A stretch of DNA of 64,000 nucleotides. Origin: an uncultured Oscillospiraceae bacterium (GTDB taxonomy: Bacteria > Bacillota > Clostridia > Saccharofermentanales > UBA5734). Within the stretch, counting starts at the first letter, position 1. Every line of letters begins with the position of its first letter. Below, one piece after another: positions 1-64,000 of the stretch. A program made the position numbers and the translations under genes. Under the pieces are notes generated by a model. It ran no database searches. It had not been told where the DNA came from and saw nothing but the letters and a program-made list of their open reading frames with translations. The stretch covers positions 6,401 to 70,400 of the forward strand of contig CAWHBQ010000007.1 of NCBI GenBank assembly GCA_963827665.1, read 5' to 3'.

Positions 1-357
1 GGAAACCGCTGGCTCTGTGGTATCGGTTCCCGATCCCTGGTCAGGAAAGATTTCATAACGTTGGGTCGTGATCAGGTTGAATAGATTATCGAAACGATTC
101 ATGGTGTCGGTAACGATCGATTCGGACCGGATGACGACGATTTCGACATCGGCTGCGGCTTTGTTGGCGCGCAGGTCTGTCGCTGCTTTGTCCCGGATGC
201 TGCGCGGTGCTGTGATGTCGTAGGGGCTGCTGTCCCCAACCGCCAGCGGGTATTTTTCCGGGATCGAACCATAATAAATCGCCGCAACAGCGCTGATCAG
301 CAGGGCTGGCATCAGCAGGACGGTGATCGCACGACGGATGGCGAGCGGAATTTTCAT
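1..357 (-). CDS. HD-domain 7TM membrane protein (PgpH/YqfF-like), N-terminal fragment running off the window
   Basis: Not in the ORF track because there is no stop in the window. ATG at 355-357, 7 nt after the phoH stop. Hand translation MKIPLAIRRAITVLLMPALLISAVAAIYYGSIPEKYPLAVGDSSPYDITAPRSIRDKAATDL... stays open to nt 1. phoH-yqfF-ybeY order is usual in Firmicutes. Confidence 0.55.
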   Translation of the reverse strand, partial: MKIPLAIRRAITVLLMPALLISAVAAIYYGSIPEKYPLAVGDSSPYDITAPRSIRDKAATDLRANKAAADVEIVVIRSESIVTDTMNRFDNLFNLITTQRYEIFPDQGSGTDTTEPAVS

Positions 358-364
358 CGGCATC

Positions 365-1321
365 TCAGACTCCCTTCTGCGAATCTCGTTCATAAGCTTT
401 TATGATTCGCTGGACGAGCGCATTGCGGACAACATCGCGCTGGGTCAATTCAACAAAAGCCAGGCCTTCGACACCTTGCAGGATATTCCGGGCTTCCTTG
501 AGGCCTGATTTGCGGTCGCCTGGCAAATCAATCTGGGTGATATCGCCTGTGATCACGGCCCGGGAGTTGAAACCCAGACGAGTCAAAAACATTTTCATCT
601 GTTCCGGTGTGGTGTTTTGGGCTTCATCCAGGATGATGAAGGCTTCGTCGAGTGTTCGTCCGCGCATATAGGCCAAGGGCGACACTTCAATCAGGCCTTT
701 TTCAAGGTTTTTCAGGTATTGTTCGGCTCCCATCAGCTCCTGGAGTGCATCATAGAGCGGGCGCATATAGGGATCGACTTTGTTTTGCAGATCACCTGGC
801 AGGAAACCGAGCTTCTCGCCAGCTTCCACGGCCGGCCGGGTCAGGATGATCCGGGAAACTTCGTGGGAACGAAAGGCATTGACAGCCATCGCAACCGCCA
901 GGAAAGTCTTGCCGGTGCCAGCTGGTCCGATGGCAAACGTGATCTCATGTTTCAGGATGGCCTGGACATATTGGCGCTGTCCATAGGTTTTGCTCTTGAT
1001 CGGACGGCCCTTGGCGGTCACAGCGACAGAGTCTGGCGCATAGTTGGCCACCTGGTCCAGGTTACCGTCACGGGCTGTATCACTCAGATAAGTCACAAGC
1101 TGGAGATTGATCGGATGGCCCTGGCGGTCGATCTCGATCAAACGTTCGCAAACGGTGACGGCTTTCTCCAGGTCGTGGCCGTCGCCGATGATGATAATGC
1201 CGCCGAGGATCAGGTCAATCCGGACGCCAAGCATTTTTTCGATTGTTTCCAAGTGGACATTGAAACTGCCGGCGATATTCTGCGCAGATTCAGGTTTTTC
1301 GATCATGATCTGTTTTTCCAT
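365..1321 (-). CDS. phoH: PhoH-family ATPase
   Basis: 318-aa ORF. Walker A GPAGTGKTFLAVAMAV, LTRPAVEAGEKLGFLPGD and IILDEAQN motifs typical of PhoH/YbeZ. Confidence 0.9.
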   Translation of the reverse strand: MEKQIMIEKPESAQNIAGSFNVHLETIEKMLGVRIDLILGGIIIIGDGHDLEKAVTVCERLIEIDRQGHPINLQLVTYLSDTARDGNLDQVANYAPDSVAVTAKGRPIKSKTYGQRQYVQAILKHEITFAIGPAGTGKTFLAVAMAVNAFRSHEVSRIILTRPAVEAGEKLGFLPGDLQNKVDPYMRPLYDALQELMGAEQYLKNLEKGLIEVSPLAYMRGRTLDEAFIILDEAQNTTPEQMKMFLTRLGFNSRAVITGDITQIDLPGDRKSGLKEARNILQGVEGLAFVELTQRDVVRNALVQRIIKAYERDSQKGV

Positions 1322-1351
1322 GTTACTGCCGCCTCTGCATCTGGTGACGCA

Positions 1352-2074
1352 CTAATTTCCCGTCGGTTTTGGAGTCAACAGGTCGATTTTGAAGGCCATG
1401 CTATCCTCGCTCAGGGCTGGAATCGTAAGCTCTTTCACGGCTTGGAACTGGATCGCATACTGGTCATTGCGTAACGTCGCATCAGACAGGACTGATTTCT
1501 TCAGCGTTTCCAGATAGGACAGGATATAAGCCTCCTTGGCCGGATCCGTAATCGCCTTGATCACAAATTTGTCCTGGCGATTATAACCCTTGCCATTGAT
1601 GATGATCGATGAAGCTGTGGCGCGGATTTCCGAAGTCGCAACCAATCTTTCATCGTTGACGGCCAGGGCCTGGGCACCGAGGGCGCGCAGATCATTGACA
1701 AATGTCCTTATCACACTGTCCCGGATCAGGCTCTCGGGCGAGCAACTGATTTCAATTGTCACACCATAGTTTTTGACTTCCCTGAGGCCTGCGAAAATAG
1801 CAATGCGCTCTTTTTCATTGATGATTGATTCAATATAGGCATTGCCCTCGGCGTAGTTGTTTTCCAGTTGCGAAATATATTGGTAAAGCTCCGCATTGCG
1901 GGTGTTCAAGTCCGCATTCTTATTCGCGTAGTCAATCAGCTTGTATTGCAGTTCTTCCAGCTTGTTCTCGGTCACATTGTCTTCGTTGACATTTTTCATC
2001 TGCAGTGAAATCAATATACCCAGGACGATACAGATGATCGTCATCGCGATGGCTTGGATCACTTTCGGTTTCAT
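1352..2074 (-). CDS. DUF881 (YlxW/YlxX-like) membrane-anchored protein
   Basis: 240 aa with an N-terminal TM helix, a coiled-coil stretch, then GVTIEI...NDLRALGAQALAVNDERL, which is DUF881-like. ATGA overlap with the upstream paralogue. Confidence 0.75.
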   Translation of the reverse strand: MKPKVIQAIAMTIICIVLGILISLQMKNVNEDNVTENKLEELQYKLIDYANKNADLNTRNAELYQYISQLENNYAEGNAYIESIINEKERIAIFAGLREVKNYGVTIEISCSPESLIRDSVIRTFVNDLRALGAQALAVNDERLVATSEIRATASSIIINGKGYNRQDKFVIKAITDPAKEAYILSYLETLKKSVLSDATLRNDQYAIQFQAVKELTIPALSEDSMAFKIDLLTPKPTGN

Positions 2075-2838
2075 GCGGCGGGGACCTCCAGTCGGTCGAT
2101 ATATTTACCAAGATCATCGGCCTCGGCAAAAGCCGGACAGGTCAGCTCGCCCTGCTGGTCAACCTGTACGATCAGTCCAATTTCCGGGGTTTGGCGGAGG
2201 CTGAGCATCGGATCTTTCCGGATTGCATCCGCCATCTGCTGAGGATCGCCAATCGCCCGGATCACATAGGGGGGTGTCAATCGCTGCATATTGCACAGGA
2301 TCGTCGGGCCGATACAGAAAACATATGAAGCGTTGACGATGCGCTGGTCATTGACACTGAGCGCTGCAGCGCCACTGGCCCGCAACAGGTCGAGGACATG
2401 GCGGACATCGCTGTCATGGACCAGTGCGTCAGCAGAATCGCGCACCACATCAAAACCTGGCTTATCGTTCAAGGTTACCTCAACCCCCGGTCCGGTGACA
2501 ACCGTTAATCCGGCCAGAGCCTTGACCCGGTTGAGTTCGTCGAGCAGGTTGGAATATCCTTGCTGATTCAGCATCTGCGTGATTGCCTCTTCCTTGGCTT
2601 TCAACAACCGTTCATTTTCGGCGACGAGGCTGTCGTTTTTGGCGATTGCTTGTTCGAGTTCGCTCTGCCGGCTCTTGTACAGACCAGAAAGGTCGCTGCT
2701 GTCACGATTCAGGTTGACTTGTGTGATATGGTTGGTCACGATGACACCAAACAGGAACAGCAAAATGAACAGGAAAATATTCTGGCGCATCTGATGCTGT
2801 CTTGGTTTACTCGTTTGCTGATTTGACACTGCGTTCAT
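2071..2838 (-). CDS. DUF881 (YlxW/YlxX-like) membrane-anchored protein, second paralogue
   Basis: Same architecture (TM, coiled coil, GPGVEVTL...LRASGAAALSVNDQRI). ATG at 2836-2838 overlaps the rluD TGA. The ORF-track start at 2844 is a GTG. Confidence 0.7.
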   Translation of the reverse strand: MNAVSNQQTSKPRQHQMRQNIFLFILLFLFGVIVTNHITQVNLNRDSSDLSGLYKSRQSELEQAIAKNDSLVAENERLLKAKEEAITQMLNQQGYSNLLDELNRVKALAGLTVVTGPGVEVTLNDKPGFDVVRDSADALVHDSDVRHVLDLLRASGAAALSVNDQRIVNASYVFCIGPTILCNMQRLTPPYVIRAIGDPQQMADAIRKDPMLSLRQTPEIGLIVQVDQQGELTCPAFAEADDLGKYIDRLEVPAA

Positions 2839-3737
2839 TTGCACAGCGCAAGCACATGCTTGAAATAGTCGGGCAGTGGACTTTCGATGATCATCGGTTC
2901 GCCAGTGACCGGGTGGGTAAATGATAGCCGCGAGGCATGGAGGACTTGCCCGGATTGTCCGAAAGCTGGCCGATTCCCGGCATAGACTGGGTCACCGACA
3001 ATCGGATGGCCGATGTATTGGCAATGAACCCGGATTTGATGGGTTCTGCCAGTCTCCAGATCGATTTCGAGATGGGACGTCTTTTCAAACCGCTCGAGAA
3101 CCTTGAAATGCGTGACGGCGCGCTTGCCATCGGCAACAATCGCCATCCGCTGGCGATTCTTGGGATCGCGGCCGATTGGTGCGTCAATGGTCCCCTCATC
3201 CGTGGCAACTCGGCCATGGACAATCGCCTGGTAGGTCCGGCGAACTTCATGGTGGCGGATTTTTTCGGCAATTTCACGGTGGACTGTATTGTCTTTGACC
3301 ACCAGCAAAAGACCGGAAGTATCTTTATCAATCCGGTGGACAATGCCTGGACGACGGACTCCATTCAAGTCAGATAGCGAATCACGGCAGTAATCGAGCA
3401 ACGCATTGACCAGCGTACCACCGGCATGGCCTGGCGCTGGATGGACAACCATACCCTGCGGTTTGTCGATCACCAGCAACCAGTCATCCTCATAGCGGAT
3501 GACCAGCGGAATCGCCTCCGGTTCAATCGATGAATCAACAGGATCTGGCAAGTCAACCTCGATCGCCTGGCCTAACTTTGTCTTTTGTGATGCTTTGGCT
3601 GCTTTGCCATCCACGCGGACCTGGCGGTCATCGATAAGCTGGCGCAGGAAAGCTCGCGAATGGGTCGCGATCTGGCTGGCCAGGTACGAATCAAGTCGAA
3701 CGTCTTGCTGATCACACGATATGTGTATTGTATTCAT
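2835..3737 (-). CDS. rluD: 23S rRNA pseudouridine synthase, RluD family (S4 domain plus catalytic domain)
   Basis: RLDSYLA...S4-like N-terminus and HRIDKDTSGLLLVVK catalytic Asp motif. Start moved to the internal ATG (MNTIHIS...). Confidence 0.85.
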   Translation of the reverse strand: MNTIHISCDQQDVRLDSYLASQIATHSRAFLRQLIDDRQVRVDGKAAKASQKTKLGQAIEVDLPDPVDSSIEPEAIPLVIRYEDDWLLVIDKPQGMVVHPAPGHAGGTLVNALLDYCRDSLSDLNGVRRPGIVHRIDKDTSGLLLVVKDNTVHREIAEKIRHHEVRRTYQAIVHGRVATDEGTIDAPIGRDPKNRQRMAIVADGKRAVTHFKVLERFEKTSHLEIDLETGRTHQIRVHCQYIGHPIVGDPVYAGNRPAFGQSGQVLHASRLSFTHPVTGEPMIIESPLPDYFKHVLALCK

Positions 3738-3792
3738 GTTTGAGATATCCTCTCGGGATGAGTGGATCTGTCCGGACTTGCCATGATCTGTT

Positions 3793-4275
3793 TCAATTGA
3801 CCTGTTTGACAGGTTTGATCTGATCCGGGTCGCGCAGGACATACCAGCTGAGCAGGATTGTGCCTATCACCAGGCACATATCCGCCACATTGAAGGTCGG
3901 AAAAATGTAAGAGCCAAAATGAAAATCCAGGAAGTCAGTCACACTGCCGAATCGGACGCGGTCGATCAGGTTGCCGACTGCACCGGCTGTCATCAAAGCC
4001 AAGGTTGCTTTGTATCGGGCTTTTTTCAGCCGCAATGTCAAAATCAGCAAAACCAGTGAAGCGACTCCCGACAATACTGAAAGCACGATGATGCCCCAGG
4101 ATGCTTCAGCCAGGAAGCTCCAGGCAGCGCCCGTATTGCGGCGATGGACAATGTAGAAGAAATTCTCGATGATTGTGATTGAAGCGGGTCCTGACAGCGT
4201 ATTCATGACCAGCTGCTTCAGGAGCTGGTCAGCACCGACCAGCAAAATTATGATGATAATCCAGACCATATCCAT
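3793..4275 (-). CDS. lspA: Lipoprotein signal peptidase II
   Basis: 160 aa with four TM segments. NTGAAWSF and FNVADMCLVIG motifs. Confidence 0.85.
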   Translation of the reverse strand: MDMVWIIIIILLVGADQLLKQLVMNTLSGPASITIIENFFYIVHRRNTGAAWSFLAEASWGIIVLSVLSGVASLVLLILTLRLKKARYKATLALMTAGAVGNLIDRVRFGSVTDFLDFHFGSYIFPTFNVADMCLVIGTILLSWYVLRDPDQIKPVKQVN

Positions 4276-6071
4276 AAATCCTCAATTCCACGATAAGGTT
4301 GATTCAACGAAGGTAAACATTGTCCTTGCACACGATCGCCATAAGCCACAGCTGACTCTCGCAGCATGATGCCGATATAGGGTGAACGCATGGCTGCATC
4401 CGTCAAGGTTTTCCGGTATTCTGCTGCCAGGGTGGCAGCAGCCTCTGGATCCTCGACCCGGACTGTACCGAGCAATCCAAAAAAAGGCCAACCTATTGCT
4501 AAATCACTTTGATCACCATCATAACCGTTCGGGTGATCAACCGGCAATCCCTTGTCCTGCTGTCCTGTGGCATCCGCGTCGTTTGTGGCAACCGTGCTGC
4601 CTGAGGCAGCGGAGTTGCTGATGGCAACATTACTGCCCGTGGCAACACTGTTGCCTAAGAGTAGCCAGCCAGGTTCCGCCGATGGTGGTATGACAGATTC
4701 GCAGACTGCCAGATCGTAGTTCTGACTGGCCAGGGCTTCCCGGTAAAGATCAGGGGCCAGGTTTTCAGTTTCAGCCGCCTGGCCGGCCTCCGCCAGCCAC
4801 AGTTTGGCCTGTCCGGCAATTTTCACGAGTAATGGTTGATCTGCTGGTGCAATGATACGCAAGCTGCGATTGTTAACCTTGGCAGATAGTATGCCAGCTG
4901 GCTCCTGGTCGGGTGATGTTGCAGGTGTTATTGCCTGGCTATCGACAAGACCTGGCCATAAGGTCTCAAAATCAAGCGGGTGCAGGTTGAAACAGGCATG
5001 GAATGCAGGGATCGGCAGATCGGCAGACTGCCCGGACCATGGCTTTGCCATTGCAAACCAGCGCGCAGAGCGCAACTGGTATTTCAAGCTGGCATAGCGC
5101 TGCGCGGGTTCGGTTGAAGTGCCAAGCCGGTCATTGATGGCCATATAGACATAATGTCTGCCGATGAATCGGTCAAGCCGCAAACTGCTGCGGACATCAT
5201 AGTTGGAAAGGTCGTTTTCTGCCAGAAAAACCAGGTCCAGCTGGTCGTCTTCCAATGCTCGCATCGCTTCGATTGCAGATGCATAGGGTTTGAGCTGTAT
5301 ATGCTGCAAACTGGCATCCTTTTCGCCAGTGTTGCCAGCCCAAGTCAAATTCAGCTCACCAGTCGGTGAAATTTCGGCCATCTGGTAGCGACCTGAACCG
5401 GCGATCAGGCTGCCTGCTGGCAGATTGAGCTGCCCGGCTGGCAGAACGGGGAACGACAGCGCATACAGAAAATCAGGATCAGGGGCACTCAGCTGCAGGA
5501 CAAGCGTGGTGTCGCTCATCAGCCGGCCACTCGAATAGGCTGACAGGTCCGCCGCGTAGGGAGACAGCGAACCGGCCTGCTTGATGAAATCGAGGCAAGC
5601 CAGGACATCTGAAGCCGACAGGCTCCCGCCATTGTGGAAAGTGACACCGGAATTCAGGACTATGGTGAGTTGAAGCCGATCTGCACTGAAACTGTAGTTT
5701 TTGACGAGTACAGGCTGCAGATTCCAGGACGTGTCTCGTTCAAACAGACTCTGGAAAATCAGTGTTTGGGCAGACTGTCCGCTCAGTGACAAGTCGAGCA
5801 GTGGATTCAGGTCCTGATGCAGACTCCACCAGAGTCGCAACGTTCCTGATTCACCCCTGGCCGGTTCCGATTCGAATATAGCCGTCGATACGGTTTCTGT
5901 TTCCGTGGCTGAAGTTATTGCGCCGGTCGTTGATGTCGCACCGGCTGGCTTGCAGCCAAACAGAGGCACGAGGATAAGCAAAGCCATGAAAAACAACAAT
6001 GTCTTTCGCAAGGCAAACCGGCCACGTTGATTGGATATATATTCGATTTTAGAATGCTTACTTCTGATCAA
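4248..6071 (-). CDS. Orphan solute-binding lipoprotein, SBP family 5 (peptide/nickel type)
   Basis: 607 aa. Lipobox LVPLFGC after a basic N-terminus. LVKNYSFSADRLQLTIVLNSGVTFHNGGSLSASDV resembles SBP_bac_5. TTG start with GAGG 6 nt upstream. No permease or ATPase genes nearby. Confidence 0.7.
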   Translation of the reverse strand: MIRSKHSKIEYISNQRGRFALRKTLLFFMALLILVPLFGCKPAGATSTTGAITSATETETVSTAIFESEPARGESGTLRLWWSLHQDLNPLLDLSLSGQSAQTLIFQSLFERDTSWNLQPVLVKNYSFSADRLQLTIVLNSGVTFHNGGSLSASDVLACLDFIKQAGSLSPYAADLSAYSSGRLMSDTTLVLQLSAPDPDFLYALSFPVLPAGQLNLPAGSLIAGSGRYQMAEISPTGELNLTWAGNTGEKDASLQHIQLKPYASAIEAMRALEDDQLDLVFLAENDLSNYDVRSSLRLDRFIGRHYVYMAINDRLGTSTEPAQRYASLKYQLRSARWFAMAKPWSGQSADLPIPAFHACFNLHPLDFETLWPGLVDSQAITPATSPDQEPAGILSAKVNNRSLRIIAPADQPLLVKIAGQAKLWLAEAGQAAETENLAPDLYREALASQNYDLAVCESVIPPSAEPGWLLLGNSVATGSNVAISNSAASGSTVATNDADATGQQDKGLPVDHPNGYDGDQSDLAIGWPFFGLLGTVRVEDPEAAATLAAEYRKTLTDAAMRSPYIGIMLRESAVAYGDRVQGQCLPSLNQPYRGIEDLWIWSGLSS

Positions 6072-6082
6072 GGCTGCCTCAG

Positions 6083-6865
6083 TTATTCTTTGAGTAATAT
6101 GCGTTCAATGCTTGTCGATCGGCCGGTTCTGGCATCGGCAGAAATGACGATGGCAGATAGCTGGCCTTTGCCGTTCGCTGCCTCATAGGGAGCGGGTAAA
6201 TGTCCGACCAGTCGCCTTAAGGACGAAGCCGGATCCATGCCGATGATACCATCGATCGGGCCAGTCATGCCGACATCGGTGATATAGGCAGTACCTCGTT
6301 CCAGAATCCGCTCGTCAGCAGTCTGCACATGGGTATGTGTCCCGACGACCAAGGTTGCACGACCGTCCAGATAATAGCCCATGGCCATTTTTTCGGCAGT
6401 CGCCTCGGCATGGAAGTCGACAATAGCCAACGCAGTATTATACTCTGCTTTGAATTGGCTGAGCAACTGATCCGCTGTCAGGAATGGATCATTCATCGGT
6501 TCCATGAAAATCCGGCCCAGCAGATTGGTCACCAAGACTCTGCCGGCTGGCGATTCGAACAATCGCACACCGACGCCCGGCCAGCTGGCCGGGCCATTGG
6601 CTGGCCTGATCACGTTCTTGAGCGAATCGATCCGATCGACCAGTTCCCGTTTCGACCAGGTATGGTTACCTAAGGTGATCAAATCGACCCCGAGTTCCTG
6701 AAGCTCGTTAGCCAGCCGTGGCGTCAAGCCTAAGCCTGCTGCGGCATTTTCCCCATTGGCAATGCACAAGTCAATCTGATAGCGTTTCTTGAGTGCCGGT
6801 AATTTTTCTTTCAGCATCCGCCGTCCGGTTGAACCGACGACGTCACCGATCATCATAATCTGCAA
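6083..6865 (-). CDS. ymdB: YmdB-type metallophosphoesterase (2',3'-cyclic-nucleotide phosphodiesterase family)
   Basis: MMIGDVVGSTGR..., GNHTWSK and VDFHAEATAEK motifs. The conserved rny-ymdB pair is present. Confidence 0.85.
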   Translation of the reverse strand: MQIMMIGDVVGSTGRRMLKEKLPALKKRYQIDLCIANGENAAAGLGLTPRLANELQELGVDLITLGNHTWSKRELVDRIDSLKNVIRPANGPASWPGVGVRLFESPAGRVLVTNLLGRIFMEPMNDPFLTADQLLSQFKAEYNTALAIVDFHAEATAEKMAMGYYLDGRATLVVGTHTHVQTADERILERGTAYITDVGMTGPIDGIIGMDPASSLRRLVGHLPAPYEAANGKGQLSAIVISADARTGRSTSIERILLKE

Positions 6866-6922
6866 ATTGTGTGTCCCCCAGTCATCCTTACATTATACCG
6901 GATATCTGCAGCCGAATAAATC

Positions 6923-6951
6923 AAAAAAGCGCCCGCGATGGGCGCTTTTTT
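6923..6951. terminator. Bidirectional rho-independent terminator after rny
   Basis: aaaaaaGCGCCCgcgatGGGCGCtttttt: perfect 6-bp GC stem flanked by an A-run and a T-run. Confidence 0.7.
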
Positions 6952-6990
6952 GCTAGTTGCCGGATTGTTTCGAGTGGCCGTTGCTGTAGT

Positions 6991-8568
6991 CTATTTTGCG
7001 AAATCTGTCACTCTGGACTCGCGGATAATATGGACTTTGATCTGACCAGGATAGTCGAGCTCTTCTTCGATCTTTTTACAGATTTCACGAGCTGTCAGGA
7101 TCATTTCGTCATCTTTGACATTATCCGGACTGACCAGGACCCGGATTTCACGGCCGGCCTGGATGGCAAACGATTTCTCGACACCATCGAAGGAATTGGC
7201 GATCTCTTCCAGTTTCTGAATCCGTTTGATATAGTTTTCCAGGTTTTCACGACGAGCACCGGGACGGGCGGCCGATATGGCATCGGCTGCCGCAACCAGG
7301 ACTGAAATCATCGAGTCCGGTTCAACTTCACCGTGATGGGACAGAATGGCGTTGATGACTTCCGGGCCTTCCTTGTACTTCTTGGCGATTTCAGCACCCA
7401 ACGTGATATGGGAACCTTCCATCTCGAAGTCTGCAGCCTTGCCGATATCGTGCAGCAAACCGGCCCTTTTGGCCATCATGACGTCGAGGCCGAGTTCGGC
7501 AGCCATCATGCCGGCCAGCCAGCACACTTCAATGGAGTGCTGCAGGACATTCTGGCCGTAGCTGGTGCGGTAGCGCAACCGGCCAAGCAGTTTGATAATT
7601 TCCGGATGAATGCCGATGATGCCGGTTTCGAACACCGTGCGTTCGCCTTCTGCTTTGATTGTCGCATCGACTTCTTTGCGGGCTTTCTCCACCATTTCCT
7701 CAATCCGGGCCGGATGGATTCGGCCATCAATGATCAATTTCTCGATTGTGATCCGCGCAATTTCGCGGCGAATCGGATCAAAGCTGGAAAGGATGACAGC
7801 TTCAGGCGTGTCGTCGATGATCAGGTCAACACCGGTCATGGTTTCGATCGTCCGGATATTGCGGCCTTCACGACCGATAATCCGGCCTTTCATTTCGTCA
7901 CTCGGCAGAGTGACAACGGAGACTGTTGATTCTGAAACATAGTCCGCTGCATAGCGCTGGATCGAGGTCACGATGATCTCTTTGGCTTTGCGGTCGGCAT
8001 CTTCGCTGGTAGCTTCTTCCATCTGCCGCAGCATGACCGCCATGTCATGACGATACTCCTGACGGGCTTCATCAAGGACGAGGTTTTTGGCGTCTTCAAC
8101 GGTCAGGTTGGAGATTCGTTCCAGTTCGATGATCTTCTGCCGTTCCATCTCGCGGGCCTTTTCTTCCAGGGCCAGGACATCACTGACACGGTTATCCAGT
8201 GCCTCTTCCTTCTGTTCCAGGATTTCGATCTTGCGGTCGAGAGACTCTTCCTTCTGGTCCAGGCGGTTGCGCTCACGCTGCAGTTCCGTTTTCTTCTCAC
8301 GAACATCTTTTTCGAATTCAAGTCGAGTCTTGTGGATTTCTTCTTTTGCTTGCAGTAATAATTCTCTTTTTCGATTTTCACCGGCCTTTTGAGCTTCACC
8401 GAGCAGTTTGGTCGCTTCTGCTTCAGCCTGTTCAGCTGCGGTTTTCAGGGCGACGGATTTTTGGGAAAATCCCTTTCGGTAATACGTAACGGTAGCAGCA
8501 GTGGCCATGACACCGCCGACAACCAGGCCAATGATTAAAAATAGCCAATCTATGGCAATCACCTCCAA
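6991..8568 (-). CDS. rny: Ribonuclease Y
   Basis: 525 aa with an N-terminal TM helix, a long charged coiled coil, KH ([12 protein letters not shown]) and HD (LLHDIGKA) domains. Exact start is uncertain: TTG at 8568 has no clear SD. Confidence 0.9.
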
Positions 8569-8627
8569 TATTTATTTTTCAAGTTTCAGAATATGGTTGA
8601 CGCAAATGCGATATAAGCATCTGGTTT

Positions 8628-8657
8628 ATTTTATTCAAAACGAACGAATGTTGTCAA
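8628..8657 (-). promoter_or_regulatory. Candidate sigma-A promoter for rny
   Basis: On the minus strand, TTGACA, 18-nt spacer, TAAAAT, about 55 nt upstream of the rny start. Confidence 0.4.
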
Positions 8658-8670
8658 CAAAAAGGGCAGT

Positions 8671-8928
8671 TTATTCGTCAGGTTTGAATTTTTCATGGAT
8701 GTTTTTGTCGAAAATCACGACGGGAGCCTTGCCACAGCGGCCAAGACAGGAGCATGTCCTGATCTTGTACTCTTTTTGGCCGTCTTTTGCCGAGCCATGA
8801 TCGACCATCATTTGTTGAAAATGTTCGAGGATTGCGGAAGCACCTTTGGCTCGGCAGGCTTTACCCATACAGATCTCAATTTTTATCGGCCGCTGTTTGC
8901 TGGGCCTCCCTATCGTGCCAGTTGGCAT
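8671..8928 (-). CDS. Thioredoxin-like [2Fe-2S] ferredoxin
   Basis: 85 aa. ICMGKACRAKGA ... TCSCLGRCGKAPVV is the four-Cys pattern of NuoE/thioredoxin-like 2Fe-2S proteins. Confidence 0.65.
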   Translation of the reverse strand: MPTGTIGRPSKQRPIKIEICMGKACRAKGASAILEHFQQMMVDHGSAKDGQKEYKIRTCSCLGRCGKAPVVIFDKNIHEKFKPDE

Positions 8929-9167
8929 TGATTCGCCCGGCTGCTCTGATTTGCCGCTGAATGATTGTTACCCTCTGATTTGCCAGGAAGCTTCGATTCT
9001 GAAGTTTCCCCTTTGCCAAATCGCACATACAGTGACATCAGCATGGCTGGTGATAATTTTTCGCGGTGGGCCATGGTCAAAATTGCCCTGCCCAGTGCAA
9101 CCTGGTCGGCAGTGTCGGCTTGACAGGCGATTTCCTGGCAGAGAAAACGGATTCGATCAGCTTTCAT
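8910..9167 (-). CDS. Hypothetical small protein
   Basis: Internal ATG of ORF 8910..9296 (MKADRIRFLCQEIACQADTADQVALGRAILTMAHREKL...). Fills an otherwise empty gap and overlaps the ferredoxin start by 19 nt. No recognisable family. Confidence 0.3.
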   Translation of the reverse strand: MKADRIRFLCQEIACQADTADQVALGRAILTMAHREKLSPAMLMSLYVRFGKGETSESKLPGKSEGNNHSAANQSSRANQCQLAR

Positions 9168-9205
9168 GCAAAATCCCTCATCAATGGACGGTGATGGGCC
9201 GCCCT

Positions 9206-9214
9206 TGTTATAAT
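9206..9214 (+). promoter_or_regulatory. Extended -10 promoter element (TGtTATAAT) upstream of the RluA-family gene
   Basis: TGTTATAAT read directly. The -35 is weak. About 70 nt upstream of ATG 9286. Confidence 0.4.
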
Positions 9215-9285
9215 GCTTCTGCTTTGATTCTAGTCCACAAGGACAGGACTTGGAAAGCCTGCTGGCAACGCCGCAAAAGGAATTC

Positions 9286-10164
9286 ATGGAAATCATTTAT
9301 CTTGTCACTTCTGCTGATCATGGTCTTAGAGCAGTCGATGTGCTGATTGCCAAAACCGGCATGTCCCGCTTACAGACGAAACGAATCCGCCTGTACGGTG
9401 AATTGCTCAACAATGGAAAACCCTGGCGGATGATCGATCCGGTTCAGGCTGGTGATTGCCTGGTTGCACGGACGGCCGATGAGCAGCATCCGAAAGAACC
9501 ACTGCGCCAGCCACCGAACATCGGTTTTCTCTATCAGGATGAATGGCTTGTCGTCCTCAATAAACCCGCCGGCCTTGTGGTCCATCCCACTTATCTGCAC
9601 GAGCGCGGCACACTGACTGATTTACTCTCAGACCAGCCCTTGCACCCTGTAACGCGATTGGATCGCGACACCTCCGGGCTGGTCTTGATCGGCCTTAATG
9701 GGCATGCCCACTATGTCATCACTCAACATCCGATGCAGAAGATCTATTGGGGGCTGGTCCATGGCCGCATGGCCGAACGGGAGGGTATGATCGATGCCCC
9801 GATCGGGCGGGCACCCGGGAGTATCATGCTCCGCCAGGTCACACCCGACGGGGCCCCAGCCAGGACACTGTTCCGGGAACTCCACTATTTCCCGCAGTCT
9901 GACATATCGGTCATGAGGTTTGAATTGTTAACCGGACGGACCCATCAAATCCGGGTCCACTGCCAGTCAACCGGTCATCCGCTGGTCGGCGACAGCCTTT
10001 ACGGCCGGATCGGCGAAAATGCGACTGAACTCGATCTCCAACTGGGGCGGCAGGCTTTGCACGCCCAGAGTCTTCAGTTTTACCATCCACATAGATGTGT
10101 GACAATCACCGTCAAAGCACCGCTGCCGCAGGACCTGCGCCAGATACTGCACCATTTAGCTTGA
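9286..10164 (+). CDS. RluA-family pseudouridine synthase
   Basis: TRLDRDTSGLVLIGLNG catalytic motif and LTGRTHQIRVHC. ATG 9286 has AAGGA 5 nt upstream. The ORF-track start at 9250 is a TTG. Confidence 0.85.
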   Translation: MEIIYLVTSADHGLRAVDVLIAKTGMSRLQTKRIRLYGELLNNGKPWRMIDPVQAGDCLVARTADEQHPKEPLRQPPNIGFLYQDEWLVVLNKPAGLVVHPTYLHERGTLTDLLSDQPLHPVTRLDRDTSGLVLIGLNGHAHYVITQHPMQKIYWGLVHGRMAEREGMIDAPIGRAPGSIMLRQVTPDGAPARTLFRELHYFPQSDISVMRFELLTGRTHQIRVHCQSTGHPLVGDSLYGRIGENATELDLQLGRQALHAQSLQFYHPHRCVTITVKAPLPQDLRQILHHLA

Positions 10165-11866
10165 AGTTTGCGGCGGCTTCCAGAAGATGTTCGGCCAGCT
10201 GTCTTGCCTTTTCATCACCGCTGCCGCCGGATAGAAGTCGCATCAGCTCGTGAATCCGGTCCTCGCGTGTCAATTCATTCAATTCAGTCTGGGTCCGTTC
10301 ACCGACAATTTTCTTTTCGATCAGGATATGCTGGTCAGCCATCGCCGCGATCTGGGCCATGTGGGTGATGCAGAACACCTGATGGTGGCGTGAGATCTGG
10401 TATAGCTTTTCAGCGACCCTGCTCGCAGTCACACCACTGACGCCAGTATCAATTTCATCGAAGATCAGGACAGGCGTCTCGTCCGCCCGAGCCAGGATCG
10501 TCTTGATTGCCAAGAGCACGCGCGACGCTTCACCGCCGGAAGCGATCCGGGCCAACGGTTTTAGCGGTTCACCGGGATTGGCTGAAATCATGAACGCGAT
10601 CTTGTCGAGCCCATGCTGCGGGATGGGTCCGGTCGTCCAGGCAATCGGTTCGATCTGGACAGCAAAACGCACCCCTTTCATACCGAGATCTTCGAGCTGC
10701 ATCGCAATCTGACGCTCCAGCAATACCGCAAACCGGCGACGGATTTCACGGATCTTATCGGCTTGATCGATCAGCTTTGCGCTTTCCTTTTCTTTTTGCC
10801 GGGTCAGGCGCGCAAACCGAGCTTCCCCATCGGATAATTCATCGCGACGTTGCTGTGCCAGGGCAAGGAAATCAAGAACCGCCGGAAGATCGCCGCCATA
10901 TTTCTTTTTCAACCGGTAAAACAGGTCGAGGCGTTCATCCAGCCGCTGCAATTCACCAGGATCGTCCAATTCATCTTCTATCAGGCCATGCAGCACATCA
11001 GAGGCTTCCTGCAAGACGTCACAGGCCTGGCTGATCAAATCACGGGCTGATGCGACTGCGGTACTTGAACGTGCTGCTGATTCAAGCAGATACAGCAGCC
11101 GGGACAAGCGTGCATCAAGCGACTCGTCCTCCTGGCCATTCAAATCAGTCAGAACTTGGGCGACAGCCTGCATAATTTTTTCACGATTGGCCAGCAACCG
11201 GTGGCGCTCGGCCAGATGCGGCTCTTCCTCCACTTTGATCTCGGCAGCTTCGATTTCGGCAATCTGATAATTCAGCAGATCAAGCTGCCGATCACGTTCC
11301 GCCGGATCCGTACCGAGTTCATTCAATTTGCCCTGGATAGCCTGGATCATCTGGAGGGTCGCAGTGTATTGATGCATCGGCTCGGTTAACTCAGAACCAG
11401 CAAATCGATCGAGCAGACGGCGATGATTTTGCGGTTCAAAAATACCCTGCTGGTCATTCTGACCATGGATATCGATCAAATGACCGAATAGCTGACGCAG
11501 GACTGAAAGCGGCACCAGCCGGCCATTCACCCGGCAACTTGATTTTCCTGCCGCATTCACTTCGCGGGAAACGATCAATTCAGTCAGATCAGCGGCATCT
11601 GCTTCGGCTTCAAAACCAATCAGCTCCATCAGCTCAGCCGGCAGACGCATGCCTATCGATTCGAAAACTGCATCCACACGAAAACGCGGTGCATCACGGC
11701 GCACAAAGTCTTTGCCGATCCGCTCACCTGATAAAGAGCTTATCGCATCGATCAGGATCGATTTGCCGGCCCCCGTCTCACCGCTGATGACGAAAAGACC
11801 CGGTTCGGGCTGCAAGACTGCTTGTTCGATGAGTGCAAAATCATGAATTTCGACACGATTAAGCAT
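10112..11866 (-). CDS. recN: DNA repair protein RecN
   Basis: MLNRVEIHDFALIE..., Walker A GETGAGKSILIDA, long coiled coil, C-terminal ASGGEASRVLLA...LIFDEIDTG. Confidence 0.9.
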   Translation of the reverse strand: MLNRVEIHDFALIEQAVLQPEPGLFVISGETGAGKSILIDAISSLSGERIGKDFVRRDAPRFRVDAVFESIGMRLPAELMELIGFEAEADAADLTELIVSREVNAAGKSSCRVNGRLVPLSVLRQLFGHLIDIHGQNDQQGIFEPQNHRRLLDRFAGSELTEPMHQYTATLQMIQAIQGKLNELGTDPAERDRQLDLLNYQIAEIEAAEIKVEEEPHLAERHRLLANREKIMQAVAQVLTDLNGQEDESLDARLSRLLYLLESAARSSTAVASARDLISQACDVLQEASDVLHGLIEDELDDPGELQRLDERLDLFYRLKKKYGGDLPAVLDFLALAQQRRDELSDGEARFARLTRQKEKESAKLIDQADKIREIRRRFAVLLERQIAMQLEDLGMKGVRFAVQIEPIAWTTGPIPQHGLDKIAFMISANPGEPLKPLARIASGGEASRVLLAIKTILARADETPVLIFDEIDTGVSGVTASRVAEKLYQISRHHQVFCITHMAQIAAMADQHILIEKKIVGERTQTELNELTREDRIHELMRLLSGGSGDEKARQLAEHLLEAAANFKLNGAVSGAGPAAAVL

Positions 11867-11879
11867 GCTGTTTACCTGT

Positions 11880-12368
11880 TCAGTCCAAGGCCGGGTAACT
11901 GCTGAAACCTGGCGCAATCATCCGGGTCAGGACTTCTGCCATCAGTTCGGCCTGTTCACTGGAACGAGTGGCGATAAAAACGGTGTCATCGCCAGCAATC
12001 GTACCGACAATATCCGACAAACGCATGGAATCCAATGCCGAAGCACAGGCCTGTGCCATTCCCGGCATGGTCCTGATCACGATCAGATTCATCGCCGGTT
12101 CTACAGACATGACCGATTCAGCATAGATTTTCATCAGGCGTCCGGAAATGGCTTCGCCGGTTCTTTCCATGGAAACATACCTTTGAGTTCCTGACCCGGT
12201 CATCACCTTGACAATACCCAGCTCCTTGATATCGCGGGAAATGGTTGCCTGGGTGACATCAAGTCCTGCTGATTTCATGCCAAGGACCAGGTCATCCTGT
12301 GTTGAAACATCGCGTTCACGAATCAGTTGGAGAATTCGCGCCTGTCGTTCGATCTTGTCTGTTCTCAT
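11880..12368 (-). CDS. argR: Arginine repressor
   Basis: 162 aa. QARILQLIRERDVSTQDDLV winged-helix N-terminus and GTIAGDDTVFI C-terminal oligomerisation motif. ATGA overlap with nadK. Confidence 0.85.
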   Translation of the reverse strand: MRTDKIERQARILQLIRERDVSTQDDLVLGMKSAGLDVTQATISRDIKELGIVKVMTGSGTQRYVSMERTGEAISGRLMKIYAESVMSVEPAMNLIVIRTMPGMAQACASALDSMRLSDIVGTIAGDDTVFIATRSSEQAELMAEVLTRMIAPGFSSYPALD

Positions 12369-13225
12369 CGCGCTTTACCTCTCAAATGGATCTTTTCGGG
12401 CAAGTCGGCAAAGAAATTATCGGCGCCAAGCCGGATGAGCTGCAGGTATCTGTCGGCCTTGTGGATGACCACCCGGCTGCCACTGTTGAGGTAAATATCA
12501 CGCCGGCCATCGATCGCCAGGAGGGCCTGATAGGGATAGTCAATGATTTCGATGACGACTTCACTGGTGCTGGCGGTCAAATAGCTGCGGTTGTGCAGTG
12601 TATGCGGGCAAATCGGGGTGATGATGATCAGCTCCAATTGCGGATGGACAATCGGACCGCCGGAAGACAGCGAATAAGCTGTTGAGCCAGTCGGTGTCGA
12701 CATGATCATGCCGTCGCCGGGTATCCTCTCCAGTACGACACCATCAATCGTCAAATCGAGGGTCAGGATTCTTGATTTTCCTCCGCGGGAAACAACAGCG
12801 TCATTCATCGACAAGCCGGATTCGATCAGCACCCCTGACTGGTCGTAGCAGTTGACTGACAGCATCATGCGCCGCTCGATATAGTAATCGCCGGCAATCA
12901 GGCGCTTGACATCTGCTTCGATATTTTCCGGCTTGATTTCCAGTAAAAAACCGACACTGCCCAGGTTGACCCCGATGATCGGGATATCCTGGCAACCCGC
13001 CAGATGGACAGTGCTGAGGAATGTTCCGTCTCCGCCGATGCAGACCAGGATGTCACTGGTTGAATAATCAGCGATTTCAACACCGGGAATATCCGAAAAT
13101 ATTACACCCAGTGTGTTTTCTTCAACAACAGGAATAGCCCCGTTCTGACTGATGATCGTGGCTAGTTTCCTCGATAATTCGCAGCCGATATCTCGGCTCG
13201 GGTTAGTATAGATGCCGATACGCAT
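12365..13225 (-). CDS. nadK: NAD kinase
   Basis: GGDGTFL, VNLGSVGFL and TPTGSTAYSLSSGGPI motifs. Start taken at MRIGIYTN. Confidence 0.9.
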   Translation of the reverse strand: MRIGIYTNPSRDIGCELSRKLATIISQNGAIPVVEENTLGVIFSDIPGVEIADYSTSDILVCIGGDGTFLSTVHLAGCQDIPIIGVNLGSVGFLLEIKPENIEADVKRLIAGDYYIERRMMLSVNCYDQSGVLIESGLSMNDAVVSRGGKSRILTLDLTIDGVVLERIPGDGMIMSTPTGSTAYSLSSGGPIVHPQLELIIITPICPHTLHNRSYLTASTSEVVIEIIDYPYQALLAIDGRRDIYLNSGSRVVIHKADRYLQLIRLGADNFFADLPEKIHLRGKAR

Positions 13226-13340
13226 GAGGCCTCCACACAAAGTTCTGAACGTCAAATCAATGGACTTGACTTCATTTTACTTTGACTTGTTGAATATTAT
13301 AGCTGTTACTCGCCGACAAAAACACAGAAAAATCGACAGG

Positions 13341-13369
13341 ATTGAATAAATATTCAATGCATATTCATA
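13341..13369. promoter_or_regulatory. ARG-box-like operator upstream of nadK-argR-recN
   Basis: ATTGAATAAATATTCAAT: 7-bp perfect inverted arms matching TGAAT-N4-ATTCA. It overlaps a second, weaker box, TCAATGCATATTCA. Confidence 0.45.
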
Positions 13370-13381
13370 TTTGTGTGCGGT

Positions 13382-15253
13382 TCAGGATCGAAGCATCAGG
13401 CTGATCTTTTCTGCCAGACCTGCAGCATCAAGAGCCTGATCGTGAAGCAATTGGGCACGAGTCCCCTGGTTGAGCGGACGATCCATGATTGCCACGAGCT
13501 GGAACTGGCAATCTGGAATTGCCTTAAGGACCTGTGGCAGGACGGTCCGGCCAAGGCTTCCAGCTTCGACCGTCTCTTCTGCAAAAAGCAGCTTCCTGGT
13601 CATCCGGACAGAGCGGATCAAGCCGTCATAATCAAATGGTTTGGCTTGCTGGATAACCAGTACCTCGCATTCAATCAGGTCGGCAGCCAGAATTCTGGCG
13701 GCTTCCAACGCGGTATTCAACAAAGTGCCAAGCACCGCGAGCGTACACTGCGTACCCGGGCGGACAGTCTGGATCGCAAGCGACTGTGGCTGGAAGAGCG
13801 GAGTCTTTGCTTTCTGGGCAGCGCCTCGCGGATAGCGGATGGCCGTCGGGTGATTGTTATGCAGCGCAACTTCGACAGCGTGGCGCAATGCTTCGCCATC
13901 GGCCGGGCACAGAATTTCTATATTCGGCAAAGTCAACAGCAAGTTCAGGTCATAGATACCTTGATGGGTTTCGCCATCTTCGCCGACAATCCCGGCCCGG
14001 TCGATGCCCAGTGTAACCGGCAGGTTCTGCAGGCAGATATCATGCAGCAACTGGTCATATGCGCGCTGGAGGAATGTTGAATAGAGTGCAAACACCGGCC
14101 TGACACCACCCGCGGCCAGTCCTGCCGCCAGTGTCATGGCATGTTGTTCAGCGATGCCGACATCGAAAAAGCGGGCAGGATACAACTCGGCGAAGTTCTT
14201 CAAACCCGTACCACTGGTCATCGCTGCCGAGATCGCACAGATTTTCGGATCCTGGCCGGCTGCGGTAACCAGCGCCTGGCCGAAAATGTCGGAATAGTTG
14301 GAGCAGTCGGCGTCGCCAACTGCGCAGACGCCGTGTTCAATTTCAAACGGTGCGACACCGTGGTAAATATCCGGAGCACTTTCCGCGAATGTATAGCCCC
14401 GCCCCTTCTGGGTCACGACATGGAGCAGGACCGGGCCATTGATCTCCTTGGTACTTTCGAGATGCCGGCGCAGGGCATTCAAATCGTGTCCATCGACTGG
14501 TCCGTAATAGTGGAAACCAAGTTGTTCGAACAGGACACCGGACCGTCTCATCATGGCCCGGTCGAGCTGCTTGATCCGCTGGAGGAATCTCAGCAGATGC
14601 GTTCCGATCAGGGGGATATTGGTTATGATGTCTTCCAGAACTGTTTTCAAACGGATATAGCGTCGCGAGATGCGCAGGTTTTCAAGGTGTCTTGCCAGAC
14701 CGCCAACGTTTTTCCCGATCGACATCTGGTTGTCATTCAAGATGACCAAAATGCGAGCACTCGAATTTCCAGCGTCATTCATCGCTTCGAAGGCCATGCC
14801 GCCGGTCATGGCGCCATCGCCGATCAAAGCCATCACCCGGCCGCCCTGCCCCAGGTTTTCCATCGCCCTGACCATGCCGAGCGCAGCTGAGATCGAGGTA
14901 CTGCTATGCCCGGTGTCGAAAAAATCGTATTCGCTTTCCGACCGCTTGGGAAAACCGGCAAGGCCATTTTTCTTGCGCAAGGTCGCAAACTGATCCAGTC
15001 TTCCGGTCAGGATTTTCCAGGCATAACTCTGATGTCCAACGTCAAAAACAATCCGGTCGCGGCGAAAATCAAAAGTCGCCAGCAATGAGATTGTCAATTC
15101 GACGACTCCGAGATTGGATGACAAATGGCCGCCATTGATGGCGACCTGATTAATAATCACTTCCCGCACTTCCTGAGCTAACCTGGCCTGGTCAGCAAGG
15201 CTCAGCTGCTGGATCTGTTCCGGGTTCTGCAGCGAATCAAGAATCCTATCCAT
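13382..15253 (-). CDS. dxs: 1-deoxy-D-xylulose-5-phosphate synthase
   Basis: About 623 aa. GHLSSNLGVVELT, GDGAMTGGMAFEA (TPP motif) and the transketolase C-terminal region. ATG at 15253 lies 2 nt after the ispA stop. Confidence 0.92.
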   Translation of the reverse strand: MDRILDSLQNPEQIQQLSLADQARLAQEVREVIINQVAINGGHLSSNLGVVELTISLLATFDFRRDRIVFDVGHQSYAWKILTGRLDQFATLRKKNGLAGFPKRSESEYDFFDTGHSSTSISAALGMVRAMENLGQGGRVMALIGDGAMTGGMAFEAMNDAGNSSARILVILNDNQMSIGKNVGGLARHLENLRISRRYIRLKTVLEDIITNIPLIGTHLLRFLQRIKQLDRAMMRRSGVLFEQLGFHYYGPVDGHDLNALRRHLESTKEINGPVLLHVVTQKGRGYTFAESAPDIYHGVAPFEIEHGVCAVGDADCSNYSDIFGQALVTAAGQDPKICAISAAMTSGTGLKNFAELYPARFFDVGIAEQHAMTLAAGLAAGGVRPVFALYSTFLQRAYDQLLHDICLQNLPVTLGIDRAGIVGEDGETHQGIYDLNLLLTLPNIEILCPADGEALRHAVEVALHNNHPTAIRYPRGAAQKAKTPLFQPQSLAIQTVRPGTQCTLAVLGTLLNTALEAARILAADLIECEVLVIQQAKPFDYDGLIRSVRMTRKLLFAEETVEAGSLGRTVLPQVLKAIPDCQFQLVAIMDRPLNQGTRAQLLHDQALDAAGLAEKISLMLRS

Positions 15254-15255
15254 TT

Positions 15256-16146
15256 TCAATAGTCCCGTGTCAGTAAAAATTCGGTCAGGCTGTAGAGGAA
15301 ACTGACATCAATGTTTCGCCTGGCGAGCTGGTCCAGGGCCCTTCTCGCCTGGCCGGTCACCTCCAGCAGCATCGTCCTGGCATTGGTCAAGCCAAACAAT
15401 GTCACATAGGTTGATTTTGAATCCCGGGAATCCTTGCCGGTCGATTTGCCAAGTTTTTCACTCGATGCAGTGACATCGAGGATATCGTCCTGGATCTGGA
15501 AAGCCAAACCGAGATTTTCAGCGAAGCGGCCATAATCCTGTGTGGTCTGGCTATCGGCGCCAGCCAGTGAGCAAGCGGCCAGGACAGGAGCAATGATCAG
15601 CTGGCCGGTTTTCAAACTGTGCAGCTTGCGTAATGCATCGGGTGCGATCATTTGTCCCTCCGCCGCCAGGTCAAGGGCCTGGCCGCCGATCATGCCCCGG
15701 GAGCCTGACGATCGGGCGATGATCTGACCCGCTTTTACGCCTTCTAGACATCCTGACATCTTGTTGTCTAGAACGATTTCAAAGGCTCGGTTCAGTAATG
15801 TATCACCGGCCAGGACAGCGATCGCTTCGCCGAATTGCTTGTGGCAGGTCGGCCGACCGCGGCGAAAATCATCGTTGTCCATGCAGGGCAGGTCGTCGTG
15901 GATCAAGGAATAGGTATGGATCATTTCAATCGCCAGCGCATAGGGCAATCCGAGATCCAGTGGTAAATTCAGGCTGTCTGCTGTCGCCAGCAGCAACACC
16001 GGCCTAATTCGTTTGCCACCGCCGAGCAGGCTGTATCGGGCGGCTGCAACGACAGATCCGCCATCTTCAATGGCTTGTTCGGGAAGAGCCATATCCAGGC
16101 CTGTTTCAATTGTCGTGACATAACCTTGGTACTGTTCTTCAAACAT
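15256..16146 (-). CDS. ispA: Farnesyl/geranylgeranyl diphosphate synthase
   Basis: DDLPCMDNDDFRRGRPT (FARM) and FQIQDDILD (SARM) motifs. Confidence 0.85.
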   Translation of the reverse strand: MFEEQYQGYVTTIETGLDMALPEQAIEDGGSVVAAARYSLLGGGKRIRPVLLLATADSLNLPLDLGLPYALAIEMIHTYSLIHDDLPCMDNDDFRRGRPTCHKQFGEAIAVLAGDTLLNRAFEIVLDNKMSGCLEGVKAGQIIARSSGSRGMIGGQALDLAAEGQMIAPDALRKLHSLKTGQLIIAPVLAACSLAGADSQTTQDYGRFAENLGLAFQIQDDILDVTASSEKLGKSTGKDSRDSKSTYVTLFGLTNARTMLLEVTGQARRALDQLARRNIDVSFLYSLTEFLLTRDY

Positions 16147-16405
16147 CAGGTTCACCAAAGGGGGTTTCGGTTACTGTGCCATCCGCAGCGATAATCAGCT
16201 GGCTGATCTGGCGTTCAATCGACGCAAGCTGGGTTGAGCAGTATTTAGCCAGTTCCATACCCTGCTGATAAAGCGCGACCGAATCATCAAGACTGACATC
16301 ACCGCTTTCCAGCCGATTCACAATCGATTCGAGCTGGCTGTAAGCCTGTTCATAGGTCATCTCCGTGGCGGGATTGGGTGAGGTTGCCGGTTTATTGTCA
16401 TTCAT
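16139..16405 (-). CDS. xseB: Exodeoxyribonuclease VII small subunit
   Basis: 88 aa. YEQAYSQLESIVNRLESGDVSLDDSVALYQQG is typical XseB. ATGA overlap with xseA. Confidence 0.85.
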   Translation of the reverse strand: MNDNKPATSPNPATEMTYEQAYSQLESIVNRLESGDVSLDDSVALYQQGMELAKYCSTQLASIERQISQLIIAADGTVTETPFGEPDV

Positions 16406-17616
16406 GGTTTGAGACTCCTCTCGCGGATCTGATTGACAGTGCAGTCCAGGATGCCATCGCTGAGCCAGACATCAACCGGATCACCAGGCTGGACAAACGC
16501 GGTTGAAACCAGACTCCTGCCGCTCCGGTCACGCGCCACGGCATACCCCCGGGCAAGGACTTTCAAGGGGCTCAGCATGTCAAGTTTTCCAGCCATTACA
16601 GCAAAATTTCGCTCGGCACGCTGCAAGTAACCTGCGGCCGCGGCCTGCAGATTGGCTGTCAACTGGTTCAAGTTCCGCCGTTCTGTTTCAAGCCGCTTCA
16701 AGGGCTGCGCCAGGACGGGCCTGCTGAGCAAACTATCCAGTCTTTGGCCTTCGAGCTGACTCTTGCGCAGCAATGCCTGGCGGATCCTCTGGTTCATTCG
16801 TTCGATCTTGTCTTCTTCTTCTGATTTGACTGGCATGGCCAGCTCAGCGGCCGCCGACGGGGTTGCGGCCCTGAGGTCAGCGACAAAATCGCAAATCGTG
16901 AAATCTGTCTCATGGCCAACAGCAGAAATAACCGGGATTTGCGATCGATACACACTGCGGGCGACAATTTCTTCATTGAAAGCCCAAAGATCTTCAAGTG
17001 ATCCGCCGCCGCGGCCAACGATCAGGACGTCCACTGACTTCAACACGTTGAAACGATCGATGGCCGCTGCGATACTCGCAGCGGCTCCTTCACCCTGGAC
17101 CTGGACCGGAATCAGCTGCAAGTGGAAATTGGGGAATCGCCGGCCAAGGACATGGATGATGTCACGAATGACAGCTCCGGACGGTGATGTCACTACCCCG
17201 ATCGCCTTAGGCAGTCTCGGCAGTTTCCGCTTATGCTGCGGATCAAAAAGACCTTCGGCTTGAAGCCGCTGCTTCATCTGCTCAAAGGCCAGATAGAGGT
17301 CGCCGATGCCGTCCGCCTGCATCGCTGAAACATAGAGCTGGAATTTCCCGTCGCGATCATACAAGGTTGCCCGCGCGGTCACAACGACAGCATTACCGTC
17401 CGTCGGACGGAAACGCAAACGGGCGGCCTGGGCTTTGAACATGACACAGCTGACTGCAGCCCCGGCATCTTTCAACGTAAAGTAGATATGCCCGGAAGCA
17501 TATGATTTCAGGCCGGAAATCTCGCCCTTGACCTGGACATTGTTCAGGTTGTCATTTTTATCGAGATAGGCGGCAACATATCGGTTGAGTTCGGTGACAC
17601 TAATCGGCGAGCTCAT
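16402..17616 (-). CDS. xseA: Exodeoxyribonuclease VII large subunit
   Basis: About 404 aa. SVTELNRYV...VKGEISGLK OB-fold N-terminus and VGRGGGSLEDLWAFNEE catalytic region. Confidence 0.9.
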   Translation of the reverse strand: MSSPISVTELNRYVAAYLDKNDNLNNVQVKGEISGLKSYASGHIYFTLKDAGAAVSCVMFKAQAARLRFRPTDGNAVVVTARATLYDRDGKFQLYVSAMQADGIGDLYLAFEQMKQRLQAEGLFDPQHKRKLPRLPKAIGVVTSPSGAVIRDIIHVLGRRFPNFHLQLIPVQVQGEGAAASIAAAIDRFNVLKSVDVLIVGRGGGSLEDLWAFNEEIVARSVYRSQIPVISAVGHETDFTICDFVADLRAATPSAAAELAMPVKSEEEDKIERMNQRIRQALLRKSQLEGQRLDSLLSRPVLAQPLKRLETERRNLNQLTANLQAAAAGYLQRAERNFAVMAGKLDMLSPLKVLARGYAVARDRSGRSLVSTAFVQPGDPVDVWLSDGILDCTVNQIRERSLKP

Positions 17617-18025
17617 CGCCAACGTCCGTCACCGACTTGCTGAGTTTACCGAGAACCGCGTTAATGTATCCTTTGGATTCTTCGCTGCTGTATTTCTTCG
17701 CCAGTAAAACCGCCTCGGAAATGGCAACATTGGCTGGAATATCCGGCCGGAAAAATATCTCAAAGACAGCGATCCGCAAGATGGTCAGATCAACCTTCGG
17801 CAGGCGATCAATCGTCCAGCGTTTGAGGAGCGGAGCAAATTTTTCGTCAAGTTCGAGCTTATGTTCTGTGACACCATCAACCAGGACGAGCAGGTAATCC
17901 TTCTCGTTTTCGGCGACTTCTCTTTCTGTCAGGAACTCAGCGAGCTGGCTATCTTCATCGCCCTTCTGAATTTCGAGCTGGTAAAGCAGCATAAAAGCTT
18001 TTTCGCGGGAATCGCGACGACTCAT
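17600..18025 (-). CDS. nusB: Transcription antitermination factor NusB
   Basis: 141 aa. SRRDSREKAFMLLYQLE... and AISEAVLLAKKYSSEESKGYINAVLG. Confidence 0.9.
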   Translation of the reverse strand: MSRRDSREKAFMLLYQLEIQKGDEDSQLAEFLTEREVAENEKDYLLVLVDGVTEHKLELDEKFAPLLKRWTIDRLPKVDLTILRIAVFEIFFRPDIPANVAISEAVLLAKKYSSEESKGYINAVLGKLSKSVTDVGDELAD

Positions 18026-18037
18026 GTCTAGATCCTT

Positions 18038-18275
18038 CTACCGGAACTTGCCCGGTGGCAATATTTTGTCGAGAAGATTGCGGAATTCTTCCGGACTTGC
18101 AAAAATAACGATGACCCAGGTAATAACCCGTGCCTGTCAGAGTCAGGATGAACAAGGTTTTCCAGAAACCGAATATGACCAGCAGCAAGGCCAGGATCAA
18201 GCCGATCAAGGCGCCAGTCTGGGCCGGATTCTTGCCTTTCAGGGCTGTACTCAGGTTTTGCCAGATATTCTTCAT
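18038..18275 (-). pseudogene. DUF2273 small membrane protein, one frameshift as assembled
   Basis: MKNIWQNLSTALKGKNPAQTGALIGLILALLLVIFGFWKTLFILTLTGTGYYLGHRYF, then the frame slips near 18080. The other frame gives the expected tail EEFRNLLDKILPPGKFR*. Confidence 0.55.
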
Positions 18276-18277
18276 CT

Positions 18278-18831
18278 TTATCGCTCGACGCGGGCGGCAA
18301 CCGGTTCAACCCGGGTGACCTTGATCAGAACTTGAGCCACGCTGATGCCGGTATATCGCTCGATATCCTTCTTGATCCGGTCCTGGACTTTGGCCATCAT
18401 CGCCGGCACTTCAACATCGGAATAAAGTACAGCTGATCAACTGGATGCTGATTTTTTCACCTTTGAACGGGGCAACCCGGGCCTTGGCTGTCTTGATGCC
18501 GCATTGGGCTGACTTGGCCGAATTCAGGGCGATGCTCTCGATCGCATCGACACCGATATCGATTTCCGCCGATGTCAGTGCTGCGGATCCGGGTCTTGCG
18601 CAGGCGCCCGCTCATGATCGCGTAGACCAGCGAGGTCATCGATACGATAATCACCAGCGCAGCCAGGAACAATCCTGCAACTCTGGAAGAAGCCTGCTCG
18701 GTCATTCGCGTCAGCACCAGGATCATGGCACCTAGCACATCTGCGCTGAGCACCATCAGCAAAAACACAAAAGCAAAAACAGTCAGGATAAAGGAAAACA
18801 GTATCAGCGCAGTGCGAACCAGGGGATTCAT
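18278..18831 (-). pseudogene. AmaP-like Asp23 membrane anchor, at least 2 frameshifts as assembled
   Basis: MNPLVRTALILFSFILTVFAFVFLLM... TM region. Continuation EIDIGVDAIESIALNSAKSAQCGIKTAKARV and the tail VLYSDVEVPAMMAKVQDRIKKDIERYTGISVAQVLIKVTRVEP lie in the two other frames. Confidence 0.55.
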
Positions 18832-19209
18832 TTGCGTAGCTTCCTCTCGCGTGATCACGCCTTTGACGTGAACATGGACAGCATCAACAATCAACCCGGT
18901 ATATTTTTCAACATCAGCTTTGACTCGCTCCTGGATCGACCAGGCGACCTCGGGTATGATATTGCCGAAATAGATGACCGGATAGACGGTGATCGTCACC
19001 AGTTCGTCATGATCAGGCTGGAATACAACCTTGACACCCTTACCTTCATGTTCGACACCGATCGACTCTTTCAGCGCAACAAAACCACTCGGTTCAAGCG
19101 CAGCAACGCCCGACGTCTGCATGGCCGCTTCAGCCGCATACTGAGCGACAAAGCCTTTGGACATCGTCCGTTCGCCATTGATCGCGCTTGCGCGCGATGA
19201 TTCTGTCAT
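18832..19209 (-). CDS. Asp23/Gls24-family alkaline shock protein (no stop of its own; runs in frame into amaP)
   Basis: VAQYAAEAAMQTSGVAAL...VVFQPDHDELVTITVYPVIYFGNIIPEVAWSIQERVKADVEKYTGLIVDAVHVHVKGV is a typical Asp23 domain. Confidence 0.75.
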
Positions 19210-19215
19210 CGTTGA

Positions 19216-19803
19216 TCAGGCTTTGACGCGTTCCATGTACTCGCCAGTCCGGGTGTCGATTTTAACCATGTCACCCTGGTTGACGAACAACGGGACTTTA
19301 ATCATTGCACCGGTTTCAACAACCGCATTCTTCGTTGCATTCTGGGCCGTGTCACCTTTGACGCCCGGATCACATTCAGTGATTTCCAGTTCGACAAAGA
19401 TCGGCGGTTCAATGCCGAACACTTCGCCTTTGTACGACACAACTTTGCAGACCATGTCTTCCTTGAGGAATTTCAGGGCATCGCCGACTGATGCGGCAGA
19501 AAACGGCACCTGCTCATAGGTGTTGACATCCATGAAGAAATAGAGGTCGCCATCGCTGTAGAGGTAGGTCATGTCGCGCGCGCTCAAGCTGGGCCGTTCG
19601 AATTTTTCGATAGGGTTGAAGCTGCGTTCGACGACACCGCCAGTCTTGACATTGCGATATTTGGTCCGGACAAAAGCTGACCCTTTACCTGGTTTGACAT
19701 GCTGGAATTCGACGACCTGGAAAACCTGGCTGTCCATTTCAAAAGTCATGCCGTTGCGAAAATCACCTGCATAATCATAAATACCTCCCGATCGGTCAAT
19801 CAT
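19216..19803 (-). CDS. efp: Elongation factor P
   Basis: [44 protein letters not shown]. About 10 residues longer at the N-terminus than usual; see the finding on the start codon. Confidence 0.85.
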
Positions 19804-19839
19804 CTTTGTCTATTTACAGTTTTTCGAAAATTCTTAACT

Positions 19840-19869
19840 ATTCTAGTCGAAAGGCTGCCGGCTTTGCAA
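19840..19869 (-). promoter_or_regulatory. Candidate sigma-A promoter for efp-asp23 operon
   Basis: Minus strand: TTGCAA, 18-nt spacer, TAGAAT. Confidence 0.45.
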
Positions 19870-19880
19870 GGGGCACAATG

Positions 19881-20408
19881 CTATTGGTGTGGCCAAAGAT
19901 CGTCATTGCGGCGAAACCTGGCCAAAAACGGGGCTTCGGGGATGCGTTTGAGTGCGACATTCCAGGCTTCACGGCGGTCCAGCGGCAAAACCAGGATCGC
20001 TGTGACTTTTGCCCGTCGGGCTGCCAGGATATCCGTGAACAACTGATCGCCGATCATCACCGTCTGGTCTGCCGCACAACCGGTTTCGCGGCAGGCCTTC
20101 AGCAGACCATGCGGCGATGGTTTGCCGGCCAGACCGACAAAGGGCACTTCCAGGCTGTCGGCAAATTTTCTCGCCCGCGAGGGTTTGGCATTGGATACAA
20201 TATAAGGTATAAGACCGGCCGACCTGATCCGGGCAACGATCGTCTGTGCAAAGTCATCGGCTCGCTCGGAGCCATGGGGCACAAGGGTGTTGTCGATATC
20301 GAGCAGCACCAGACGTTTGCCTTCGGCATAGAGCAGTTTGAAATCAATGCGGTCGATCGACTGGTATATACGGGCAGGTTCAAATAATCTGAACAACGAA
20401 AACCGCAT
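19881..20408 (-). CDS. yqeG: YqeG-family HAD-IIIA phosphatase
   Basis: LLDIDNTLVPHG (DxDxT), VSNAK and MIGDQLFTDI motifs. Start taken at MRFSLFRLF. Confidence 0.8.
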   Translation of the reverse strand: MRFSLFRLFEPARIYQSIDRIDFKLLYAEGKRLVLLDIDNTLVPHGSERADDFAQTIVARIRSAGLIPYIVSNAKPSRARKFADSLEVPFVGLAGKPSPHGLLKACRETGCAADQTVMIGDQLFTDILAARRAKVTAILVLPLDRREAWNVALKRIPEAPFLARFRRNDDLWPHQ

Positions 20409-20509
20409 CTTAGCCTCCTCAATCCTGCAAATTTGCGCTGCCAGCAGCAGGTTTACAGCCATTTCTGCTTCAAGTATCCGGCATTCGCTTCACCATATCA
20501 AGACTTTGC

Positions 20510-20538
20510 TTGAAATAACGATACGCCTTCTCTATAAT
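20510..20538 (+). promoter_or_regulatory. Sigma-A promoter of the aspartokinase gene
   Basis: TTGAAA, exactly 17 nt, TATAAT. AAGGAG RBS at 20553-20558 and ATG at 20568. Confidence 0.6.
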
Positions 20539-20567
20539 TAGCGTGATCAAATAAGGAGTACACACGC

Positions 20568-21932
20568 ATGAAAGTCTGCAAATTCGGTGGATCATCACTG
20601 GCCAACGCCGAACAGATCCGCAAAGTCTGCGATATTATGCTCAGTGACCCGGATCGCCGGGTCATGGTCGTTTCCGCACCCGGCAAGCGCTCGCGTGAAG
20701 ATATCAAGGTCACCGACCTGCTGATTGCCCTGGCCAACGCGCGAATCAGCGGTTACGACGGCCAGGCCGAGCTGCAGGCTGTTGTCCGGCGTTTTGCGGA
20801 CATTGCCGATGATCTCGAACTGAATCATGACGATCATCACTGACAATCGAAGCTCGATCTTGCAAACCCGCATCGCGGCCGATTGCACCAATTCGCTGCA
20901 AATTCATGGATTCCCTCAAAGCAGCCGGCGAGGACAATTGCGCCCGACTGGTTGCCGACTATCTGAACAGCATCGGCCGGCAGGCCCGTTATGTCGATCC
21001 GCGCAAGGCCGGCCTGCTGCTGACCGAAGAGTTCGGCAATGCCCAGGTCCTGCCTGAATCCTACGACAAGCTGGCCCATGCTGAAAGACTATCCCGGCAT
21101 CGTCGTCTTCCCCGGCTTTTTCGGTTACACCACAGCACGGTGAGGTTGTCGACCTTCTCCCGCGGCGGATCCGACATCACCGGTTCGATCCTGGCTGCAG
21201 CTCTCGATGCGAAGGTCTATGAAAACTGGACCGACGTCGATTCGGTTTATGCCGTCAATCCCAACCTGGTCAGCAATCCGCACCCTATTTCCGAAATCAC
21301 CTACGATGAAATGCGCGAGCTGGCCTATGCCGGTTTTACCGTCCTGCACGAAGAAGCGCTGACCCCGGCCTATCGCAAGGGTATCCCGGTCAACATCCGC
21401 AACACCAACAATCCGACGGCCCGCGGCACCCTGATCGTCAGGCAGCCGCATCAATTTCGAAGGTGTTGTGACCGGCATTGCCGGGGCAAAGGGTTTCTGC
21501 ACCCTCAACATGAGCAAGTACCTGATGAACCGCGAAATCGGCTTCGCGCTGAAGGTGCTGCAGATCCTGGCTGACGAGCAGATTCCATTCGAACACATGC
21601 CTTCCGGCATCGATTCTCTGTCGATTGTCATGCGCCAGGATGTCTTCCCGCGTCGAAAAGGAAAAGCGTCATTGTCCGCCGTCTGGTCGATGAACTGGGT
21701 ATCGAGAAAATATCGGTCGACCGCAACCTGGCCATTGTCATGATCGTCGGCGAAGCCATGGCCCGCACCGTCGGCGTCACGGCCCGCGCAGCCAATGCGC
21801 TGAGCAAGGCCGGCGTCAACCTCGAAATCATCAACCAGGGCGTCTTCCGAAATCAGCGTCATGTTCGGCGTACGCGAAGAATACTGCAATTATGCGGTCA
21901 AGGAACTCTACAAGGAATTTTTCCTGCGCTAA
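20568..21932 (+). pseudogene. Aspartate kinase, at least 4 frameshifts as assembled
   Basis: MKVCKFGGSSLANAEQIRKV...VVSAPGKRS (frame 0). DSLKAAGEDNCARLVADYLNS...SRGGSDITGSILAAALDAKVYENWTDVDSVYAVNP...EMRELAYAGFTVLHEEAL (another frame). ACT-domain pieces VTGIAGAKGFCTL and IVGEAMARTVGVTARAANALSKAGVNLEIINQG lie in further frames. Tail AVKELYKEFFLR* ends at 21932. Confidence 0.8.
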
Positions 21933-21983
21933 AGCTAATCAAGTGTTTTTCTTCCTGCCCTGCGCCAAATCAGACCTGGATAG

Positions 21984-22016
21984 CGGCTGGCCGAATCAAA
22001 TCGGCCGGCTGTTTTT
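21984..22016 (+). terminator. Rho-independent terminator after aspartokinase
   Basis: CGGCTGGCCGA-atcaaa-TCGGCCGGCTG (11 bp, two G-U pairs) followed by TTTTT. Confidence 0.65.
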
Positions 22017-22019
22017 GAT

Positions 22020-23891
22020 TTATGGCATTTTCCTCGCCTGCCGGTCGAGCACGGCGTCGGCATCGAACAAGCGGCTCAGGCGGTACATATCGGGGTGGGT
22101 CAGGCTATAACCGCTGATCTGAACTTTGTCGACATAGACATTTTCGCCGCTGCGCGTGATATAGGGGGTTGCCCCCAGTCCGCCAAAGATACGGATCCCC
22201 TGTTCCTGATAATAAAGACTGCGGGCATCGCTCATCTGCAGCAAGGCTCCATTCGGAAACTCGAGGACATTGACCGGTCCGGTCAGCTGACCAACCTGAC
22301 TTAGCCATTTAGCCCAGTCATCAGCAACCAGTTCGGGGCTGGCTGTCGCAACATTGATGAATCCATAGGTCGAGCTGCCGAACTGCCAGCCAGTCCGTCT
22401 GAGGGCCTGGATAATTGCCGCGACCTGTTCGCGGTTGGCTGCGAAATCTTCAGCTGCCATCTGCAGCGCCGGGAATCCATAATTCTGCAGGGCCTGGTTT
22501 CGATCGTCGAGCTGATCCTGGTCGGTCACATAACCAAAAATACCCTCATACCCGGTCAACGTGATCAAACCCTTTGCGCCGTCGAAAGAAAAATCCGGGT
22601 GGGCTTCGACAAAGGCATCGAGGATGCCGATCGCTTCAGCATCTCTGCTGACTGTTAAATTTCCGTTTGTATCGGGGTATTGCCCACAAACTTGCTGCCG
22701 GTCATTGAGGGCCAAGTTCCAGCAATTTCCGGTTAATCGCCGCGTGACATAATAATTAAGGCCTTCAAGAACCAGCACGACAGGTTTCTTGCCCTCCGGC
22801 AAATCAATTCCAAAGTAGTCCCCTTCAACCTGGAGCTGCCTTGACTGGTCGACCAGAATAAAATTGTTGGCATAAAGTTGTTCGAGCACACTTTTGAATT
22901 CAGCGGTGGTCAGCATGGTGTCCTGCGCAGCCTGCGCGAAATTGTCCCCGTCAAAAGCGACCCCCGGATCAACGATCAAAGGTTTGAGGGTCAGATGCTC
23001 CACAGCTCCCCTATAAGTGACTAATTTTGCAGGGATCAGGCTTTTGCAGGTCGCTAAAGCAGCCTTGATCTTGCTGTCATTGGGGAAAATCGGCTCAAGT
23101 TCCAGCAAGAGCGACTCTGCAGTCACGGCCCGATGCTGCTCCAGATAATCAAGCGCAATCGTCAGCAAGGGTTCATACATCGCTGACTTGCAATCATCAA
23201 GTCGCTGGCGCGCATAATCCTGGACAAACGTGCCCGAATCGTCTTGCTCTGCCAGGGTCAGCCAGGCTGCATGGGCAGGATACCACTGTTTATCGGCCAG
23301 CAGCTGTTCTGTTGACATGATCGCCGGTCGCAGCGCCTGCATCTGAGGCAGCTGGGCATCGAGAGACCGGATGCTGTCTTTCAAGTTGTCGAGGTCTTTT
23401 AGCTGGTTGATCGCGCTTTCGAGCGTTGCCAGGTCTACCCCGCCGTTCAAGTATTGGGAGCATAACTCCCGGGTGAAGCGGGACAGGCGAAGACCCGTGA
23501 CTTCACCCATACCTGCTGCGAAACCCTTCGCTTCAGCGTCCAGTGGCCTGCCCTCATTCAAATTCTTTTCAATTGCCTGCAAGTGCAGGTCAATCGAGCC
23601 TTCCATGTCGTCAAGGACCTCCCGGTACAAGTTGACCTGGTCGTTTTCATCGGCTGGCTGGATTGCACGGGCCTGGACTTCCCTGTACAGCTCGATTGCC
23701 TCACTGAATGACTGTCTGGCAATCGCGGCGTTGAAGGCTTTGAGTTTGGCCTCAGCTGCGTGCTGACGCTGTGAAATCAGCACCAGCGCAATGGATGCAA
23801 TGACAAGCGCAGCCATCAGGCTGATCAACAGCAAGCGCTTGTATCTGAAATGCGACTCGCGACGATTCCGGACGTACAAATCCTGCGCCAC
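22020..23891 (-). CDS. Membrane-anchored hypothetical protein; C-terminal half resembles clostridial polysaccharide-deacetylase-like proteins
   Basis: 623 aa, intact. One N-terminal TM (LLLISLMAALVIASIALVLI) and a helical repeat region, then HLTLKPLIVDPGVAFDGD...MLTTAEFKSVLEQLYANNFILVD. The family call is from memory only. Confidence 0.5.
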   Translation of the reverse strand: MAQDLYVRNRRESHFRYKRLLLISLMAALVIASIALVLISQRQHAAEAKLKAFNAAIARQSFSEAIELYREVQARAIQPADENDQVNLYREVLDDMEGSIDLHLQAIEKNLNEGRPLDAEAKGFAAGMGEVTGLRLSRFTRELCSQYLNGGVDLATLESAINQLKDLDNLKDSIRSLDAQLPQMQALRPAIMSTEQLLADKQWYPAHAAWLTLAEQDDSGTFVQDYARQRLDDCKSAMYEPLLTIALDYLEQHRAVTAESLLLELEPIFPNDSKIKAALATCKSLIPAKLVTYRGAVEHLTLKPLIVDPGVAFDGDNFAQAAQDTMLTTAEFKSVLEQLYANNFILVDQSRQLQVEGDYFGIDLPEGKKPVVLVLEGLNYYVTRRLTGNCWNLALNDRQQVCGQYPDTNGNLTVSRDAEAIGILDAFVEAHPDFSFDGAKGLITLTGYEGIFGYVTDQDQLDDRNQALQNYGFPALQMAAEDFAANREQVAAIIQALRRTGWQFGSSTYGFINVATASPELVADDWAKWLSQVGQLTGPVNVLEFPNGALLQMSDARSLYYQEQGIRIFGGLGATPYITRSGENVYVDKVQISGYSLTHPDMYRLSRLFDADAVLDRQARKMP

Positions 23892-23893
23892 GG

Positions 23894-26127
23894 TCAGATG
23901 CCTTCAAGTCCGACCTGCCGATTTTCGAGCGTACTTTCTTTCAGATAGGACCCGATGGCTGGCAAAACCTTGCTGCGGTAATAATTCGGTTCTATGATCG
24001 CGGTCTCAGAAAGACGCTTGAGCGTGACCATCGTGCTGCCCTTTTTGGAAAGCAGGATCTGGACACCCTGGGTCGAGCGGGTTGCCTTGACCGGTACCAT
24101 CTCACTGTTGAAGACCAGCGCTTTGCGGATGTTGCTCAGGGCGACAAAATCTTCCGGCGCCGTCAGATGGTACATCGCGACCAGCGGCGAGTGGGTGCTG
24201 TATGCATTGACCAGCTTTCGCCGGTTGGTCTTGGTTTCATAGACATCGCAGCGGCATTTGGCACAATTTGCCGCTGGCAAAGCCGAACAGGAACTGTCCG
24301 GCATAATCTTCGGTCAGGTGGATAAAGACGATCCGCTCGCCTTCTTCCAGACTGAGCAGGTTGGGCGTAAATTCGCCCAGGTCGGACGGCTTGTGGTCCT
24401 TGATTTCGAAGCATTTCAGCTTGTAGACATTGCCCTGGTCGGAAAACAGCAGCAGGTCGGATTTGTTCTTGCCTTCGAGTTCCTGGATGATCTGGTCGTC
24501 TTCCTTGGTTTTCAGCTCGCCGGCGCTGCGCAGCGAGGTCAGCGGCGATTTTCTTCAGATAGCCGTGTCCGGTCAGGAACAAGGCGCAGGCGGAAATCGT
24601 CGATCAGCTGATGGTCGTCCAGTTCATCGACATCGTCTTCATGAACCAGGCGGGTCCGGCGGTCGCACCATATTTTTTCGCGACAGCCTCCAAGTGTCCG
24701 GATGATCATGGCGTCGATCTTCTCCTTGCTCTCCAGCGTCGCCTGCAAGTTCGGCAATTTCATCTTCCAGGGTCTCGATATCCGCGGTCCGCTGCAGGAT
24801 GTACTGGCGGTTCAGCTGGCGCAGGCGGATTTCAGCGACAAATTCGGCCTGGACGGCATCGATGCCAAAACCCTGCATCAGGTTGGGCGATGACATCCGC
24901 TTCCTTTTCGGTTTCCCGGACGATGCGGATCGCCTTGTCGATATCGAGCAGGATTTTCTCCAGGCCCGCAGCAAGATGCAGTCGGTCCTGTTTGCGCTCC
25001 AGGTCAAAGACGATTTCGCGCCGGACGCAGGATGCGCCGCCAGGACAGCCATTCGCCCAGAATTGCCTTGATGCCGAGGACGCGCGGCGTGCCGTTGACC
25101 AGGATGTTGAAATTGCAGGGGAATGTCGTCTGCAAGTGACGTGAGGCGGAACAGCTTCTGCATCAGGGCATCCGGATCGGCCGATTTTTTGTAGTCGATC
25201 GTCAGCTTGCAGACCTTCCAGGTCGGTCTCATCGCGGACATCGTTGATTTCCTTGATTTTGCCCTGTTTGACCAGATTCGGTGATCTCGTCGATGATCGC
25301 TTCAACGGTCGTGGTATAGGGGATTTCGATGATCTCGATGATAGCCGTTTTTCTTGTCGACCTGGTAGATCGCCCGCAGCTTGATGCTGCCGCGGCCGGT
25401 CTGGTAGATCTGCTCCATCTCCTGCGGGTTGTAGATGATCTCCGCGCCGGTCGAAAAATCGGGTGCCGGCATCAGGCTCGATCAGGTTGACGCCGGGATC
25501 GCGGATATAGGCGATGGTGGCCAGGCAGACTTCGTGCAGGTTGAACGAACAGATATTGCTGGCCATGCCGACGGCGATGCCCTGGTTGCTGTTGACCAGG
25601 ATTGACGGGAAATGTGGCCGGCAGCAGCATCGGTTCCTGCATGGTGCCGTCATAGTTGTCGATAAAATCGACGCTGTTCTTGTCCAGTCCGCGGAAAATC
25701 TCCTCGCAGATGCTTGTCCAGCCGGACTTCCGTATAGCGGGCGGCGGCATACTGCATGTCGCGCGAATACTGCCGGCCGAAATTACCCTTGGAATCGATG
25801 TAGGGATGCAGCAGGGCGCCGTTGCCGCGGGTCAGGCGGACCAGGGTCTCATAGATCGCCTGGTCGCCGTGCGGGATTGAGCTTCATGGTCTGGCCGACG
25901 ACATTGGCCGACTTGGTCCGGCTGCCGGTCAGCAGGCCCATTTTGTACATGGTATACAGCAGTTTGCGGTGCGATGGCTTGAACCCGTCGATCTCCGGGA
26001 TCGCCCGGGAAACGATGACGCTCATCGCATAGGGCATGTAGTTCTTTTCCAGCGTTTCGGTGATCGGCTGCTTCTGCATGGCAGCCGTTGCGTCATCGTG
26101 ATTCTTGTTCAATGGCGTGGCCTCCAT
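23894..26127 (-). pseudogene. Type IIA topoisomerase subunit A (ParC/GyrA family), many frameshifts as assembled
   Basis: [93 protein letters not shown] and FLTGHGYLKKI are scattered over all three frames. The N-terminal start (26127 or 26079) is uncertain. Confidence 0.8.
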
Positions 26128-26148
26128 GTTGCGAGTCATAGTCTGCGG

Positions 26149-28162
26149 TCATAGTATGCGAGTCATCAGCCGATGATCCAGCATATCGAGATACGAGGTG
26201 GCCGTTCTGCTCGATGTGCTGTTTGCGACCGGCCAGGTTGTCGCCGAGCAGCAGGTCGAACGTGTCCAGCATGTCAGCTGGGCTTCTGCCGGCAGCACCT
26301 GGATCAGGCGGCGGGTTTCCGGATTCATCGTCGTCAGCCACATCATTTCCGGCTCGTTTTCGCCCAGCCCTTTGGAACGCTGGATCGAGCACTTGTCCGC
26401 GCCGAGCCTGGCCAGCAGTGTCGCTCTTTTCTTTTTCAGTATAGGCAAAATAGGTGTTTTCTTCTTTCTTGGTCCGCTGCGTGATTTCAAACAGCGGCGA
26501 TTCGGCGATAAAGACTCTTGCCTTTCTCGATCAGGGTCGGCGTCAGCCGGTAGAGCATGGCCAGGATCAGGGTCCGGATCTGGAAGCCGTCGACATCGGC
26601 ATCGGTGCAGATGATGATCTTGTTCCAGCGCAGGCCGTTCAAGTCAAAGGCTGACAGATCCTTGTTGTGGCGGGTCTGGATCTCGACGCCGCAGCCGAGG
26701 ACCTTGATCAGGTCGACGATGATCTCATTCTTGAAAATTGCTTCATAATCGGCTTTCAGGCAGTTGAGGATCTTGCCGCGGACCGGGATGATCGCCTGGA
26801 ATTCGGCATCGCGGCCCATTTTGCAGGAACCGAGCGCCGAATCGCCTTCGACGATGTAGAGCTCGCGCCGTTCGAGATCCGTGGTCCGGCAGTCGACAAA
26901 TTTTTTGACCCGGTTGATCATGTCGACGCTGCCCATCAGCTTCTTCTTGATGTTCAGGCGCTGCTTCTCGGCGCTTTCGCGGCTGCGCTTGTTGACCAGG
27001 ATCTGTTCGACGACCCGGTCGCCTTCGGCCTTGTTCTCGATGAACCAGATTTCCAGCTGGCTGCGGAGCATCTCGGTCATGAATTCCTGGATGAACTTGT
27101 TGTTGATCGCCTTTTTGGTCTGGTTTTCATAGCTGGTCTGGGTCGAAAACGAACTGGCGACCAGGATCAGGCTGTCCTGGATGTCGGCGAAGGTGATCTT
27201 TGGCTTCATTGCCCTTGTATTTGTCCCGCAGGCTTGATCTGGCGGTCCAACTCGGCGACCAGTGCGTTGCGCACAGCCTTGTCCGGCGAGCCGCCATATT
27301 CCAGCCAGCTGGAGTTGTGATAGTACTCGAGCAGGTTGATTTCATTGTTGAAGCAAAAGGCAATCGCCGCCTTGACCTTGTATTCCGGCTTGTCGGCGCG
27401 GTCGCGGCCCTTGCCGCTGCCTTCGAACAGAACCGGCGTGCTGATGCCGCTGCCTGTGTCGAGTTCACGGACATAGCCGAGGATGCCTTCCGGATAATAG
27501 AAAGTGTCGTTCCTCGCTTGACTCTTCGTCAAACAGTATGAAGGTGATACCGGCGTTGACAACCGCCTGGCGCTTGAGGGTCGCCTGAAAATACTCGAGC
27601 GGGATATGGATGTCGGTGAAAACATCGCGGTCCGGCCGCCATTTCTGGATCGTCCCGGTCTTTTTCTGGCGGACCGGCTCCTTGGTCAGTCCGCCGATAT
27701 TCTCGCCCTTTTCAAAATGCAGCTGATAGCGGAAGCCGTCGCGGACGACCGTGACATCGAAATATTCGGATGCATATTGCGTCGCGCAGGCGCCCAGGCC
27801 GTTCAGGCCCAGGCTGTATTCATAGGAGTCGCCGCTGTTGTTGTTGTATTTGCCGCCGGCATAGAGTTCGCAGTAGACCAGTTCCCAGTTGTAGCGCTCT
27901 TCCTTGCTGATTGAAGTCGAGCGGAATGCCGCGGCCGTAGTCGCGGACCTCGATCGAACCGTCCTTGAAACGGCGTGACTTCGATCTGGTTGCCGTAGCC
28001 TTCGCGGGCTTCGTCGATCGAGTTGGACAGGATTTCAAAAAAAGAATGCTGGCAGCCTTCCAGGTCGTCGGAGCCGAAGATGACGCCGGGACGCAGGCGA
28101 ACCCGGTCGGCGCCTTTCAGCGAGGAAATGCTTTCGTTGTCGTAGGCTTTGGTTTTGGCCAT
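26149..28162 (-). pseudogene. Type IIA topoisomerase subunit B (ParE/GyrB family), many frameshifts as assembled
   Basis: MAKTKAYDNESISSLKGADRVRLRPGVIFGSDDLEGCQHSFFEILSNSIDEAREGYG (GHKL). LYIVEGDSALGSCKMGRDAEFQAIIPVRGKILN...IIICTDADVDGFQIRTLIL (TOPRIM). RSKGLGENEPEMMWLTTMNPETRRLIQV lies in a different frame. AGGAGG RBS before ATG 28162. Confidence 0.8.
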
Positions 28163-28194
28163 GCCGTACTCCCTCCTGTCAGAATCTGGCATCG

Positions 28195-28229
28195 ATTATA
28201 TCACAGCATTAGCTGAGCAAGATCGGTTC
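28195..28229 (-). promoter_or_regulatory. Candidate promoter with extended -10 (TGaTATAAT) for parE/parC
   Basis: Minus strand ...gctgTGATATAATcg about 30 nt upstream of the RBS. The -35 is weak. Confidence 0.35.
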
Positions 28230-28270
28230 GCGGCTACTCCATATGACCTGCGAAATTCGTATCAGCGAAT

Positions 28271-28298
28271 AAGAAAACCGTCTCATGTACGAACGGTT
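28271..28298 (-). terminator. Terminator after the tRNA-Gly/tRNA-Arg pair
   Basis: AACCGT-loop-ACGGTT hairpin followed by TTTTCTT on the minus strand, 4 nt after the tRNA-Arg 3' end. Confidence 0.55.
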
Positions 28299-28301
28299 TT
28301 C

Positions 28302-28378
28302 TGGCGAGCCTAGGAGGACTCGAACCTCCGACCCACAGCTTAGAAGGCTGTTGCTCTATCCAACTGAGCTATAGACCC
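28302..28378 (-). tRNA. tRNA-Arg (anticodon TCT)
   Basis: Reverse complement GGGTCTATAGCTCAGTTGGATAGAGCAACAGCCTTCTAAGCTGTGGGTCGGAGGTTCGAGTCCTCCTAGGCTCGCCA folds as a cloverleaf. Anticodon loop is CTTCTAA. CCA is encoded. Confidence 0.9.
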
Positions 28379-28461
28379 ATGCGATGACCGGTGACTTGAT
28401 TATACTCCGAACAGTGCCGTCTGGCAATAAAAAGGCGGCCTGACAGCCGCCGCAGTATCTG

Positions 28462-28535
<74 letters not shown>

Positions 28536-28603
28536 AAATTGGTTCAAGCCGTCTGCCTGCTGATTTTACCGCATCATTTTGTATTTGTCCACCCCGAAAT
28601 CTT

Positions 28604-28631
28604 TTGACAGTTCGATACATTCTGATAGAAT
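28604..28631 (+). promoter_or_regulatory. Sigma-A promoter of yitJ (TTGACA-16-TGaTAGAAT)
   Basis: TTGACA at 28604-28609 and TAGAAT at 28626-28631, preceded by TG. The ATG at 28639 is only 8 nt downstream. Confidence 0.5.
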
Positions 28632-28638
28632 ATTGACC

Positions 28639-30435
28639 ATGAAAAACGCTAAAATCCTCCTGGCCGAAAATTCCCGGTTGATCGCCGATGGCGCGATGGG
28701 CACCTTCTTTCTGGAACTTTCCGGTACGAGCCTGTCAACTTGTGAAAGTGCCAATCTCGAACAACCAGAACTGATTCGCCAGATCCACCAAGCTTACCTC
28801 GATGCCGGCGCCCAATTGTTGCGCACAAACACCTTTGCAGCGATCAATCCAGCCGATGCGCCTGAATTCAAATCGCTTCCGGACGTGATCCATGCCGGCT
28901 ACCGCCTGGCTCGCGATGTTGCCGGCGACAAAGCCCTGGTTGCGGCTGATATTGGTCCGGCTTACGGTCTCGAACCTGATGTCGCCTGGCACGCCTACGA
29001 AAAAGTCATCGATGCATTTTGTGCCGAGCAAGCAGACCTGTTCATTCTCGAAACCTTTGCCGATCCTGACGAGGCGATTGCCCTGAGCAAATCCATCCGG
29101 CGCAAAGTGCCGGATGCCTTGATCATAGCCTCCTTTGCTCTTTCAGCTGACGGGCTGACTCGAAAAGGCATGGGCATCCGTGCCCTGGCAGAAAAGATCG
29201 ACAACTGTCCGACGATTGATTTGTTTGGATTAAACTGCGGGATCGGTCCGACGCATCTGCGCCAGATCCTGACCCAATTGCCTCTGATGCATAAACCGCT
29301 GTCCCTGATGCCCAATAGTGGTTATCCCCGCCGCGATCAGGAGCGGACAATTTTCAGTGCTTCGCCGGTCATTTTTGCCCAGGCTACAGGAGAATTGATC
29401 AGTGAAAATGTCCATTTGATTGGCGGTTGCTGCGGTACGACACCTGACCATATCCGGGCACTCCGGGATCAGTTGGCCGGACAAACTGGCCTCGATCACC
29501 CGGCAACACCGGCCGTCAAGACTGCCAACTTGCCATTTGTCCGGCCCAACAATGCCGATTTTCGATTGGCAGACAAAATCAAATCCGACCAGTTTGTGAC
29601 GATTTGTGAACTTGATCCTCCCCGCCACAGCGATCTTCATGATTTACTGGCCGCAGCCAGAGTGCTGGCGGCCGCCCGGATCGATGCGATCACCCTTGCA
29701 GACTCGCCCTTGGCGCGCGTCAAAGTCGATCCTGTGATCGCTGCAGCCCGAATCCAGCGTGAAGTCCACATTCCGGTGATGCCCCACCTGACCTGCCGAG
29801 ACCGGAATATCAATGCCTTGCGAAGCTTGTTGCTGGGAGCCCACGCAGAAGGGATTCGTCAAATCCTGGCAATCACTGGCGATGGGATTGCCGAAGCCGA
29901 ACGCGGATTCATCAAGCCGGTGTTCAATATCAACAGTATTGGCCTGGTTGAGCAGATCAGCCTCATGAACAGCGATGTATTTGTCAATGAACCGATGCTG
30001 ACTGGCGTGGCACTTGACCTGAACGTTGCCAATCCCGCAGCAGAATTGAAGCGGCTGCAGAAAAAACAGGCTGCCGGGGCATCTTTTGTCCTGACTCAGC
30101 CACTATTTGCAGCTGTCGATGCCAAAGTATTATTGACACCCGTCCGCGAGGCGGGGCTCAAGGTTCTGCTTGGCCTGATGCCGCTCGTCAGTTACCGCAA
30201 TGCCCGCTACTTGTTTGCTGAAGTTCCCGGCATCCGTATCCCGGAGGCACTGCTGGACCGGTTTGATCCGGAAATGTCCAAAGATGCAGCCAGTGAACAA
30301 GGACTTCGCATTTGCCTTGAAGTAGCCCGTCAGATGCGGCCATTCATCGATGGCTTCTATCTGATCGCCCCGTTCAACCGGGCTGATCTGATCGCCGAAC
30401 TTGTCCGCCGACTCAAACTGGAAAAATTGCTGTGA
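28639..30435 (+). CDS. yitJ: Bifunctional homocysteine S-methyltransferase / 5,10-methylenetetrahydrofolate reductase
   Basis: N-terminal Hcy-binding domain (LIADGAMGT, GLNCGIGP, IGGCCGTTPDHI) fused to a MetF domain (HLTCRDRN..., ILAITGD). Same architecture as B. subtilis YitJ. Confidence 0.88.
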   Translation: MKNAKILLAENSRLIADGAMGTFFLELSGTSLSTCESANLEQPELIRQIHQAYLDAGAQLLRTNTFAAINPADAPEFKSLPDVIHAGYRLARDVAGDKALVAADIGPAYGLEPDVAWHAYEKVIDAFCAEQADLFILETFADPDEAIALSKSIRRKVPDALIIASFALSADGLTRKGMGIRALAEKIDNCPTIDLFGLNCGIGPTHLRQILTQLPLMHKPLSLMPNSGYPRRDQERTIFSASPVIFAQATGELISENVHLIGGCCGTTPDHIRALRDQLAGQTGLDHPATPAVKTANLPFVRPNNADFRLADKIKSDQFVTICELDPPRHSDLHDLLAAARVLAAARIDAITLADSPLARVKVDPVIAAARIQREVHIPVMPHLTCRDRNINALRSLLLGAHAEGIRQILAITGDGIAEAERGFIKPVFNINSIGLVEQISLMNSDVFVNEPMLTGVALDLNVANPAAELKRLQKKQAAGASFVLTQPLFAAVDAKVLLTPVREAGLKVLLGLMPLVSYRNARYLFAEVPGIRIPEALLDRFDPEMSKDAASEQGLRICLEVARQMRPFIDGFYLIAPFNRADLIAELVRRLKLEKLL

Positions 30436-30480
30436 TCATGATGTGAACATTAGCTGTGAGTAGGCTGTCAATATTATGGA

Positions 30481-31203
30481 TTAGTCCAAGTCCAGCCAGG
30501 GCTTTCGACGCAGCAGATCGGCTTTGAAAACATCAGCGTTGCGGTTCATGATCAGTTCTTCGGGAAAGTCGATTGAGCGGACCAGTGCTTCGGCCAGATC
30601 AACTTGGCCAACCTGGTCAGCCGTGTGTGCATCACTATTGATCACGATCGGCACTTGCAGATCACGACAGGCGAGCGCTATCTCTAGGCAAACATCACCG
30701 TCCTGCCTGCGCTTCTTGATGGTCCAGCGATTGATTTCGACCATTGTCCCCGTGGCTTTGCAAGCTTCAAGAACAGCCGGAATGTCATAGCGGTAATTGC
30801 CCCGTCCGGTATGGCCGAGGATATCGATCAATGGATTCTGGGCAGCCGCGATCAAGGCACGTGTATGATCTTCCCTGTTCGTCGGTTCAATGATGATTTC
30901 ATGAAAACTCGCGATGACAACATCCAGTCGTCTTAACAACTCGACAGGCAAATCCAATTCGCCGTCGAAATCCATCAGGTTTGCTTCAACGCCACGAAGA
31001 ACTTGTACACCGTCAAGCCAGTGAGGGACCATTTTGAGCGAATTGAAATACAGGCTGTTGGCTGAGCCCGGAATGGCAGGGCCATGGTCGGTCAGAACGA
31101 AGCCGTCCAACCCGCGCCTGCGGCAGTAACCGGCAATTTCTTCAAGGGTGCCGAACGCGTGACCGCTGGCAATTGAGTGGACATGGCAGTCGAATTTAAT
31201 CAT
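30481..31203 (-). CDS. PHP-domain phosphatase (YcdX-like)
   Basis: MIKFDCHVHSIASGHAF..., LTDHGP and INSDAHT metal-ligand motifs. GGAGG lies 6 nt before ATG 31203. Confidence 0.75.
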   Translation of the reverse strand: MIKFDCHVHSIASGHAFGTLEEIAGYCRRRGLDGFVLTDHGPAIPGSANSLYFNSLKMVPHWLDGVQVLRGVEANLMDFDGELDLPVELLRRLDVVIASFHEIIIEPTNREDHTRALIAAAQNPLIDILGHTGRGNYRYDIPAVLEACKATGTMVEINRWTIKKRRQDGDVCLEIALACRDLQVPIVINSDAHTADQVGQVDLAEALVRSIDFPEELIMNRNADVFKADLLRRKPWLDLD

Positions 31204-31214
31204 GGAAGCCTCCG

Positions 31215-33266
31215 TCAAGGTGTCAGGACATCTGTGAATTCACCGAAAATGATTGTCGTGTCATCCTGGCGGTAGGAGCGCACCTTGTAAAAGTATTCTA
31301 AATCAGGAATGAGTGATTCATCCAGATAATTTGTTGTCGCGTTGTCGGCAATTTTTGCAAAACTGCCCTTTCGTGAAGTCGCACGGTATATTTCATAACC
31401 ATCAGCACTGTCCACGGGCGACCAGATGGCTTGTACGATGCTCGGGCTGATCCGGGAAACGATGAAATTTTCCGGCCTGGCAGGAATGGGCGTGGCTGAA
31501 ACGATTTCAGAAAAACCATTGTGGATGGCCGTCATACCGCAAATTGAATAGCCTCTGATTTTATAGAAGTAAGTGATGCCGGTTTTCACACCCAGATCAT
31601 TATAGGATGCTCCGACAGCGTTGATTTTATCGATTATTTCGAAGGATCCGGCAAGACTGGTGTCCCGGCTGATTTCGTAATAATCACAGCCTGGATCATC
31701 CAGCCAACTTAAGACGACGCTGTTGGAATCGACCGATTTGGCACTCGGCTCTTCAATTGCTTCATCCATCCAGCGCGCATAAAGTGTGATGTCCGATTCA
31801 AGTAAATCTGTCTCGAAATTCCAGGCCTTGAGGTAGTTCGGATCCTGATACCAACCGACAAACAAGTGTCCTTCCAGATTCGGCATGTCAGGCTCGGGGA
31901 TCAGGTTGCCACCAGCCACCGAGACTTCTGTCAAATCGCGATCATTCTGGGCGTCGAATGTGACGGAATAGACTGGTGAAAAAGAATCGGTGCGATAACC
32001 ATATAAAGTTGGCGGGGCGAACCCGTTTTTCTCCAAAATATAATAGATTTTAAAGTCTTCCGCACTGCCATGAAAGGCCTCATAACCGATTGCAGGGGCA
32101 TCGCCGTAGATATAAGCCGCTTTCAACTGACAGCCACTGAAAGCATGCTCACCGATATGATAGATACTGGCCGGAAACTCAATGCTGGTGAGCCCTGTAC
32201 AGCCGGCAAATGCCTGCATACCGATCCTGGCCAGATTCTTGCCCAGTGACACAGCCTTAAGCCCCGTACAATCCTTGAAAGAACGCCAGTTGACGGTGAT
32301 CACACTGTCTGGAATCGTCATATCTGTCAGATATCGGCAGGAATTGAATGCATTTTCGCCAATGATGCTGACACTTTCCGGGATATTGAACACCGGTGCG
32401 GTCTGACCAGCAGGATAGCATAATAGAGACGAGATTTTCTTGTCGAACAAGACGCCGCCAATACTCACGAAATTGCGATTTTCACTGGCGACATCGATTG
32501 TTTTCAAATTCTGGCAAAGTACAAAGGCTTGGCCACCAATGCTGGCGACTTCTTTTGAAATGGTTACTGCAGTCAGGCTGGCACAATCCCAGAAAGCACA
32601 GTCGCCCACAGTTTTCACTTGATCCGTTAAAGTCATACGCGTCAGCGCTGTGCAATTTGAAAACGCACTTTCCTCAATTGTCGTCACATTGGCTGAAAGG
32701 GATAAACTCGTCAAGCCTGAACAGCCACTGAACGATCCCGCACCAACCGTAATGACAGTATCCGGGATCGTGTAGGCCTGATCCGGCTTGCCTTTCGGGT
32801 AACAGATCAAGGCCGTTTGCAGATAGTTGAACAAGACACCGCCATTACTGGAAAACGATGTGTTTTCTGGCGCAACGTTAATTGTCGCCAGGCTATCACA
32901 GCCAAAAAAGGCACCCTTGCCGATACTGGCAACATTTTGTGGAATCGCGAACGCTGTCAGCATGGTGCAAAAAGAAAATGCATATTCGCCGATCGTAACC
33001 ACACTGTCTGGAATTGCCAGGCTCTTGATCCCTGTAGTGCCCCAGAACGCGCCATCGCCGATACTCGTCACCGGATATCCGCCCAATGACCCAGGGATTG
33101 CGACATCGCCGCCTGGGCCGGTGTACTTTTCGACCGTGGCTGAATTCTCCGAAATCGTGTATTGATAGTCACCGGATGATTCAGCAATGATGGTCTGGGG
33201 GATCGGAACCAGGCAAATCAAGAGAACGACAAGAATAGCCACAGATTTCTGAAGCATTTTTTTCAT
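31215..33266 (-). CDS. Secreted BspA-type leucine-rich-repeat protein with a Listeria/Bacteroides (Flg_new) repeat and two Fn3-like domains
   Basis: Signal peptide MKKMLQKSVAILVVLLICLV. About 14 repeats of the type IPDSVxxIGxxAFxxCxxLTSI. YSVTFDAQ...LFVGWYQDPNYLKAWNFETD. Two C-terminal about 90-aa modules with WxxV..ADGYEIYR. Confidence 0.8.
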   Translation of the reverse strand: MKKMLQKSVAILVVLLICLVPIPQTIIAESSGDYQYTISENSATVEKYTGPGGDVAIPGSLGGYPVTSIGDGAFWGTTGIKSLAIPDSVVTIGEYAFSFCTMLTAFAIPQNVASIGKGAFFGCDSLATINVAPENTSFSSNGGVLFNYLQTALICYPKGKPDQAYTIPDTVITVGAGSFSGCSGLTSLSLSANVTTIEESAFSNCTALTRMTLTDQVKTVGDCAFWDCASLTAVTISKEVASIGGQAFVLCQNLKTIDVASENRNFVSIGGVLFDKKISSLLCYPAGQTAPVFNIPESVSIIGENAFNSCRYLTDMTIPDSVITVNWRSFKDCTGLKAVSLGKNLARIGMQAFAGCTGLTSIEFPASIYHIGEHAFSGCQLKAAYIYGDAPAIGYEAFHGSAEDFKIYYILEKNGFAPPTLYGYRTDSFSPVYSVTFDAQNDRDLTEVSVAGGNLIPEPDMPNLEGHLFVGWYQDPNYLKAWNFETDLLESDITLYARWMDEAIEEPSAKSVDSNSVVLSWLDDPGCDYYEISRDTSLAGSFEIIDKINAVGASYNDLGVKTGITYFYKIRGYSICGMTAIHNGFSEIVSATPIPARPENFIVSRISPSIVQAIWSPVDSADGYEIYRATSRKGSFAKIADNATTNYLDESLIPDLEYFYKVRSYRQDDTTIIFGEFTDVLTP

Positions 33267-33501
33267 ATGAACACCATCTCTTCCCGGAGGTGGGCAAATT
33301 GACTGAACATGACAAGACCGGGACAGTGGCCGGATTTGCAATTTGCTCTTGTCAGATCAAATCGACCCGATCAGACCTGACAGTCTAAGCATCGATGAAC
33401 ATCTGCTCATAGCAATTTAATTATTGATGTTTCGACTTATTATCTATTTTAGCACTGATCAAAGTATGGGGCTGAAACATGTCAAAAATAACAGGTTCGA
33501 A

Positions 33502-33699
33502 TTATTTCTTCTTCCCCATCATGCCATTGATCTTCATGACGATGACCACACCGATAACCAGTGCGATGAGCAGGGCAAAAGTACTCGCACCGCTTCCTGA
33601 AAAGCCTAAAAGTCCAAGTATTGCCTTAGTTGCAGAACTCAGAATCCCCGCCAGGATTGTAAAGACGATCAATGACCCTAACCATTTTAAAAATCCCAC
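33502..33699 (-). CDS. Small hydrophobic protein (2 predicted TM helices)
   Basis: 65 aa MGFLKWLGSLIVFTILAGILSSATKAILGLLGFSGSGASTFALLIALVIGVVIVMKINGMMGKKK. No family recognised. Confidence 0.4.
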   Translation of the reverse strand: MGFLKWLGSLIVFTILAGILSSATKAILGLLGFSGSGASTFALLIALVIGVVIVMKINGMMGKKK

Positions 33700-33721
33700 A
33701 GATGCCTCCTGAAATCGAATG

Positions 33722-33752
33722 AAAAAACCTCACAACCGCACTGGCTGCAAGG
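33722..33752 (-). terminator. Terminator after tRNA-His/Gln/Lys cluster
   Basis: Minus strand CCTTGCA-loop-TGTGAGG (7 bp with two G-U pairs) followed by TTTTTT. Confidence 0.4.
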
Positions 33753-33759
33753 TTTTATC

Positions 33760-33835
33760 TGGTGATCCACCGGAGGCTCGAACTCCGGACCCCCTGATTA
33801 AAAGTCAGGTGCTCTACCAACTGAGCTAGTGGATC
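33760..33835 (-). tRNA. tRNA-Lys (anticodon TTT)
   Basis: Reverse complement GATCCACTAGCTCAGTTGGTAGAGCACCTGACTTTTAATCAGGGGGTCCGGAGTTCGAGCCTCCGGTGGATCACCA. Confidence 0.9.
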
Positions 33836-33838
33836 ATA

Positions 33839-33913
33839 TGGCTGGGGTGGCAGGATTTGAACCTACGAGTGCGGGAGTCAAAGTCCCGTGCCTTACCGCT
33901 TGGCGACACCCCA
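33839..33913 (-). tRNA. tRNA-Gln (anticodon TTG)
   Basis: Reverse complement TGGGGTGTCGCCAAGCGGTAAGGCACGGGACTTTGACTCCCGCACTCGTAGGTTCAAATCCTGCCACCCCAGCCA. Confidence 0.9.
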
Positions 33914-33969
33914 ATGCTGCCTGATCTGCAGGTGACGATGGCGCCGGCATGGGCATCCGCGGGCGTTTT

Positions 33970-34047
33970 TGGGGTGGGATATGGGAATCGAACCCACGAC
34001 CTCCAGAGCCACAATCTGGCACTCTAACCAACTGAGCTAATCCCACC
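33970..34047 (-). tRNA. tRNA-His (anticodon GTG, with G-1)
   Basis: Reverse complement GGTGGGATTAGCTCAGTTGGTTAGAGTGCCAGATTGTGGCTCTGGAGGTCGTGGGTTCGATTCCCATATCCCACCCCA. Confidence 0.9.
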
Positions 34048-34195
34048 ATGTTTACTGCCGTTCGCCGCCGGCACGAAGTGATTATACGGATCGCCCAAAC
34101 AGGTTGTCAAGTCATCAAATTGACATCTTTTGTCACCTGGATTCCTCGATATACTGTTTCTGGAGTGTCATGGCGCTCCGGGATGGTAATCTTTC

Positions 34196-34758
34196 ATGTC
34201 TAACCTGCATTCGTCCCGATCCGCTGAACGTGTCTGACAAGCTGCCGCTGCATCGGCGAACGGCTTTGATCTGACTGCCACTGCGAAGAACGACTGATCT
34301 GAGCTTGCTGCCTTTTTTCCAGGATATGCTCAACCTTGACTTATTATCTGCCGACGACTGCCCGTCCGTTCAATGCGCCGCAGCTTAAAGTCTTGCTCAC
34401 GGACTGGAATGATGGGATCGAGAATTTTGTTTTTGCCATTCGCCTCGACGGCCAGATCTGATCGGCTTGGTCAACCTCGATGGCCTGGATTGGCCCAACA
34501 GCCATGCCGAGATCGGCATCGCCCTGACCGACCGGCTGCAGCGCGGCCAAGGCCTGGCGGCTGAAGCGCTGCGCTGTCTGATCGATTATGCTTTCGGCGA
34601 ATTGGGTCTGCATCGGATCTGGGCCAGGATCATCGAAGATAACGCACCGTCCATCCGCCTGTTCTCACAAGCTCGGATTCCAGCCGGAAGGTCGTCCTGC
34701 GCCGCCATGTCCGACGCCGCGGCCAGTTCCGCGACATGCTGGTGTTCGGGCTTTGCTA
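34196..34758 (+). pseudogene. GNAT (RimJ/RimL-type) N-acetyltransferase, several frameshifts as assembled
   Basis: Pieces in three frames: LPLRRTTDLSLLPFFQD, YLPTTARPFNAPQLKVLLTDWNDGIENFVFAIRLDGQ, LIGLVNLDGLDWPNSHAEIGIALTDRLQRGQGLAAEALRCLIDYAFGELGLHRIWARIIEDNAPSIRLF, GFQPEGR and GQFRDMLVFGLC*. Confidence 0.6.
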
Positions 34759-34892
34759 GCGCCGGATGAGATACTTGCAAGTACAGGCACGTTCTTTGAG
34801 GCTTTCACTCGATTCTGCCTCCCATGTTAAGATAATGTCGGTATTGCAATGGCTCCGGACTTAATCGCAGAGTTAACAGGAGGAATTGTAAC

Positions 34893-36147
34893 ATGAGCAA
34901 ATTGATTGGTAATGCGATTTTCGGCCAGTCCGGCGGACCGACATCGGTCATCAACGCCAGCGCGGCCGGTGTCTTTACCGAAGCTTTGCGGCAGACCGGC
35001 GTCATTGAAAAAGTCTATGGCGCCGCCAATGGCATCGTCGGCATCCTGAACGAAAAATTCTATGATATCGGCCAGGAAGATCCGGCCGAGATCGAACTGC
35101 TGAAAACCACCCCGTCTTCTGCGCTCGGTTCCTGCCGTTACAAGCTGGCCAAAGCCGAAGTCGACGATACAGACTACAAGCGCCTGCTCGAAGTTTTCAA
35201 AAAATACAATATCCGCTATTTCTTCTACAATGGCGGCAATGATTCCATGGATACCTGCAACAAGATTTCCAAATACATGCAGAAGTCCGGCTACGAGTGC
35301 CGCGTCATGGGCGTTCCGAAGACCATCGACAACGATCTGTTCGGCACCGACCATTGCCCTGGATTTCGCTTCGGCAGCCAAATACATCGCCACGACCTTC
35401 ATGGAAGTCTACCTGGACGCCCGTGTCTATGACACCGGCATGGTCACCGTCATCGAGATCATGGGCCGCAATGCCGGCTGGCTGACCGCCTCTGCTGCCC
35501 TGGCCGCCTACAAGGGCCTGCGGTCCGGACCTGATCTACCTGCCGGAAGTCGATTTCGACCTCGACAAGATGCTGGTCGATGTCCAGCGAATCTATGAAA
35601 AAGAAAAGAAAGTCATCATTGCTGTTTCTGAAGGCGTCAAAACCAAGGATGGCAAATATATTCCGGAACTGGTCGGCGAAGTATCTGTCGATGCCTTCGG
35701 CCACAAGCAGATGGGCGGCACGGCGACCGTTCTGGCCAACTACATCAAGGAACAGATCGGCTGCAAGGTCCGCGGCATCGAACTGTCCCTGATGCAGCGC
35801 TGCGCGGCACACCTGGCTTCCAAGACGCGATGTCGATGAATCCTTCCTGGCCGGCCAGACCGCTGTCCGCTGTCGCGGTCGATGGCATGACCGATTTCAT
35901 GGTCGGTTTCCAGCGTCCGGAAAGCGGGCCATATACAAGTGCGAGATCAAGCTGATCCCGCTCAGCGATGTTGCCAATACCGAGAAAAAACGGTACCGCG
36001 CGAATGGATCAACGCCGAAGGCAATTTCGTCAATGCAGCAGTTCATCGACTATGCTCTGCCGCTGATCCAAGGCGAATCCAGAGATCGCCATCGAAGACG
36101 GCCTGCCGCGTTTTGCCAAGCTGAAAAAAGTCCTCGTGGCAAAATAA
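34893..36147 (+). pseudogene. 6-phosphofructokinase, long PfkA-family form (ATP/PPi type), at least 4 frameshifts as assembled
   Basis: MSKLIGNAIFGQSGGPTSVINAS...YNGGNDSMDT...MGVPKTIDNDLFGTDHCPGF, then SAAKYIATTFMEVYLDARVYDTGMVTVIEIMGRNAGWL, then VIIAVSEGVKTKDGKYIPEL...FGHKQMGG, with tail GLPRFAKLKKVLVAK* in other frames. AGGAGG RBS at 34878-34883. Confidence 0.8.
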
Positions 36148-36196
36148 TTCCGGACTAGTTCGGCGATTGTCCTTTGCACTATTATCAAATGTGAGC

Positions 36197-36233
36197 AAAA
36201 GCCCCGGCACCTGATTGGCTGCCGGGGCTTTTT
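36197..36233. terminator. Bidirectional terminator between pfk and the flavin reductase gene
   Basis: aaaaGCCCCGGC-12 nt-GCCGGGGCttttt: perfect 8-bp GC-rich stem. Confidence 0.7.
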
Positions 36234-36254
36234 CATGACCTGTCGCTTTTCAAT

Positions 36255-36977
36255 TTATGTTTTGGACTTTTTATGTTTCGGACTATTTTTTGATTTTTTG
36301 TGATGGCTACTGTCTGGCGATTTTGAATCTGATTTGCCCGACTTCAACCGTTTCTTCAATACCTCTGGCCGGGCTACCGAATAGCCGAAAAATCCCAGTG
36401 GTTTGCCGAGGCCGTAGTATTCACCATGGACATAGGCAACGAGGTCGGCCTTGTCCAGGCAAAGCCGGTTGTTGGCGTCGAACAGATCGCGGCGGACCTG
36501 GACAGCATCAACCCGGGCAATAAACACATCGTGGGATTCGAGGGAAATAATCTGGGTAACCGAACAGGATAGTGTCAGGGGGCTTTCTGCGACAGCGGGG
36601 GCGTATTCCATGTGTTCAGCTGCAACTGCAGTCAGCTGGCAGGCTGCGAATTTATCAATATCTGCGCCTGACCGCACGCCGCAAAAATCAGTTGCTTTCA
36701 ACAATTTCTGGTCAACCAGGTTGATGACGAATTCCCGGCTCTGGCAAATCTGATCATAGGAGTATCGCGATTTGCGGACAGATATCGAGACCATGGGCGG
36801 TTCGGAATTGATTGTACCAGCCCAGGCTACTGTCAACAGGTTTGGTTTGTCTTTCCCTCCTCCGGGTGTTCCCTGGCAGGAAATCAGGACGACTGGGACC
36901 GGAGCCAGCAAAGTGGAAGGTTTCATGCTGATTTTGCTAAGATGCACATTGTCTTCTATCATTGTCTTTTCCATCAA
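36255..36977 (-). CDS. Flavin reductase-like (FMN-binding split-barrel) protein with Lys/Ser-rich C-terminal tail
   Basis: STLLAPVPVVLISC...NLLTVAWAGTINSEPPMVSISVRKSRYSYDQI is typical of the Flavin_Reduct family. The last about 33 aa are KKRLKSGKSDSKSPDSSHHKKSKNSPKHKKSKT. Confidence 0.75.
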   Translation of the reverse strand: MMEKTMIEDNVHLSKISMKPSTLLAPVPVVLISCQGTPGGGKDKPNLLTVAWAGTINSEPPMVSISVRKSRYSYDQICQSREFVINLVDQKLLKATDFCGVRSGADIDKFAACQLTAVAAEHMEYAPAVAESPLTLSCSVTQIISLESHDVFIARVDAVQVRRDLFDANNRLCLDKADLVAYVHGEYYGLGKPLGFFGYSVARPEVLKKRLKSGKSDSKSPDSSHHKKSKNSPKHKKSKT

Positions 36978-37000
36978 CTTCCTCTATCGTTAAATCGTTA

Positions 37001-37546
37001 TTACACACCGAGCATCTCATGGTTCAGTAAAAAGGCTTTCAATTCGACTCCACCGGCAAAACCAACCAACCGCCCGTTCTTACCGATCACCCGATGACAA
37101 GGGATGACGATCGGCAAGGGATTTGCGGCACATGCTGCTCCTACTGCCCGGGCCAGGGTCCGCGGAGTCTGTTCCGGTCGGGCGATTTTTTCAGCCAATT
37201 CTTCGTATGACCAGGTTGCGCCAAAAGGAATTCGGCGCAAATTCTCCCACACACGCCGCTGGAATTCACTGCCCTCGAGGATCTCGAGTGGCAGTTCAAA
37301 GGCACGCCTTTTACCGTCAAAATATTCGCGCAATTGGCGACAGGCATCCTGCAGGACCGGCGGCGCATCATCCACGATCATCAGCCGTCCTGGTCTTGCC
37401 GCACCTGGAAAATCACGGTTCAGGAATTCGACAGCCACGATCGCCTGATCGTTCGAACGGATATGGACGGCTCCGCCGCTGAAGGTGAGAAAAGCGTCGT
37501 ACAAATCTGGAAATTTCTGAGCCTGGATGGTTTTCCGCTTGACCAT
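37001..37546 (-). CDS. ogt: Methylated-DNA--protein-cysteine methyltransferase
   Basis: FQRRVWENLRRIPFGATWSYEELA and active-site IPCHRVIG. Confidence 0.85.
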   Translation of the reverse strand: MVKRKTIQAQKFPDLYDAFLTFSGGAVHIRSNDQAIVAVEFLNRDFPGAARPGRLMIVDDAPPVLQDACRQLREYFDGKRRAFELPLEILEGSEFQRRVWENLRRIPFGATWSYEELAEKIARPEQTPRTLARAVGAACAANPLPIVIPCHRVIGKNGRLVGFAGGVELKAFLLNHEMLGV

Positions 37547-37550
37547 ACGT

Positions 37551-39107
37551 TCACTCCGTCAGCTGGTCTGCCAGCAATTGCATTTGCTTGATTTCACGCT
37601 GAGGATTTGTACTCGTCAGCAGTTTGTCCGAGAAAGCGTCAATCGTTTGAGCGAGCAAGCTGTCCCAGTTCGGGTGCTCATATTGCCCGCCGGTATAAAC
37701 ATACGGCAATATAGTGGGCAGCTCTGAAAGGCCTTTACCGCCTTTCTGCTGTTCAAGTAATGTTTCCCATACCCTGGAATCACTGACAGCCGGGAAAAGC
37801 CCTTCCTGCGACATCAGACGGGACTGGATCTGCAGTGCATCCGAATCGAACGATAAGAATGCCGCAAACTGGGCTGCCATCGCTCGGTATGGGCTGGCCT
37901 GGCTGACGGACAAGGTTAATAACCGGGCGGGCAATCGGACGATCCGTTCGGTCTGGCCAAAGGGCAGCAAGGTATAACCAACTGACGAAACTCGATCATC
38001 CGGAACACTGTACATTTCACTTGAATCGCCTATCCAGAAAACAACCTGTCCGTTGTCGATCATTTTTTTGATCGAACCGAACTGATCACTGAATGCCTGG
38101 TCCAGCGGATTTATCCAGGCACCTTTCTGGACCAGTTCACGCACTTGATCGACGCCAGCGGCGAAAGATGGATGTTCGAAGTTGAAATGGCGGCCATCCC
38201 AAGTCGACCAACCCAGGTTGGTGGTTTCTGCAGCCGGTATATAATCAATGAGCGCCTGTGGATTGGCAAACAGCAAGACAGCCTGCTCGCTGATCTGCAG
38301 TCGGTTATTTGCCTTTGAGATCTGGCCCAGAAGTGAGGCGTTCAGGAGTCGTCCATCCTGCCTGTATTTTTGGACCAGTTGGTCGATCAGGTTATTGAAG
38401 GATGTCCAGCTCATACTGCCGGCTGGTTCATCGACCGACGCTGCCTTCAGTAAATTGCGATTGTAATACAGGACGGGCAAGGTGACCCGCCAAGGCAGAT
38501 GATAAAACCCCTTCCCGCTCTGGCAAAGTTTGATCAAATTGGCGTTGGCCTTGTCTGATGAAAGGTCGGGATTATCGATCAACAGGGGGGTCAGATCAGA
38601 AAAATGCGACATAGCCTGTTCCTGATCGATCGAACGAGTCATGACAATATCGGGCCAATTCGAGGTAGCTGTCCAGCGCCTGGCCAGATCGTCGGTAAGA
38701 CCTTCCTGGATCGATATGGGTATGGACGAAAAATTGATCAATGGCTCGGTGTCGGCAATTGCAGCAAAGCTGATCTGGTCGCCGCCAGGCCAAGCACCGT
38801 CAGTCGATTTTGAATCTTCCTGCAGCATGGCATAGTATTTGCCGAGCAGGTCCAAGTCCGAGGCGGACCAGGGGCCAGCGACTTTCAAGGTGATTTTCGA
38901 TGCAGGACTGGTTTCGATTGTCGGTTCCGGATTTACAGGCAACTTAGTCGGTATAATGGACACGCCAAATCGACTCTCTGCAGCTGCCTCCGGTATGACC
39001 GGGTATTCCGGGTTGGCATTCAACCTGCAGCTGGCTGAGAATATCAGCGTCAGGCACAATACAAGTGCCAAACCGTAGCGCAGCCTGGAAAAATCAGACC
39101 TGTTCAT
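37551..39107 (-). CDS. Orphan extracellular solute-binding lipoprotein (family-1-like)
   Basis: 518 aa with lipobox IFSASC. Size and composition fit sugar-type ABC binding proteins, but no permease or ATPase genes are adjacent. Family assignment is weak. Confidence 0.55.
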   Translation of the reverse strand: MNRSDFSRLRYGLALVLCLTLIFSASCRLNANPEYPVIPEAAAESRFGVSIIPTKLPVNPEPTIETSPASKITLKVAGPWSASDLDLLGKYYAMLQEDSKSTDGAWPGGDQISFAAIADTEPLINFSSIPISIQEGLTDDLARRWTATSNWPDIVMTRSIDQEQAMSHFSDLTPLLIDNPDLSSDKANANLIKLCQSGKGFYHLPWRVTLPVLYYNRNLLKAASVDEPAGSMSWTSFNNLIDQLVQKYRQDGRLLNASLLGQISKANNRLQISEQAVLLFANPQALIDYIPAAETTNLGWSTWDGRHFNFEHPSFAAGVDQVRELVQKGAWINPLDQAFSDQFGSIKKMIDNGQVVFWIGDSSEMYSVPDDRVSSVGYTLLPFGQTERIVRLPARLLTLSVSQASPYRAMAAQFAAFLSFDSDALQIQSRLMSQEGLFPAVSDSRVWETLLEQQKGGKGLSELPTILPYVYTGGQYEHPNWDSLLAQTIDAFSDKLLTSTNPQREIKQMQLLADQLTE

Positions 39108-39600
39108 CAGTTCTTACACGCTCATAGGTCAGATACGAAAAGGACAGTCCGTCCTCCTCCTGGAGGGGTTCTTCGCTCATGAGATGCCACTCCGGCAATT
39201 GATCGAGATTGGGGAAAAAACGATCCGCCGGCCGGCTGGAATGGATTCGGGTGACATAGACCCGTTGACAGAAAGGCAGCAAGGCATCGTAGATGCTTGC
39301 ACCACCGATCACGAAAAGGTCATCCGGATGATAATCACCACAGCGGCTGAGCAGCTCGTCGATGGAACGGCAGATGATCGCACCTTCGACAGTATAGAAC
39401 GGGTTCCTGGACAAGATCAGATTGGTGCGGCCTGACAATGGCCGTCCTTGCGGGAACGTCTGCAGGGTTTTCCGGCCCAGGATGACAACTTTGCCAATGG
39501 TCAAAGACCTGAATCGCCGCAGGTCCGCTTTGATCCGGAAAAGGAGCTCACCATCCTGGCCGATTCCCCAGTTCTGGTCGACAGCAACGATCACATTCAT
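39094..39600 (-). CDS. folA: Dihydrofolate reductase
   Basis: MNVIVAVDQNWGIGQDGELLF...LGRKT...VIGGASIY. ATGA overlap with thyA. Confidence 0.88.
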   Translation of the reverse strand: MNVIVAVDQNWGIGQDGELLFRIKADLRRFRSLTIGKVVILGRKTLQTFPQGRPLSGRTNLILSRNPFYTVEGAIICRSIDELLSRCGDYHPDDLFVIGGASIYDALLPFCQRVYVTRIHSSRPADRFFPNLDQLPEWHLMSEEPLQEEDGLSFSYLTYERVRTDEQV

Positions 39601-40427
39601 ATGGCAACCGGGATCTTCGTCATCTTCTCCCCTGTTTCGTAATTTTCGAGGGAGAAACTGTCAACGGTAAACTGGTAATAATCCATGATCGCCGGGTCGA
39701 TCCGCAAGGTGGGCGCGGCAAAAGATGTACGGGAAATCAAGTCACGGACCAGCGGAACATGCCGGTCATAAATATGGGCGTCGGCAATGACGTGGACAAA
39801 TTCACCGACTTGCAGGTTGCTGACCTGGGCAAACATATGGACGAGAATTGCGTACTGCGTGACATTCCAGCTGTTAGCCACCAGCATATCCTGTGAGCGC
39901 TGGTTGAGGATGGCATTCAACCGGTTGCCTGAGACATTGAGCGTCAGGCTATAGGCACAAGGGTAAAGCTGCATTGCATGCAGATCCGGATGGTTGAACA
40001 TATTGGTCAGCATTCGCCGACTGGTCGGATTGTTTTTCAAGTCATAGAGCAGGCGGTCGACCTGATCGAATTCGCCCTCTTTGTAACTGGCTTTTTGGGC
40101 CAGCTGATAACCATAAGCTTTGCCGATGGTGCCCTGATCATCCGCCCAACTGTCCCAGATATGGCTGCCCAGGTCAGCAATTCGGTTCGACTTCTTTTGC
40201 CAGATCCAGAGCAGCTCATCGATAGCGGCTTTGAAGTTGATGGGCCGCAGCGTCAGGATGGGAAATTCTTCTGCCAGATTGTATCGATTGACGATGCCAA
40301 ACTGCTTGATCGTGTAAGCAGGCGGGCCGTCTTCCCAGCGCGGCCGGACATCCGTGCCGGTTTCATCATATCCGCATTCAAGAATCTGCAGGCAATTATC
40401 AATAAAAATCTGGTCTGCTTTGCTCAT
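39597..40427 (-). CDS. thyA: Thymidylate synthase (ThyA)
   Basis: RPRWEDG..., catalytic LYPCAYSLTLNV, NQRSQDMLVANSWNVTQYAILVHMFAQV. Start taken at MSKADQIF. Confidence 0.88.
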   Translation of the reverse strand: MSKADQIFIDNCLQILECGYDETGTDVRPRWEDGPPAYTIKQFGIVNRYNLAEEFPILTLRPINFKAAIDELLWIWQKKSNRIADLGSHIWDSWADDQGTIGKAYGYQLAQKASYKEGEFDQVDRLLYDLKNNPTSRRMLTNMFNHPDLHAMQLYPCAYSLTLNVSGNRLNAILNQRSQDMLVANSWNVTQYAILVHMFAQVSNLQVGEFVHVIADAHIYDRHVPLVRDLISRTSFAAPTLRIDPAIMDYYQFTVDSFSLENYETGEKMTKIPVAI

Positions 40428-40599
40428 TGAATCCAAAGTCCTCCGCCATCCATGGTTCCAGCCGATCGGCATGTCCTCCCGGCTGGATTTATTGAGTATA
40501 GTATAATCGATTTTTCATTCGGCTTGCAGGTTTTCGAACAGCAGGAAAATAATAAAAAAGACCGGCTCCAGCTTGTTGCTGAAACCGATTCTTATCGAC

Positions 40600-40675
40600 T
40601 GGTCGGAGTGAGAGGACTTGAACCTCCGGCCTCTTGGTCCCGAACCAAGCGCTCTACCACCTGAGCCACACCCCG
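40600..40675 (-). tRNA. tRNA-Pro (anticodon CGG)
   Basis: Reverse complement CGGGGTGTGGCTCAGGTGGTAGAGCGCTTGGTTCGGGACCAAGAGGCCGGAGGTTCAAGTCCTCTCACTCCGACCA. Confidence 0.9.
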
Positions 40676-40686
40676 TCAGCCTTGCT

Positions 40687-40715
40687 ATTTTACTGGTATA
40701 ACCTTTGAGTGTCAA
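40687..40715 (-). promoter_or_regulatory. Sigma-A promoter of tRNA-Pro
   Basis: Minus strand TTGACA, 17 nt, TAAAAT, ending about 12 nt before the mature tRNA 5' end. Confidence 0.65.
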
Positions 40716-40842
40716 GGGTGACAAAGGAAAAAGCCGCCCGATTCCGGACAGCTTTTGGATCAGCTTTTGGATTGACTTGGAAAGGATCACTGAGGTGATC
40801 CGGTTGATCTGATCGGATCAGCCGGATCGGGGGATCATTTGA

Positions 40843-42626
40843 TTATTGAGCGATGTACCGGGTTGCAACTTCCTGCTGCAAACGGGCGATCAACGCGTCA
40901 ACCGGCATCACACCGAGGTCACCCTCCCGGCGCGAACGGACGGCCACGGTTCCTGTTCGATTTCCTGGATCGCCGAGCACCAGCATGTACTGGATCTTGT
41001 CCATCTGGGCTTCGCGGATTTTCTTGCCGATTTTCTCATCGCGGCTGTCGATATCGACGCGCAAACCGGCAGCCCGCAAGCGGTCGGCCACCTTGGCCAG
41101 CAGCTTCAGGTATGGCTGCTCGGAAATCGGCAGGATCCGGGCTTGCTCCGGCGCGATCCAGAGCGGCAGGGCACCGGCGTATTTTTCGATCAGCAGGGCC
41201 AGTGTCCGTTCGTAGCAGCCGATCGATGTGCGGTGAATGATGTACGGGATGCTGTTTCTGGCCATCGCGGTCGGTATATTCCATGCCAAACCGCTCAGCC
41301 AGCTGGAAGTCGATCTGGATGGTGATCAGCGTGTCTTCCTTGCCAAAGACGTTCTTGATCTGGATATCCAGCTTGGGTCCGTAGAAAGCCGCTTCACCGA
41401 TGCCGATCTGATACTTCAGCCCGATGTGGTCGAGGATCTGGCCTGCATGGTGTCCTGGACGTCGTCCCATTGCTCGGCTGAGCCGATGAATTTCTCGCTG
41501 GTCGTTCGGATCCCACTTGCGAAAAACGATAGCTGACATCATCGTCAAAGCCGACAGCTTTCAGCATGAATTGGGCCAGGTCGAGGCAGCCGCGGAATTC
41601 CTGTTCAAGCTGTTCTGGCGTGCACACCAGATGGCCTTCGGAAATGGTGAACTGGCGGACGCGGATCAGGCCGTGCATTTCGCCGGACGACTCATTGCGG
41701 AACAGGGTCGAAGTCTCGTTGTAGCGGATCGGCAGGTCACGGTAGCTGCGGGTCTTGGTCAGGTAAGCCTGGAACTGGAACGGGCAGGTCATCGGCCGCA
41801 GGGCCAGGACCTCTTCCGTATCGGCTTTGTCCGGATCACCGATGATGAACATGCCCGTCACGGTAGTGCTGCCAGTGGCCGGAAATCTTGTACAGATCGG
41901 ATTTGGCCATGAAGGGTGTCTTGGTCAGCAGGTAGCCGCGCTTTTCTTCTTCATCCTCGACAAAACGCTGCAGCAGCTGGATGATCCGCGCACCTTTCGG
42001 CAGCAGGATCGGCAAGCCCTGGCCGATATAATCGACCGTCGTGAAAAAGCCCAGCTCGCGGCCCAGTTTGTTGTGGTCACGCTTGCGTGCTTCCTCCTGC
42101 TGTTCAAGATATTCCTTGAGCTGCTGCTTGTCCGGGAAGCTCGTGCCATAGATTCGCTGCAGCATTTTGTTCTTTTCGCTGCCGCGCCAGTAGGCTCCGG
42201 CGACCTGGGTCAGCTTGAAAGCCTTGACTTCACCAGTTTGACCAGGTGCGGACCGGCACAGAGATCAACGAAATCACCCTGCCGGTAAAAAGAGATCACC
42301 GCATCAGCCGGCAGATCATCGATCAGCTCGACCTTGTAGGTCTCGCCGGCTCGCTGCATCAGATCACGGGCCTCGTCTCGCGGCAGTTCGAAGCGTTCGA
42401 TCGGGTAGTTGCTTTGACGATCCGGCTCATTTCATCTTCGATTTGACCGAGTTCTTCCGGAGAGAAGGGCTGTTCCCGGTCAAAATCGTAATAATAACCC
42501 GATTTCGATTGCCGGACCGATCGCCAGAAGCGTTTCCGGATACAGTTTCTTGACTGCCTGGGCGAGGATGTGGGACGAAGTATGGCGAAATGCGTGCCGA
42601 TAAGCCGCATCGCTGAAATCAGACAT
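40843..42626 (-). pseudogene. thrS: Threonyl-tRNA synthetase (short form without TGS domain), at least 6 frameshifts as assembled
   Basis: MSDFSDAAYRHAFRHTSSHILAQAVKKLYPETLLAIGPAIE / [29 protein letters not shown] / [30 protein letters not shown]...GPHLVK / [32 protein letters not shown]... / ALRPMTCPFQFQAY...RNESSGEMHGLIRVRQFTISEGH / ...ALPLWIAPEQARILPISE...GNRTGTVAVRSRREGDLGVMPVDALIARLQQEV*, alternating between frames. Confidence 0.85.
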
Positions 42627-42664
42627 AAAAAACCTCCACTAAATACGGTTCAAAGGGGTAAATG

Positions 42665-42693
42665 CTTTTATCAAGCTCTTCCATGATAATCAA
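42665..42693 (-). promoter_or_regulatory. Candidate thrS promoter
   Basis: Minus strand TTGATT, 17 nt, TAAAAG. It would leave a leader of only about 35 nt. Confidence 0.35.
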
Positions 42694-42800
42694 TCAGCTC
42701 GGTTTTGTAAATTCAAGTGACTATTCACTGGTATTATTGGATCTATGTCTGATCTTTCGCCTTCAGGATATTACATTTTGCCTAAATTTCGGCCAATCGT

Positions 42801-42829
42801 TTGCAGATTTTCCGGCGAATTGCTAGAAT
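42801..42829 (+). promoter_or_regulatory. Sigma-A promoter of the DUF3048 gene
   Basis: TTGCAG, 17 nt, TAGAAT. GGAGG RBS at 42865-42869 and ATG at 42880. Confidence 0.55.
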
Positions 42830-42879
42830 TGAAACAATTGAACCAATCGTCCGATCGAATTTCTGGAGGTACAGCGCAC

Positions 42880-43977
42880 ATGGTCAAATACCGATCCCTT
42901 TTATCAAGATTTGTCCTTGTCAGTGTCATGCTGGTCTTGGTGCTGGGCCTTGTTGCCGCAACGCCTGCGGCTCCGCAAACAAAAACCGTTACCTTGGATT
43001 GGAATCGACCGGTGAGCCAAGTGCAGTCCTCAGCTGCCTTTCCATCGGTCAAAGAGGTTGCCAATTACAATCCACTGACCGGTCTGGCGCTCAGGGACGT
43101 TTCAACTGCCAATCTGCGGCCAGTCGCGATTATGATCAACAACATCAAGATCGCAACCCCACAGGCGGGAATCGGTTCAGCGGACTTGATCTATGAATTG
43201 GAAGTCGAAGGCTCAATCACGCGCATGATGGCTGTGTTCGCCAATCCTGCGAGTGTCCCGGAAATCGGGTCGATTCGCAGCCTGCGTCATGATTTCATTG
43301 ATCTTGCCGGAGCGTTCGACGCGATTGTTGTCCATTTCGGTGGATCAACCGTCGCTTACAGCCAAGTCGCAGCCCAGGGTACATCCCATGTCGACAGCTC
43401 GAATGCCGGTTCTGCTTACTGGCGGGACAGCAAGTGGCGCAAGACAAGAGGTTATGAGCACAGTGTGAAAACAAATGGCGCAAAGCTGGTCAAGGCAATC
43501 AACCAGTTGAAATTGCGGGCTGCCAATAGCAATAGCAACCGGGCCTGGTTCCTCTTCCAGCCAGGTATCGATGTGGTCCCGGCATCCGGAGCCAGTGCGA
43601 TATCCGTCCAGGCACCTTTTTCCAACTACAACAATGCAACTTTCTCCTATGATGCTGCAACAAAATCCTATAAAAAGGGACAATTCAAAGCTCTACAGAT
43701 CGATGTGTCAACCGGAAAGGCGCTGCGCTTCACCAATGTCCTGCTCCTTAAGGCTTCTGTGACCAGTTATGGCGGCAGTAAATTGCGAGAGTACGATTTG
43801 ACGTCCGGTACCGGCTACTATCTCTCCGGGGGAAAATACGAAACCATTAACTGGAGCAAAGGTGGTACCAATGACCCCTGGTTCTTTACTCGCGCGGACG
43901 GTTCTGAACTGGTGCTCAACCGTGGCAAAACATATATCGGTGTTTCAAGCAAGACAAAATCGGTCTCATTCAAGTAG
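42880..43977 (+). CDS. DUF3048 (YerB-like) secreted/anchored protein
   Basis: Signal anchor MVKYRSLLSRFVLVSVMLVLVLGLV, then RPVAIMINNIKIATPQAGIGSADLIYELEVEGSITRMMAVF, characteristic of DUF3048. Confidence 0.75.
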   Translation: MVKYRSLLSRFVLVSVMLVLVLGLVAATPAAPQTKTVTLDWNRPVSQVQSSAAFPSVKEVANYNPLTGLALRDVSTANLRPVAIMINNIKIATPQAGIGSADLIYELEVEGSITRMMAVFANPASVPEIGSIRSLRHDFIDLAGAFDAIVVHFGGSTVAYSQVAAQGTSHVDSSNAGSAYWRDSKWRKTRGYEHSVKTNGAKLVKAINQLKLRAANSNSNRAWFLFQPGIDVVPASGASAISVQAPFSNYNNATFSYDAATKSYKKGQFKALQIDVSTGKALRFTNVLLLKASVTSYGGSKLREYDLTSGTGYYLSGGKYETINWSKGGTNDPWFFTRADGSELVLNRGKTYIGVSSKTKSVSFK

Positions 43978-44050
43978 AAACAACGCAGGGAAATTAACAG
44001 CCCCTCTGTACTATAGGTCAAACATCTGATCAATATTTCAAACCACAGGT

Positions 44051-44764
44051 CTAGCGGATATCGATCAAGTCGGCGATTACATCGTAGCGGCTTTGTTTGA
44101 TACCCGCTACTTTCATGAGATCCTCTTTGGCCGTAAATGGACCATTGCGCTCCCGGTAATCAACAATCGCCTTGGCCGTAGCCGGTCCAATCCCAGGCAG
44201 AGTGTCAAGTTCATCGATCGTTGCCAGGTTCAGATTGACAATAGTCGAAGTTGACTCCGAAACACTGTCGGTCCAGGCGTACGCTGGGTGTTCGGCAAAC
44301 TCACCTGTTGTCGGTATCCGGATATGGATATTCTCCGTAATTTTCTGGGCCAGGTTGATTTCTGTGGCTGCAGCATCCGGACGCAGTCCGCCAGCCTGGT
44401 CGATCAGCTGATAGAGGTAGCTGCCGCGGACAATCTGGTAGATGCCAGGCTGATTGACCGCACCGACCAGATAGACTGGAACTAGATCCGGTTCTCTTGT
44501 GGCCTGGCTATTGTTCAGTCCTGTAGCCGTACCGGGGCTTGCAGAACTGCCGGATGAGTTCAACTGAACATTATCCGCTGTTTCCGCCTGGGCCGGCATC
44601 GCTGAAACCGCAGCTGGATCACTGCTGGATAGAGCTGAAGACGAATCAAGTATAAAGCCTGTGGGCTTAACACGCTGATATTCAATCACCGCGGCAGCCA
44701 ACGAAAAAATGCACAATCCGATCATCATGCCAAGCCATTTTTTGGGAATTTCAACTTTTTTCAT
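44051..44764 (-). CDS. comEA: ComEA-family DNA-binding competence protein (SLBB plus helix-hairpin-helix)
   Basis: N-terminal TM, VYLVGAVNQPGIYQI (SLBB), and C-terminal LNLATIDELDTLPGIGPATAKAIVDYRERNGPFTAKEDLMKVAGI. Confidence 0.8.
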   Translation of the reverse strand: MKKVEIPKKWLGMMIGLCIFSLAAAVIEYQRVKPTGFILDSSSALSSSDPAAVSAMPAQAETADNVQLNSSGSSASPGTATGLNNSQATREPDLVPVYLVGAVNQPGIYQIVRGSYLYQLIDQAGGLRPDAAATEINLAQKITENIHIRIPTTGEFAEHPAYAWTDSVSESTSTIVNLNLATIDELDTLPGIGPATAKAIVDYRERNGPFTAKEDLMKVAGIKQSRYDVIADLIDIR

Positions 44765-44804
44765 GATTTAACCTCGCGAACTCCTACGATCAAATTCAGC
44801 GTAA

Positions 44805-44826
44805 CAAAAAAGGGAAGGTTTTCCCT
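44805..44826 (-). terminator. Weak terminator after rsfS
   Basis: Minus strand AGGGAA-aacc-TTCCCT followed by TTTTTT. Confidence 0.4.
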
Positions 44827-44868
44827 CCCCTCTTCTAACGACATATTTCGCGATATTTCGACAAATAA

Positions 44869-45222
44869 TCAGGTGTGGCTGGGTTCTTCCCGGTGGCGGC
44901 TGGCACGCCAGAGTTTTTCCAGGCTGTAGAAATCGCGCTCTTCAGGGTGGAAAACATGGACGACAACGTCGCCATAGTCGAGCAGGATCCAGCGTGAGGT
45001 TTCCTGGCCTTCAGTATGATCAGCCATCCGGCGTTCTTGTTCTTTCAGGACAAATTCCACTTCGCCGGCTAAAGCCTTGACATGGGTCGTCGAGGTGCCG
45101 GTGGCGAGAACAAAATAGTCAGCCAGGATGGTTTTGTTGGAAACATCGATGACTTCAACGTCCATCGCTTTTTTATCTTCAAGGATAGTGCGGATCTTAT
45201 TGGCAAGTACTTCTGCAGTCAA
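44869..45222 (-). CDS. rsfS: Ribosome silencing factor RsfS (iojap)
   Basis: 117 aa. ILADYFVLATGTSTTHVKAL...WILLDYGDVVVHVFHPEERDFYSLEKLW. Confidence 0.88.
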   Translation of the reverse strand: MTAEVLANKIRTILEDKKAMDVEVIDVSNKTILADYFVLATGTSTTHVKALAGEVEFVLKEQERRMADHTEGQETSRWILLDYGDVVVHVFHPEERDFYSLEKLWRASRHREEPSHT

Positions 45223-45239
45223 TGGTTTAATCTCCTTCG

Positions 45240-46475
45240 TTATTCGGCGTAATCATGGCTGAAATGATCAATTTTGTCAACACCACTCAATATGCCAAGC
45301 TTTTCGATCGCAGCTTGGGCATACGGGTGTGATGGTTTCTGCTCGCGTTCGAGGAAGGCTTCAACCTCAACCAGGCAAAGTCTCATGGCTTGTTCAAGGT
45401 CGACTTCGGCGGCTTTCCGGATGCCGGCAAGATTGTTGTAAGTCCGGGCCGGTTCTACTTTGTCAGCCACGTAGATTAAGAGATCAAGTGGTGACATATC
45501 GCCACTGCCGGTCGTGTGGTAGTGGATGGCCTGGAGAATGACCGGATCGTTGATCCCAAATTCGATGCGAGCCAGATAGGCTCCGGCAGGCCCATGGGCC
45601 AGTGCAGGTTCAAGCAAGGCAGGATCGCCAGCCAGACGTGCATAGTGAAGCACCGTATGAGCTTCAAGGCATTTGGCACAATCATGCATCAAACCGGCAA
45701 TACCAGCCTGTTCTATGGAAATCTGATGTTTTCTGGCCAGATGCATCGCGTAGCGCATGACATTGAGCGAATGGAGCAGTCGTTTGGTATTCAGCAAGGG
45801 CCGGACTTGACGTTCATAATCTGCCAGCCGGTGCCAGATCTCCGGTTCGATCCTGGCTAATTCATCGTCGTAACCATAGATATCATGTTTTTCGATCAGC
45901 GCGGCGACCCTTTCGGGCACCAGATGAACATGGCTTTCACCGTTCACGATCATTTCACGAACCTGTGTCGCCGACAATTCCGGCATCGGTGCGTCGAGAA
46001 ACGCAATCCTGGCCTGGTAGATCTGGCGCAAATAATCGGCCTGCTGTTCGGCTTGAAACCGGTCAATCCCGCCACGACAGGCTATCAATAACGGGCAGCG
46101 CGCCAGGATCAATTCTGGTGAACGCCAGGAGGGCAAGTCGAACAAAACATCTGACCCATAGATCAGGACGAGTTCATCTGAAGGTGGTGTCATATCCTGC
46201 AGGGCTGCCACCGTGTCAATCGTAAAGGAACGACCGCTGCGATTGATTTCGAGATCGGAAACTTCGACGGTTTCCAGGTCTGTGACGCCGCGAAGGGCCA
46301 TTTCATAGCGATAGCCGGCAGCCGAGACTTTGATTCTGGTCTTGTGCGGCTGCTGGCCAGCGACCATCAGGATAATCCGGTCGACCAGCCGGGATTCGAG
46401 CACAGCTTCGACCAACTGGCGATGTCCATTATGGAAGGGATCGAATGAGCCTCCGATCAGGCCGATGCGTGTCAC
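45240..46475 (-). CDS. nadD: Fusion of nicotinate-nucleotide adenylyltransferase (NadD) and YqeK HD-domain hydrolase
   Basis: Single 411-aa ORF. The N-terminal half has GGSFDPFHNGH and SATQVRE (NadD). The C-terminal half has RLLHSLNVMRYAMHLA...GLMHDCAK...YHTTG (YqeK-type HD). Confidence 0.85.
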   Translation of the reverse strand: MTRIGLIGGSFDPFHNGHRQLVEAVLESRLVDRIILMVAGQQPHKTRIKVSAAGYRYEMALRGVTDLETVEVSDLEINRSGRSFTIDTVAALQDMTPPSDELVLIYGSDVLFDLPSWRSPELILARCPLLIACRGGIDRFQAEQQADYLRQIYQARIAFLDAPMPELSATQVREMIVNGESHVHLVPERVAALIEKHDIYGYDDELARIEPEIWHRLADYERQVRPLLNTKRLLHSLNVMRYAMHLARKHQISIEQAGIAGLMHDCAKCLEAHTVLHYARLAGDPALLEPALAHGPAGAYLARIEFGINDPVILQAIHYHTTGSGDMSPLDLLIYVADKVEPARTYNNLAGIRKAAEVDLEQAMRLCLVEVEAFLEREQKPSHPYAQAAIEKLGILSGVDKIDHFSHDYAE

Positions 46476-47722
46476 GTCCGGCCAATGTCCCTGCGATAGT
46501 GGGCATCCTGAAAAGAAATCCGCTCGACATCCTGGTAAGCCAGGTCAATTGCTTCATCGAGGTTGGCGGCCAGGGCTGTCACACCCAATACGCGGCCACC
46601 GGCCGTGACAACCGCTTGATTTTCGCGGCGTGTCCCGGCATGGAATACGATGCTGTTCTCAACCGTGTCAAGTCCGTGGATCGGGTAACCAGTCTGGTAT
46701 TTTCCCGGGTAACCACCGGAAGCCATGACGACACAACAGGCACACCCTGTTTTCCATTTCAGTTCGATCTGGTCCAGACAGCCATCGATTACGGCATCGC
46801 ATATTTCGGTCAAGTCTGTTTCCAGAAGCGGCAGGACAACCTGTGCTTCCGGGTCGCCAAAACGGGCATTGTATTCAATGACTTTTGGCCCTTGCGGGGT
46901 CAGCATCAAGCCATAATAGATGACGCCTTTGAATGGGCAGCCTTCTGCCGCCATCGCCTGGATTGTCGGTTTGAAGATCGTTTCAAGCATTTCTTCCTGC
47001 TGCGCAATCGTCAGGTCTGCGCCGGGGGCAATCGTTCCCATGCCGCCGGTATTGGGGCCCTGGTCATGGTCGAAGGCCCGTTTATGGTCACGCGAGGAAA
47101 CCATCGGCAAGACCGTCTTGCCGTCGGCAAATGCGAGGACAGTCAGTTCCGGCCCGGTCAGGAAAGATTCAATGACAACCCGGCTGCCAGCCTGGCCGAA
47201 AGCATTGCCTTCGAGCATATCGCGGATTGCAGCTTCAGCTTCCTGGCTGGTCTGGGCAATGATCACACCTTTGCCAAGTGCCAGGCCATCCGCTTTGATG
47301 ACGATCGGCAAATCGCAGTTGGCGAGGTGGGCCAAAGCCGGTTCAACTAAATCGAAGACCGCATAGTCAGCGGTCGGGATCCGGTATCGCCGCATCAGAT
47401 CCTTGGCGAAAGATTTGCTCGCTTCGAGGCGAGCTGCAGCTTTGGTCGGTCCGAAAGCCCGCAGACCGGCAGCGGTCAAAGCATCGACAAGACCCATGGC
47501 CAGCGGATCGTCCGGAGCGACAAAGATCAAGTCGAACTTCTCGCGGCTGGCAAACTCAACCAGGGCGTCGATCTCAGTCGCCTTGATCGGGACGCAGGTT
47601 GCAAGTTCTGCTATGCCGGCATTGCCCGGGGTGCAGAACAGTTGGCTGACTCTGGGACTCTGCTTGAATTTCCAGGCGATGGCGTGTTCGCGCCCACCGC
47701 CGCCGACAATCATGACTTTCAT
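46472..47722 (-). CDS. purD: Phosphoribosylamine--glycine ligase
   Basis: MKVMIVGGGGREHAIAWK..., the ATP-grasp region, and GGRVLGVTA. ATGA overlap with nadD::yqeK. Confidence 0.92.
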   Translation of the reverse strand: MKVMIVGGGGREHAIAWKFKQSPRVSQLFCTPGNAGIAELATCVPIKATEIDALVEFASREKFDLIFVAPDDPLAMGLVDALTAAGLRAFGPTKAAARLEASKSFAKDLMRRYRIPTADYAVFDLVEPALAHLANCDLPIVIKADGLALGKGVIIAQTSQEAEAAIRDMLEGNAFGQAGSRVVIESFLTGPELTVLAFADGKTVLPMVSSRDHKRAFDHDQGPNTGGMGTIAPGADLTIAQQEEMLETIFKPTIQAMAAEGCPFKGVIYYGLMLTPQGPKVIEYNARFGDPEAQVVLPLLETDLTEICDAVIDGCLDQIELKWKTGCACCVVMASGGYPGKYQTGYPIHGLDTVENSIVFHAGTRRENQAVVTAGGRVLGVTALAANLDEAIDLAYQDVERISFQDAHYRRDIGRT

Positions 47723-47741
47723 GAAATCTCAATACCTCTTC

Positions 47742-47787
47742 ACTGGTTCTTTGACTCTGGTTCTTTGACTCTGGTTCTTTGATGCTG
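47742..47787. repeat. 14-nt tandem repeat (about 3.3 copies) in the purH-purD spacer
   Basis: ctggttctttgact ctggttctttgact ctggttctttgatg ctgg, read directly. Two exact units, then a third with 2 changes. Confidence 0.85.
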
Positions 47788-47808
47788 GAAGTTTTATATG
47801 GTTCCTGC

Positions 47809-49353
47809 TTAATGGCGGAAATGGCGCATGCCGGTGAAAACCATCGGTATTTTCGCTTTGTTGCAGGCATCGATTGATTCCTGGTCACGCATTGAACCAC
47901 CGGGCTGGATGATCGCTGCAATGCCTGCTTCGGCCGCGGCATCAACTGTATCGGCAAATGGGAAAAACGCATCTGAGCCAAGGATGGCCCCCTGGGCTTT
48001 GGCCCCGGCATTTTTGATCGCAATGCCAGCAGAAGTGATCCGGTTGGGCTGTCCAGGACCGATCCCGACCGTCTGGAGATTTTTAACCAGCACAATCGCA
48101 TTGGACTTGACGTGTTTGACGACTTTCATTGCAAAGACCAGGTCAGCCTGGTCAGCATCAGAAGGTACTGCTTCGGTGACCACTTTCCAGCCATCGTCAG
48201 CCAGGACCTGGGTGTCCTGATCCTGGATCAGGATACCACCATAGACCTGTTTGACCATCTGTTCGCCGGCATGAATCGGCGAGGCCACAGCCGGCAACCG
48301 CAGCAGGCGCAGGTTTTTCTTTTTGGTCAGGACTTCGAGTGCGTCCTGGTCATAATCCGGAGCAATGATGACCTCCAGGAAGACATCTTTCATCGCAAGG
48401 GCAACTTCTTCTGTGACCGGGCGGTTCAGGGCAACAATGCCACCGTAAATCGAAACCTGGTCAGCCTCAAAGGCTTTGGTCCAGGCATCGAGCAGCTGAT
48501 CGGCACTGCCGACACCGCATGGATTGGCATGCTTGACTGCAACGACAGTCGGTTCAGTGAACTCCTTGAGCAGCGCGATCGCAGCATCGGTGTCGGCGAT
48601 ATTGTTGTAGGAAAGCTCTTTACCGCCAAGTTGCTCTGCCTCAGTCAGCGAACCGGCTTTGGGCAATGCATCGCGGTAGAAAGCCGCTTGCTGGTGTGGA
48701 TTTTCACCATAACGCAGTCCACTGACCCGTTCATAGGTCAAGGTCAGCAGCTCAGGCAACTCGGCATCTTCAGACTGGCCAAGAAAATACTGGGCGATCA
48801 GGGCGTCGTAGGCTGCTGTGTGTTCAAACACTTTCCTGGCCAAGGCGAAGCGCGTCGAAAGTTTCGTCTGGCCTTCCGCTTTGATTTCCGCCAGCACCTG
48901 GGCATAATCAGCCGGATCAACCAGGACAGTCACGTCGTGATGGTTCTTGGCAGCCGCCCGCAGCATGCTAGGACCACCGATATCGATGTTTTCGATACAT
49001 TCCTCGACTGAAACACCGGGTTTCTGGATGGTCTGCTTGAACGGATAGAGGTTGATAATCACCAGGTCGATCGGTGTGATCTCCAGCTGGGAAATGGTTT
49101 TCATATGGTCCTGATTGCCGCGGATAGCCAGGATTCCGCCATGGATCTTGGGATGCAATGTCTTCACCCGACCATCCAGGCATTCCGGGAAGCCGGTGAT
49201 TTCCGAGACATTGACAACCGGTATGCCGGCCCGGACCAGCGCGTTGGCTGTCCCGCCAGTTGAAACCAGCTCAATCCCGAGCTGATGCAGTTCTGTGGCC
49301 AATTCCAAAAGGCCTGCCTTGTCCGATACGCTGATCAGTGCACGTTTCATCAT
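47809..49353 (-). CDS. purH: Bifunctional AICAR transformylase / IMP cyclohydrolase
   Basis: [19 protein letters not shown]...GGTA..., [16 protein letters not shown]-terminal [23 protein letters not shown] before ATG 49353. Confidence 0.92.
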
Positions 49354-49420
49354 TTTAGTAACCTCCAAATGATTGAACCTATTGATTGAACAATGTGATT
49401 GTGTTTTCTTGGATTGACGT

Positions 49421-50077
49421 TTATTGATGCTGTCCGCTGTCTGGAGCAGCTGGTTCTGTGATGATTGTCCGCCGGCCTTCAATCCTGACCTGTCCTGCTG
49501 CAATCAGGCTGATCGCCCGTGGCAGGATGATTTGCTCTGCTTCCCGCATGACCCGCTGCTGGAGAATTTCCGGTGTATCATCCGGCATAATGTCGACAGC
49601 CTTCTGCAGCAGCACAGGACCCTCATCGTAATGCTCATCGACAAAATGGACTGTCGCACCGGTGACTTTGACCCCGTATTCCAGGGCCGCAATGTGGGGC
49701 TTGAGGCCATAAAGACCAGGCCCGCAAAAAGACGGGACAAGTGATGGATGAACATTGATGATCCGGTGTCTGTAAGCTGCGACCAAACCCGGGCCGAGCA
49801 GGCTCAGGAAACCCGCCAGGACAATGAGCTGGACATCATAGGGTGACAGCGCGGACAGCATGGCATTGTCATATGCTGCAAGATCGGGATATTCAGCTCG
49901 GCGGATGACAACGCAGGGTATACCAGCCTTCTCAGCACGAACTTGGGCGAAGGCACCTGGCTTGGAAGCGATGACACAGGCGATTTTTATTCTGGCAAGC
50001 TGACCTGACTCGATCTGGTCGATGATCGCCTGCAGGTTGGTCCCGCCGCCGGATACGAAAACTGCGATTCTGAACAT
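49421..50077 (-). CDS. purN: Phosphoribosylglycinamide formyltransferase
   Basis: [20 protein letters not shown]..., [26 protein letters not shown]. Confidence 0.88.
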
Positions 50078-50084
50078 GTCCTGT

Positions 50085-51518
50085 TTACCGCTGTCCCGGC
50101 CGGCCAAAAAACCAGTCCGGATCGATTTTGCGGATGCTGGACTGAAGGACCGGTGACAGGGCCACCGGATAATTCCCGTCAAAGCAAGCCGTGCAATGGA
50201 TTTTCCGGTCGGCGCAAGCCCGCTGTAATCCAGGCAGGCTCAGGTAGCCAAGGCTGTCTGCACCGATATGTTCTGCAAGTTCAGACAACGTCAGTTCACA
50301 GGCAGTCAAATCATGTTGTCCTGGTGTCTCAACACCGTAAAGGCATGGATACTGTAGAGGCGGTGAGGCAATCCGCATATGGACTTCCCGGGCGCCAGCC
50401 TTGCGCAGCAAGCTGATCACATGGCGGGTGGTCGTGCCACGGACAATCGAATCGTCGACCAAGACAATCGAACGGTCTTTGACAGCTTCTGCCAGAGCTG
50501 TAAATTTCAAGCTGACCAGCAGTTCACGGTGCAGCTGGTCCGGCTGCAGGAAGGTGCGGCCGACATAGCGGTTTTTCAGCAGGCCGCTGCCGTGCTGGAT
50601 CCCTGTTTCCTGGGCATAACCGATTGAAGCAGCCAGACCTGAATCCGGTGCACCGATCACAAGGTCGGCCGAACAGGGATGTTCCTTGGCCAGTTGAACG
50701 CCGGCAGCGACGCGGGTGGCAAACACATTGGCCTCGTCGATGACACTGTCGGGACGGGCAAAATAGACATATTCAAAGAGGCAGGTATGGCAAGGCTTAT
50801 CTTCCGCCATGGTTGAGGTGTGCAAGCCATCGGCGGTCAGGCTGACGATTTCACCTGGTTTGACGTCACGCAGGAATTGGCCATCGACTGCATCAATCGC
50901 ACAACTCTCGGAGGACAGCAGATACGTATCCTGGGTTTTACCGATACAAAGCGGGCGAATGCCATGAGGGTCTCGCATGCCGACGACACGGTCCCTGGTC
51001 ATCAAGACCATGGCATACGCCCCTTGTAATTCGGCCATCATGGCGCGAAGTGCAGTTTCAAGATTGTCATTGAGCACTTGGTGGCGGGCCAGCAGGGCAA
51101 GTATGATTTCGGAGTCTGCCCTGGACTGGAAAATGGCTCCTTGTTCCTGGAGTTGGCTGCGCAGTTCGGCAGCATTGGTCAAGGCGCCGTTGAAAGCCAG
51201 GGCAATCTGGCCGCGTCGTGATTTGATCAGCATCGGCTGGGCACTTTCCAGGCTCGAATCCTGGGCTGATGGATACCGGACATGTCCGATCGCCGCATGA
51301 CCCTTGAGGACCTGGATGGCGACTTCATCAAAGCCCTCGGTCACCAGGCCTTTCCGGCGTTGGCAGAGCAAGGCGCCCTGCTGGTTGACCGCAATGCCAG
51401 CGCTGTCTTCGCCACGGTGCTGCAAGGCAAAAAGACCGAGAAAGAGTATGCGGGCAGCATCATTGCGTTGGGCTGACGGGTCAAGCGCGGCAAAAACGCC
51501 ACATTCATCATGTATCAC
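50085..51518 (-). CDS. purF: Amidophosphoribosyltransferase
   Basis: GTG start with GGAGG 7 nt upstream. N-terminal HDECGVFA (Ntn Cys), VLVDDSIVRGTT PRPP motif and a C-terminal Cys cluster. Confidence 0.92.
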   Translation of the reverse strand: MIHDECGVFAALDPSAQRNDAARILFLGLFALQHRGEDSAGIAVNQQGALLCQRRKGLVTEGFDEVAIQVLKGHAAIGHVRYPSAQDSSLESAQPMLIKSRRGQIALAFNGALTNAAELRSQLQEQGAIFQSRADSEIILALLARHQVLNDNLETALRAMMAELQGAYAMVLMTRDRVVGMRDPHGIRPLCIGKTQDTYLLSSESCAIDAVDGQFLRDVKPGEIVSLTADGLHTSTMAEDKPCHTCLFEYVYFARPDSVIDEANVFATRVAAGVQLAKEHPCSADLVIGAPDSGLAASIGYAQETGIQHGSGLLKNRYVGRTFLQPDQLHRELLVSLKFTALAEAVKDRSIVLVDDSIVRGTTTRHVISLLRKAGAREVHMRIASPPLQYPCLYGVETPGQHDLTACELTLSELAEHIGADSLGYLSLPGLQRACADRKIHCTACFDGNYPVALSPVLQSSIRKIDPDWFFGRPGQR

Positions 51519-51536
51519 GACGATTCCTCCGTCAGG

Positions 51537-52037
51537 TTATAGTTTAGCCAGTTTGTCCTGGAGTTTCAGATCGCGGGCGGCAACAGCTTCAGCTAAAGCG
51601 ACTTTATGGGCATCAAGCCGGGTGACCAGCGCGGGATCGCCAAGGCTTAAGATCTGGACAGCAAGGATCGCCGCGTTCGCCGCACCGTCGATCGCGACGG
51701 TCGCGACCGGAATGCCGGCAGGCATCTGGACAATTGCATACAAGGCATCCTGTCCATTGAGAGCACCGCCTTTGATCGGCACACCGATGACAGGCAATGT
51801 TGTAAATGCAGCGAGCACTCCCGGCAGATGGGCCGCAAGTCCGGCTGCTGCGATGATCACGCCGTATCCCTGCGCGGTAGCACCCTTGGCCAGTTCAGCA
51901 GCTCGCTCCGGTGTGCGGTGGGCCGAACAGACTGTCGCGTCGAAGCTCACGCCAAAATCCCTTAAAGTTTTGAAGCAGGCTTCCATGACTGGAAAATCCG
52001 AATCTGAACCCATGACCACGAGAACTCGTTTTGGCAT
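51537..52037 (-). CDS. purE: N5-carboxyaminoimidazole ribonucleotide mutase
   Basis: [18 protein letters not shown]...SAHRTPE...[23 protein letters not shown]. Confidence 0.9.
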
Positions 52038-52197
52038 TGACAATCTCCTTTGACGGAACAATCAAGTGATGAAAAATGTTCGCTGTTCTGATCGAAACTC
52101 CATCACCGAACTTTTGGCGAAAAGTTGTTACAAGTGTAGCAAGGGTCCTGAGGTTCGTCAATTCAAAGCATCGACAATTGCAGCCACAATTCAGGCG

Positions 52198-52974
52198 CTA
52201 TGGAACGGCCGTCTCTGTTTCGGGCTGGTCCGGAACGGCTTTGATGATCTGTGGATCGTAGGATGGTTCCAGATGTTGTCCGGGAAGGACCAGCTGGAAC
52301 CGGGCAGGATCCCAGGGTGAATGGACAAGTTCCCTGAACAAGCGCAGGGTCCCCTTCTGTTCGTCGCTTGTCCAGCCCAGATCACTTGCACTTTCCACAG
52401 TGAATTGCTTTAACTCATCCCATCGTCCGGCTGCCCATTCAAGTTCTGGTTCCAGGATCAGGCAGGCCTGCTGATATTCATGAATCCAGCGCCATTCTTC
52501 TTCAATCAGATAGTCGGCTGTATCGGGGTCTTCATAGGTGTCCAGGAATTGGCTGCGTTTTTCTGCCAATCGCTGCACACTCGGCAAACTGCCAGTTTCG
52601 TACCAGCCTTGGCTGAACCAGTATGTTCCGGGATGATCATCAAAATATTGCTGATAGTGTTCTTTTGACCCCAGTAATAAAGTGATGCAATCATGGGCCC
52701 GTGGCACAACCAGCACAGCGTGACGGGTTTTCAAGCCGACAATGCCATTTGAACACAGACCATAACCCAGCAGAATAAAGTCGTACTGGTTATCCAGTTC
52801 ATCGATTTTAGCCTGGAGAAGCTGCTGGAGTCGGCTGGGTTGATCATGCAGGCCCTGTTCCAGGTAGATGGGCATGATTTTCAGGTTGGAATCAACCATG
52901 GCGGCTGCCAGTTCACGCCAGATGAGGTGGCAGGCGATCAAAACAGCTGTCTTTTGCCCCCCGAAATTGCCCAT
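52198..52974 (-). CDS. DUF1638-like protein of unknown function, translationally coupled to larC
   Basis: 258 aa. VLIACHLIWRELA, PIYLEQGLHDQPSRL, FILLGYGLCSNG, LVVPRAHDCITLLLGS match my memory of DUF1638. ATG lies 2 nt after the larC TGA. Confidence 0.65.
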   Translation of the reverse strand: MGNFGGQKTAVLIACHLIWRELAAAMVDSNLKIMPIYLEQGLHDQPSRLQQLLQAKIDELDNQYDFILLGYGLCSNGIVGLKTRHAVLVVPRAHDCITLLLGSKEHYQQYFDDHPGTYWFSQGWYETGSLPSVQRLAEKRSQFLDTYEDPDTADYLIEEEWRWIHEYQQACLILEPELEWAAGRWDELKQFTVESASDLGWTSDEQKGTLRLFRELVHSPWDPARFQLVLPGQHLEPSYDPQIIKAVPDQPETETAVP

Positions 52975-52976
52975 CT

Positions 52977-54428
52977 TCAGTCGGCCTGTCCGGCCAATTG
53001 CATAACCATCTGCTTTGCCTCTTCGAGACTGATGTTGCGATGCCTGGCCAGATCAGCCAGATCATCATATTCGGGATAGGTGCGGCTGATATCTTGCCAG
53101 CGTACTGTTTTCAGCCGGATTGATCCATCCGGGAGTTCAACCGATGAAAATGATCGCTGCATGACATGGCGGTCAATCTGCTCGCGGCGTATACCGATTG
53201 TCCCAGTCTGGGCAAACAGGATTGTGACAATTGTTTTTTCGAGCTCAGAAACTGCCACGACGGTCAATAATTGACCGGGACGATTCTTCTTCATCAGGAT
53301 TGGACTATAAGTGACGTCTGCAACACCTGCCTCAAGTAACAACTGGGCCACATAGCCGAGCTGTTCTGGGGTCGTGTTGTCAATATGACAGGACAAAAGG
53401 ACAATTTGGTCCATTTCAGCAGGATCGAAATCCTGATGACCTGAAGATCTTTTTGCAGTTGAAGCTGAAACGTATTCTTCCGTTTGGCTGGCGATATTGG
53501 CGGAAACTTCACCCAGGATCACCCGTAGCGCATTCAGGCGGCCAATTTCACGCTGGCCAAAGCCATAACCGACTTTCAGGCGCTTCATAGCCGGTAAAGG
53601 CCCGAAGCTTGTGGCAAAAGTCTTGGCCAGGCCAAGCCCGGTAGGCGTGACCAATTCGGTGTTACTGGTGCCAGTCACATAGGGGATATCCGTGTTTTCG
53701 AGCATTTTCATCACGGCTGGAACAGGAACAGGCATCATGCCGTGCTGGCATTTGATCGTCCCGGAGCCGTCAGCGATCGGCGATACGACGACTTGGCCGA
53801 CTTGGAGATAATCCAGCGCCAGGGCAGCACCGACAATGTCGATGATCGAATCGATTGCGCCGACTTCATGGAAATGAACTTGATCTAGATGAACACCATG
53901 TACAGCAGCTTCGGCAACACCAATTTCGCGAAAAACTGCCTGTGCCTGCCGTTTGACAGACTGACTCAAGGGCGCTGAATCAATCAGGACTTTGATATCG
54001 GCGTAAGTCCGGCCATGGACATGCAAATACTCATGGCGGCTGTCGAGGTAATGTTTGTGTTCATGGACCTGGCTGTGGTGATGCTCATGGTCGTGGCCGT
54101 GATTGTGATTGTGATTATGATTATGGTCATGATCGTGTTCATGGTCGTGGTCATGGTCGTGTTCATGGTCGTGGTCGTGTTTATGGCTATGGCCTGGGCC
54201 AAGCGGTGATTGGCTATGATGGTTATCCAGATGTACCTGGAAAGAGGTGCCAAGGATGCCGCTGCGGGTGATCTTTTCAACGTGGAGGTGGTATTCGCTG
54301 GACAAGCCGAGTTTGGCCAAACCTTGCTCGATCAGGTCGAGTGGAACACCGAGGTCCAGGAGGGCGCCCAGAAACATGTCGCCACTGATGCCAGAAAAGC
54401 AATCCAGGTAGAGGATTTTATCATTCAT
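52977..54428 (-). CDS. larC: Nickel-pincer cofactor biosynthesis protein LarC (nickel insertion, DUF111)
   Basis: MNDKILYLDCFSGISGDMFLGALLDLG N-terminus and HFHEVGAIDSIIDIVG. Single uninterrupted 483-aa ORF with a long His-rich insert. Confidence 0.85.
   Translation of the reverse strand: MNDKILYLDCFSGISGDMFLGALLDLGVPLDLIEQGLAKLGLSSEYHLHVEKITRSGILGTSFQVHLDNHHSQSPLGPGHSHKHDHDHEHDHDHDHEHDHDHNHNHNHNHGHDHEHHHSQVHEHKHYLDSRHEYLHVHGRTYADIKVLIDSAPLSQSVKRQAQAVFREIGVAEAAVHGVHLDQVHFHEVGAIDSIIDIVGAALALDYLQVGQVVVSPIADGSGTIKCQHGMMPVPVPAVMKMLENTDIPYVTGTSNTELVTPTGLGLAKTFATSFGPLPAMKRLKVGYGFGQREIGRLNALRVILGEVSANIASQTEEYVSASTAKRSSGHQDFDPAEMDQIVLLSCHIDNTTPEQLGYVAQLLLEAGVADVTYSPILMKKNRPGQLLTVVAVSELEKTIVTILFAQTGTIGIRREQIDRHVMQRSFSSVELPDGSIRLKTVRWQDISRTYPEYDDLADLARHRNISLEEAKQMVMQLAGQAD
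54051..54224 (-). repeat. His-Asp/His-Asn/His-Glu dipeptide-repeat coding tract inside larC
   Basis: Encodes HHSQSPLGPGHSHKHDHDHEHDHDHDHEHDHDHNHNHNHNHGHDHEHHHSQVHEHKH. The DNA is a degenerate (CAY-GAY/AAY)n repeat. Confidence 0.85.
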
Positions 54429-55129
54429 TGTCTTTCCATCGCTTCCCTGACCCGCTGGTCAATCTGGCGGCAGATGGTCGCGGCCATATAGCCAGCGCCA
54501 AAACCATTGCCGATATTGTGGACGGCGACACCGCTGGCACACGAGTTGATCATCGCCAGCAGGGTCGTGACACCGCCAAAGTTTGCGCCATAACCAACAC
54601 CAGACGGAACAGCCAGGACAGGCTTGTCAACAAGGCCGCCCAGGACACTGACCAATGCGCCCTCCATACCGGCAACAGCGATGATGACGTCAGCCTGGCG
54701 AATATCGTCAATAACGGCCAACAGGCGATGCAGACCTGCAACACCAACATCGGAGAATCGACTGACTTTTGTGCCCAGTGCTTCAGCTGTCAACGCAGCT
54801 TCTTCGGCAACTGGCTGGTCTGCAGTTCCAGCCGAAACAACCGCAACATGACCAATTGTCCGGGTGTGGAAACGCCGGACTGTGATCACGCGAGCCCGAG
54901 CCGTATAAACGGCATCGGGCGCGATCGCCTGGATGGCTTCAAAATGCTCGAGATCGGCGCGTGTGGCAAGCAGGTTGTCCTGGTGGTTCAGGATGCTGGT
55001 TGTGATCTGGGCGACCTGTTCGGGGGTCTTCCCTTCACAGAATACAACTTCGGCAAAACCATTGCGCACTTTGCGCGAATGGTCTACTTTGGCAAAACCG
55101 AGATCTTCATACTGGTCAAGATCACTCAT
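54425..55129 (-). CDS. larB: LarB (pyridinium-3,5-biscarboxylic acid mononucleotide synthase, AIR-carboxylase-like)
   Basis: DLGFAKVDHSRKVRNGFAEVVFCEGKT..., VVSAGTADQPVAEEA, IIAVAGMEGAL. ATGA overlap with larC. Confidence 0.85.
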   Translation of the reverse strand: MSDLDQYEDLGFAKVDHSRKVRNGFAEVVFCEGKTPEQVAQITTSILNHQDNLLATRADLEHFEAIQAIAPDAVYTARARVITVRRFHTRTIGHVAVVSAGTADQPVAEEAALTAEALGTKVSRFSDVGVAGLHRLLAVIDDIRQADVIIAVAGMEGALVSVLGGLVDKPVLAVPSGVGYGANFGGVTTLLAMINSCASGVAVHNIGNGFGAGYMAATICRQIDQRVREAMERQ

Positions 55130-55144
55130 CGGTCATCGTCCTTT

Positions 55145-55972
55145 TCAATCAAGCTGGTTCATGCTGCCTGAGTGATAGCCGTAAAGGTCAAGTGTACAAT
55201 ACTTGAAGCCTGCGGACTTCAGGCACTCTCTCAATGTTTCGATCATAGCGGCGTCAAGACCTTTTGCCAGTTGGCCGGGGTCGAGTTCAACCCTGGCCAG
55301 ATCGCCGTGGTCGCGGACCCGGACCTGGACCAGTCCCCGACGGCGCAGCAATGACTCTGCACGGTCAATCCGATCCATCGCTTCCCGCGTAATGGCCGTA
55401 TATGTGGGAATGCGGGTTGCCAGACAGGCCATGGCCGGTTTGGCAGCATAGTCCGGACACAAGGTCCTGGCCAGCTCGCGGATATCGGCTTTGGTCAGTC
55501 CTGCCTGGGCCAGCGGGCTGATGATCTTCATTTCACGAAGTGCCTGCAGGCCAGGCCGATAATCGCCGAGGTCATCGACGTTGGTGCCATCGCAAAGCAC
55601 TGTGAAGCCAGCCTGGCTGGCTTCAGCCAGAAGGGTGTTGAAAATGATCTTTTTGCAGTGATAGCATCGGTCTGGCGGATTGTCGCTGAAGGGCGGCAAG
55701 TCCAGGATGCTGTCAGGCAAATGGATCACCCGGTGACTGATTCCGGCAATTCTTGCGACATCGTCGGCATCCTGCCGGTCATCTTCGGGCACCATCGGGG
55801 CGGCTGCGATTACGGCTAGAACATTGTCTGCACCAAGGATCCGGGCCGCAGCGACAGCCAGTACCGTGCTGTCGACTCCGCCCGAGCAGGCAATGGCGAT
55901 TCGCTGCAAGGGTTCAAGGACCGACGTCAAGGCTTGCATCAGCTGGTTATAGTCCCTTTGTCCTGCAGTCAT
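55145..55972 (-). CDS. larE: LarE (ATP-dependent sulfur transferase, PP-loop)
   Basis: IACSGGVDSTVL PP-loop, DRCYHCKK and PAMACLATRIP Cys motifs. Its ATG shares one nt with the prfB TAA (TAATG). Confidence 0.85.
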   Translation of the reverse strand: MTAGQRDYNQLMQALTSVLEPLQRIAIACSGGVDSTVLAVAAARILGADNVLAVIAAAPMVPEDDRQDADDVARIAGISHRVIHLPDSILDLPPFSDNPPDRCYHCKKIIFNTLLAEASQAGFTVLCDGTNVDDLGDYRPGLQALREMKIISPLAQAGLTKADIRELARTLCPDYAAKPAMACLATRIPTYTAITREAMDRIDRAESLLRRRGLVQVRVRDHGDLARVELDPGQLAKGLDAAMIETLRECLKSAGFKYCTLDLYGYHSGSMNQLD

Positions 55973-57081
55973 TATTTTTCTGCTTTCTGACCTGAAAGGA
56001 AGGCGTTGATGAAACCATCGAGATTGCCGTCCATTACACTATCGACATCAACAACTTCATAGCCGGTGCGCTGGTCCTTGACCATGGTATACGGGCAAAA
56101 GACGTAGGAACGGATCTGGCTGCCCCAGGCGATGTCCATCTGGTTACCCTTGAGGTCTTCAATCCGGTCCATCTGGGCCGCCCGGGCCAAAGCGAAAAGT
56201 TTGGCCTTCAGCATGCCCATTGCGGTTTCCCGGTTCTGCACCTGAGATCGTTCAGTCTGGCAGGACACAACACAGCCTGTCGGCAAATGGGTGAGGCGGA
56301 TGGCCGATTCGGTCTTGTTGACATGCTGGCCGCCAGCGCCAGATGACCGGTAGGTGTCGACCCGGAGATCTTCCGAGCGGATTTCGATCTTGATCGAATC
56401 ATCGAGTTCCGGCATGACTTCCAGCGAGGCGAAAGAGGTATGGCGGCGTCCGGACGAGTCAAATGGCGAAATCCGCACCAGGCGATGCACGCCCATTTCC
56501 GATCTCAGGTAGCCATAGGCATTGTCGCCGATGACCATGAATGAAACACTTTTCAGGCCGGCTTCATCGCCATCCAGGATATCGAGCAGCTTTACCTCGA
56601 AACCGTGCGCCTCAGCCCAGCGGGTGTACATCCGGTAAAGCATTTCGGTCCAGTCCTGGGCTTCGGTGCCGCCGGCACCGGCGTGCAGGGTCAGGATGGC
56701 ATTGCTGTCGTCGTATTCACCAGTGAATAGGGTTTCCAGACGCATGTTCTCGTATTCTTGCTTCAAAGTGGCCAGGTTGGTTCCAACTTCGATGGCAATT
56801 TCGGCGTCTTCGGCCTCCTGTCCCAGTTCGCACAACACCTGCAGGTCTTCATATTCCTGCTTCAACCGCTGGAAACGGTCGACTTTTTTCTGCAGATGCT
56901 TGACTTTGGTCTGGATTTTCTGGGCGCGTTCGACATCATCCCAAAAACCGGGTTCCTGGGCGCGGGCTTCGAGTTCGGCGATTTCATCACGGACATGGCC
57001 AATATGCAAGGCCAGCCGCAATTGTTCGAGTTGCTCATCGAACTGTCCCAGCTCCTGACGGTACTGGTCAAATTCAATCAT
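55972..57081 (-). CDS. prfB: Peptide chain release factor 2, single uninterrupted ORF
   Basis: 369 aa with SPF tripeptide (RISPFDSSGRRHTSF) and GGQ (SSGAGGQHVNKTESA). No in-frame UGA near codon 25. Confidence 0.92.
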   Translation of the reverse strand: MIEFDQYRQELGQFDEQLEQLRLALHIGHVRDEIAELEARAQEPGFWDDVERAQKIQTKVKHLQKKVDRFQRLKQEYEDLQVLCELGQEAEDAEIAIEVGTNLATLKQEYENMRLETLFTGEYDDSNAILTLHAGAGGTEAQDWTEMLYRMYTRWAEAHGFEVKLLDILDGDEAGLKSVSFMVIGDNAYGYLRSEMGVHRLVRISPFDSSGRRHTSFASLEVMPELDDSIKIEIRSEDLRVDTYRSSGAGGQHVNKTESAIRLTHLPTGCVVSCQTERSQVQNRETAMGMLKAKLFALARAAQMDRIEDLKGNQMDIAWGSQIRSYVFCPYTMVKDQRTGYEVVDVDSVMDGNLDGFINAFLSGQKAEK

Positions 57082-58256
57082 TTCAGACGGTTCCTTTCCA
57101 CAAATCGTTTCAGACGCAGCATGGCTTCACGGATATTGTCCATTGATGCCGCATAGCTGATCCGGACAAAGCCTTCGCCGCACTCACCGAAGGCATTGCC
57201 TGGGACTATCGCCACTTTTTCCTCCCGCAGGAATGTTTCACAAAATTCGTTTGAGGTCATCCCGGTGCTGCGGATATCCGGGAAGACATAGAATGCGCCG
57301 AGTGGTTCAAAGCAGGCCAATCCCATCTCCCGGCAGGCATGGACGACAAAGCGACGGCGGCGGTTGTATTCGTCGCGCATCGGCGCAATATGGTCGTCGC
57401 TGTTGTGCAGCGCTTCGATGGCCGCTTCCTGGGCTGTCGTCGGCGAACTCATGATCGCATATTGATGGATCTTGTTCATTGCAGCCAGGATCGTCTCCGG
57501 ACCGCAGGCAAAACCGATGCGCCAGCCGGTCATGGCAAAAGCTTTGGAGAAGCCGCCGATCACGATCGTCCGCTCAAGCATGCCCGGAAGTTCAGCGATC
57601 GAGCAATGCTGGGCCGGTTCATAGGTCAGTTCAGCATAAAGCTCGTCGGAAAGGACCAGAATCGGCTGATCGGCAATCACATCGACACAAGCCTGCAATT
57701 CTTCCCGGCTCATGACAGCCCCGGTCGGATTGTTTGGATAGCCGATCATGACCAGCTTGGTTTTCGGCGTGATGGCGGCCTGCAGCTGGTCAGGGCGCAG
57801 GACGAAATCGTCTTCCGCGTTCAGCGGAATGAGCACCGGAACACCGCCAGCCAGCAGGACACAGCTCTTGTAGGCAACAAAGCAAGGTTCAGGGATGATG
57901 ACTTCATCACCGGGATTGATCACCGCGCGAACAGCAAGATCGATCGCTTCGCTGCCGCCAACGGTGACAATGACTTCTGATTTCGGCTGGTAAACCAACT
58001 TGAAGCGTTGCTTCATATAGTCACTGATTGCTTCGCGCAACTCGATGAAGCCCTGGTTCGGCGAATAATGGGTATTGCCCTGTTCCAGCGAATAGATGCC
58101 GGCTTCGCGAATTGCCCACGGGGTGACAAAGTCAGGTTCGCCGATGGACAGCGAAATGACCTGGCCCTTTAATTCGTTGGCCATGTCGAAAAAGCGGCGG
58201 ATCGCTGAAGGCGGGATCGCTTTGGCTGTTTCAGAGAGAAATGAATCAAGGTTCAT
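57078..58256 (-). CDS. Class I/II PLP-dependent aminotransferase (aspartate/aromatic type)
   Basis: SLSIGEPDFVTP..., NNPTGAV, GGFSKAFAMTGWRIG (Lys motif). Confidence 0.85.
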   Translation of the reverse strand: MNLDSFLSETAKAIPPSAIRRFFDMANELKGQVISLSIGEPDFVTPWAIREAGIYSLEQGNTHYSPNQGFIELREAISDYMKQRFKLVYQPKSEVIVTVGGSEAIDLAVRAVINPGDEVIIPEPCFVAYKSCVLLAGGVPVLIPLNAEDDFVLRPDQLQAAITPKTKLVMIGYPNNPTGAVMSREELQACVDVIADQPILVLSDELYAELTYEPAQHCSIAELPGMLERTIVIGGFSKAFAMTGWRIGFACGPETILAAMNKIHQYAIMSSPTTAQEAAIEALHNSDDHIAPMRDEYNRRRRFVVHACREMGLACFEPLGAFYVFPDIRSTGMTSNEFCETFLREEKVAIVPGNAFGECGEGFVRISYAASMDNIREAMLRLKRFVERNRLK

Positions 58257-58741
58257 AAGACAATCGCCTCCCGATGGTCCTCGTCCTTGGTCAGGAATTC
58301 GGTCCCGTTCATCTTGTATTTTTTCAGGATAAAATGGGTCTGGGTCGAGACAACAGACTCCAGCGGCGCGATTTTTTCGGAAACAAACATGGCCACTTCT
58401 TTAAGGCTCTTGTCTTCGATAATCACCATCAGATCGAATCCACCCGACATCAGGTAGCAGGACTGCACCTGGGGATAGCGGTAGATCCGCTGGGCGATAT
58501 GGTCAAAGCCCTGGTCGCGCTGCGGCGTGACCCGGACTTCGATCAGGGCGGTCACCGGTGCAGCGGCTGTTTTTTCCCAGTTGACCAGGGCGCCGTAGCC
58601 GAGAATCATCTTGTTTTCTTCAAGTGCCGCGATGGTCTTTTCGACCTCTTCGACTGGCCGGCCGATCATCACGGCAATTTCGGCAGCCGTCAGTTTGGCG
58701 TTTTTCTCCAGCAAGCTGAGAATTTCTTCTTTTTTATTCAT
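58253..58741 (-). CDS. Lrp/AsnC-family transcriptional regulator
   Basis: 162 aa. ILSLLEKNAKLTAAEIAVMIGRPVEEVEKTIAALEENKMI HTH plus an RAM-like C-terminal half. AGGAGG RBS. ATGA overlap with the aminotransferase. Confidence 0.85.
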   Translation of the reverse strand: MNKKEEILSLLEKNAKLTAAEIAVMIGRPVEEVEKTIAALEENKMILGYGALVNWEKTAAAPVTALIEVRVTPQRDQGFDHIAQRIYRYPQVQSCYLMSGGFDLMVIIEDKSLKEVAMFVSEKIAPLESVVSTQTHFILKKYKMNGTEFLTKDEDHREAIVL

Positions 58742-58782
58742 GGTCTACCTCCTGAAAGTGCTCGATAATCGGGCTAAAGGGC

Positions 58783-59529
58783 TTAAAGTTGTGGCTTCGA
58801 TGGTATCATAACCGGAACTTTCTTTACAAGATAAAGATAGAGCATCGCCATAAGGCGGCCTTGGGCAAAGGTCTGCAGGACGATGAAAAATTGCGGGACC
58901 AGGAATGAGGTCATGAATGTGGCTGGCAGCAGACTAAGCACTATCGATTCCGGTAAAGAGAGCAGGATGGAGAGAAAAAACATCTGCAGCAAGACCATTA
59001 TCCGGAATCCTTTGGTCAACTGGACGCTGGCTTGCAGGCCGTCGACCAGTTTCCGGCGGTCAGCGAGCAACAGCAAGGGTAAAAGGTATAGGTTGGCAAC
59101 GGCAAAAAATACCGGAATCATGAACAGGAGTGCCGAAAGCATTATGGGCACAACCATCAGGGCCAGGATCAGGATCAATCTTGGCAGACCGGTGAAAAAG
59201 CCCTTGGCAATTTCCTGCCCCGACCGTGAATCGTGTTCACCGACCATCATGGTTGCATAGGCGAAGATGACAAACAAATTGATGATGCTGACTATCATAG
59301 TCATGCCGATGACAACCATGTTTCCGGTCGTGAAACTTGGAATGCCCTTGGCCGGGTCAGCCATATATGCTTCCACTCCGGACAGGAAGGCTGAAAAATC
59401 AGGATCGCCAAAGGGAACGACGTATGGTGCAATATTGATCAGATAGAGGACAATAAAACCGATCTGGACAAGACGTTCGTGTTTGACTTTGTAAAATTTC
59501 AGTGCTTCCAGGGTCAGTAGCAAATTCAT
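58783..59529 (-). CDS. Polytopic membrane protein, unknown function
   Basis: 248 aa with about 6 hydrophobic segments. AAAGGAG RBS before the ATG. No family recognised. Confidence 0.5.
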   Translation of the reverse strand: MNLLLTLEALKFYKVKHERLVQIGFIVLYLINIAPYVVPFGDPDFSAFLSGVEAYMADPAKGIPSFTTGNMVVIGMTMIVSIINLFVIFAYATMMVGEHDSRSGQEIAKGFFTGLPRLILILALMVVPIMLSALLFMIPVFFAVANLYLLPLLLLADRRKLVDGLQASVQLTKGFRIMVLLQMFFLSILLSLPESIVLSLLPATFMTSFLVPQFFIVLQTFAQGRLMAMLYLYLVKKVPVMIPSKPQL

Positions 59530-59542
59530 GGGTTCTCCTTTG

Positions 59543-59577
59543 AAAAAACCTTACGGATCTTGAACTGGTCCGTAAGG
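59543..59577 (-). terminator. Strong rho-independent terminator closing the hydrogenase-like sensor cluster
   Basis: Minus strand CCTTACGGA-11 nt-TCCGTAAGG (9-bp perfect stem) followed by TTTTTT. Confidence 0.7.
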
Positions 59578-59637
59578 CCGATAAGCAGTGCCGGAAATAC
59601 CGTTCAGTATTTTCAAGCCAGCGGAAACATTATCCTG

Positions 59638-60204
59638 TCAGGATGTGATTTCGTCCAGATAGCCAGAGAATACGGCTTGTTGCTGCTCTCTGACATAGTC
59701 GCGCAGCCAGACTAGAACGGACGGTTCATCAAGCGGCAAGTCCTCAAGTTCAGTCCGGACGTCCGCCAGATTCAATTCAAACAATCGATCCGGGGCACTG
59801 AAGGTCAGTGAATAATTCAGCAGCGGATCTGCGGAAACCAGCACGAAAAGGGTATCTCCGATTTCACCGAGCGGCAGGCGGTCAATGCTCGACAGCCCCA
59901 GACAGGCGACAAGCCTGGTCCCCTTTCCTTCAACTGAGCTCAATTCGAGATGTCCGCCGGTCAATTCACAGAGTTCTTTGAGCAATGGAATCCCCAGGCC
60001 TACTGAACGCGTCGTCCTTGATGTGACAAAAGGGTCTTTCACCCTTTCGACCATTTCGGCCGGCATGCCGCTCCCATTGTCGGTAATCGACAGGACAAGC
60101 TGATCCGAGTCCGGGCGAACTTCAATGGCAATTGAAATTTCATTGGCTTTCGCTTTGACTGAATTCTGGACGATATCCATCAAATGCAGGGATAAATCGC
60201 GCAT
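59638..60204 (-). CDS. Stand-alone GHKL (HATPase_c) ATP-binding protein
   Basis: 188 aa. DIVQNSVKA (N-box-like), ITDNGSGMP (G1), SVGLGIPLL (G2). No HisKA/DHp, TM or receiver domain. Confidence 0.65.
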   Translation of the reverse strand: MRDLSLHLMDIVQNSVKAKANEISIAIEVRPDSDQLVLSITDNGSGMPAEMVERVKDPFVTSRTTRSVGLGIPLLKELCELTGGHLELSSVEGKGTRLVACLGLSSIDRLPLGEIGDTLFVLVSADPLLNYSLTFSAPDRLFELNLADVRTELEDLPLDEPSVLVWLRDYVREQQQAVFSGYLDEITS

Positions 60205-60240
60205 TAAACTTTACTCCAATTCTGGCTGGGAAATATTATA

Positions 60241-60981
60241 TCATTCGTTCAAACGCGGTCGCAAGGCAGCGATCAAATTCAGGCGGCCCTGGCTTGGCTG
60301 TTCCCAGGCAATAACGTCCAGTGGCCAGCCTGGTTCTTCAATCGAAACCAGGTGGTGCGAATCTGAACTGACCAGGTAGTCAAACCGTAGAAGTTCAGGA
60401 TGATCGTGGAAAAATCGTACAGGTTCCGCTCTTTTTGACAATTCGATCCAGGAGGCCGGAAAATCATCCGGTACAGCGCCAAGGTTCGTCAACATGCTGT
60501 TGGCCTCCCGGTCAAGATGGGCGGGGATGCAGACACCACCAAGTTCCAATGTGATTTGTGCAATTTCATCACAGGATAGCTGGCAAGACTGTAGCAACAG
60601 GCGATCTTCGTGGCCGATACACTCATCATCCTCATTGAAAACCAGCTGCTCACCAAAAATCTCCGGGCGGTTCTTGAGTGGCAGCATCGCGTCCTGGACT
60701 TTCCCTTCCATGACTTTGGCGGAATCGAGATCCGGGAACAGGCAAACCAGGTGAATTTCTTCACTCGATTCAATTTCCATGCCCGGTATGACCAGGGGGC
60801 CATCCATCGCTTCAGCGATTGCGATCGCCGCTTCGCAGTTGCGGCAGCTCTGGTGATCGGTGACCGCGATGATCTCAAGGCCAGCCAGCATCGCCATGCC
60901 GACGATATTGCCAGGCGTCATATCTGCATCCGAGCAGGGCGAAAGAGCCGAGTGGATGTGCAGATCACACTGGAAAACCAT
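60241..60981 (-). CDS. PHP-domain phosphoesterase
   Basis: MVFQCDLHIHSALSPCS..., AVTDHQS, CIPAHLDRE. Confidence 0.7.
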   Translation of the reverse strand: MVFQCDLHIHSALSPCSDADMTPGNIVGMAMLAGLEIIAVTDHQSCRNCEAAIAIAEAMDGPLVIPGMEIESSEEIHLVCLFPDLDSAKVMEGKVQDAMLPLKNRPEIFGEQLVFNEDDECIGHEDRLLLQSCQLSCDEIAQITLELGGVCIPAHLDREANSMLTNLGAVPDDFPASWIELSKRAEPVRFFHDHPELLRFDYLVSSDSHHLVSIEEPGWPLDVIAWEQPSQGRLNLIAALRPRLNE

Positions 60982-60983
60982 GA

Positions 60984-61328
60984 TCAGGCAAGAAAGGCAG
61001 CCAGGCGCACGCTGGCCTCGTAAGTGGACAATGGGGTCCGCAAGACGATAACGTCCTTGGCCCGGGCCCGGGCGGCAACATCTTCCGGCAGTTCGACATT
61101 TTCAGTCAACAGGACACAGGCGCACTCCGTCAGGACAGCGACGGCTATCACATTGATGCTATTGAGAATCGTCATCCAGATATCCGTTCGCTGGGCATGG
61201 GCCATAACCCAGCTGAGCATATCGCAGGCATAGCCACTGTTGACTTCACGGTCGGAAAGGTCCTCCCCCACTAGTACTTCAAAATTCAGGGCCTCTACAA
61301 TCTGGTCAAGCGTCTTCATGGCTTCCAT
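60984..61328 (-). CDS. DRTGG-domain protein
   Basis: 114 aa. GYACDMLSWVM...IWMTILNSINVIAVAVLTECACVLLTENVELPEDV...AKDVIVLRTPLSTYE is a DRTGG-like layout. Confidence 0.6.
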   Translation of the reverse strand: MEAMKTLDQIVEALNFEVLVGEDLSDREVNSGYACDMLSWVMAHAQRTDIWMTILNSINVIAVAVLTECACVLLTENVELPEDVAARARAKDVIVLRTPLSTYEASVRLAAFLA

Positions 61329-62664
61329 TCCCTCCTACCTTGGCATGACGGTTCAATTCGGATTCAAGTTCGCTCATCTGCGATACAACCGTGCGGATCC
61401 GTTCCTTGAGTTTGAAAATGCAATCTGTTTCAACAGCCAGGCCACGGACGATGTCTTCGGCCAGTGCGGCGCAATTTGGGGCGCCACAGGCACCGCAATC
61501 GAGACTGGGCAAGTTGTGGGTGATCTTCTCCATCTGCTCATATTTTTCGAGCGCTTTGAAAATATCCGGATCAAGTTTGAGCGCGTTGTTTGCTTCCGGC
61601 GGTTCAGGCCAAGATTCGATGGACACGGTATCGGCCTTGAAAATAGCCTCCGGATGGTCACGCTCAAAATCCTCTGCTTCACGGACATAACGGTTCAGGC
61701 GTGACTTCGCTGAATAGCGGTTGGCAACAGTCAGTGGACCGCCGATGCAACCGCCCATGCAGGAGTTGGCTTCGATGAAATCAATATCCCTGAGCCGCTC
61801 GTTTTCAATCTCTTCGAGGATGCCGACGACATTGAGAATGCCGTCGACAGCAAGGTATTTTTCAATCTGCAGACCGATCGCTTCACCGCCGGAGTAGCCC
61901 CAGCGAACACCGTAAGAGTCAGCCAGCATCCGGGCTTCGACAGCTTTGATCTGTGTTTCGTCCAATTTTTCAAGCTTGGCCAGGATTTGCGGATAAACCT
62001 CAGCAAATGAAATGACACCATCGATCAGAGTCGGCCGATGGCCGATCGGATTGGTCACTGCTGTCCGTTTTGCCGCGCAAGGACTGATGAAAAACAAACC
62101 AATTTCTTCAGTCTTGAAAGATGTCCTGGCCTGGGCATCACGGCGCGCGATCTCTGCAGTGACTTCCATCGGTGAGTCAAATGGCACCAGATTGTCGATC
62201 AAGCCTGGATATTTCTCCTGGATCACCCGGACAACTGCCGGACAAGCTGATGAGATCAAAGGCAGTTTGTGTTCGAGCCGAGCTTTCGGCAAATAATCAG
62301 CGGTCCCCTTCGTGACGATTTCGGCACCAAGGGCAACCTCGTAAACATCATCAAAACCGATATTGCGCAGAGCGGCGAGCACCATGACGCGAGTCGCAGG
62401 TGTACCGAACTGGGCATACAGTGAAGGTGCTGCCAATGCAATTTTATATTTAAATGAGTCAAGCATCTCAAGCGTGTCCATCTGGGCGCTCTTGGCGTGA
62501 TGCGGGCAGGCTTTGATGCACTCGCCGCAGTCGATACAGCGCTCCTCGGCGATGCGCGCCTTGCCATCACGGACGCGGATCGCCTCAGTCGGACATTTTT
62601 TGATGCAATTTGTACAGCCGACACATTTTTCTTCGTTCAATCGGACAGAGTGGAGCTTTGACAT
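61306..62664 (-). CDS. [FeFe]-hydrogenase-like protein, sensory type (2x[4Fe-4S] ferredoxin domain, H-domain-like core, C-terminal CxxCxxxxC Fe-S module)
   Basis: CVGCTNCIKKCP and CIDCGECIKACP. H-cluster-motif equivalents LISSACPAVV, FISPCAAKR, EANSCMGGCIGGP. C-terminal LDCGACGAPNCAALAEDI. Confidence 0.75.
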   Translation of the reverse strand: MSKLHSVRLNEEKCVGCTNCIKKCPTEAIRVRDGKARIAEERCIDCGECIKACPHHAKSAQMDTLEMLDSFKYKIALAAPSLYAQFGTPATRVMVLAALRNIGFDDVYEVALGAEIVTKGTADYLPKARLEHKLPLISSACPAVVRVIQEKYPGLIDNLVPFDSPMEVTAEIARRDAQARTSFKTEEIGLFFISPCAAKRTAVTNPIGHRPTLIDGVISFAEVYPQILAKLEKLDETQIKAVEARMLADSYGVRWGYSGGEAIGLQIEKYLAVDGILNVVGILEEIENERLRDIDFIEANSCMGGCIGGPLTVANRYSAKSRLNRYVREAEDFERDHPEAIFKADTVSIESWPEPPEANNALKLDPDIFKALEKYEQMEKITHNLPSLDCGACGAPNCAALAEDIVRGLAVETDCIFKLKERIRTVVSQMSELESELNRHAKVGGNGSHEDA

Positions 62665-62680
62665 GATATAACCTCTTGAT

Positions 62681-63016
62681 TTAAAAGCGCACCGTGATCG
62701 TCAATGTTGTCCCCTTGCCGATTTCGGTCTCAATGGACATTTCGTCCGAGTGTTTCTTGATATTCGGCAAGCCCATGCCAGCGCCAAAGCCCATCTCGCG
62801 CGCAATGTCCGGCGCAGTCGACCAGCCCTCTTGCATCGCGAGGTTGACATCAGGGATGCCTGGGCCATTGTCGATGATTCGGATGACGATGTGGTCCGGA
62901 TAAATGACGGCTTCAGCCCGGCCGCCGCCGGCGTGGATCACGGCATTGATTTCAGCCTCGTACATCGCAATTGCGGCACGTTTGACTGCAGAAGGCGACA
63001 CACCGAGTCGATTCAA
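62681..63016 (-). CDS. SpoIIAB/RsbW-like GHKL Ser-kinase-type ATPase (N-terminus probably extends to 63108; see finding)
   Basis: EAEINAVIHAGGG (N-box), IIDNGPGIPD (G1), GFGAGMGLPN (G2). A conserved-looking N-terminal 30 aa (LKLEYTIQGSDFINAGEASSGTKKAL) lies upstream of the first usable start codon. Confidence 0.65.
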   Translation of the reverse strand: MNRLGVSPSAVKRAAIAMYEAEINAVIHAGGGRAEAVIYPDHIVIRIIDNGPGIPDVNLAMQEGWSTAPDIAREMGFGAGMGLPNIKKHSDEMSIETEIGKGTTLTITVRF

Positions 63017-63103
63017 TGCCTTCTTGGTGCCACTTGATGCTTCGCCGGCATTGATGAAATCTGAACCTTGGATGGTGTATTCAAGCTTTAGCGGTTCGAT
63101 AAG

Positions 63104-63454
63104 TCATTCCCCCTTGCCTTTGACGCCATGCTGGTACAGGATGCCGCACGCAGAAAACATGGGCAAAGGTGTGGTGAGAATGCAAATATCCTTCTCCCTG
63201 GCTAAATCCAGCATGCCCTGGCCCGGGATCTTGCCCCGCACAAAAACAATGACTTTGACATCCATCATCTCGGCTGTGCGGATCGTCTGCGGATTGACCA
63301 GCCCGGTCAACATCATTTGATTCGTTGAGCAGGAGAATGCCATGACATCGCTCATCAAATCAGCACCGCAGGCAACACTGATCTCGAAATCCATTTCATC
63401 ACTTGGTACCAGCATAGAAGCATGCAGTGCATCAACACACGCGCTCAATTTCAT
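63104..63454 (-). CDS. DRTGG-domain protein
   Basis: 116 aa. GADLMSDVMAF...MMLTGLVNPQTIRTAEMMDVKVIVFVRGKIP...AREKDICILTTPLPMFSACG. Confidence 0.6.
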   Translation of the reverse strand: MKLSACVDALHASMLVPSDEMDFEISVACGADLMSDVMAFSCSTNQMMLTGLVNPQTIRTAEMMDVKVIVFVRGKIPGQGMLDLAREKDICILTTPLPMFSACGILYQHGVKGKGE

Positions 63455-63703
63455 AGGTGACTCCTTGTTGTTTTTGTGAAAAAAGCTATTTTTGCACAGG
63501 ATCTGGTTTATAAAACGCTGAATACTCAGACATTTTGACTAAACACACTTGTAATAATTATACCATGTATGATATCATTCGAACAACGGATTTAGTTTGT
63601 AAACAGCCTGTGCCCCGACTGATATGGTAGGTCTACACCTCCAGATATTCATGGAAAGCCACTGTCTCTTTCTTGATCCGAGAAAAATTTGGAGGTTCCA
63701 ACA

Positions 63704-63880
63704 ATGCCGGACAAAATGATCACCTGTAAAGATTGTGGAGTAGAATTTGCGTTCACCGAAGGTGAACAGGCTTTCTACAAAGAGAAGGGTTTCGAGAACG
63801 AACCAGTTCGCTGCCCCGACTGCCGTAAAGCCCGTAAGAACACAAGACGTCAATCAGGTGGTTTCGACAACAGATTCTAA
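63704..63880 (+). CDS. Small zinc-ribbon protein (CxxC...CxxC)
   Basis: MPDKMITCKDCGVEFAFTEGEQAFYKEKGFENEPVRCPDCRKARK. GGAGG lies 8 nt before ATG 63704. Confidence 0.65.
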   Translation: MPDKMITCKDCGVEFAFTEGEQAFYKEKGFENEPVRCPDCRKARKNTRRQSGGFDNRF

Positions 63881-63907
63881 GATCCGTTCAACGAAACACC
63901 AACAAAA

Positions 63908-63936
63908 GCGACCCCTCGCGGAGGGGTCGCTTTTTT
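63908..63936 (+). terminator. Rho-independent terminator of the zinc-ribbon gene
   Basis: GCGACCCCTC-gcg-GAGGGGTCGC followed by TTTTTT. Confidence 0.75.
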
Positions 63937-63942
63937 GATGGC

Positions 63943-63976
63943 AAAAAAACCACCCGTAAAAATTCGTTGCGGGTGG
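63943..63976 (-). terminator. Terminator for a convergent minus-strand gene beyond the window end
   Basis: CCACCCG-13 nt-CGGGTGG with an A-run on the plus side, which is a T-run on the minus strand. Confidence 0.5.
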
Positions 63977-64000
63977 TCATCTTGATTGGAATCAATTCTT

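Follow-up and report, generated by a model that had tools for sequence, protein, structure and literature searches.

The six-gene locus

The window, by which we mean the whole 64,000-nucleotide stretch analysed, contains six tightly packed, contiguous open reading frames (ORFs) on the minus strand, referred to here as g1 to g6. These genes and their flanking features are as follows.

63455..63688, minus strand: divergent intergenic region, likely site of the promoter and 5' UTR for g1 to g6
63104..63454, minus strand: g1, 116-aa DRTGG-fold paralogue
62681..63100, minus strand: g2, SpoIIAB-like GHKL ATPase of about 139 aa (62681-63016 in the ORF list)
61306..62664, minus strand: g3, 452-aa [FeFe]-hydrogenase of the group D (M2e) HydS type
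60984..61328, minus strand: g4, 111-114-aa DRTGG protein (upper coordinate 61319 with the second ATG as start)
60241..60981, minus strand: g5, 246-aa PHP metallo-phosphoesterase
59638..60204, minus strand: g6, 188-aa GHKL ATPase with a conserved second domain
59543..59577, minus strand: intrinsic terminator closing the six-gene unit (hairpin and U6)

The ORF coordinates and short spacers (16 nt between g2 and g3, 2 nt between g4 and g5, 36 nt between g5 and g6), together with a 14-23 nt overlap of the g4 start with the g3 end, confirm the contiguity described in an earlier note on this DNA. The boundaries drawn there, a divergent upstream region and a strong terminator, also hold. Upstream, the first neighbour is a divergent zf_Tbcl gene (63689-63880, plus strand), followed outside the window by homoserine dehydrogenase, ACT, Ham1 and ArgS genes. 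Reading the sequence upstream of g1 reveals an extended -10 element (TGgTATAAT, 63565-63557) and a Shine-Dalgarno sequence (AAGGAG) 6 nt 5' of the g1 ATG; a consensus promoter scan reports a weaker site there (63603-63574) and a promoter-like TTGCGA-18-TATAAT directly 5' of g6 (60264-60235). An Rfam search of 63455-63688 matched no family. The terminator is an 11-pair hairpin, CCUUACGGA...UCCGUAAGG, followed by U6, with a folding energy of -15.3 kcal/mol (z = -4.7; none of 200 shuffles folds equally well); it is absent from the consensus-scan output solely because its loop exceeds 8 nt.

The local uncoupling from a structural hydrogenase was likewise borne out, as the 10 kb upstream and the 59 kb downstream of the cluster contain no hydrogenase. 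Probing the window by tblastn with HydA, HydB and HydC returned no group A HydA, no NuoF-like and no full NuoE-like gene; the CX3CX2C motif occurs in no window ORF of at least 90 aa, and Pfam scans of 20 further window ORFs gave housekeeping families only. Domain searches of the six proteins agree with the earlier reading in finding no PAS, STAS, PP2C, HisKA or receiver domain and no significant HTH.

The HydS-type hydrogenase and its DRTGG neighbours

By its domain architecture and motifs, g3 is a group D (M2e) HydS-type protein, which sharpens the earlier assignment to sensory [FeFe]-hydrogenases. It carries two Fer4 domains, Fe_hyd_lg_C and a C-terminal FeS domain (PF04060), corresponding to two [4Fe-4S] clusters, the H-domain and a terminal Cx2Cx4Cx16C motif (C390, C393, C398, C415). 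The H-cluster motifs L1 (ISSACP), L2 (FISPCAAK) and L3 (EANSCMGGCIGG) and the four H-cluster cysteines are invariant in 81/81 HydS sequences, and all 16 HydS cysteines in 80-81 of the 81. The position of M353 is Ser or Thr in every one of the 81, and that of C299 is Ala, replacements that have been described for M2e (PMC8163306). Residues conserved across 70 group D enzymes (R30, R32, K58, D378/C379, E392/D393 and D403/C404 in the numbering of TamHydS, the Thermoanaerobacter mathranii enzyme; PMC13104023) have exact equivalents in g3: R30, R32, K58, D389/C390, E403/D404 and D414/C415.

Two DRTGG proteins flank this centre, as had been proposed. Whereas g4 matches PF07085 directly (41.6 bits against a cut-off of 25.2), g1 has no Pfam match; the g1 and g4 families align with an hhalign probability of 99.5% (E 4.6e-23), which identifies g1 as a DRTGG paralogue on profile similarity. 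Its conserved motifs are DLMSDV, LLTGL, RTAE, FVRGK and aCG; it is found in 75/76 loci and has a dN/dS of 0.047. Fusions connect these proteins to their neighbours: P0425 and P0447 each combine g1 with a g2-like ATPase, P0399 joins g1 to the N-terminus of HydS, and P0078 (loci L084 and L085, two independent samples) joins g4 to the HydS C-terminus. Across related loci, g4 and g5 are always retained or lost as a pair. Given these g1-g2, g1-HydS and HydS-g4 fusions, the co-retention of g4 and g5, the g3/g4 overlap and the 2-nt g4-g5 spacer, gene organization points to a single complex.

Two different ATPases and a PHP esterase

The proposal of two SpoIIAB-like ATPases stands for g2 only. This protein matches HATPase_c and HATPase_c_2, has all of the N, G1 and G2 boxes, and scores 50.8 bits against TIGR01925, below the cut-off of 135. 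It is found in 76/76 loci with a dN/dS of 0.022. Its conserved N-terminal GSDFINAGEASS motif lies 5' of the first canonical start, in a segment under strong constraint; judging from this conservation, the true start is most likely a non-canonical ATC codon at 63100. The window, L081 and L083 share the conserved ATC; relatives have CTG, GTG, TTG or ATG at the homologous position.

A SpoIIAB-like identity was rejected for g6, as its AlphaFold2 model (pLDDT 87) matches over its whole length the N-terminal domains of MutL, MLH1 and Topo VI-B. It consists of a histidine-kinase-type ATP-binding domain (HATPase_c, residues 7-102) and a conserved 85-aa second domain; N14, DxGxG, GLG and GT are invariant in the former, IDRxPxG and W166 in the latter. 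In most relatives g6 lies between hydC and the 2Fe-2S gene, whose start it overlaps, and in L061, where the operon is split into divergent units, it stays beside hydC-DBA. We therefore place g6 on the enzyme side of the operon.

The PHP assignment of g5 was upheld (27.1 bits against a cut-off of 26.4), with invariant D6, H8, H10, D42, H43, E69, H77, H155, D207 and H209. Automatic gene calls for g5 begin 20 aa too late and miss the HxH motif. The nearest folds to its AlphaFold2 model (pLDDT 95.9) are EndoQ, BAD_1165, TM0559, RNase AM and Cv1693, with pAp phosphatase also among them; on this model, g5 resembles nucleotide and nucleic-acid phosphoesterases. PHP protein phosphatases are not its nearest folds, and a simple kinase/phosphatase pairing is therefore not favoured.

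A derived arrangement under purifying selection

The order DRTGG, SpoIIAB-like ATPase, HydS, DRTGG, PHP is conserved in 65 of the 69 related loci with both flanks; what usually comes next is hydC, then the second ATPase, a 2Fe-2S protein, hydB and hydA. The full series (g1-g5, hydC, g6, 2Fe-2S gene, hydB, hydA) is present in order in 32/80 related loci, which bears out the statement in the earlier note that such accessory genes flank hydABC operons. The literature concurs: Cthe_0335, Csac_1857 and Teth39_1463 are D M2e enzymes upstream of trimeric hydrogenases (Carere et al. 2012, PMC3561251), and in the first case the hydrogenase is Cthe_0338-0342, with Cthe_0339 annotated 'histidine kinase' (PMC3561251, PMC3990059). 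We infer that Cthe_0336 and Cthe_0337 are the DRTGG and PHP genes. A further 21 loci contain g1-g5 only and seven are compact, in neither case with an adjacent hydrogenase.

The window clade is a monophyletic group that branches from among coupled operons. It has lost hydC, hydB and hydA from the locus, and the window's genus has additionally lost the 2Fe-2S gene, which is still there in relatives at 62-70% identity; L081-L083 (79-88% identity) are arranged exactly as in the window. Since the clade nests among coupled operons and relatives retain the 2Fe-2S gene, this synteny identifies the 'stand-alone' arrangement as the derived state of one clade, whose ancestral context is a longer hydrogenase operon. 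The earlier description thus fits the window lineage and not its ancestry. At least 10 clade genomes have the six ORFs intact, and the dN/dS values of 0.02-0.10 are comparable to those of the neighbouring prfB and aminotransferase genes; by this measure strong purifying selection acts on every one of the six genes and the module is still functional.

Interpretation of the module

The evidence supports well a reading of the six genes as one half of the clostridial hyd operon, the accessory and presumably sensory one, with a group D (M2e) HydS at its centre. On this reading, one Oscillospiraceae/Eubacteriales-like lineage retained that half as a self-contained transcription unit after the locus had lost hydC, hydB and hydA and, last of all, the 2Fe-2S gene ('HydD'). 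We envision that H2 would bind HydS at a slow H-cluster lacking the proton-relay cysteine, causing a conformational or redox change. The paralogous g1 and g4 would be adaptors docked on HydS, roles based on the four fusion proteins and co-occurrence; g1 would tether g2 as an ATP-using 'writer' arm and g4 would tether g5 as a hydrolytic 'eraser' arm, whose chemistry is uncertain given the nuclease and nucleotide-phosphatase fold neighbours. Their balance would set a phosphoryl or nucleotide-dependent state, handed on to g6, a dimerising MutL-like GHKL ATPase normally encoded among the HydABC subunit genes. The output would be post-translational, with a target encoded elsewhere here, either a distal hydrogenase or another redox enzyme.

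We give this reading as a whole, the orphaned sensory half and the two-arm mechanism together, a probability of about 0.6. The first interpretation of the locus is partly supported. Our reading fits with TamHydS, which turns over slowly, binds H2 with high affinity and changes its secondary structure in response to H2 (PMC8163306 among the sources). Against it, TamHydS retains reversible H2/H+ conversion and its C-terminal cluster is unresponsive to H2, signalling by group D enzymes is putative, the g1-g2 fusions favour a stable complex over classical partner switching, and the module offers no recognisable substrate, phospho-acceptor or DNA-binding output.

The input may be something other than H2. 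HydS would then sense CO, O2 or the redox state, the last through a link to ferredoxin or NAD(H); the real input would be its three accessory [4Fe-4S] clusters, and the remaining pathway would be unchanged. Persistence of the module without an adjacent hydrogenase and the conserved charged residues around the FeS clusters favour this view, as does the occurrence of DRTGG domains in enzymes under metabolite control, for example Pta and CBS-pyrophosphatase. TamHydS also shows unusual reactions with CO and O2 (PMC8163306). However, invariance of the H-cluster cysteines and L1-L3 is difficult to account for if the H-cluster plays no part, and the bifurcating hydrogenase operon is both the ancestral and the commonest context, so that we consider a different input unlikely. 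Less likely again is that HydS is a slow working catalytic hydrogenase served by five assembly, protection or activity-control factors: TamHydS does catalyse reversibly near the thermodynamic potential (PMC8163306) and its N-terminal clusters make up an ordinary electron-transfer chain, but the proton-transfer pathway is missing (L1 being SSACP), measured rates are low, hydrogenase assembly by two GHKL ATPases and a PHP esterase is without precedent, and most genomes encode a high-activity HydABC directly beside HydS. That the cluster is a decaying remnant of an hydCBA deletion, as stepwise loss and a g2 without a canonical start might suggest, is highly implausible and effectively refuted by the selection analysis, with its intact ORFs and low dN/dS, and at odds with the conservation of all cofactor ligands and ATP-binding boxes, the constrained pre-start region of g2 and an ATC shared by three genomes. 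Returning to the orphaned sensory half, the accessory half of this widespread clostridial operon is probably H2-sensing.

Comparison with known systems

In concept, the module recalls HoxBC/HoxJ/HoxA of Ralstonia eutropha, where a low-activity hydrogenase serves as H2 sensor on an ATP-using transducer; however, the metal centre and proteins of this regulatory [NiFe]-hydrogenase are unrelated, and HoxJ, a complete PAS-HisKA kinase, works with a response regulator, whereas the window module has neither HisKA nor receiver. The SpoIIAA/SpoIIAB/SpoIIE system resembles it in that a GHKL ATPase of ~140 aa, with the Glu-x3-Asn, DxGxG and GxGxG boxes seen in g2, is encoded after a small alpha/beta protein, with a dedicated hydrolase gene close by; here, in contrast, there is no STAS domain, sigma factor or PP2C, and the single g1-g2 polypeptide of some organisms is a misfit with obligate partner exchange.

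Group C (M2f) sensors (TmHydS, R. albus HydS, HfsB with HfsC) likewise combine a slow H-cluster lacking the proton-relay Cys with a C-terminal four-Cys cluster and adjoining ATPase or phosphatase genes. Genetic evidence from hfsB indicates that they control fermentation balance, its partner HfsC being a serine phosphatase of the PP2C type. The fused PAS domain and the serine phosphatase of group C give way here to DRTGG proteins and a PHP esterase; DRTGG takes the place of PAS, and is once fused at the same C-terminal position of HydS.

The closest counterpart is TamHydS, a putative sensory group D (M2e) enzyme (Land et al. 2020, PMC8163306; Schumann et al. 2026, PMC13104023) whose partners are explicitly declared unknown in that literature (PMC8163306 among the sources); we found no discussion of DRTGG and PHP neighbours in the TamHydS papers examined. 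Both proteins order two [4Fe-4S] clusters, H-domain and Cx2Cx4Cx16C without a PAS domain, and share the loss of the C299 equivalent, Ser/Thr at the M353 equivalent and the conserved charged residues near the clusters. The sequence comparison within Thermoanaerobacterales covers loci L020 and L048, to whose HydS the window protein is 47-53% identical. The TamHydS gene precedes those of a trimeric bifurcating HydABC, whereas g3 has no such neighbour. In the hyd operons of Clostridium thermocellum, Caldicellulosiruptor and Thermoanaerobacter, HydS (Cthe_0335 in C. thermocellum) similarly precedes the hydrogenase genes, and coupled loci run HydS, DRTGG, PHP, NuoE-like HydC, GHKL ATPase, 2Fe-2S protein, NuoF-like HydB, HydA; the window lacks hydC, the 2Fe-2S gene, hydB and hydA, and g6 lies directly 3' of the PHP gene. 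The cluster is a derived, orphaned variant of this known, mechanistically unsolved system.

Organization and boundaries of the cluster

The six genes of the cluster, g1–g6, are arranged head to tail along the minus strand at 59638-63454, as the earlier note had described them, with spacers of 16 nt (g2–g3), 2 nt (g4–g5) and 36 nt (g5–g6) and an overlap of 14-23 nt between g3 and g4. The features are:

63689-63880, + strand: divergent upstream neighbour, zf_Tbcl treble-clef protein (Pfam)
63104-63454, − strand: g1, without a Pfam match
62681-63100, − strand: g2, HATPase_c and HATPase_c_2 (Pfam)
61306-62664, − strand: g3 (HydS, [FeFe]-hydrogenase-like), 2x Fer4, Fe_hyd_lg_C (134 bits) and a C-terminal 'FeS' domain, PF04060
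60984-61328, − strand: g4, DRTGG, PF07085
60241-60981, − strand: g5, PHP, PF02811
59638-60204, − strand: g6, HATPase_c, residues 7-102
59543-59577, − strand: terminator downstream of g6, CCUUACGGA-loop-UCCGUAAGG, then U6

The proposed boundaries, a divergent upstream region and a strong terminator, are confirmed: the zf_Tbcl gene is encoded on the plus strand, and the terminator hairpin has a folding energy of -15.3 kcal/mol with a z-score of -4.7, none of 200 shuffled sequences folding equally well. The terminator is absent from a consensus terminator scan because its loop exceeds 8 nt; direct reading and folding confirm the hairpin. The reported absence of PAS, STAS, PP2C, HisKA and receiver domains is borne out for all six proteins by Pfam and NCBIfam, which also give no significant HTH, and an Rfam E-value scan of 59300-64000 for a riboswitch or known RNA in the leader returned a chance miRNA match only. 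The 3'-terminal part of g5 contains, close ahead of g6, a promoter-like TTGCGA-18-TATAAT with an upstream TG (60235-60264, − strand; 10/12 matches), a consensus match only, which may be a leftover of separate transcription of a hydC–g6 unit.

Genomic neighbourhood of related loci

Relatives were collected by a scan of one genome per species, which returned at least 597; the best 80 were fetched with 10-kb flanks (loci numbered L0xx) and are the best matches to the window query, not an unbiased sample. The loci were annotated by tblastn with the six window proteins and by de novo clustering of ORFs, called by a longest-ORF rule; some of these calls were identified as antisense artefacts and disregarded. 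HydS is preceded by g1 and g2 in 75 of the 76 loci with enough flank and followed by g4 and g5 in 68/72, and all five genes g1–g5 are found in 65/69 loci, the four exceptions being without both g4 and g5. These exceptions (L035, L027, L045 and L077) have g1 or g2 together with HydS; L035 (10001-12000) also has a second hydrogenase-like ORF, of 637 aa, directly after HydS.

Five more genes follow the module in 32 loci, and in 6 others on truncated contigs: a NuoE-like protein (HydC, 165 aa), g6, a thioredoxin-like 2Fe-2S protein (125 aa), a NuoF-like protein (HydB, 598 aa) and a group A HydA (582 aa). The order in these coupled loci matches the hyd region of C. thermocellum, Caldicellulosiruptor and Thermoanaerobacter. 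Cthe_0335, Csac_1857 and Teth39_1463 are listed there as sensory hydrogenases of the 'D M2e' type, encoded upstream of the trimeric enzyme (PMC3561251), and Cthe_0339 in the hyd region has been annotated as a histidine kinase (PMC3990059). Since the surveyed order matches these published regions, the earlier note's statement that similar accessory genes flank hydABC operons in some thermophilic Firmicutes proves correct. Other architectures comprise 21 loci with only g1–g5 and 7, including the window, with packed g1–g6 and without hydC/hydB/hydA.

The Acutalibacteraceae loci L047, L058, L064 and L068, of the g1–g5-only type, have a string of rnfD, G, E, A and B-sized genes ~3-5 kb upstream (330, 186, 247, 199 and 268 aa; the likeness is one of size), a stretch that gives weak tblastn matches to the N-terminal ferredoxin region of HydS (36-47% identity over ~40-70 aa).

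Group D features of HydS

Judged by its sequence, g3 carries every literature-defined feature of the M2e subclass, or group D, namely an eight-cysteine N-terminal domain, an H-domain, a C-terminal four-cysteine motif, no PAS domain, loss of the proton-relay cysteine and a hydroxyl residue at the M353 position (PMC8163306). The H-cluster cysteines C141, C196, C302 and C306 (L1 C, L2 C and L3 CxxxC) are kept in 81/81 relatives, and all 16 cysteines are conserved in 80-81 of 81 orthologues, including eight in the N-terminal 2x[4Fe-4S] domain and the C-terminal Cx2Cx4Cx16C motif (C390-x2-C393-x4-C398-x16-C415), where PF04060 matches residues 385-417. Pfam finds no PAS domain in HydS. L1 reads ISSACP rather than TSCCP, so that the proton-relay cysteine (C299 of CpI) is replaced in 81/81 sequences, and L2 reads FI(S/T)PC in 81/81 (FISPCAAK in g3), with Ser/Thr at the M353 position.

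Charged residues conserved in more than 75% of 70 group D enzymes are R30, R32, K58, D378, E392/D393 and D403 in the numbering of TamHydS, the putative sensory hydrogenase of Thermoanaerobacter mathranii (PMC13104023). Their equivalents in g3 (R30, R32, K58, D389, E403/D404 and D414) are invariant in a 13-sequence alignment. These conserved residues, together with Thermoanaerobacterium relatives (L048), indirectly point to a placement of g3 within group D. Group D is without a solved structure, and the closest sequences in the PDB belong to group A enzymes (E ~1e-22 to 1e-17).

Two DRTGG paralogues and a PHP protein

The cluster does encode two DRTGG proteins. Whereas g4 matches PF07085 directly (41.6 bits, cut-off 25.2), g1 is tied to the family through its database homologues P0379, P0399, P0466 and P0474, which match PF07085, and through an alignment of the profile of 56 g1 orthologues to that of 59 g4 orthologues (probability 99.5%, E 4.6e-23); g1 is therefore a second, more conserved paralogue of the DRTGG fold. 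Immediately ahead of g1, several other lineages carry a gene for a membrane-anchored protein that looks SPOR-like by eye (L020 8413-9186, L048 7364-8164, L029 8257-9180, L057 8512-9138), and in P0379 (389 aa) Pfam identifies a fusion of SPOR with a g1-type DRTGG domain.

The g5 protein matches PF02811 at 27.1 bits against a cut-off of 26.4, its metal ligands H8, H10, H43, E69, H77, H155, D207 and H209 are invariant in 40 sequences, and some homologues are named 'PHP family Zn ribbon phosphoesterase' by JGI. Its predicted model (pLDDT 95.9) has a TM of 0.64-0.67 to the PHP domain of endonuclease Q (EndoQ); the other nearest solved folds are the PHP domains of BAD_1165, TM0559, RNase AM, the pAp phosphatase Cv1693 and Pol III alpha. 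A CpsB-like protein phosphatase is rejected on the strength of these fold neighbours, and neither the sequence matches nor the top 50 fold matches in the PDB include one described as a protein tyrosine phosphatase (CpsB/YwqE type). The chemistry of the module is less clear than 'kinase plus phosphatase'. Automatic calls on the source contig and in many relatives start g5 at Met21 (226 aa), leaving out the first 20 codons (window 60922-60981) and with them the invariant D6-x-H8-x-H10 metal site, and most database copies are therefore without a PHP annotation. A second, unrelated PHP-domain protein of 245 aa is encoded at 30481-31218 (− strand).

Two different GHKL ATPases

The pair of small ATPases had been described as SpoIIAB-like, which holds for g2 but not for g6. 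In g2 the GHKL boxes N, G1 and G2 read YEAEINAVIH, DNGPGI and GFGAGMGL, HATPase_c_2 matches with an E-value of 2.5e-9, and the best named family is the anti-sigma F factor SpoIIAB (TIGR01925, NCBIfam), though at 50.8 bits against a cut-off of 135. Classical partner switching is rejected: neither the cluster nor the window ORFs that were scanned include a STAS or sigma gene, PP2C is absent, and g1–g2 fusions occur.

No ATG, GTG or TTG precedes the conserved N-terminal motif of g2. The window, L081 and L083 have ATC as the second codon past the g1 stop (window 63095-63106; L081 9558-9570; L083 9560-9570), and the homologous position holds CTG in L001, L002 and L006, GTG in L003, TTG in L005 and ATG in L004; a purine-rich, Shine-Dalgarno-like stretch precedes the ATC (AAGGGGGA in the window, variants in relatives). 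The ATC looks like a conserved near-cognate start, perhaps one that keeps the ATPase at low stoichiometry, and gene callers restricted to canonical starts shorten g2 to 94 aa. Read-through of the g1 stop was considered, since the TGA and g2 share a frame in the window, L001, L002, L006 and L081, but is rejected as the main explanation: L083 has TAG there, the genes are in frame in only 12/75 loci, and a start or near-cognate codon stands two positions past the stop in every alignable clade member.

The g6 protein begins 6 residues ahead of its histidine-kinase-type ATP-binding domain (residues 7-102), no DHp/HisKA domain with a phospho-acceptor His was found next to this catalytic domain, and its homologues, at least 120 among the matches listed, are all ~164-211 aa without an extra Pfam domain. 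The ATP-binding boxes N14, DxGxG, GLG and GT are invariant, as are IDRxPxG and W166 of the 85-aa second domain. The matches that span the whole g6 model (pLDDT 87) are to the ATPase domains at the N-termini of MutL, MLH1/PMS2 and Topo VI-B (TMq 0.5-0.55), whereas kinase catalytic domains align to only ~100 residues; from this similarity, itself moderate, g6 looks more like a dimerising switch driven by ATP than like a protein kinase. Genetically, g6 belongs to the enzyme side: its place in coupled loci is between hydC and the 2Fe-2S gene, it remains beside those two genes where the operon splits into divergent halves (L061), and the g1–g5-only loci are without it.

Loss of the hydrogenase genes under continued selection

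In a neighbour-joining tree of HydS, built without support values, the window and L001-L008 form one clade nested among coupled operons, and the compact form is shared by all members whose flanks are long enough; being an orphan is therefore a derived state that the clade inherited. The view of a stand-alone cluster, not part of a longer operon, stands for the window's lineage and needs amending with respect to those relatives that have the longer hyd operon. In relatives at 62-70% identity (L001, L002, L004, L005, L006 and L084) the 2Fe-2S gene overlaps the end of g6; this gene is also lost in the window and its closest relatives L081 and L082 (both 88% HydS identity) and L083 (79%, MAG GCA_028685755.1), and gene loss looks stepwise. 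The window and L081-L083 have identical flanks: ArgS, further genes, homoserine dehydrogenase and the divergent zf_Tbcl gene, then, past the module, a 248-aa membrane protein, Lrp, an aminotransferase and prfB.

Beyond the reported lack of HydA and of NuoE/NuoF-like subunits in the cluster, tblastn finds no HydA, HydB or full HydC in the 59 kb downstream within the window. No ORF of at least 90 aa in these 59 kb has a radical-SAM CX3CX2C motif, twenty further window ORFs gave housekeeping-family matches only or none, and the 10 kb beyond the window's end hold no hydrogenase genes; "uncoupled" here means uncoupled within about 70 kb.

Between the window and L081, dN/dS (Nei-Gojobori) is 0.047 for g1, 0.022 for g2, 0.050 for g3, 0.092 for g4, 0.100 for g5 and 0.051 for g6, with 0.015 for prfB and ~0.065 each for the neighbouring Lrp and aminotransferase genes. 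These ratios indicate a module under purifying selection, not a relic. That g6 is kept under strong constraint without the hydC and 2Fe-2S genes is the window's most unusual feature.

A relocated 'HydD' at 8671-8928 is rejected, since the product is NuoE-like (E 2e-13), matches the operon 2Fe-2S protein only at E 0.69 and is encoded 51 kb away. This ORF (− strand) specifies a stand-alone 85-aa thioredoxin-like [2Fe-2S] ferredoxin that resembles the C-terminal half of NuoE (tblastn to HydC of L013) and is not clearly the lost operon protein; it lies just upstream of a 525-aa gene read from the sequence as RNase Y-like. The 248-aa multi-pass membrane protein (58783-59529, − strand), whose gene directly follows the module in every orphan clade member with its RBS right after the terminator U-tract, has no Pfam or NCBIfam match (one relative has a faint UPF0259 match) and evolves faster than its neighbours (dN/dS 0.17). 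Elsewhere, gyrB/parE-like and gyrA/parC-like genes at 23894-28192 (− strand) are split up into some nine short ORFs that lie in different frames between intact neighbours, with raised GC (0.57) and strongly negative AT skew; two readings fit the stretch, decay of a type IIA topoisomerase pair and a local fault of the assembly. Downstream of prfB, 52198-55972 encodes a DUF1638 protein and ORFs whose L081 counterparts match the LarC-type Ni_insertion, AIRC (LarB-like) and NAD_synthase (LarE-like) families.

A candidate signalling complex and its relation to known systems

It is by analogy alone that the [FeFe]-hydrogenases of group D bear the label "sensory", and finding their interaction partners was described in April 2026 as the critical missing step (PMC13104023). 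The locus and its relatives give candidate partners in five co-inherited proteins, and natural fusions tie g1, g2 and g4 directly or indirectly to HydS: P0425 (270 aa) and P0447 (275 aa) are full-length g1–g2 fusions, P0399 (556 aa) has g1 joined to the N-terminus of a HydS, and P0078 (545 aa) is a HydS with a g4-type DRTGG domain at its C-terminus. The last occurs in two independent samples, with no separate g4 called after the fused gene in either, and on the longer of the two contigs (L084) it is followed by PHP, g6 and the 2Fe-2S gene. In addition, g4 and g5 are kept or lost together, and g1 precedes g2 throughout. From the fusions and the co-occurrence we infer that g2–g1–HydS–g4–g5 form a complex, in which each DRTGG paralogue would serve as the adaptor for one enzyme.

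A more far-reaching possibility, to which we give a probability of roughly one in four, is that the group D HydS module is a previously undescribed, autonomous signalling device, in which two DRTGG adaptors would scaffold the hydrogenase sensor, one recruiting the GHKL ATPase and the other the PHP esterase, and which would act in trans on targets such as redox balance or fermentation as a whole and could work in genomes without a cis-linked, possibly without any, bifurcating hydrogenase. The maintenance of the module under strong selection in lineages without a neighbouring hydrogenase argues that it has an independent function. The six-gene module offers a minimal system for reconstitution. 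In Clostridia of the gut, the rumen and digesters, as well as in engineered ethanol producers, electron flow is governed by H2 sensing.

Group D HydS was known before, as was its usual location ahead of HydABC, and a spectroscopic characterisation of TamHydS has been published (PMC8163306, PMC13104023). A full-text literature search for DRTGG or PHP together with hydrogenase, with subscription journals outside its scope, returned nothing relevant. Within the scope of that search, the new elements are the orphaned, reduced form, the candidate partners and fusions, and the independence from cis-linked hydABC. In group C sensors, a PAS domain follows the C-terminal cluster (PMC13104023, PMC8163306); in group D, this position appears to be taken by the g4 DRTGG protein.
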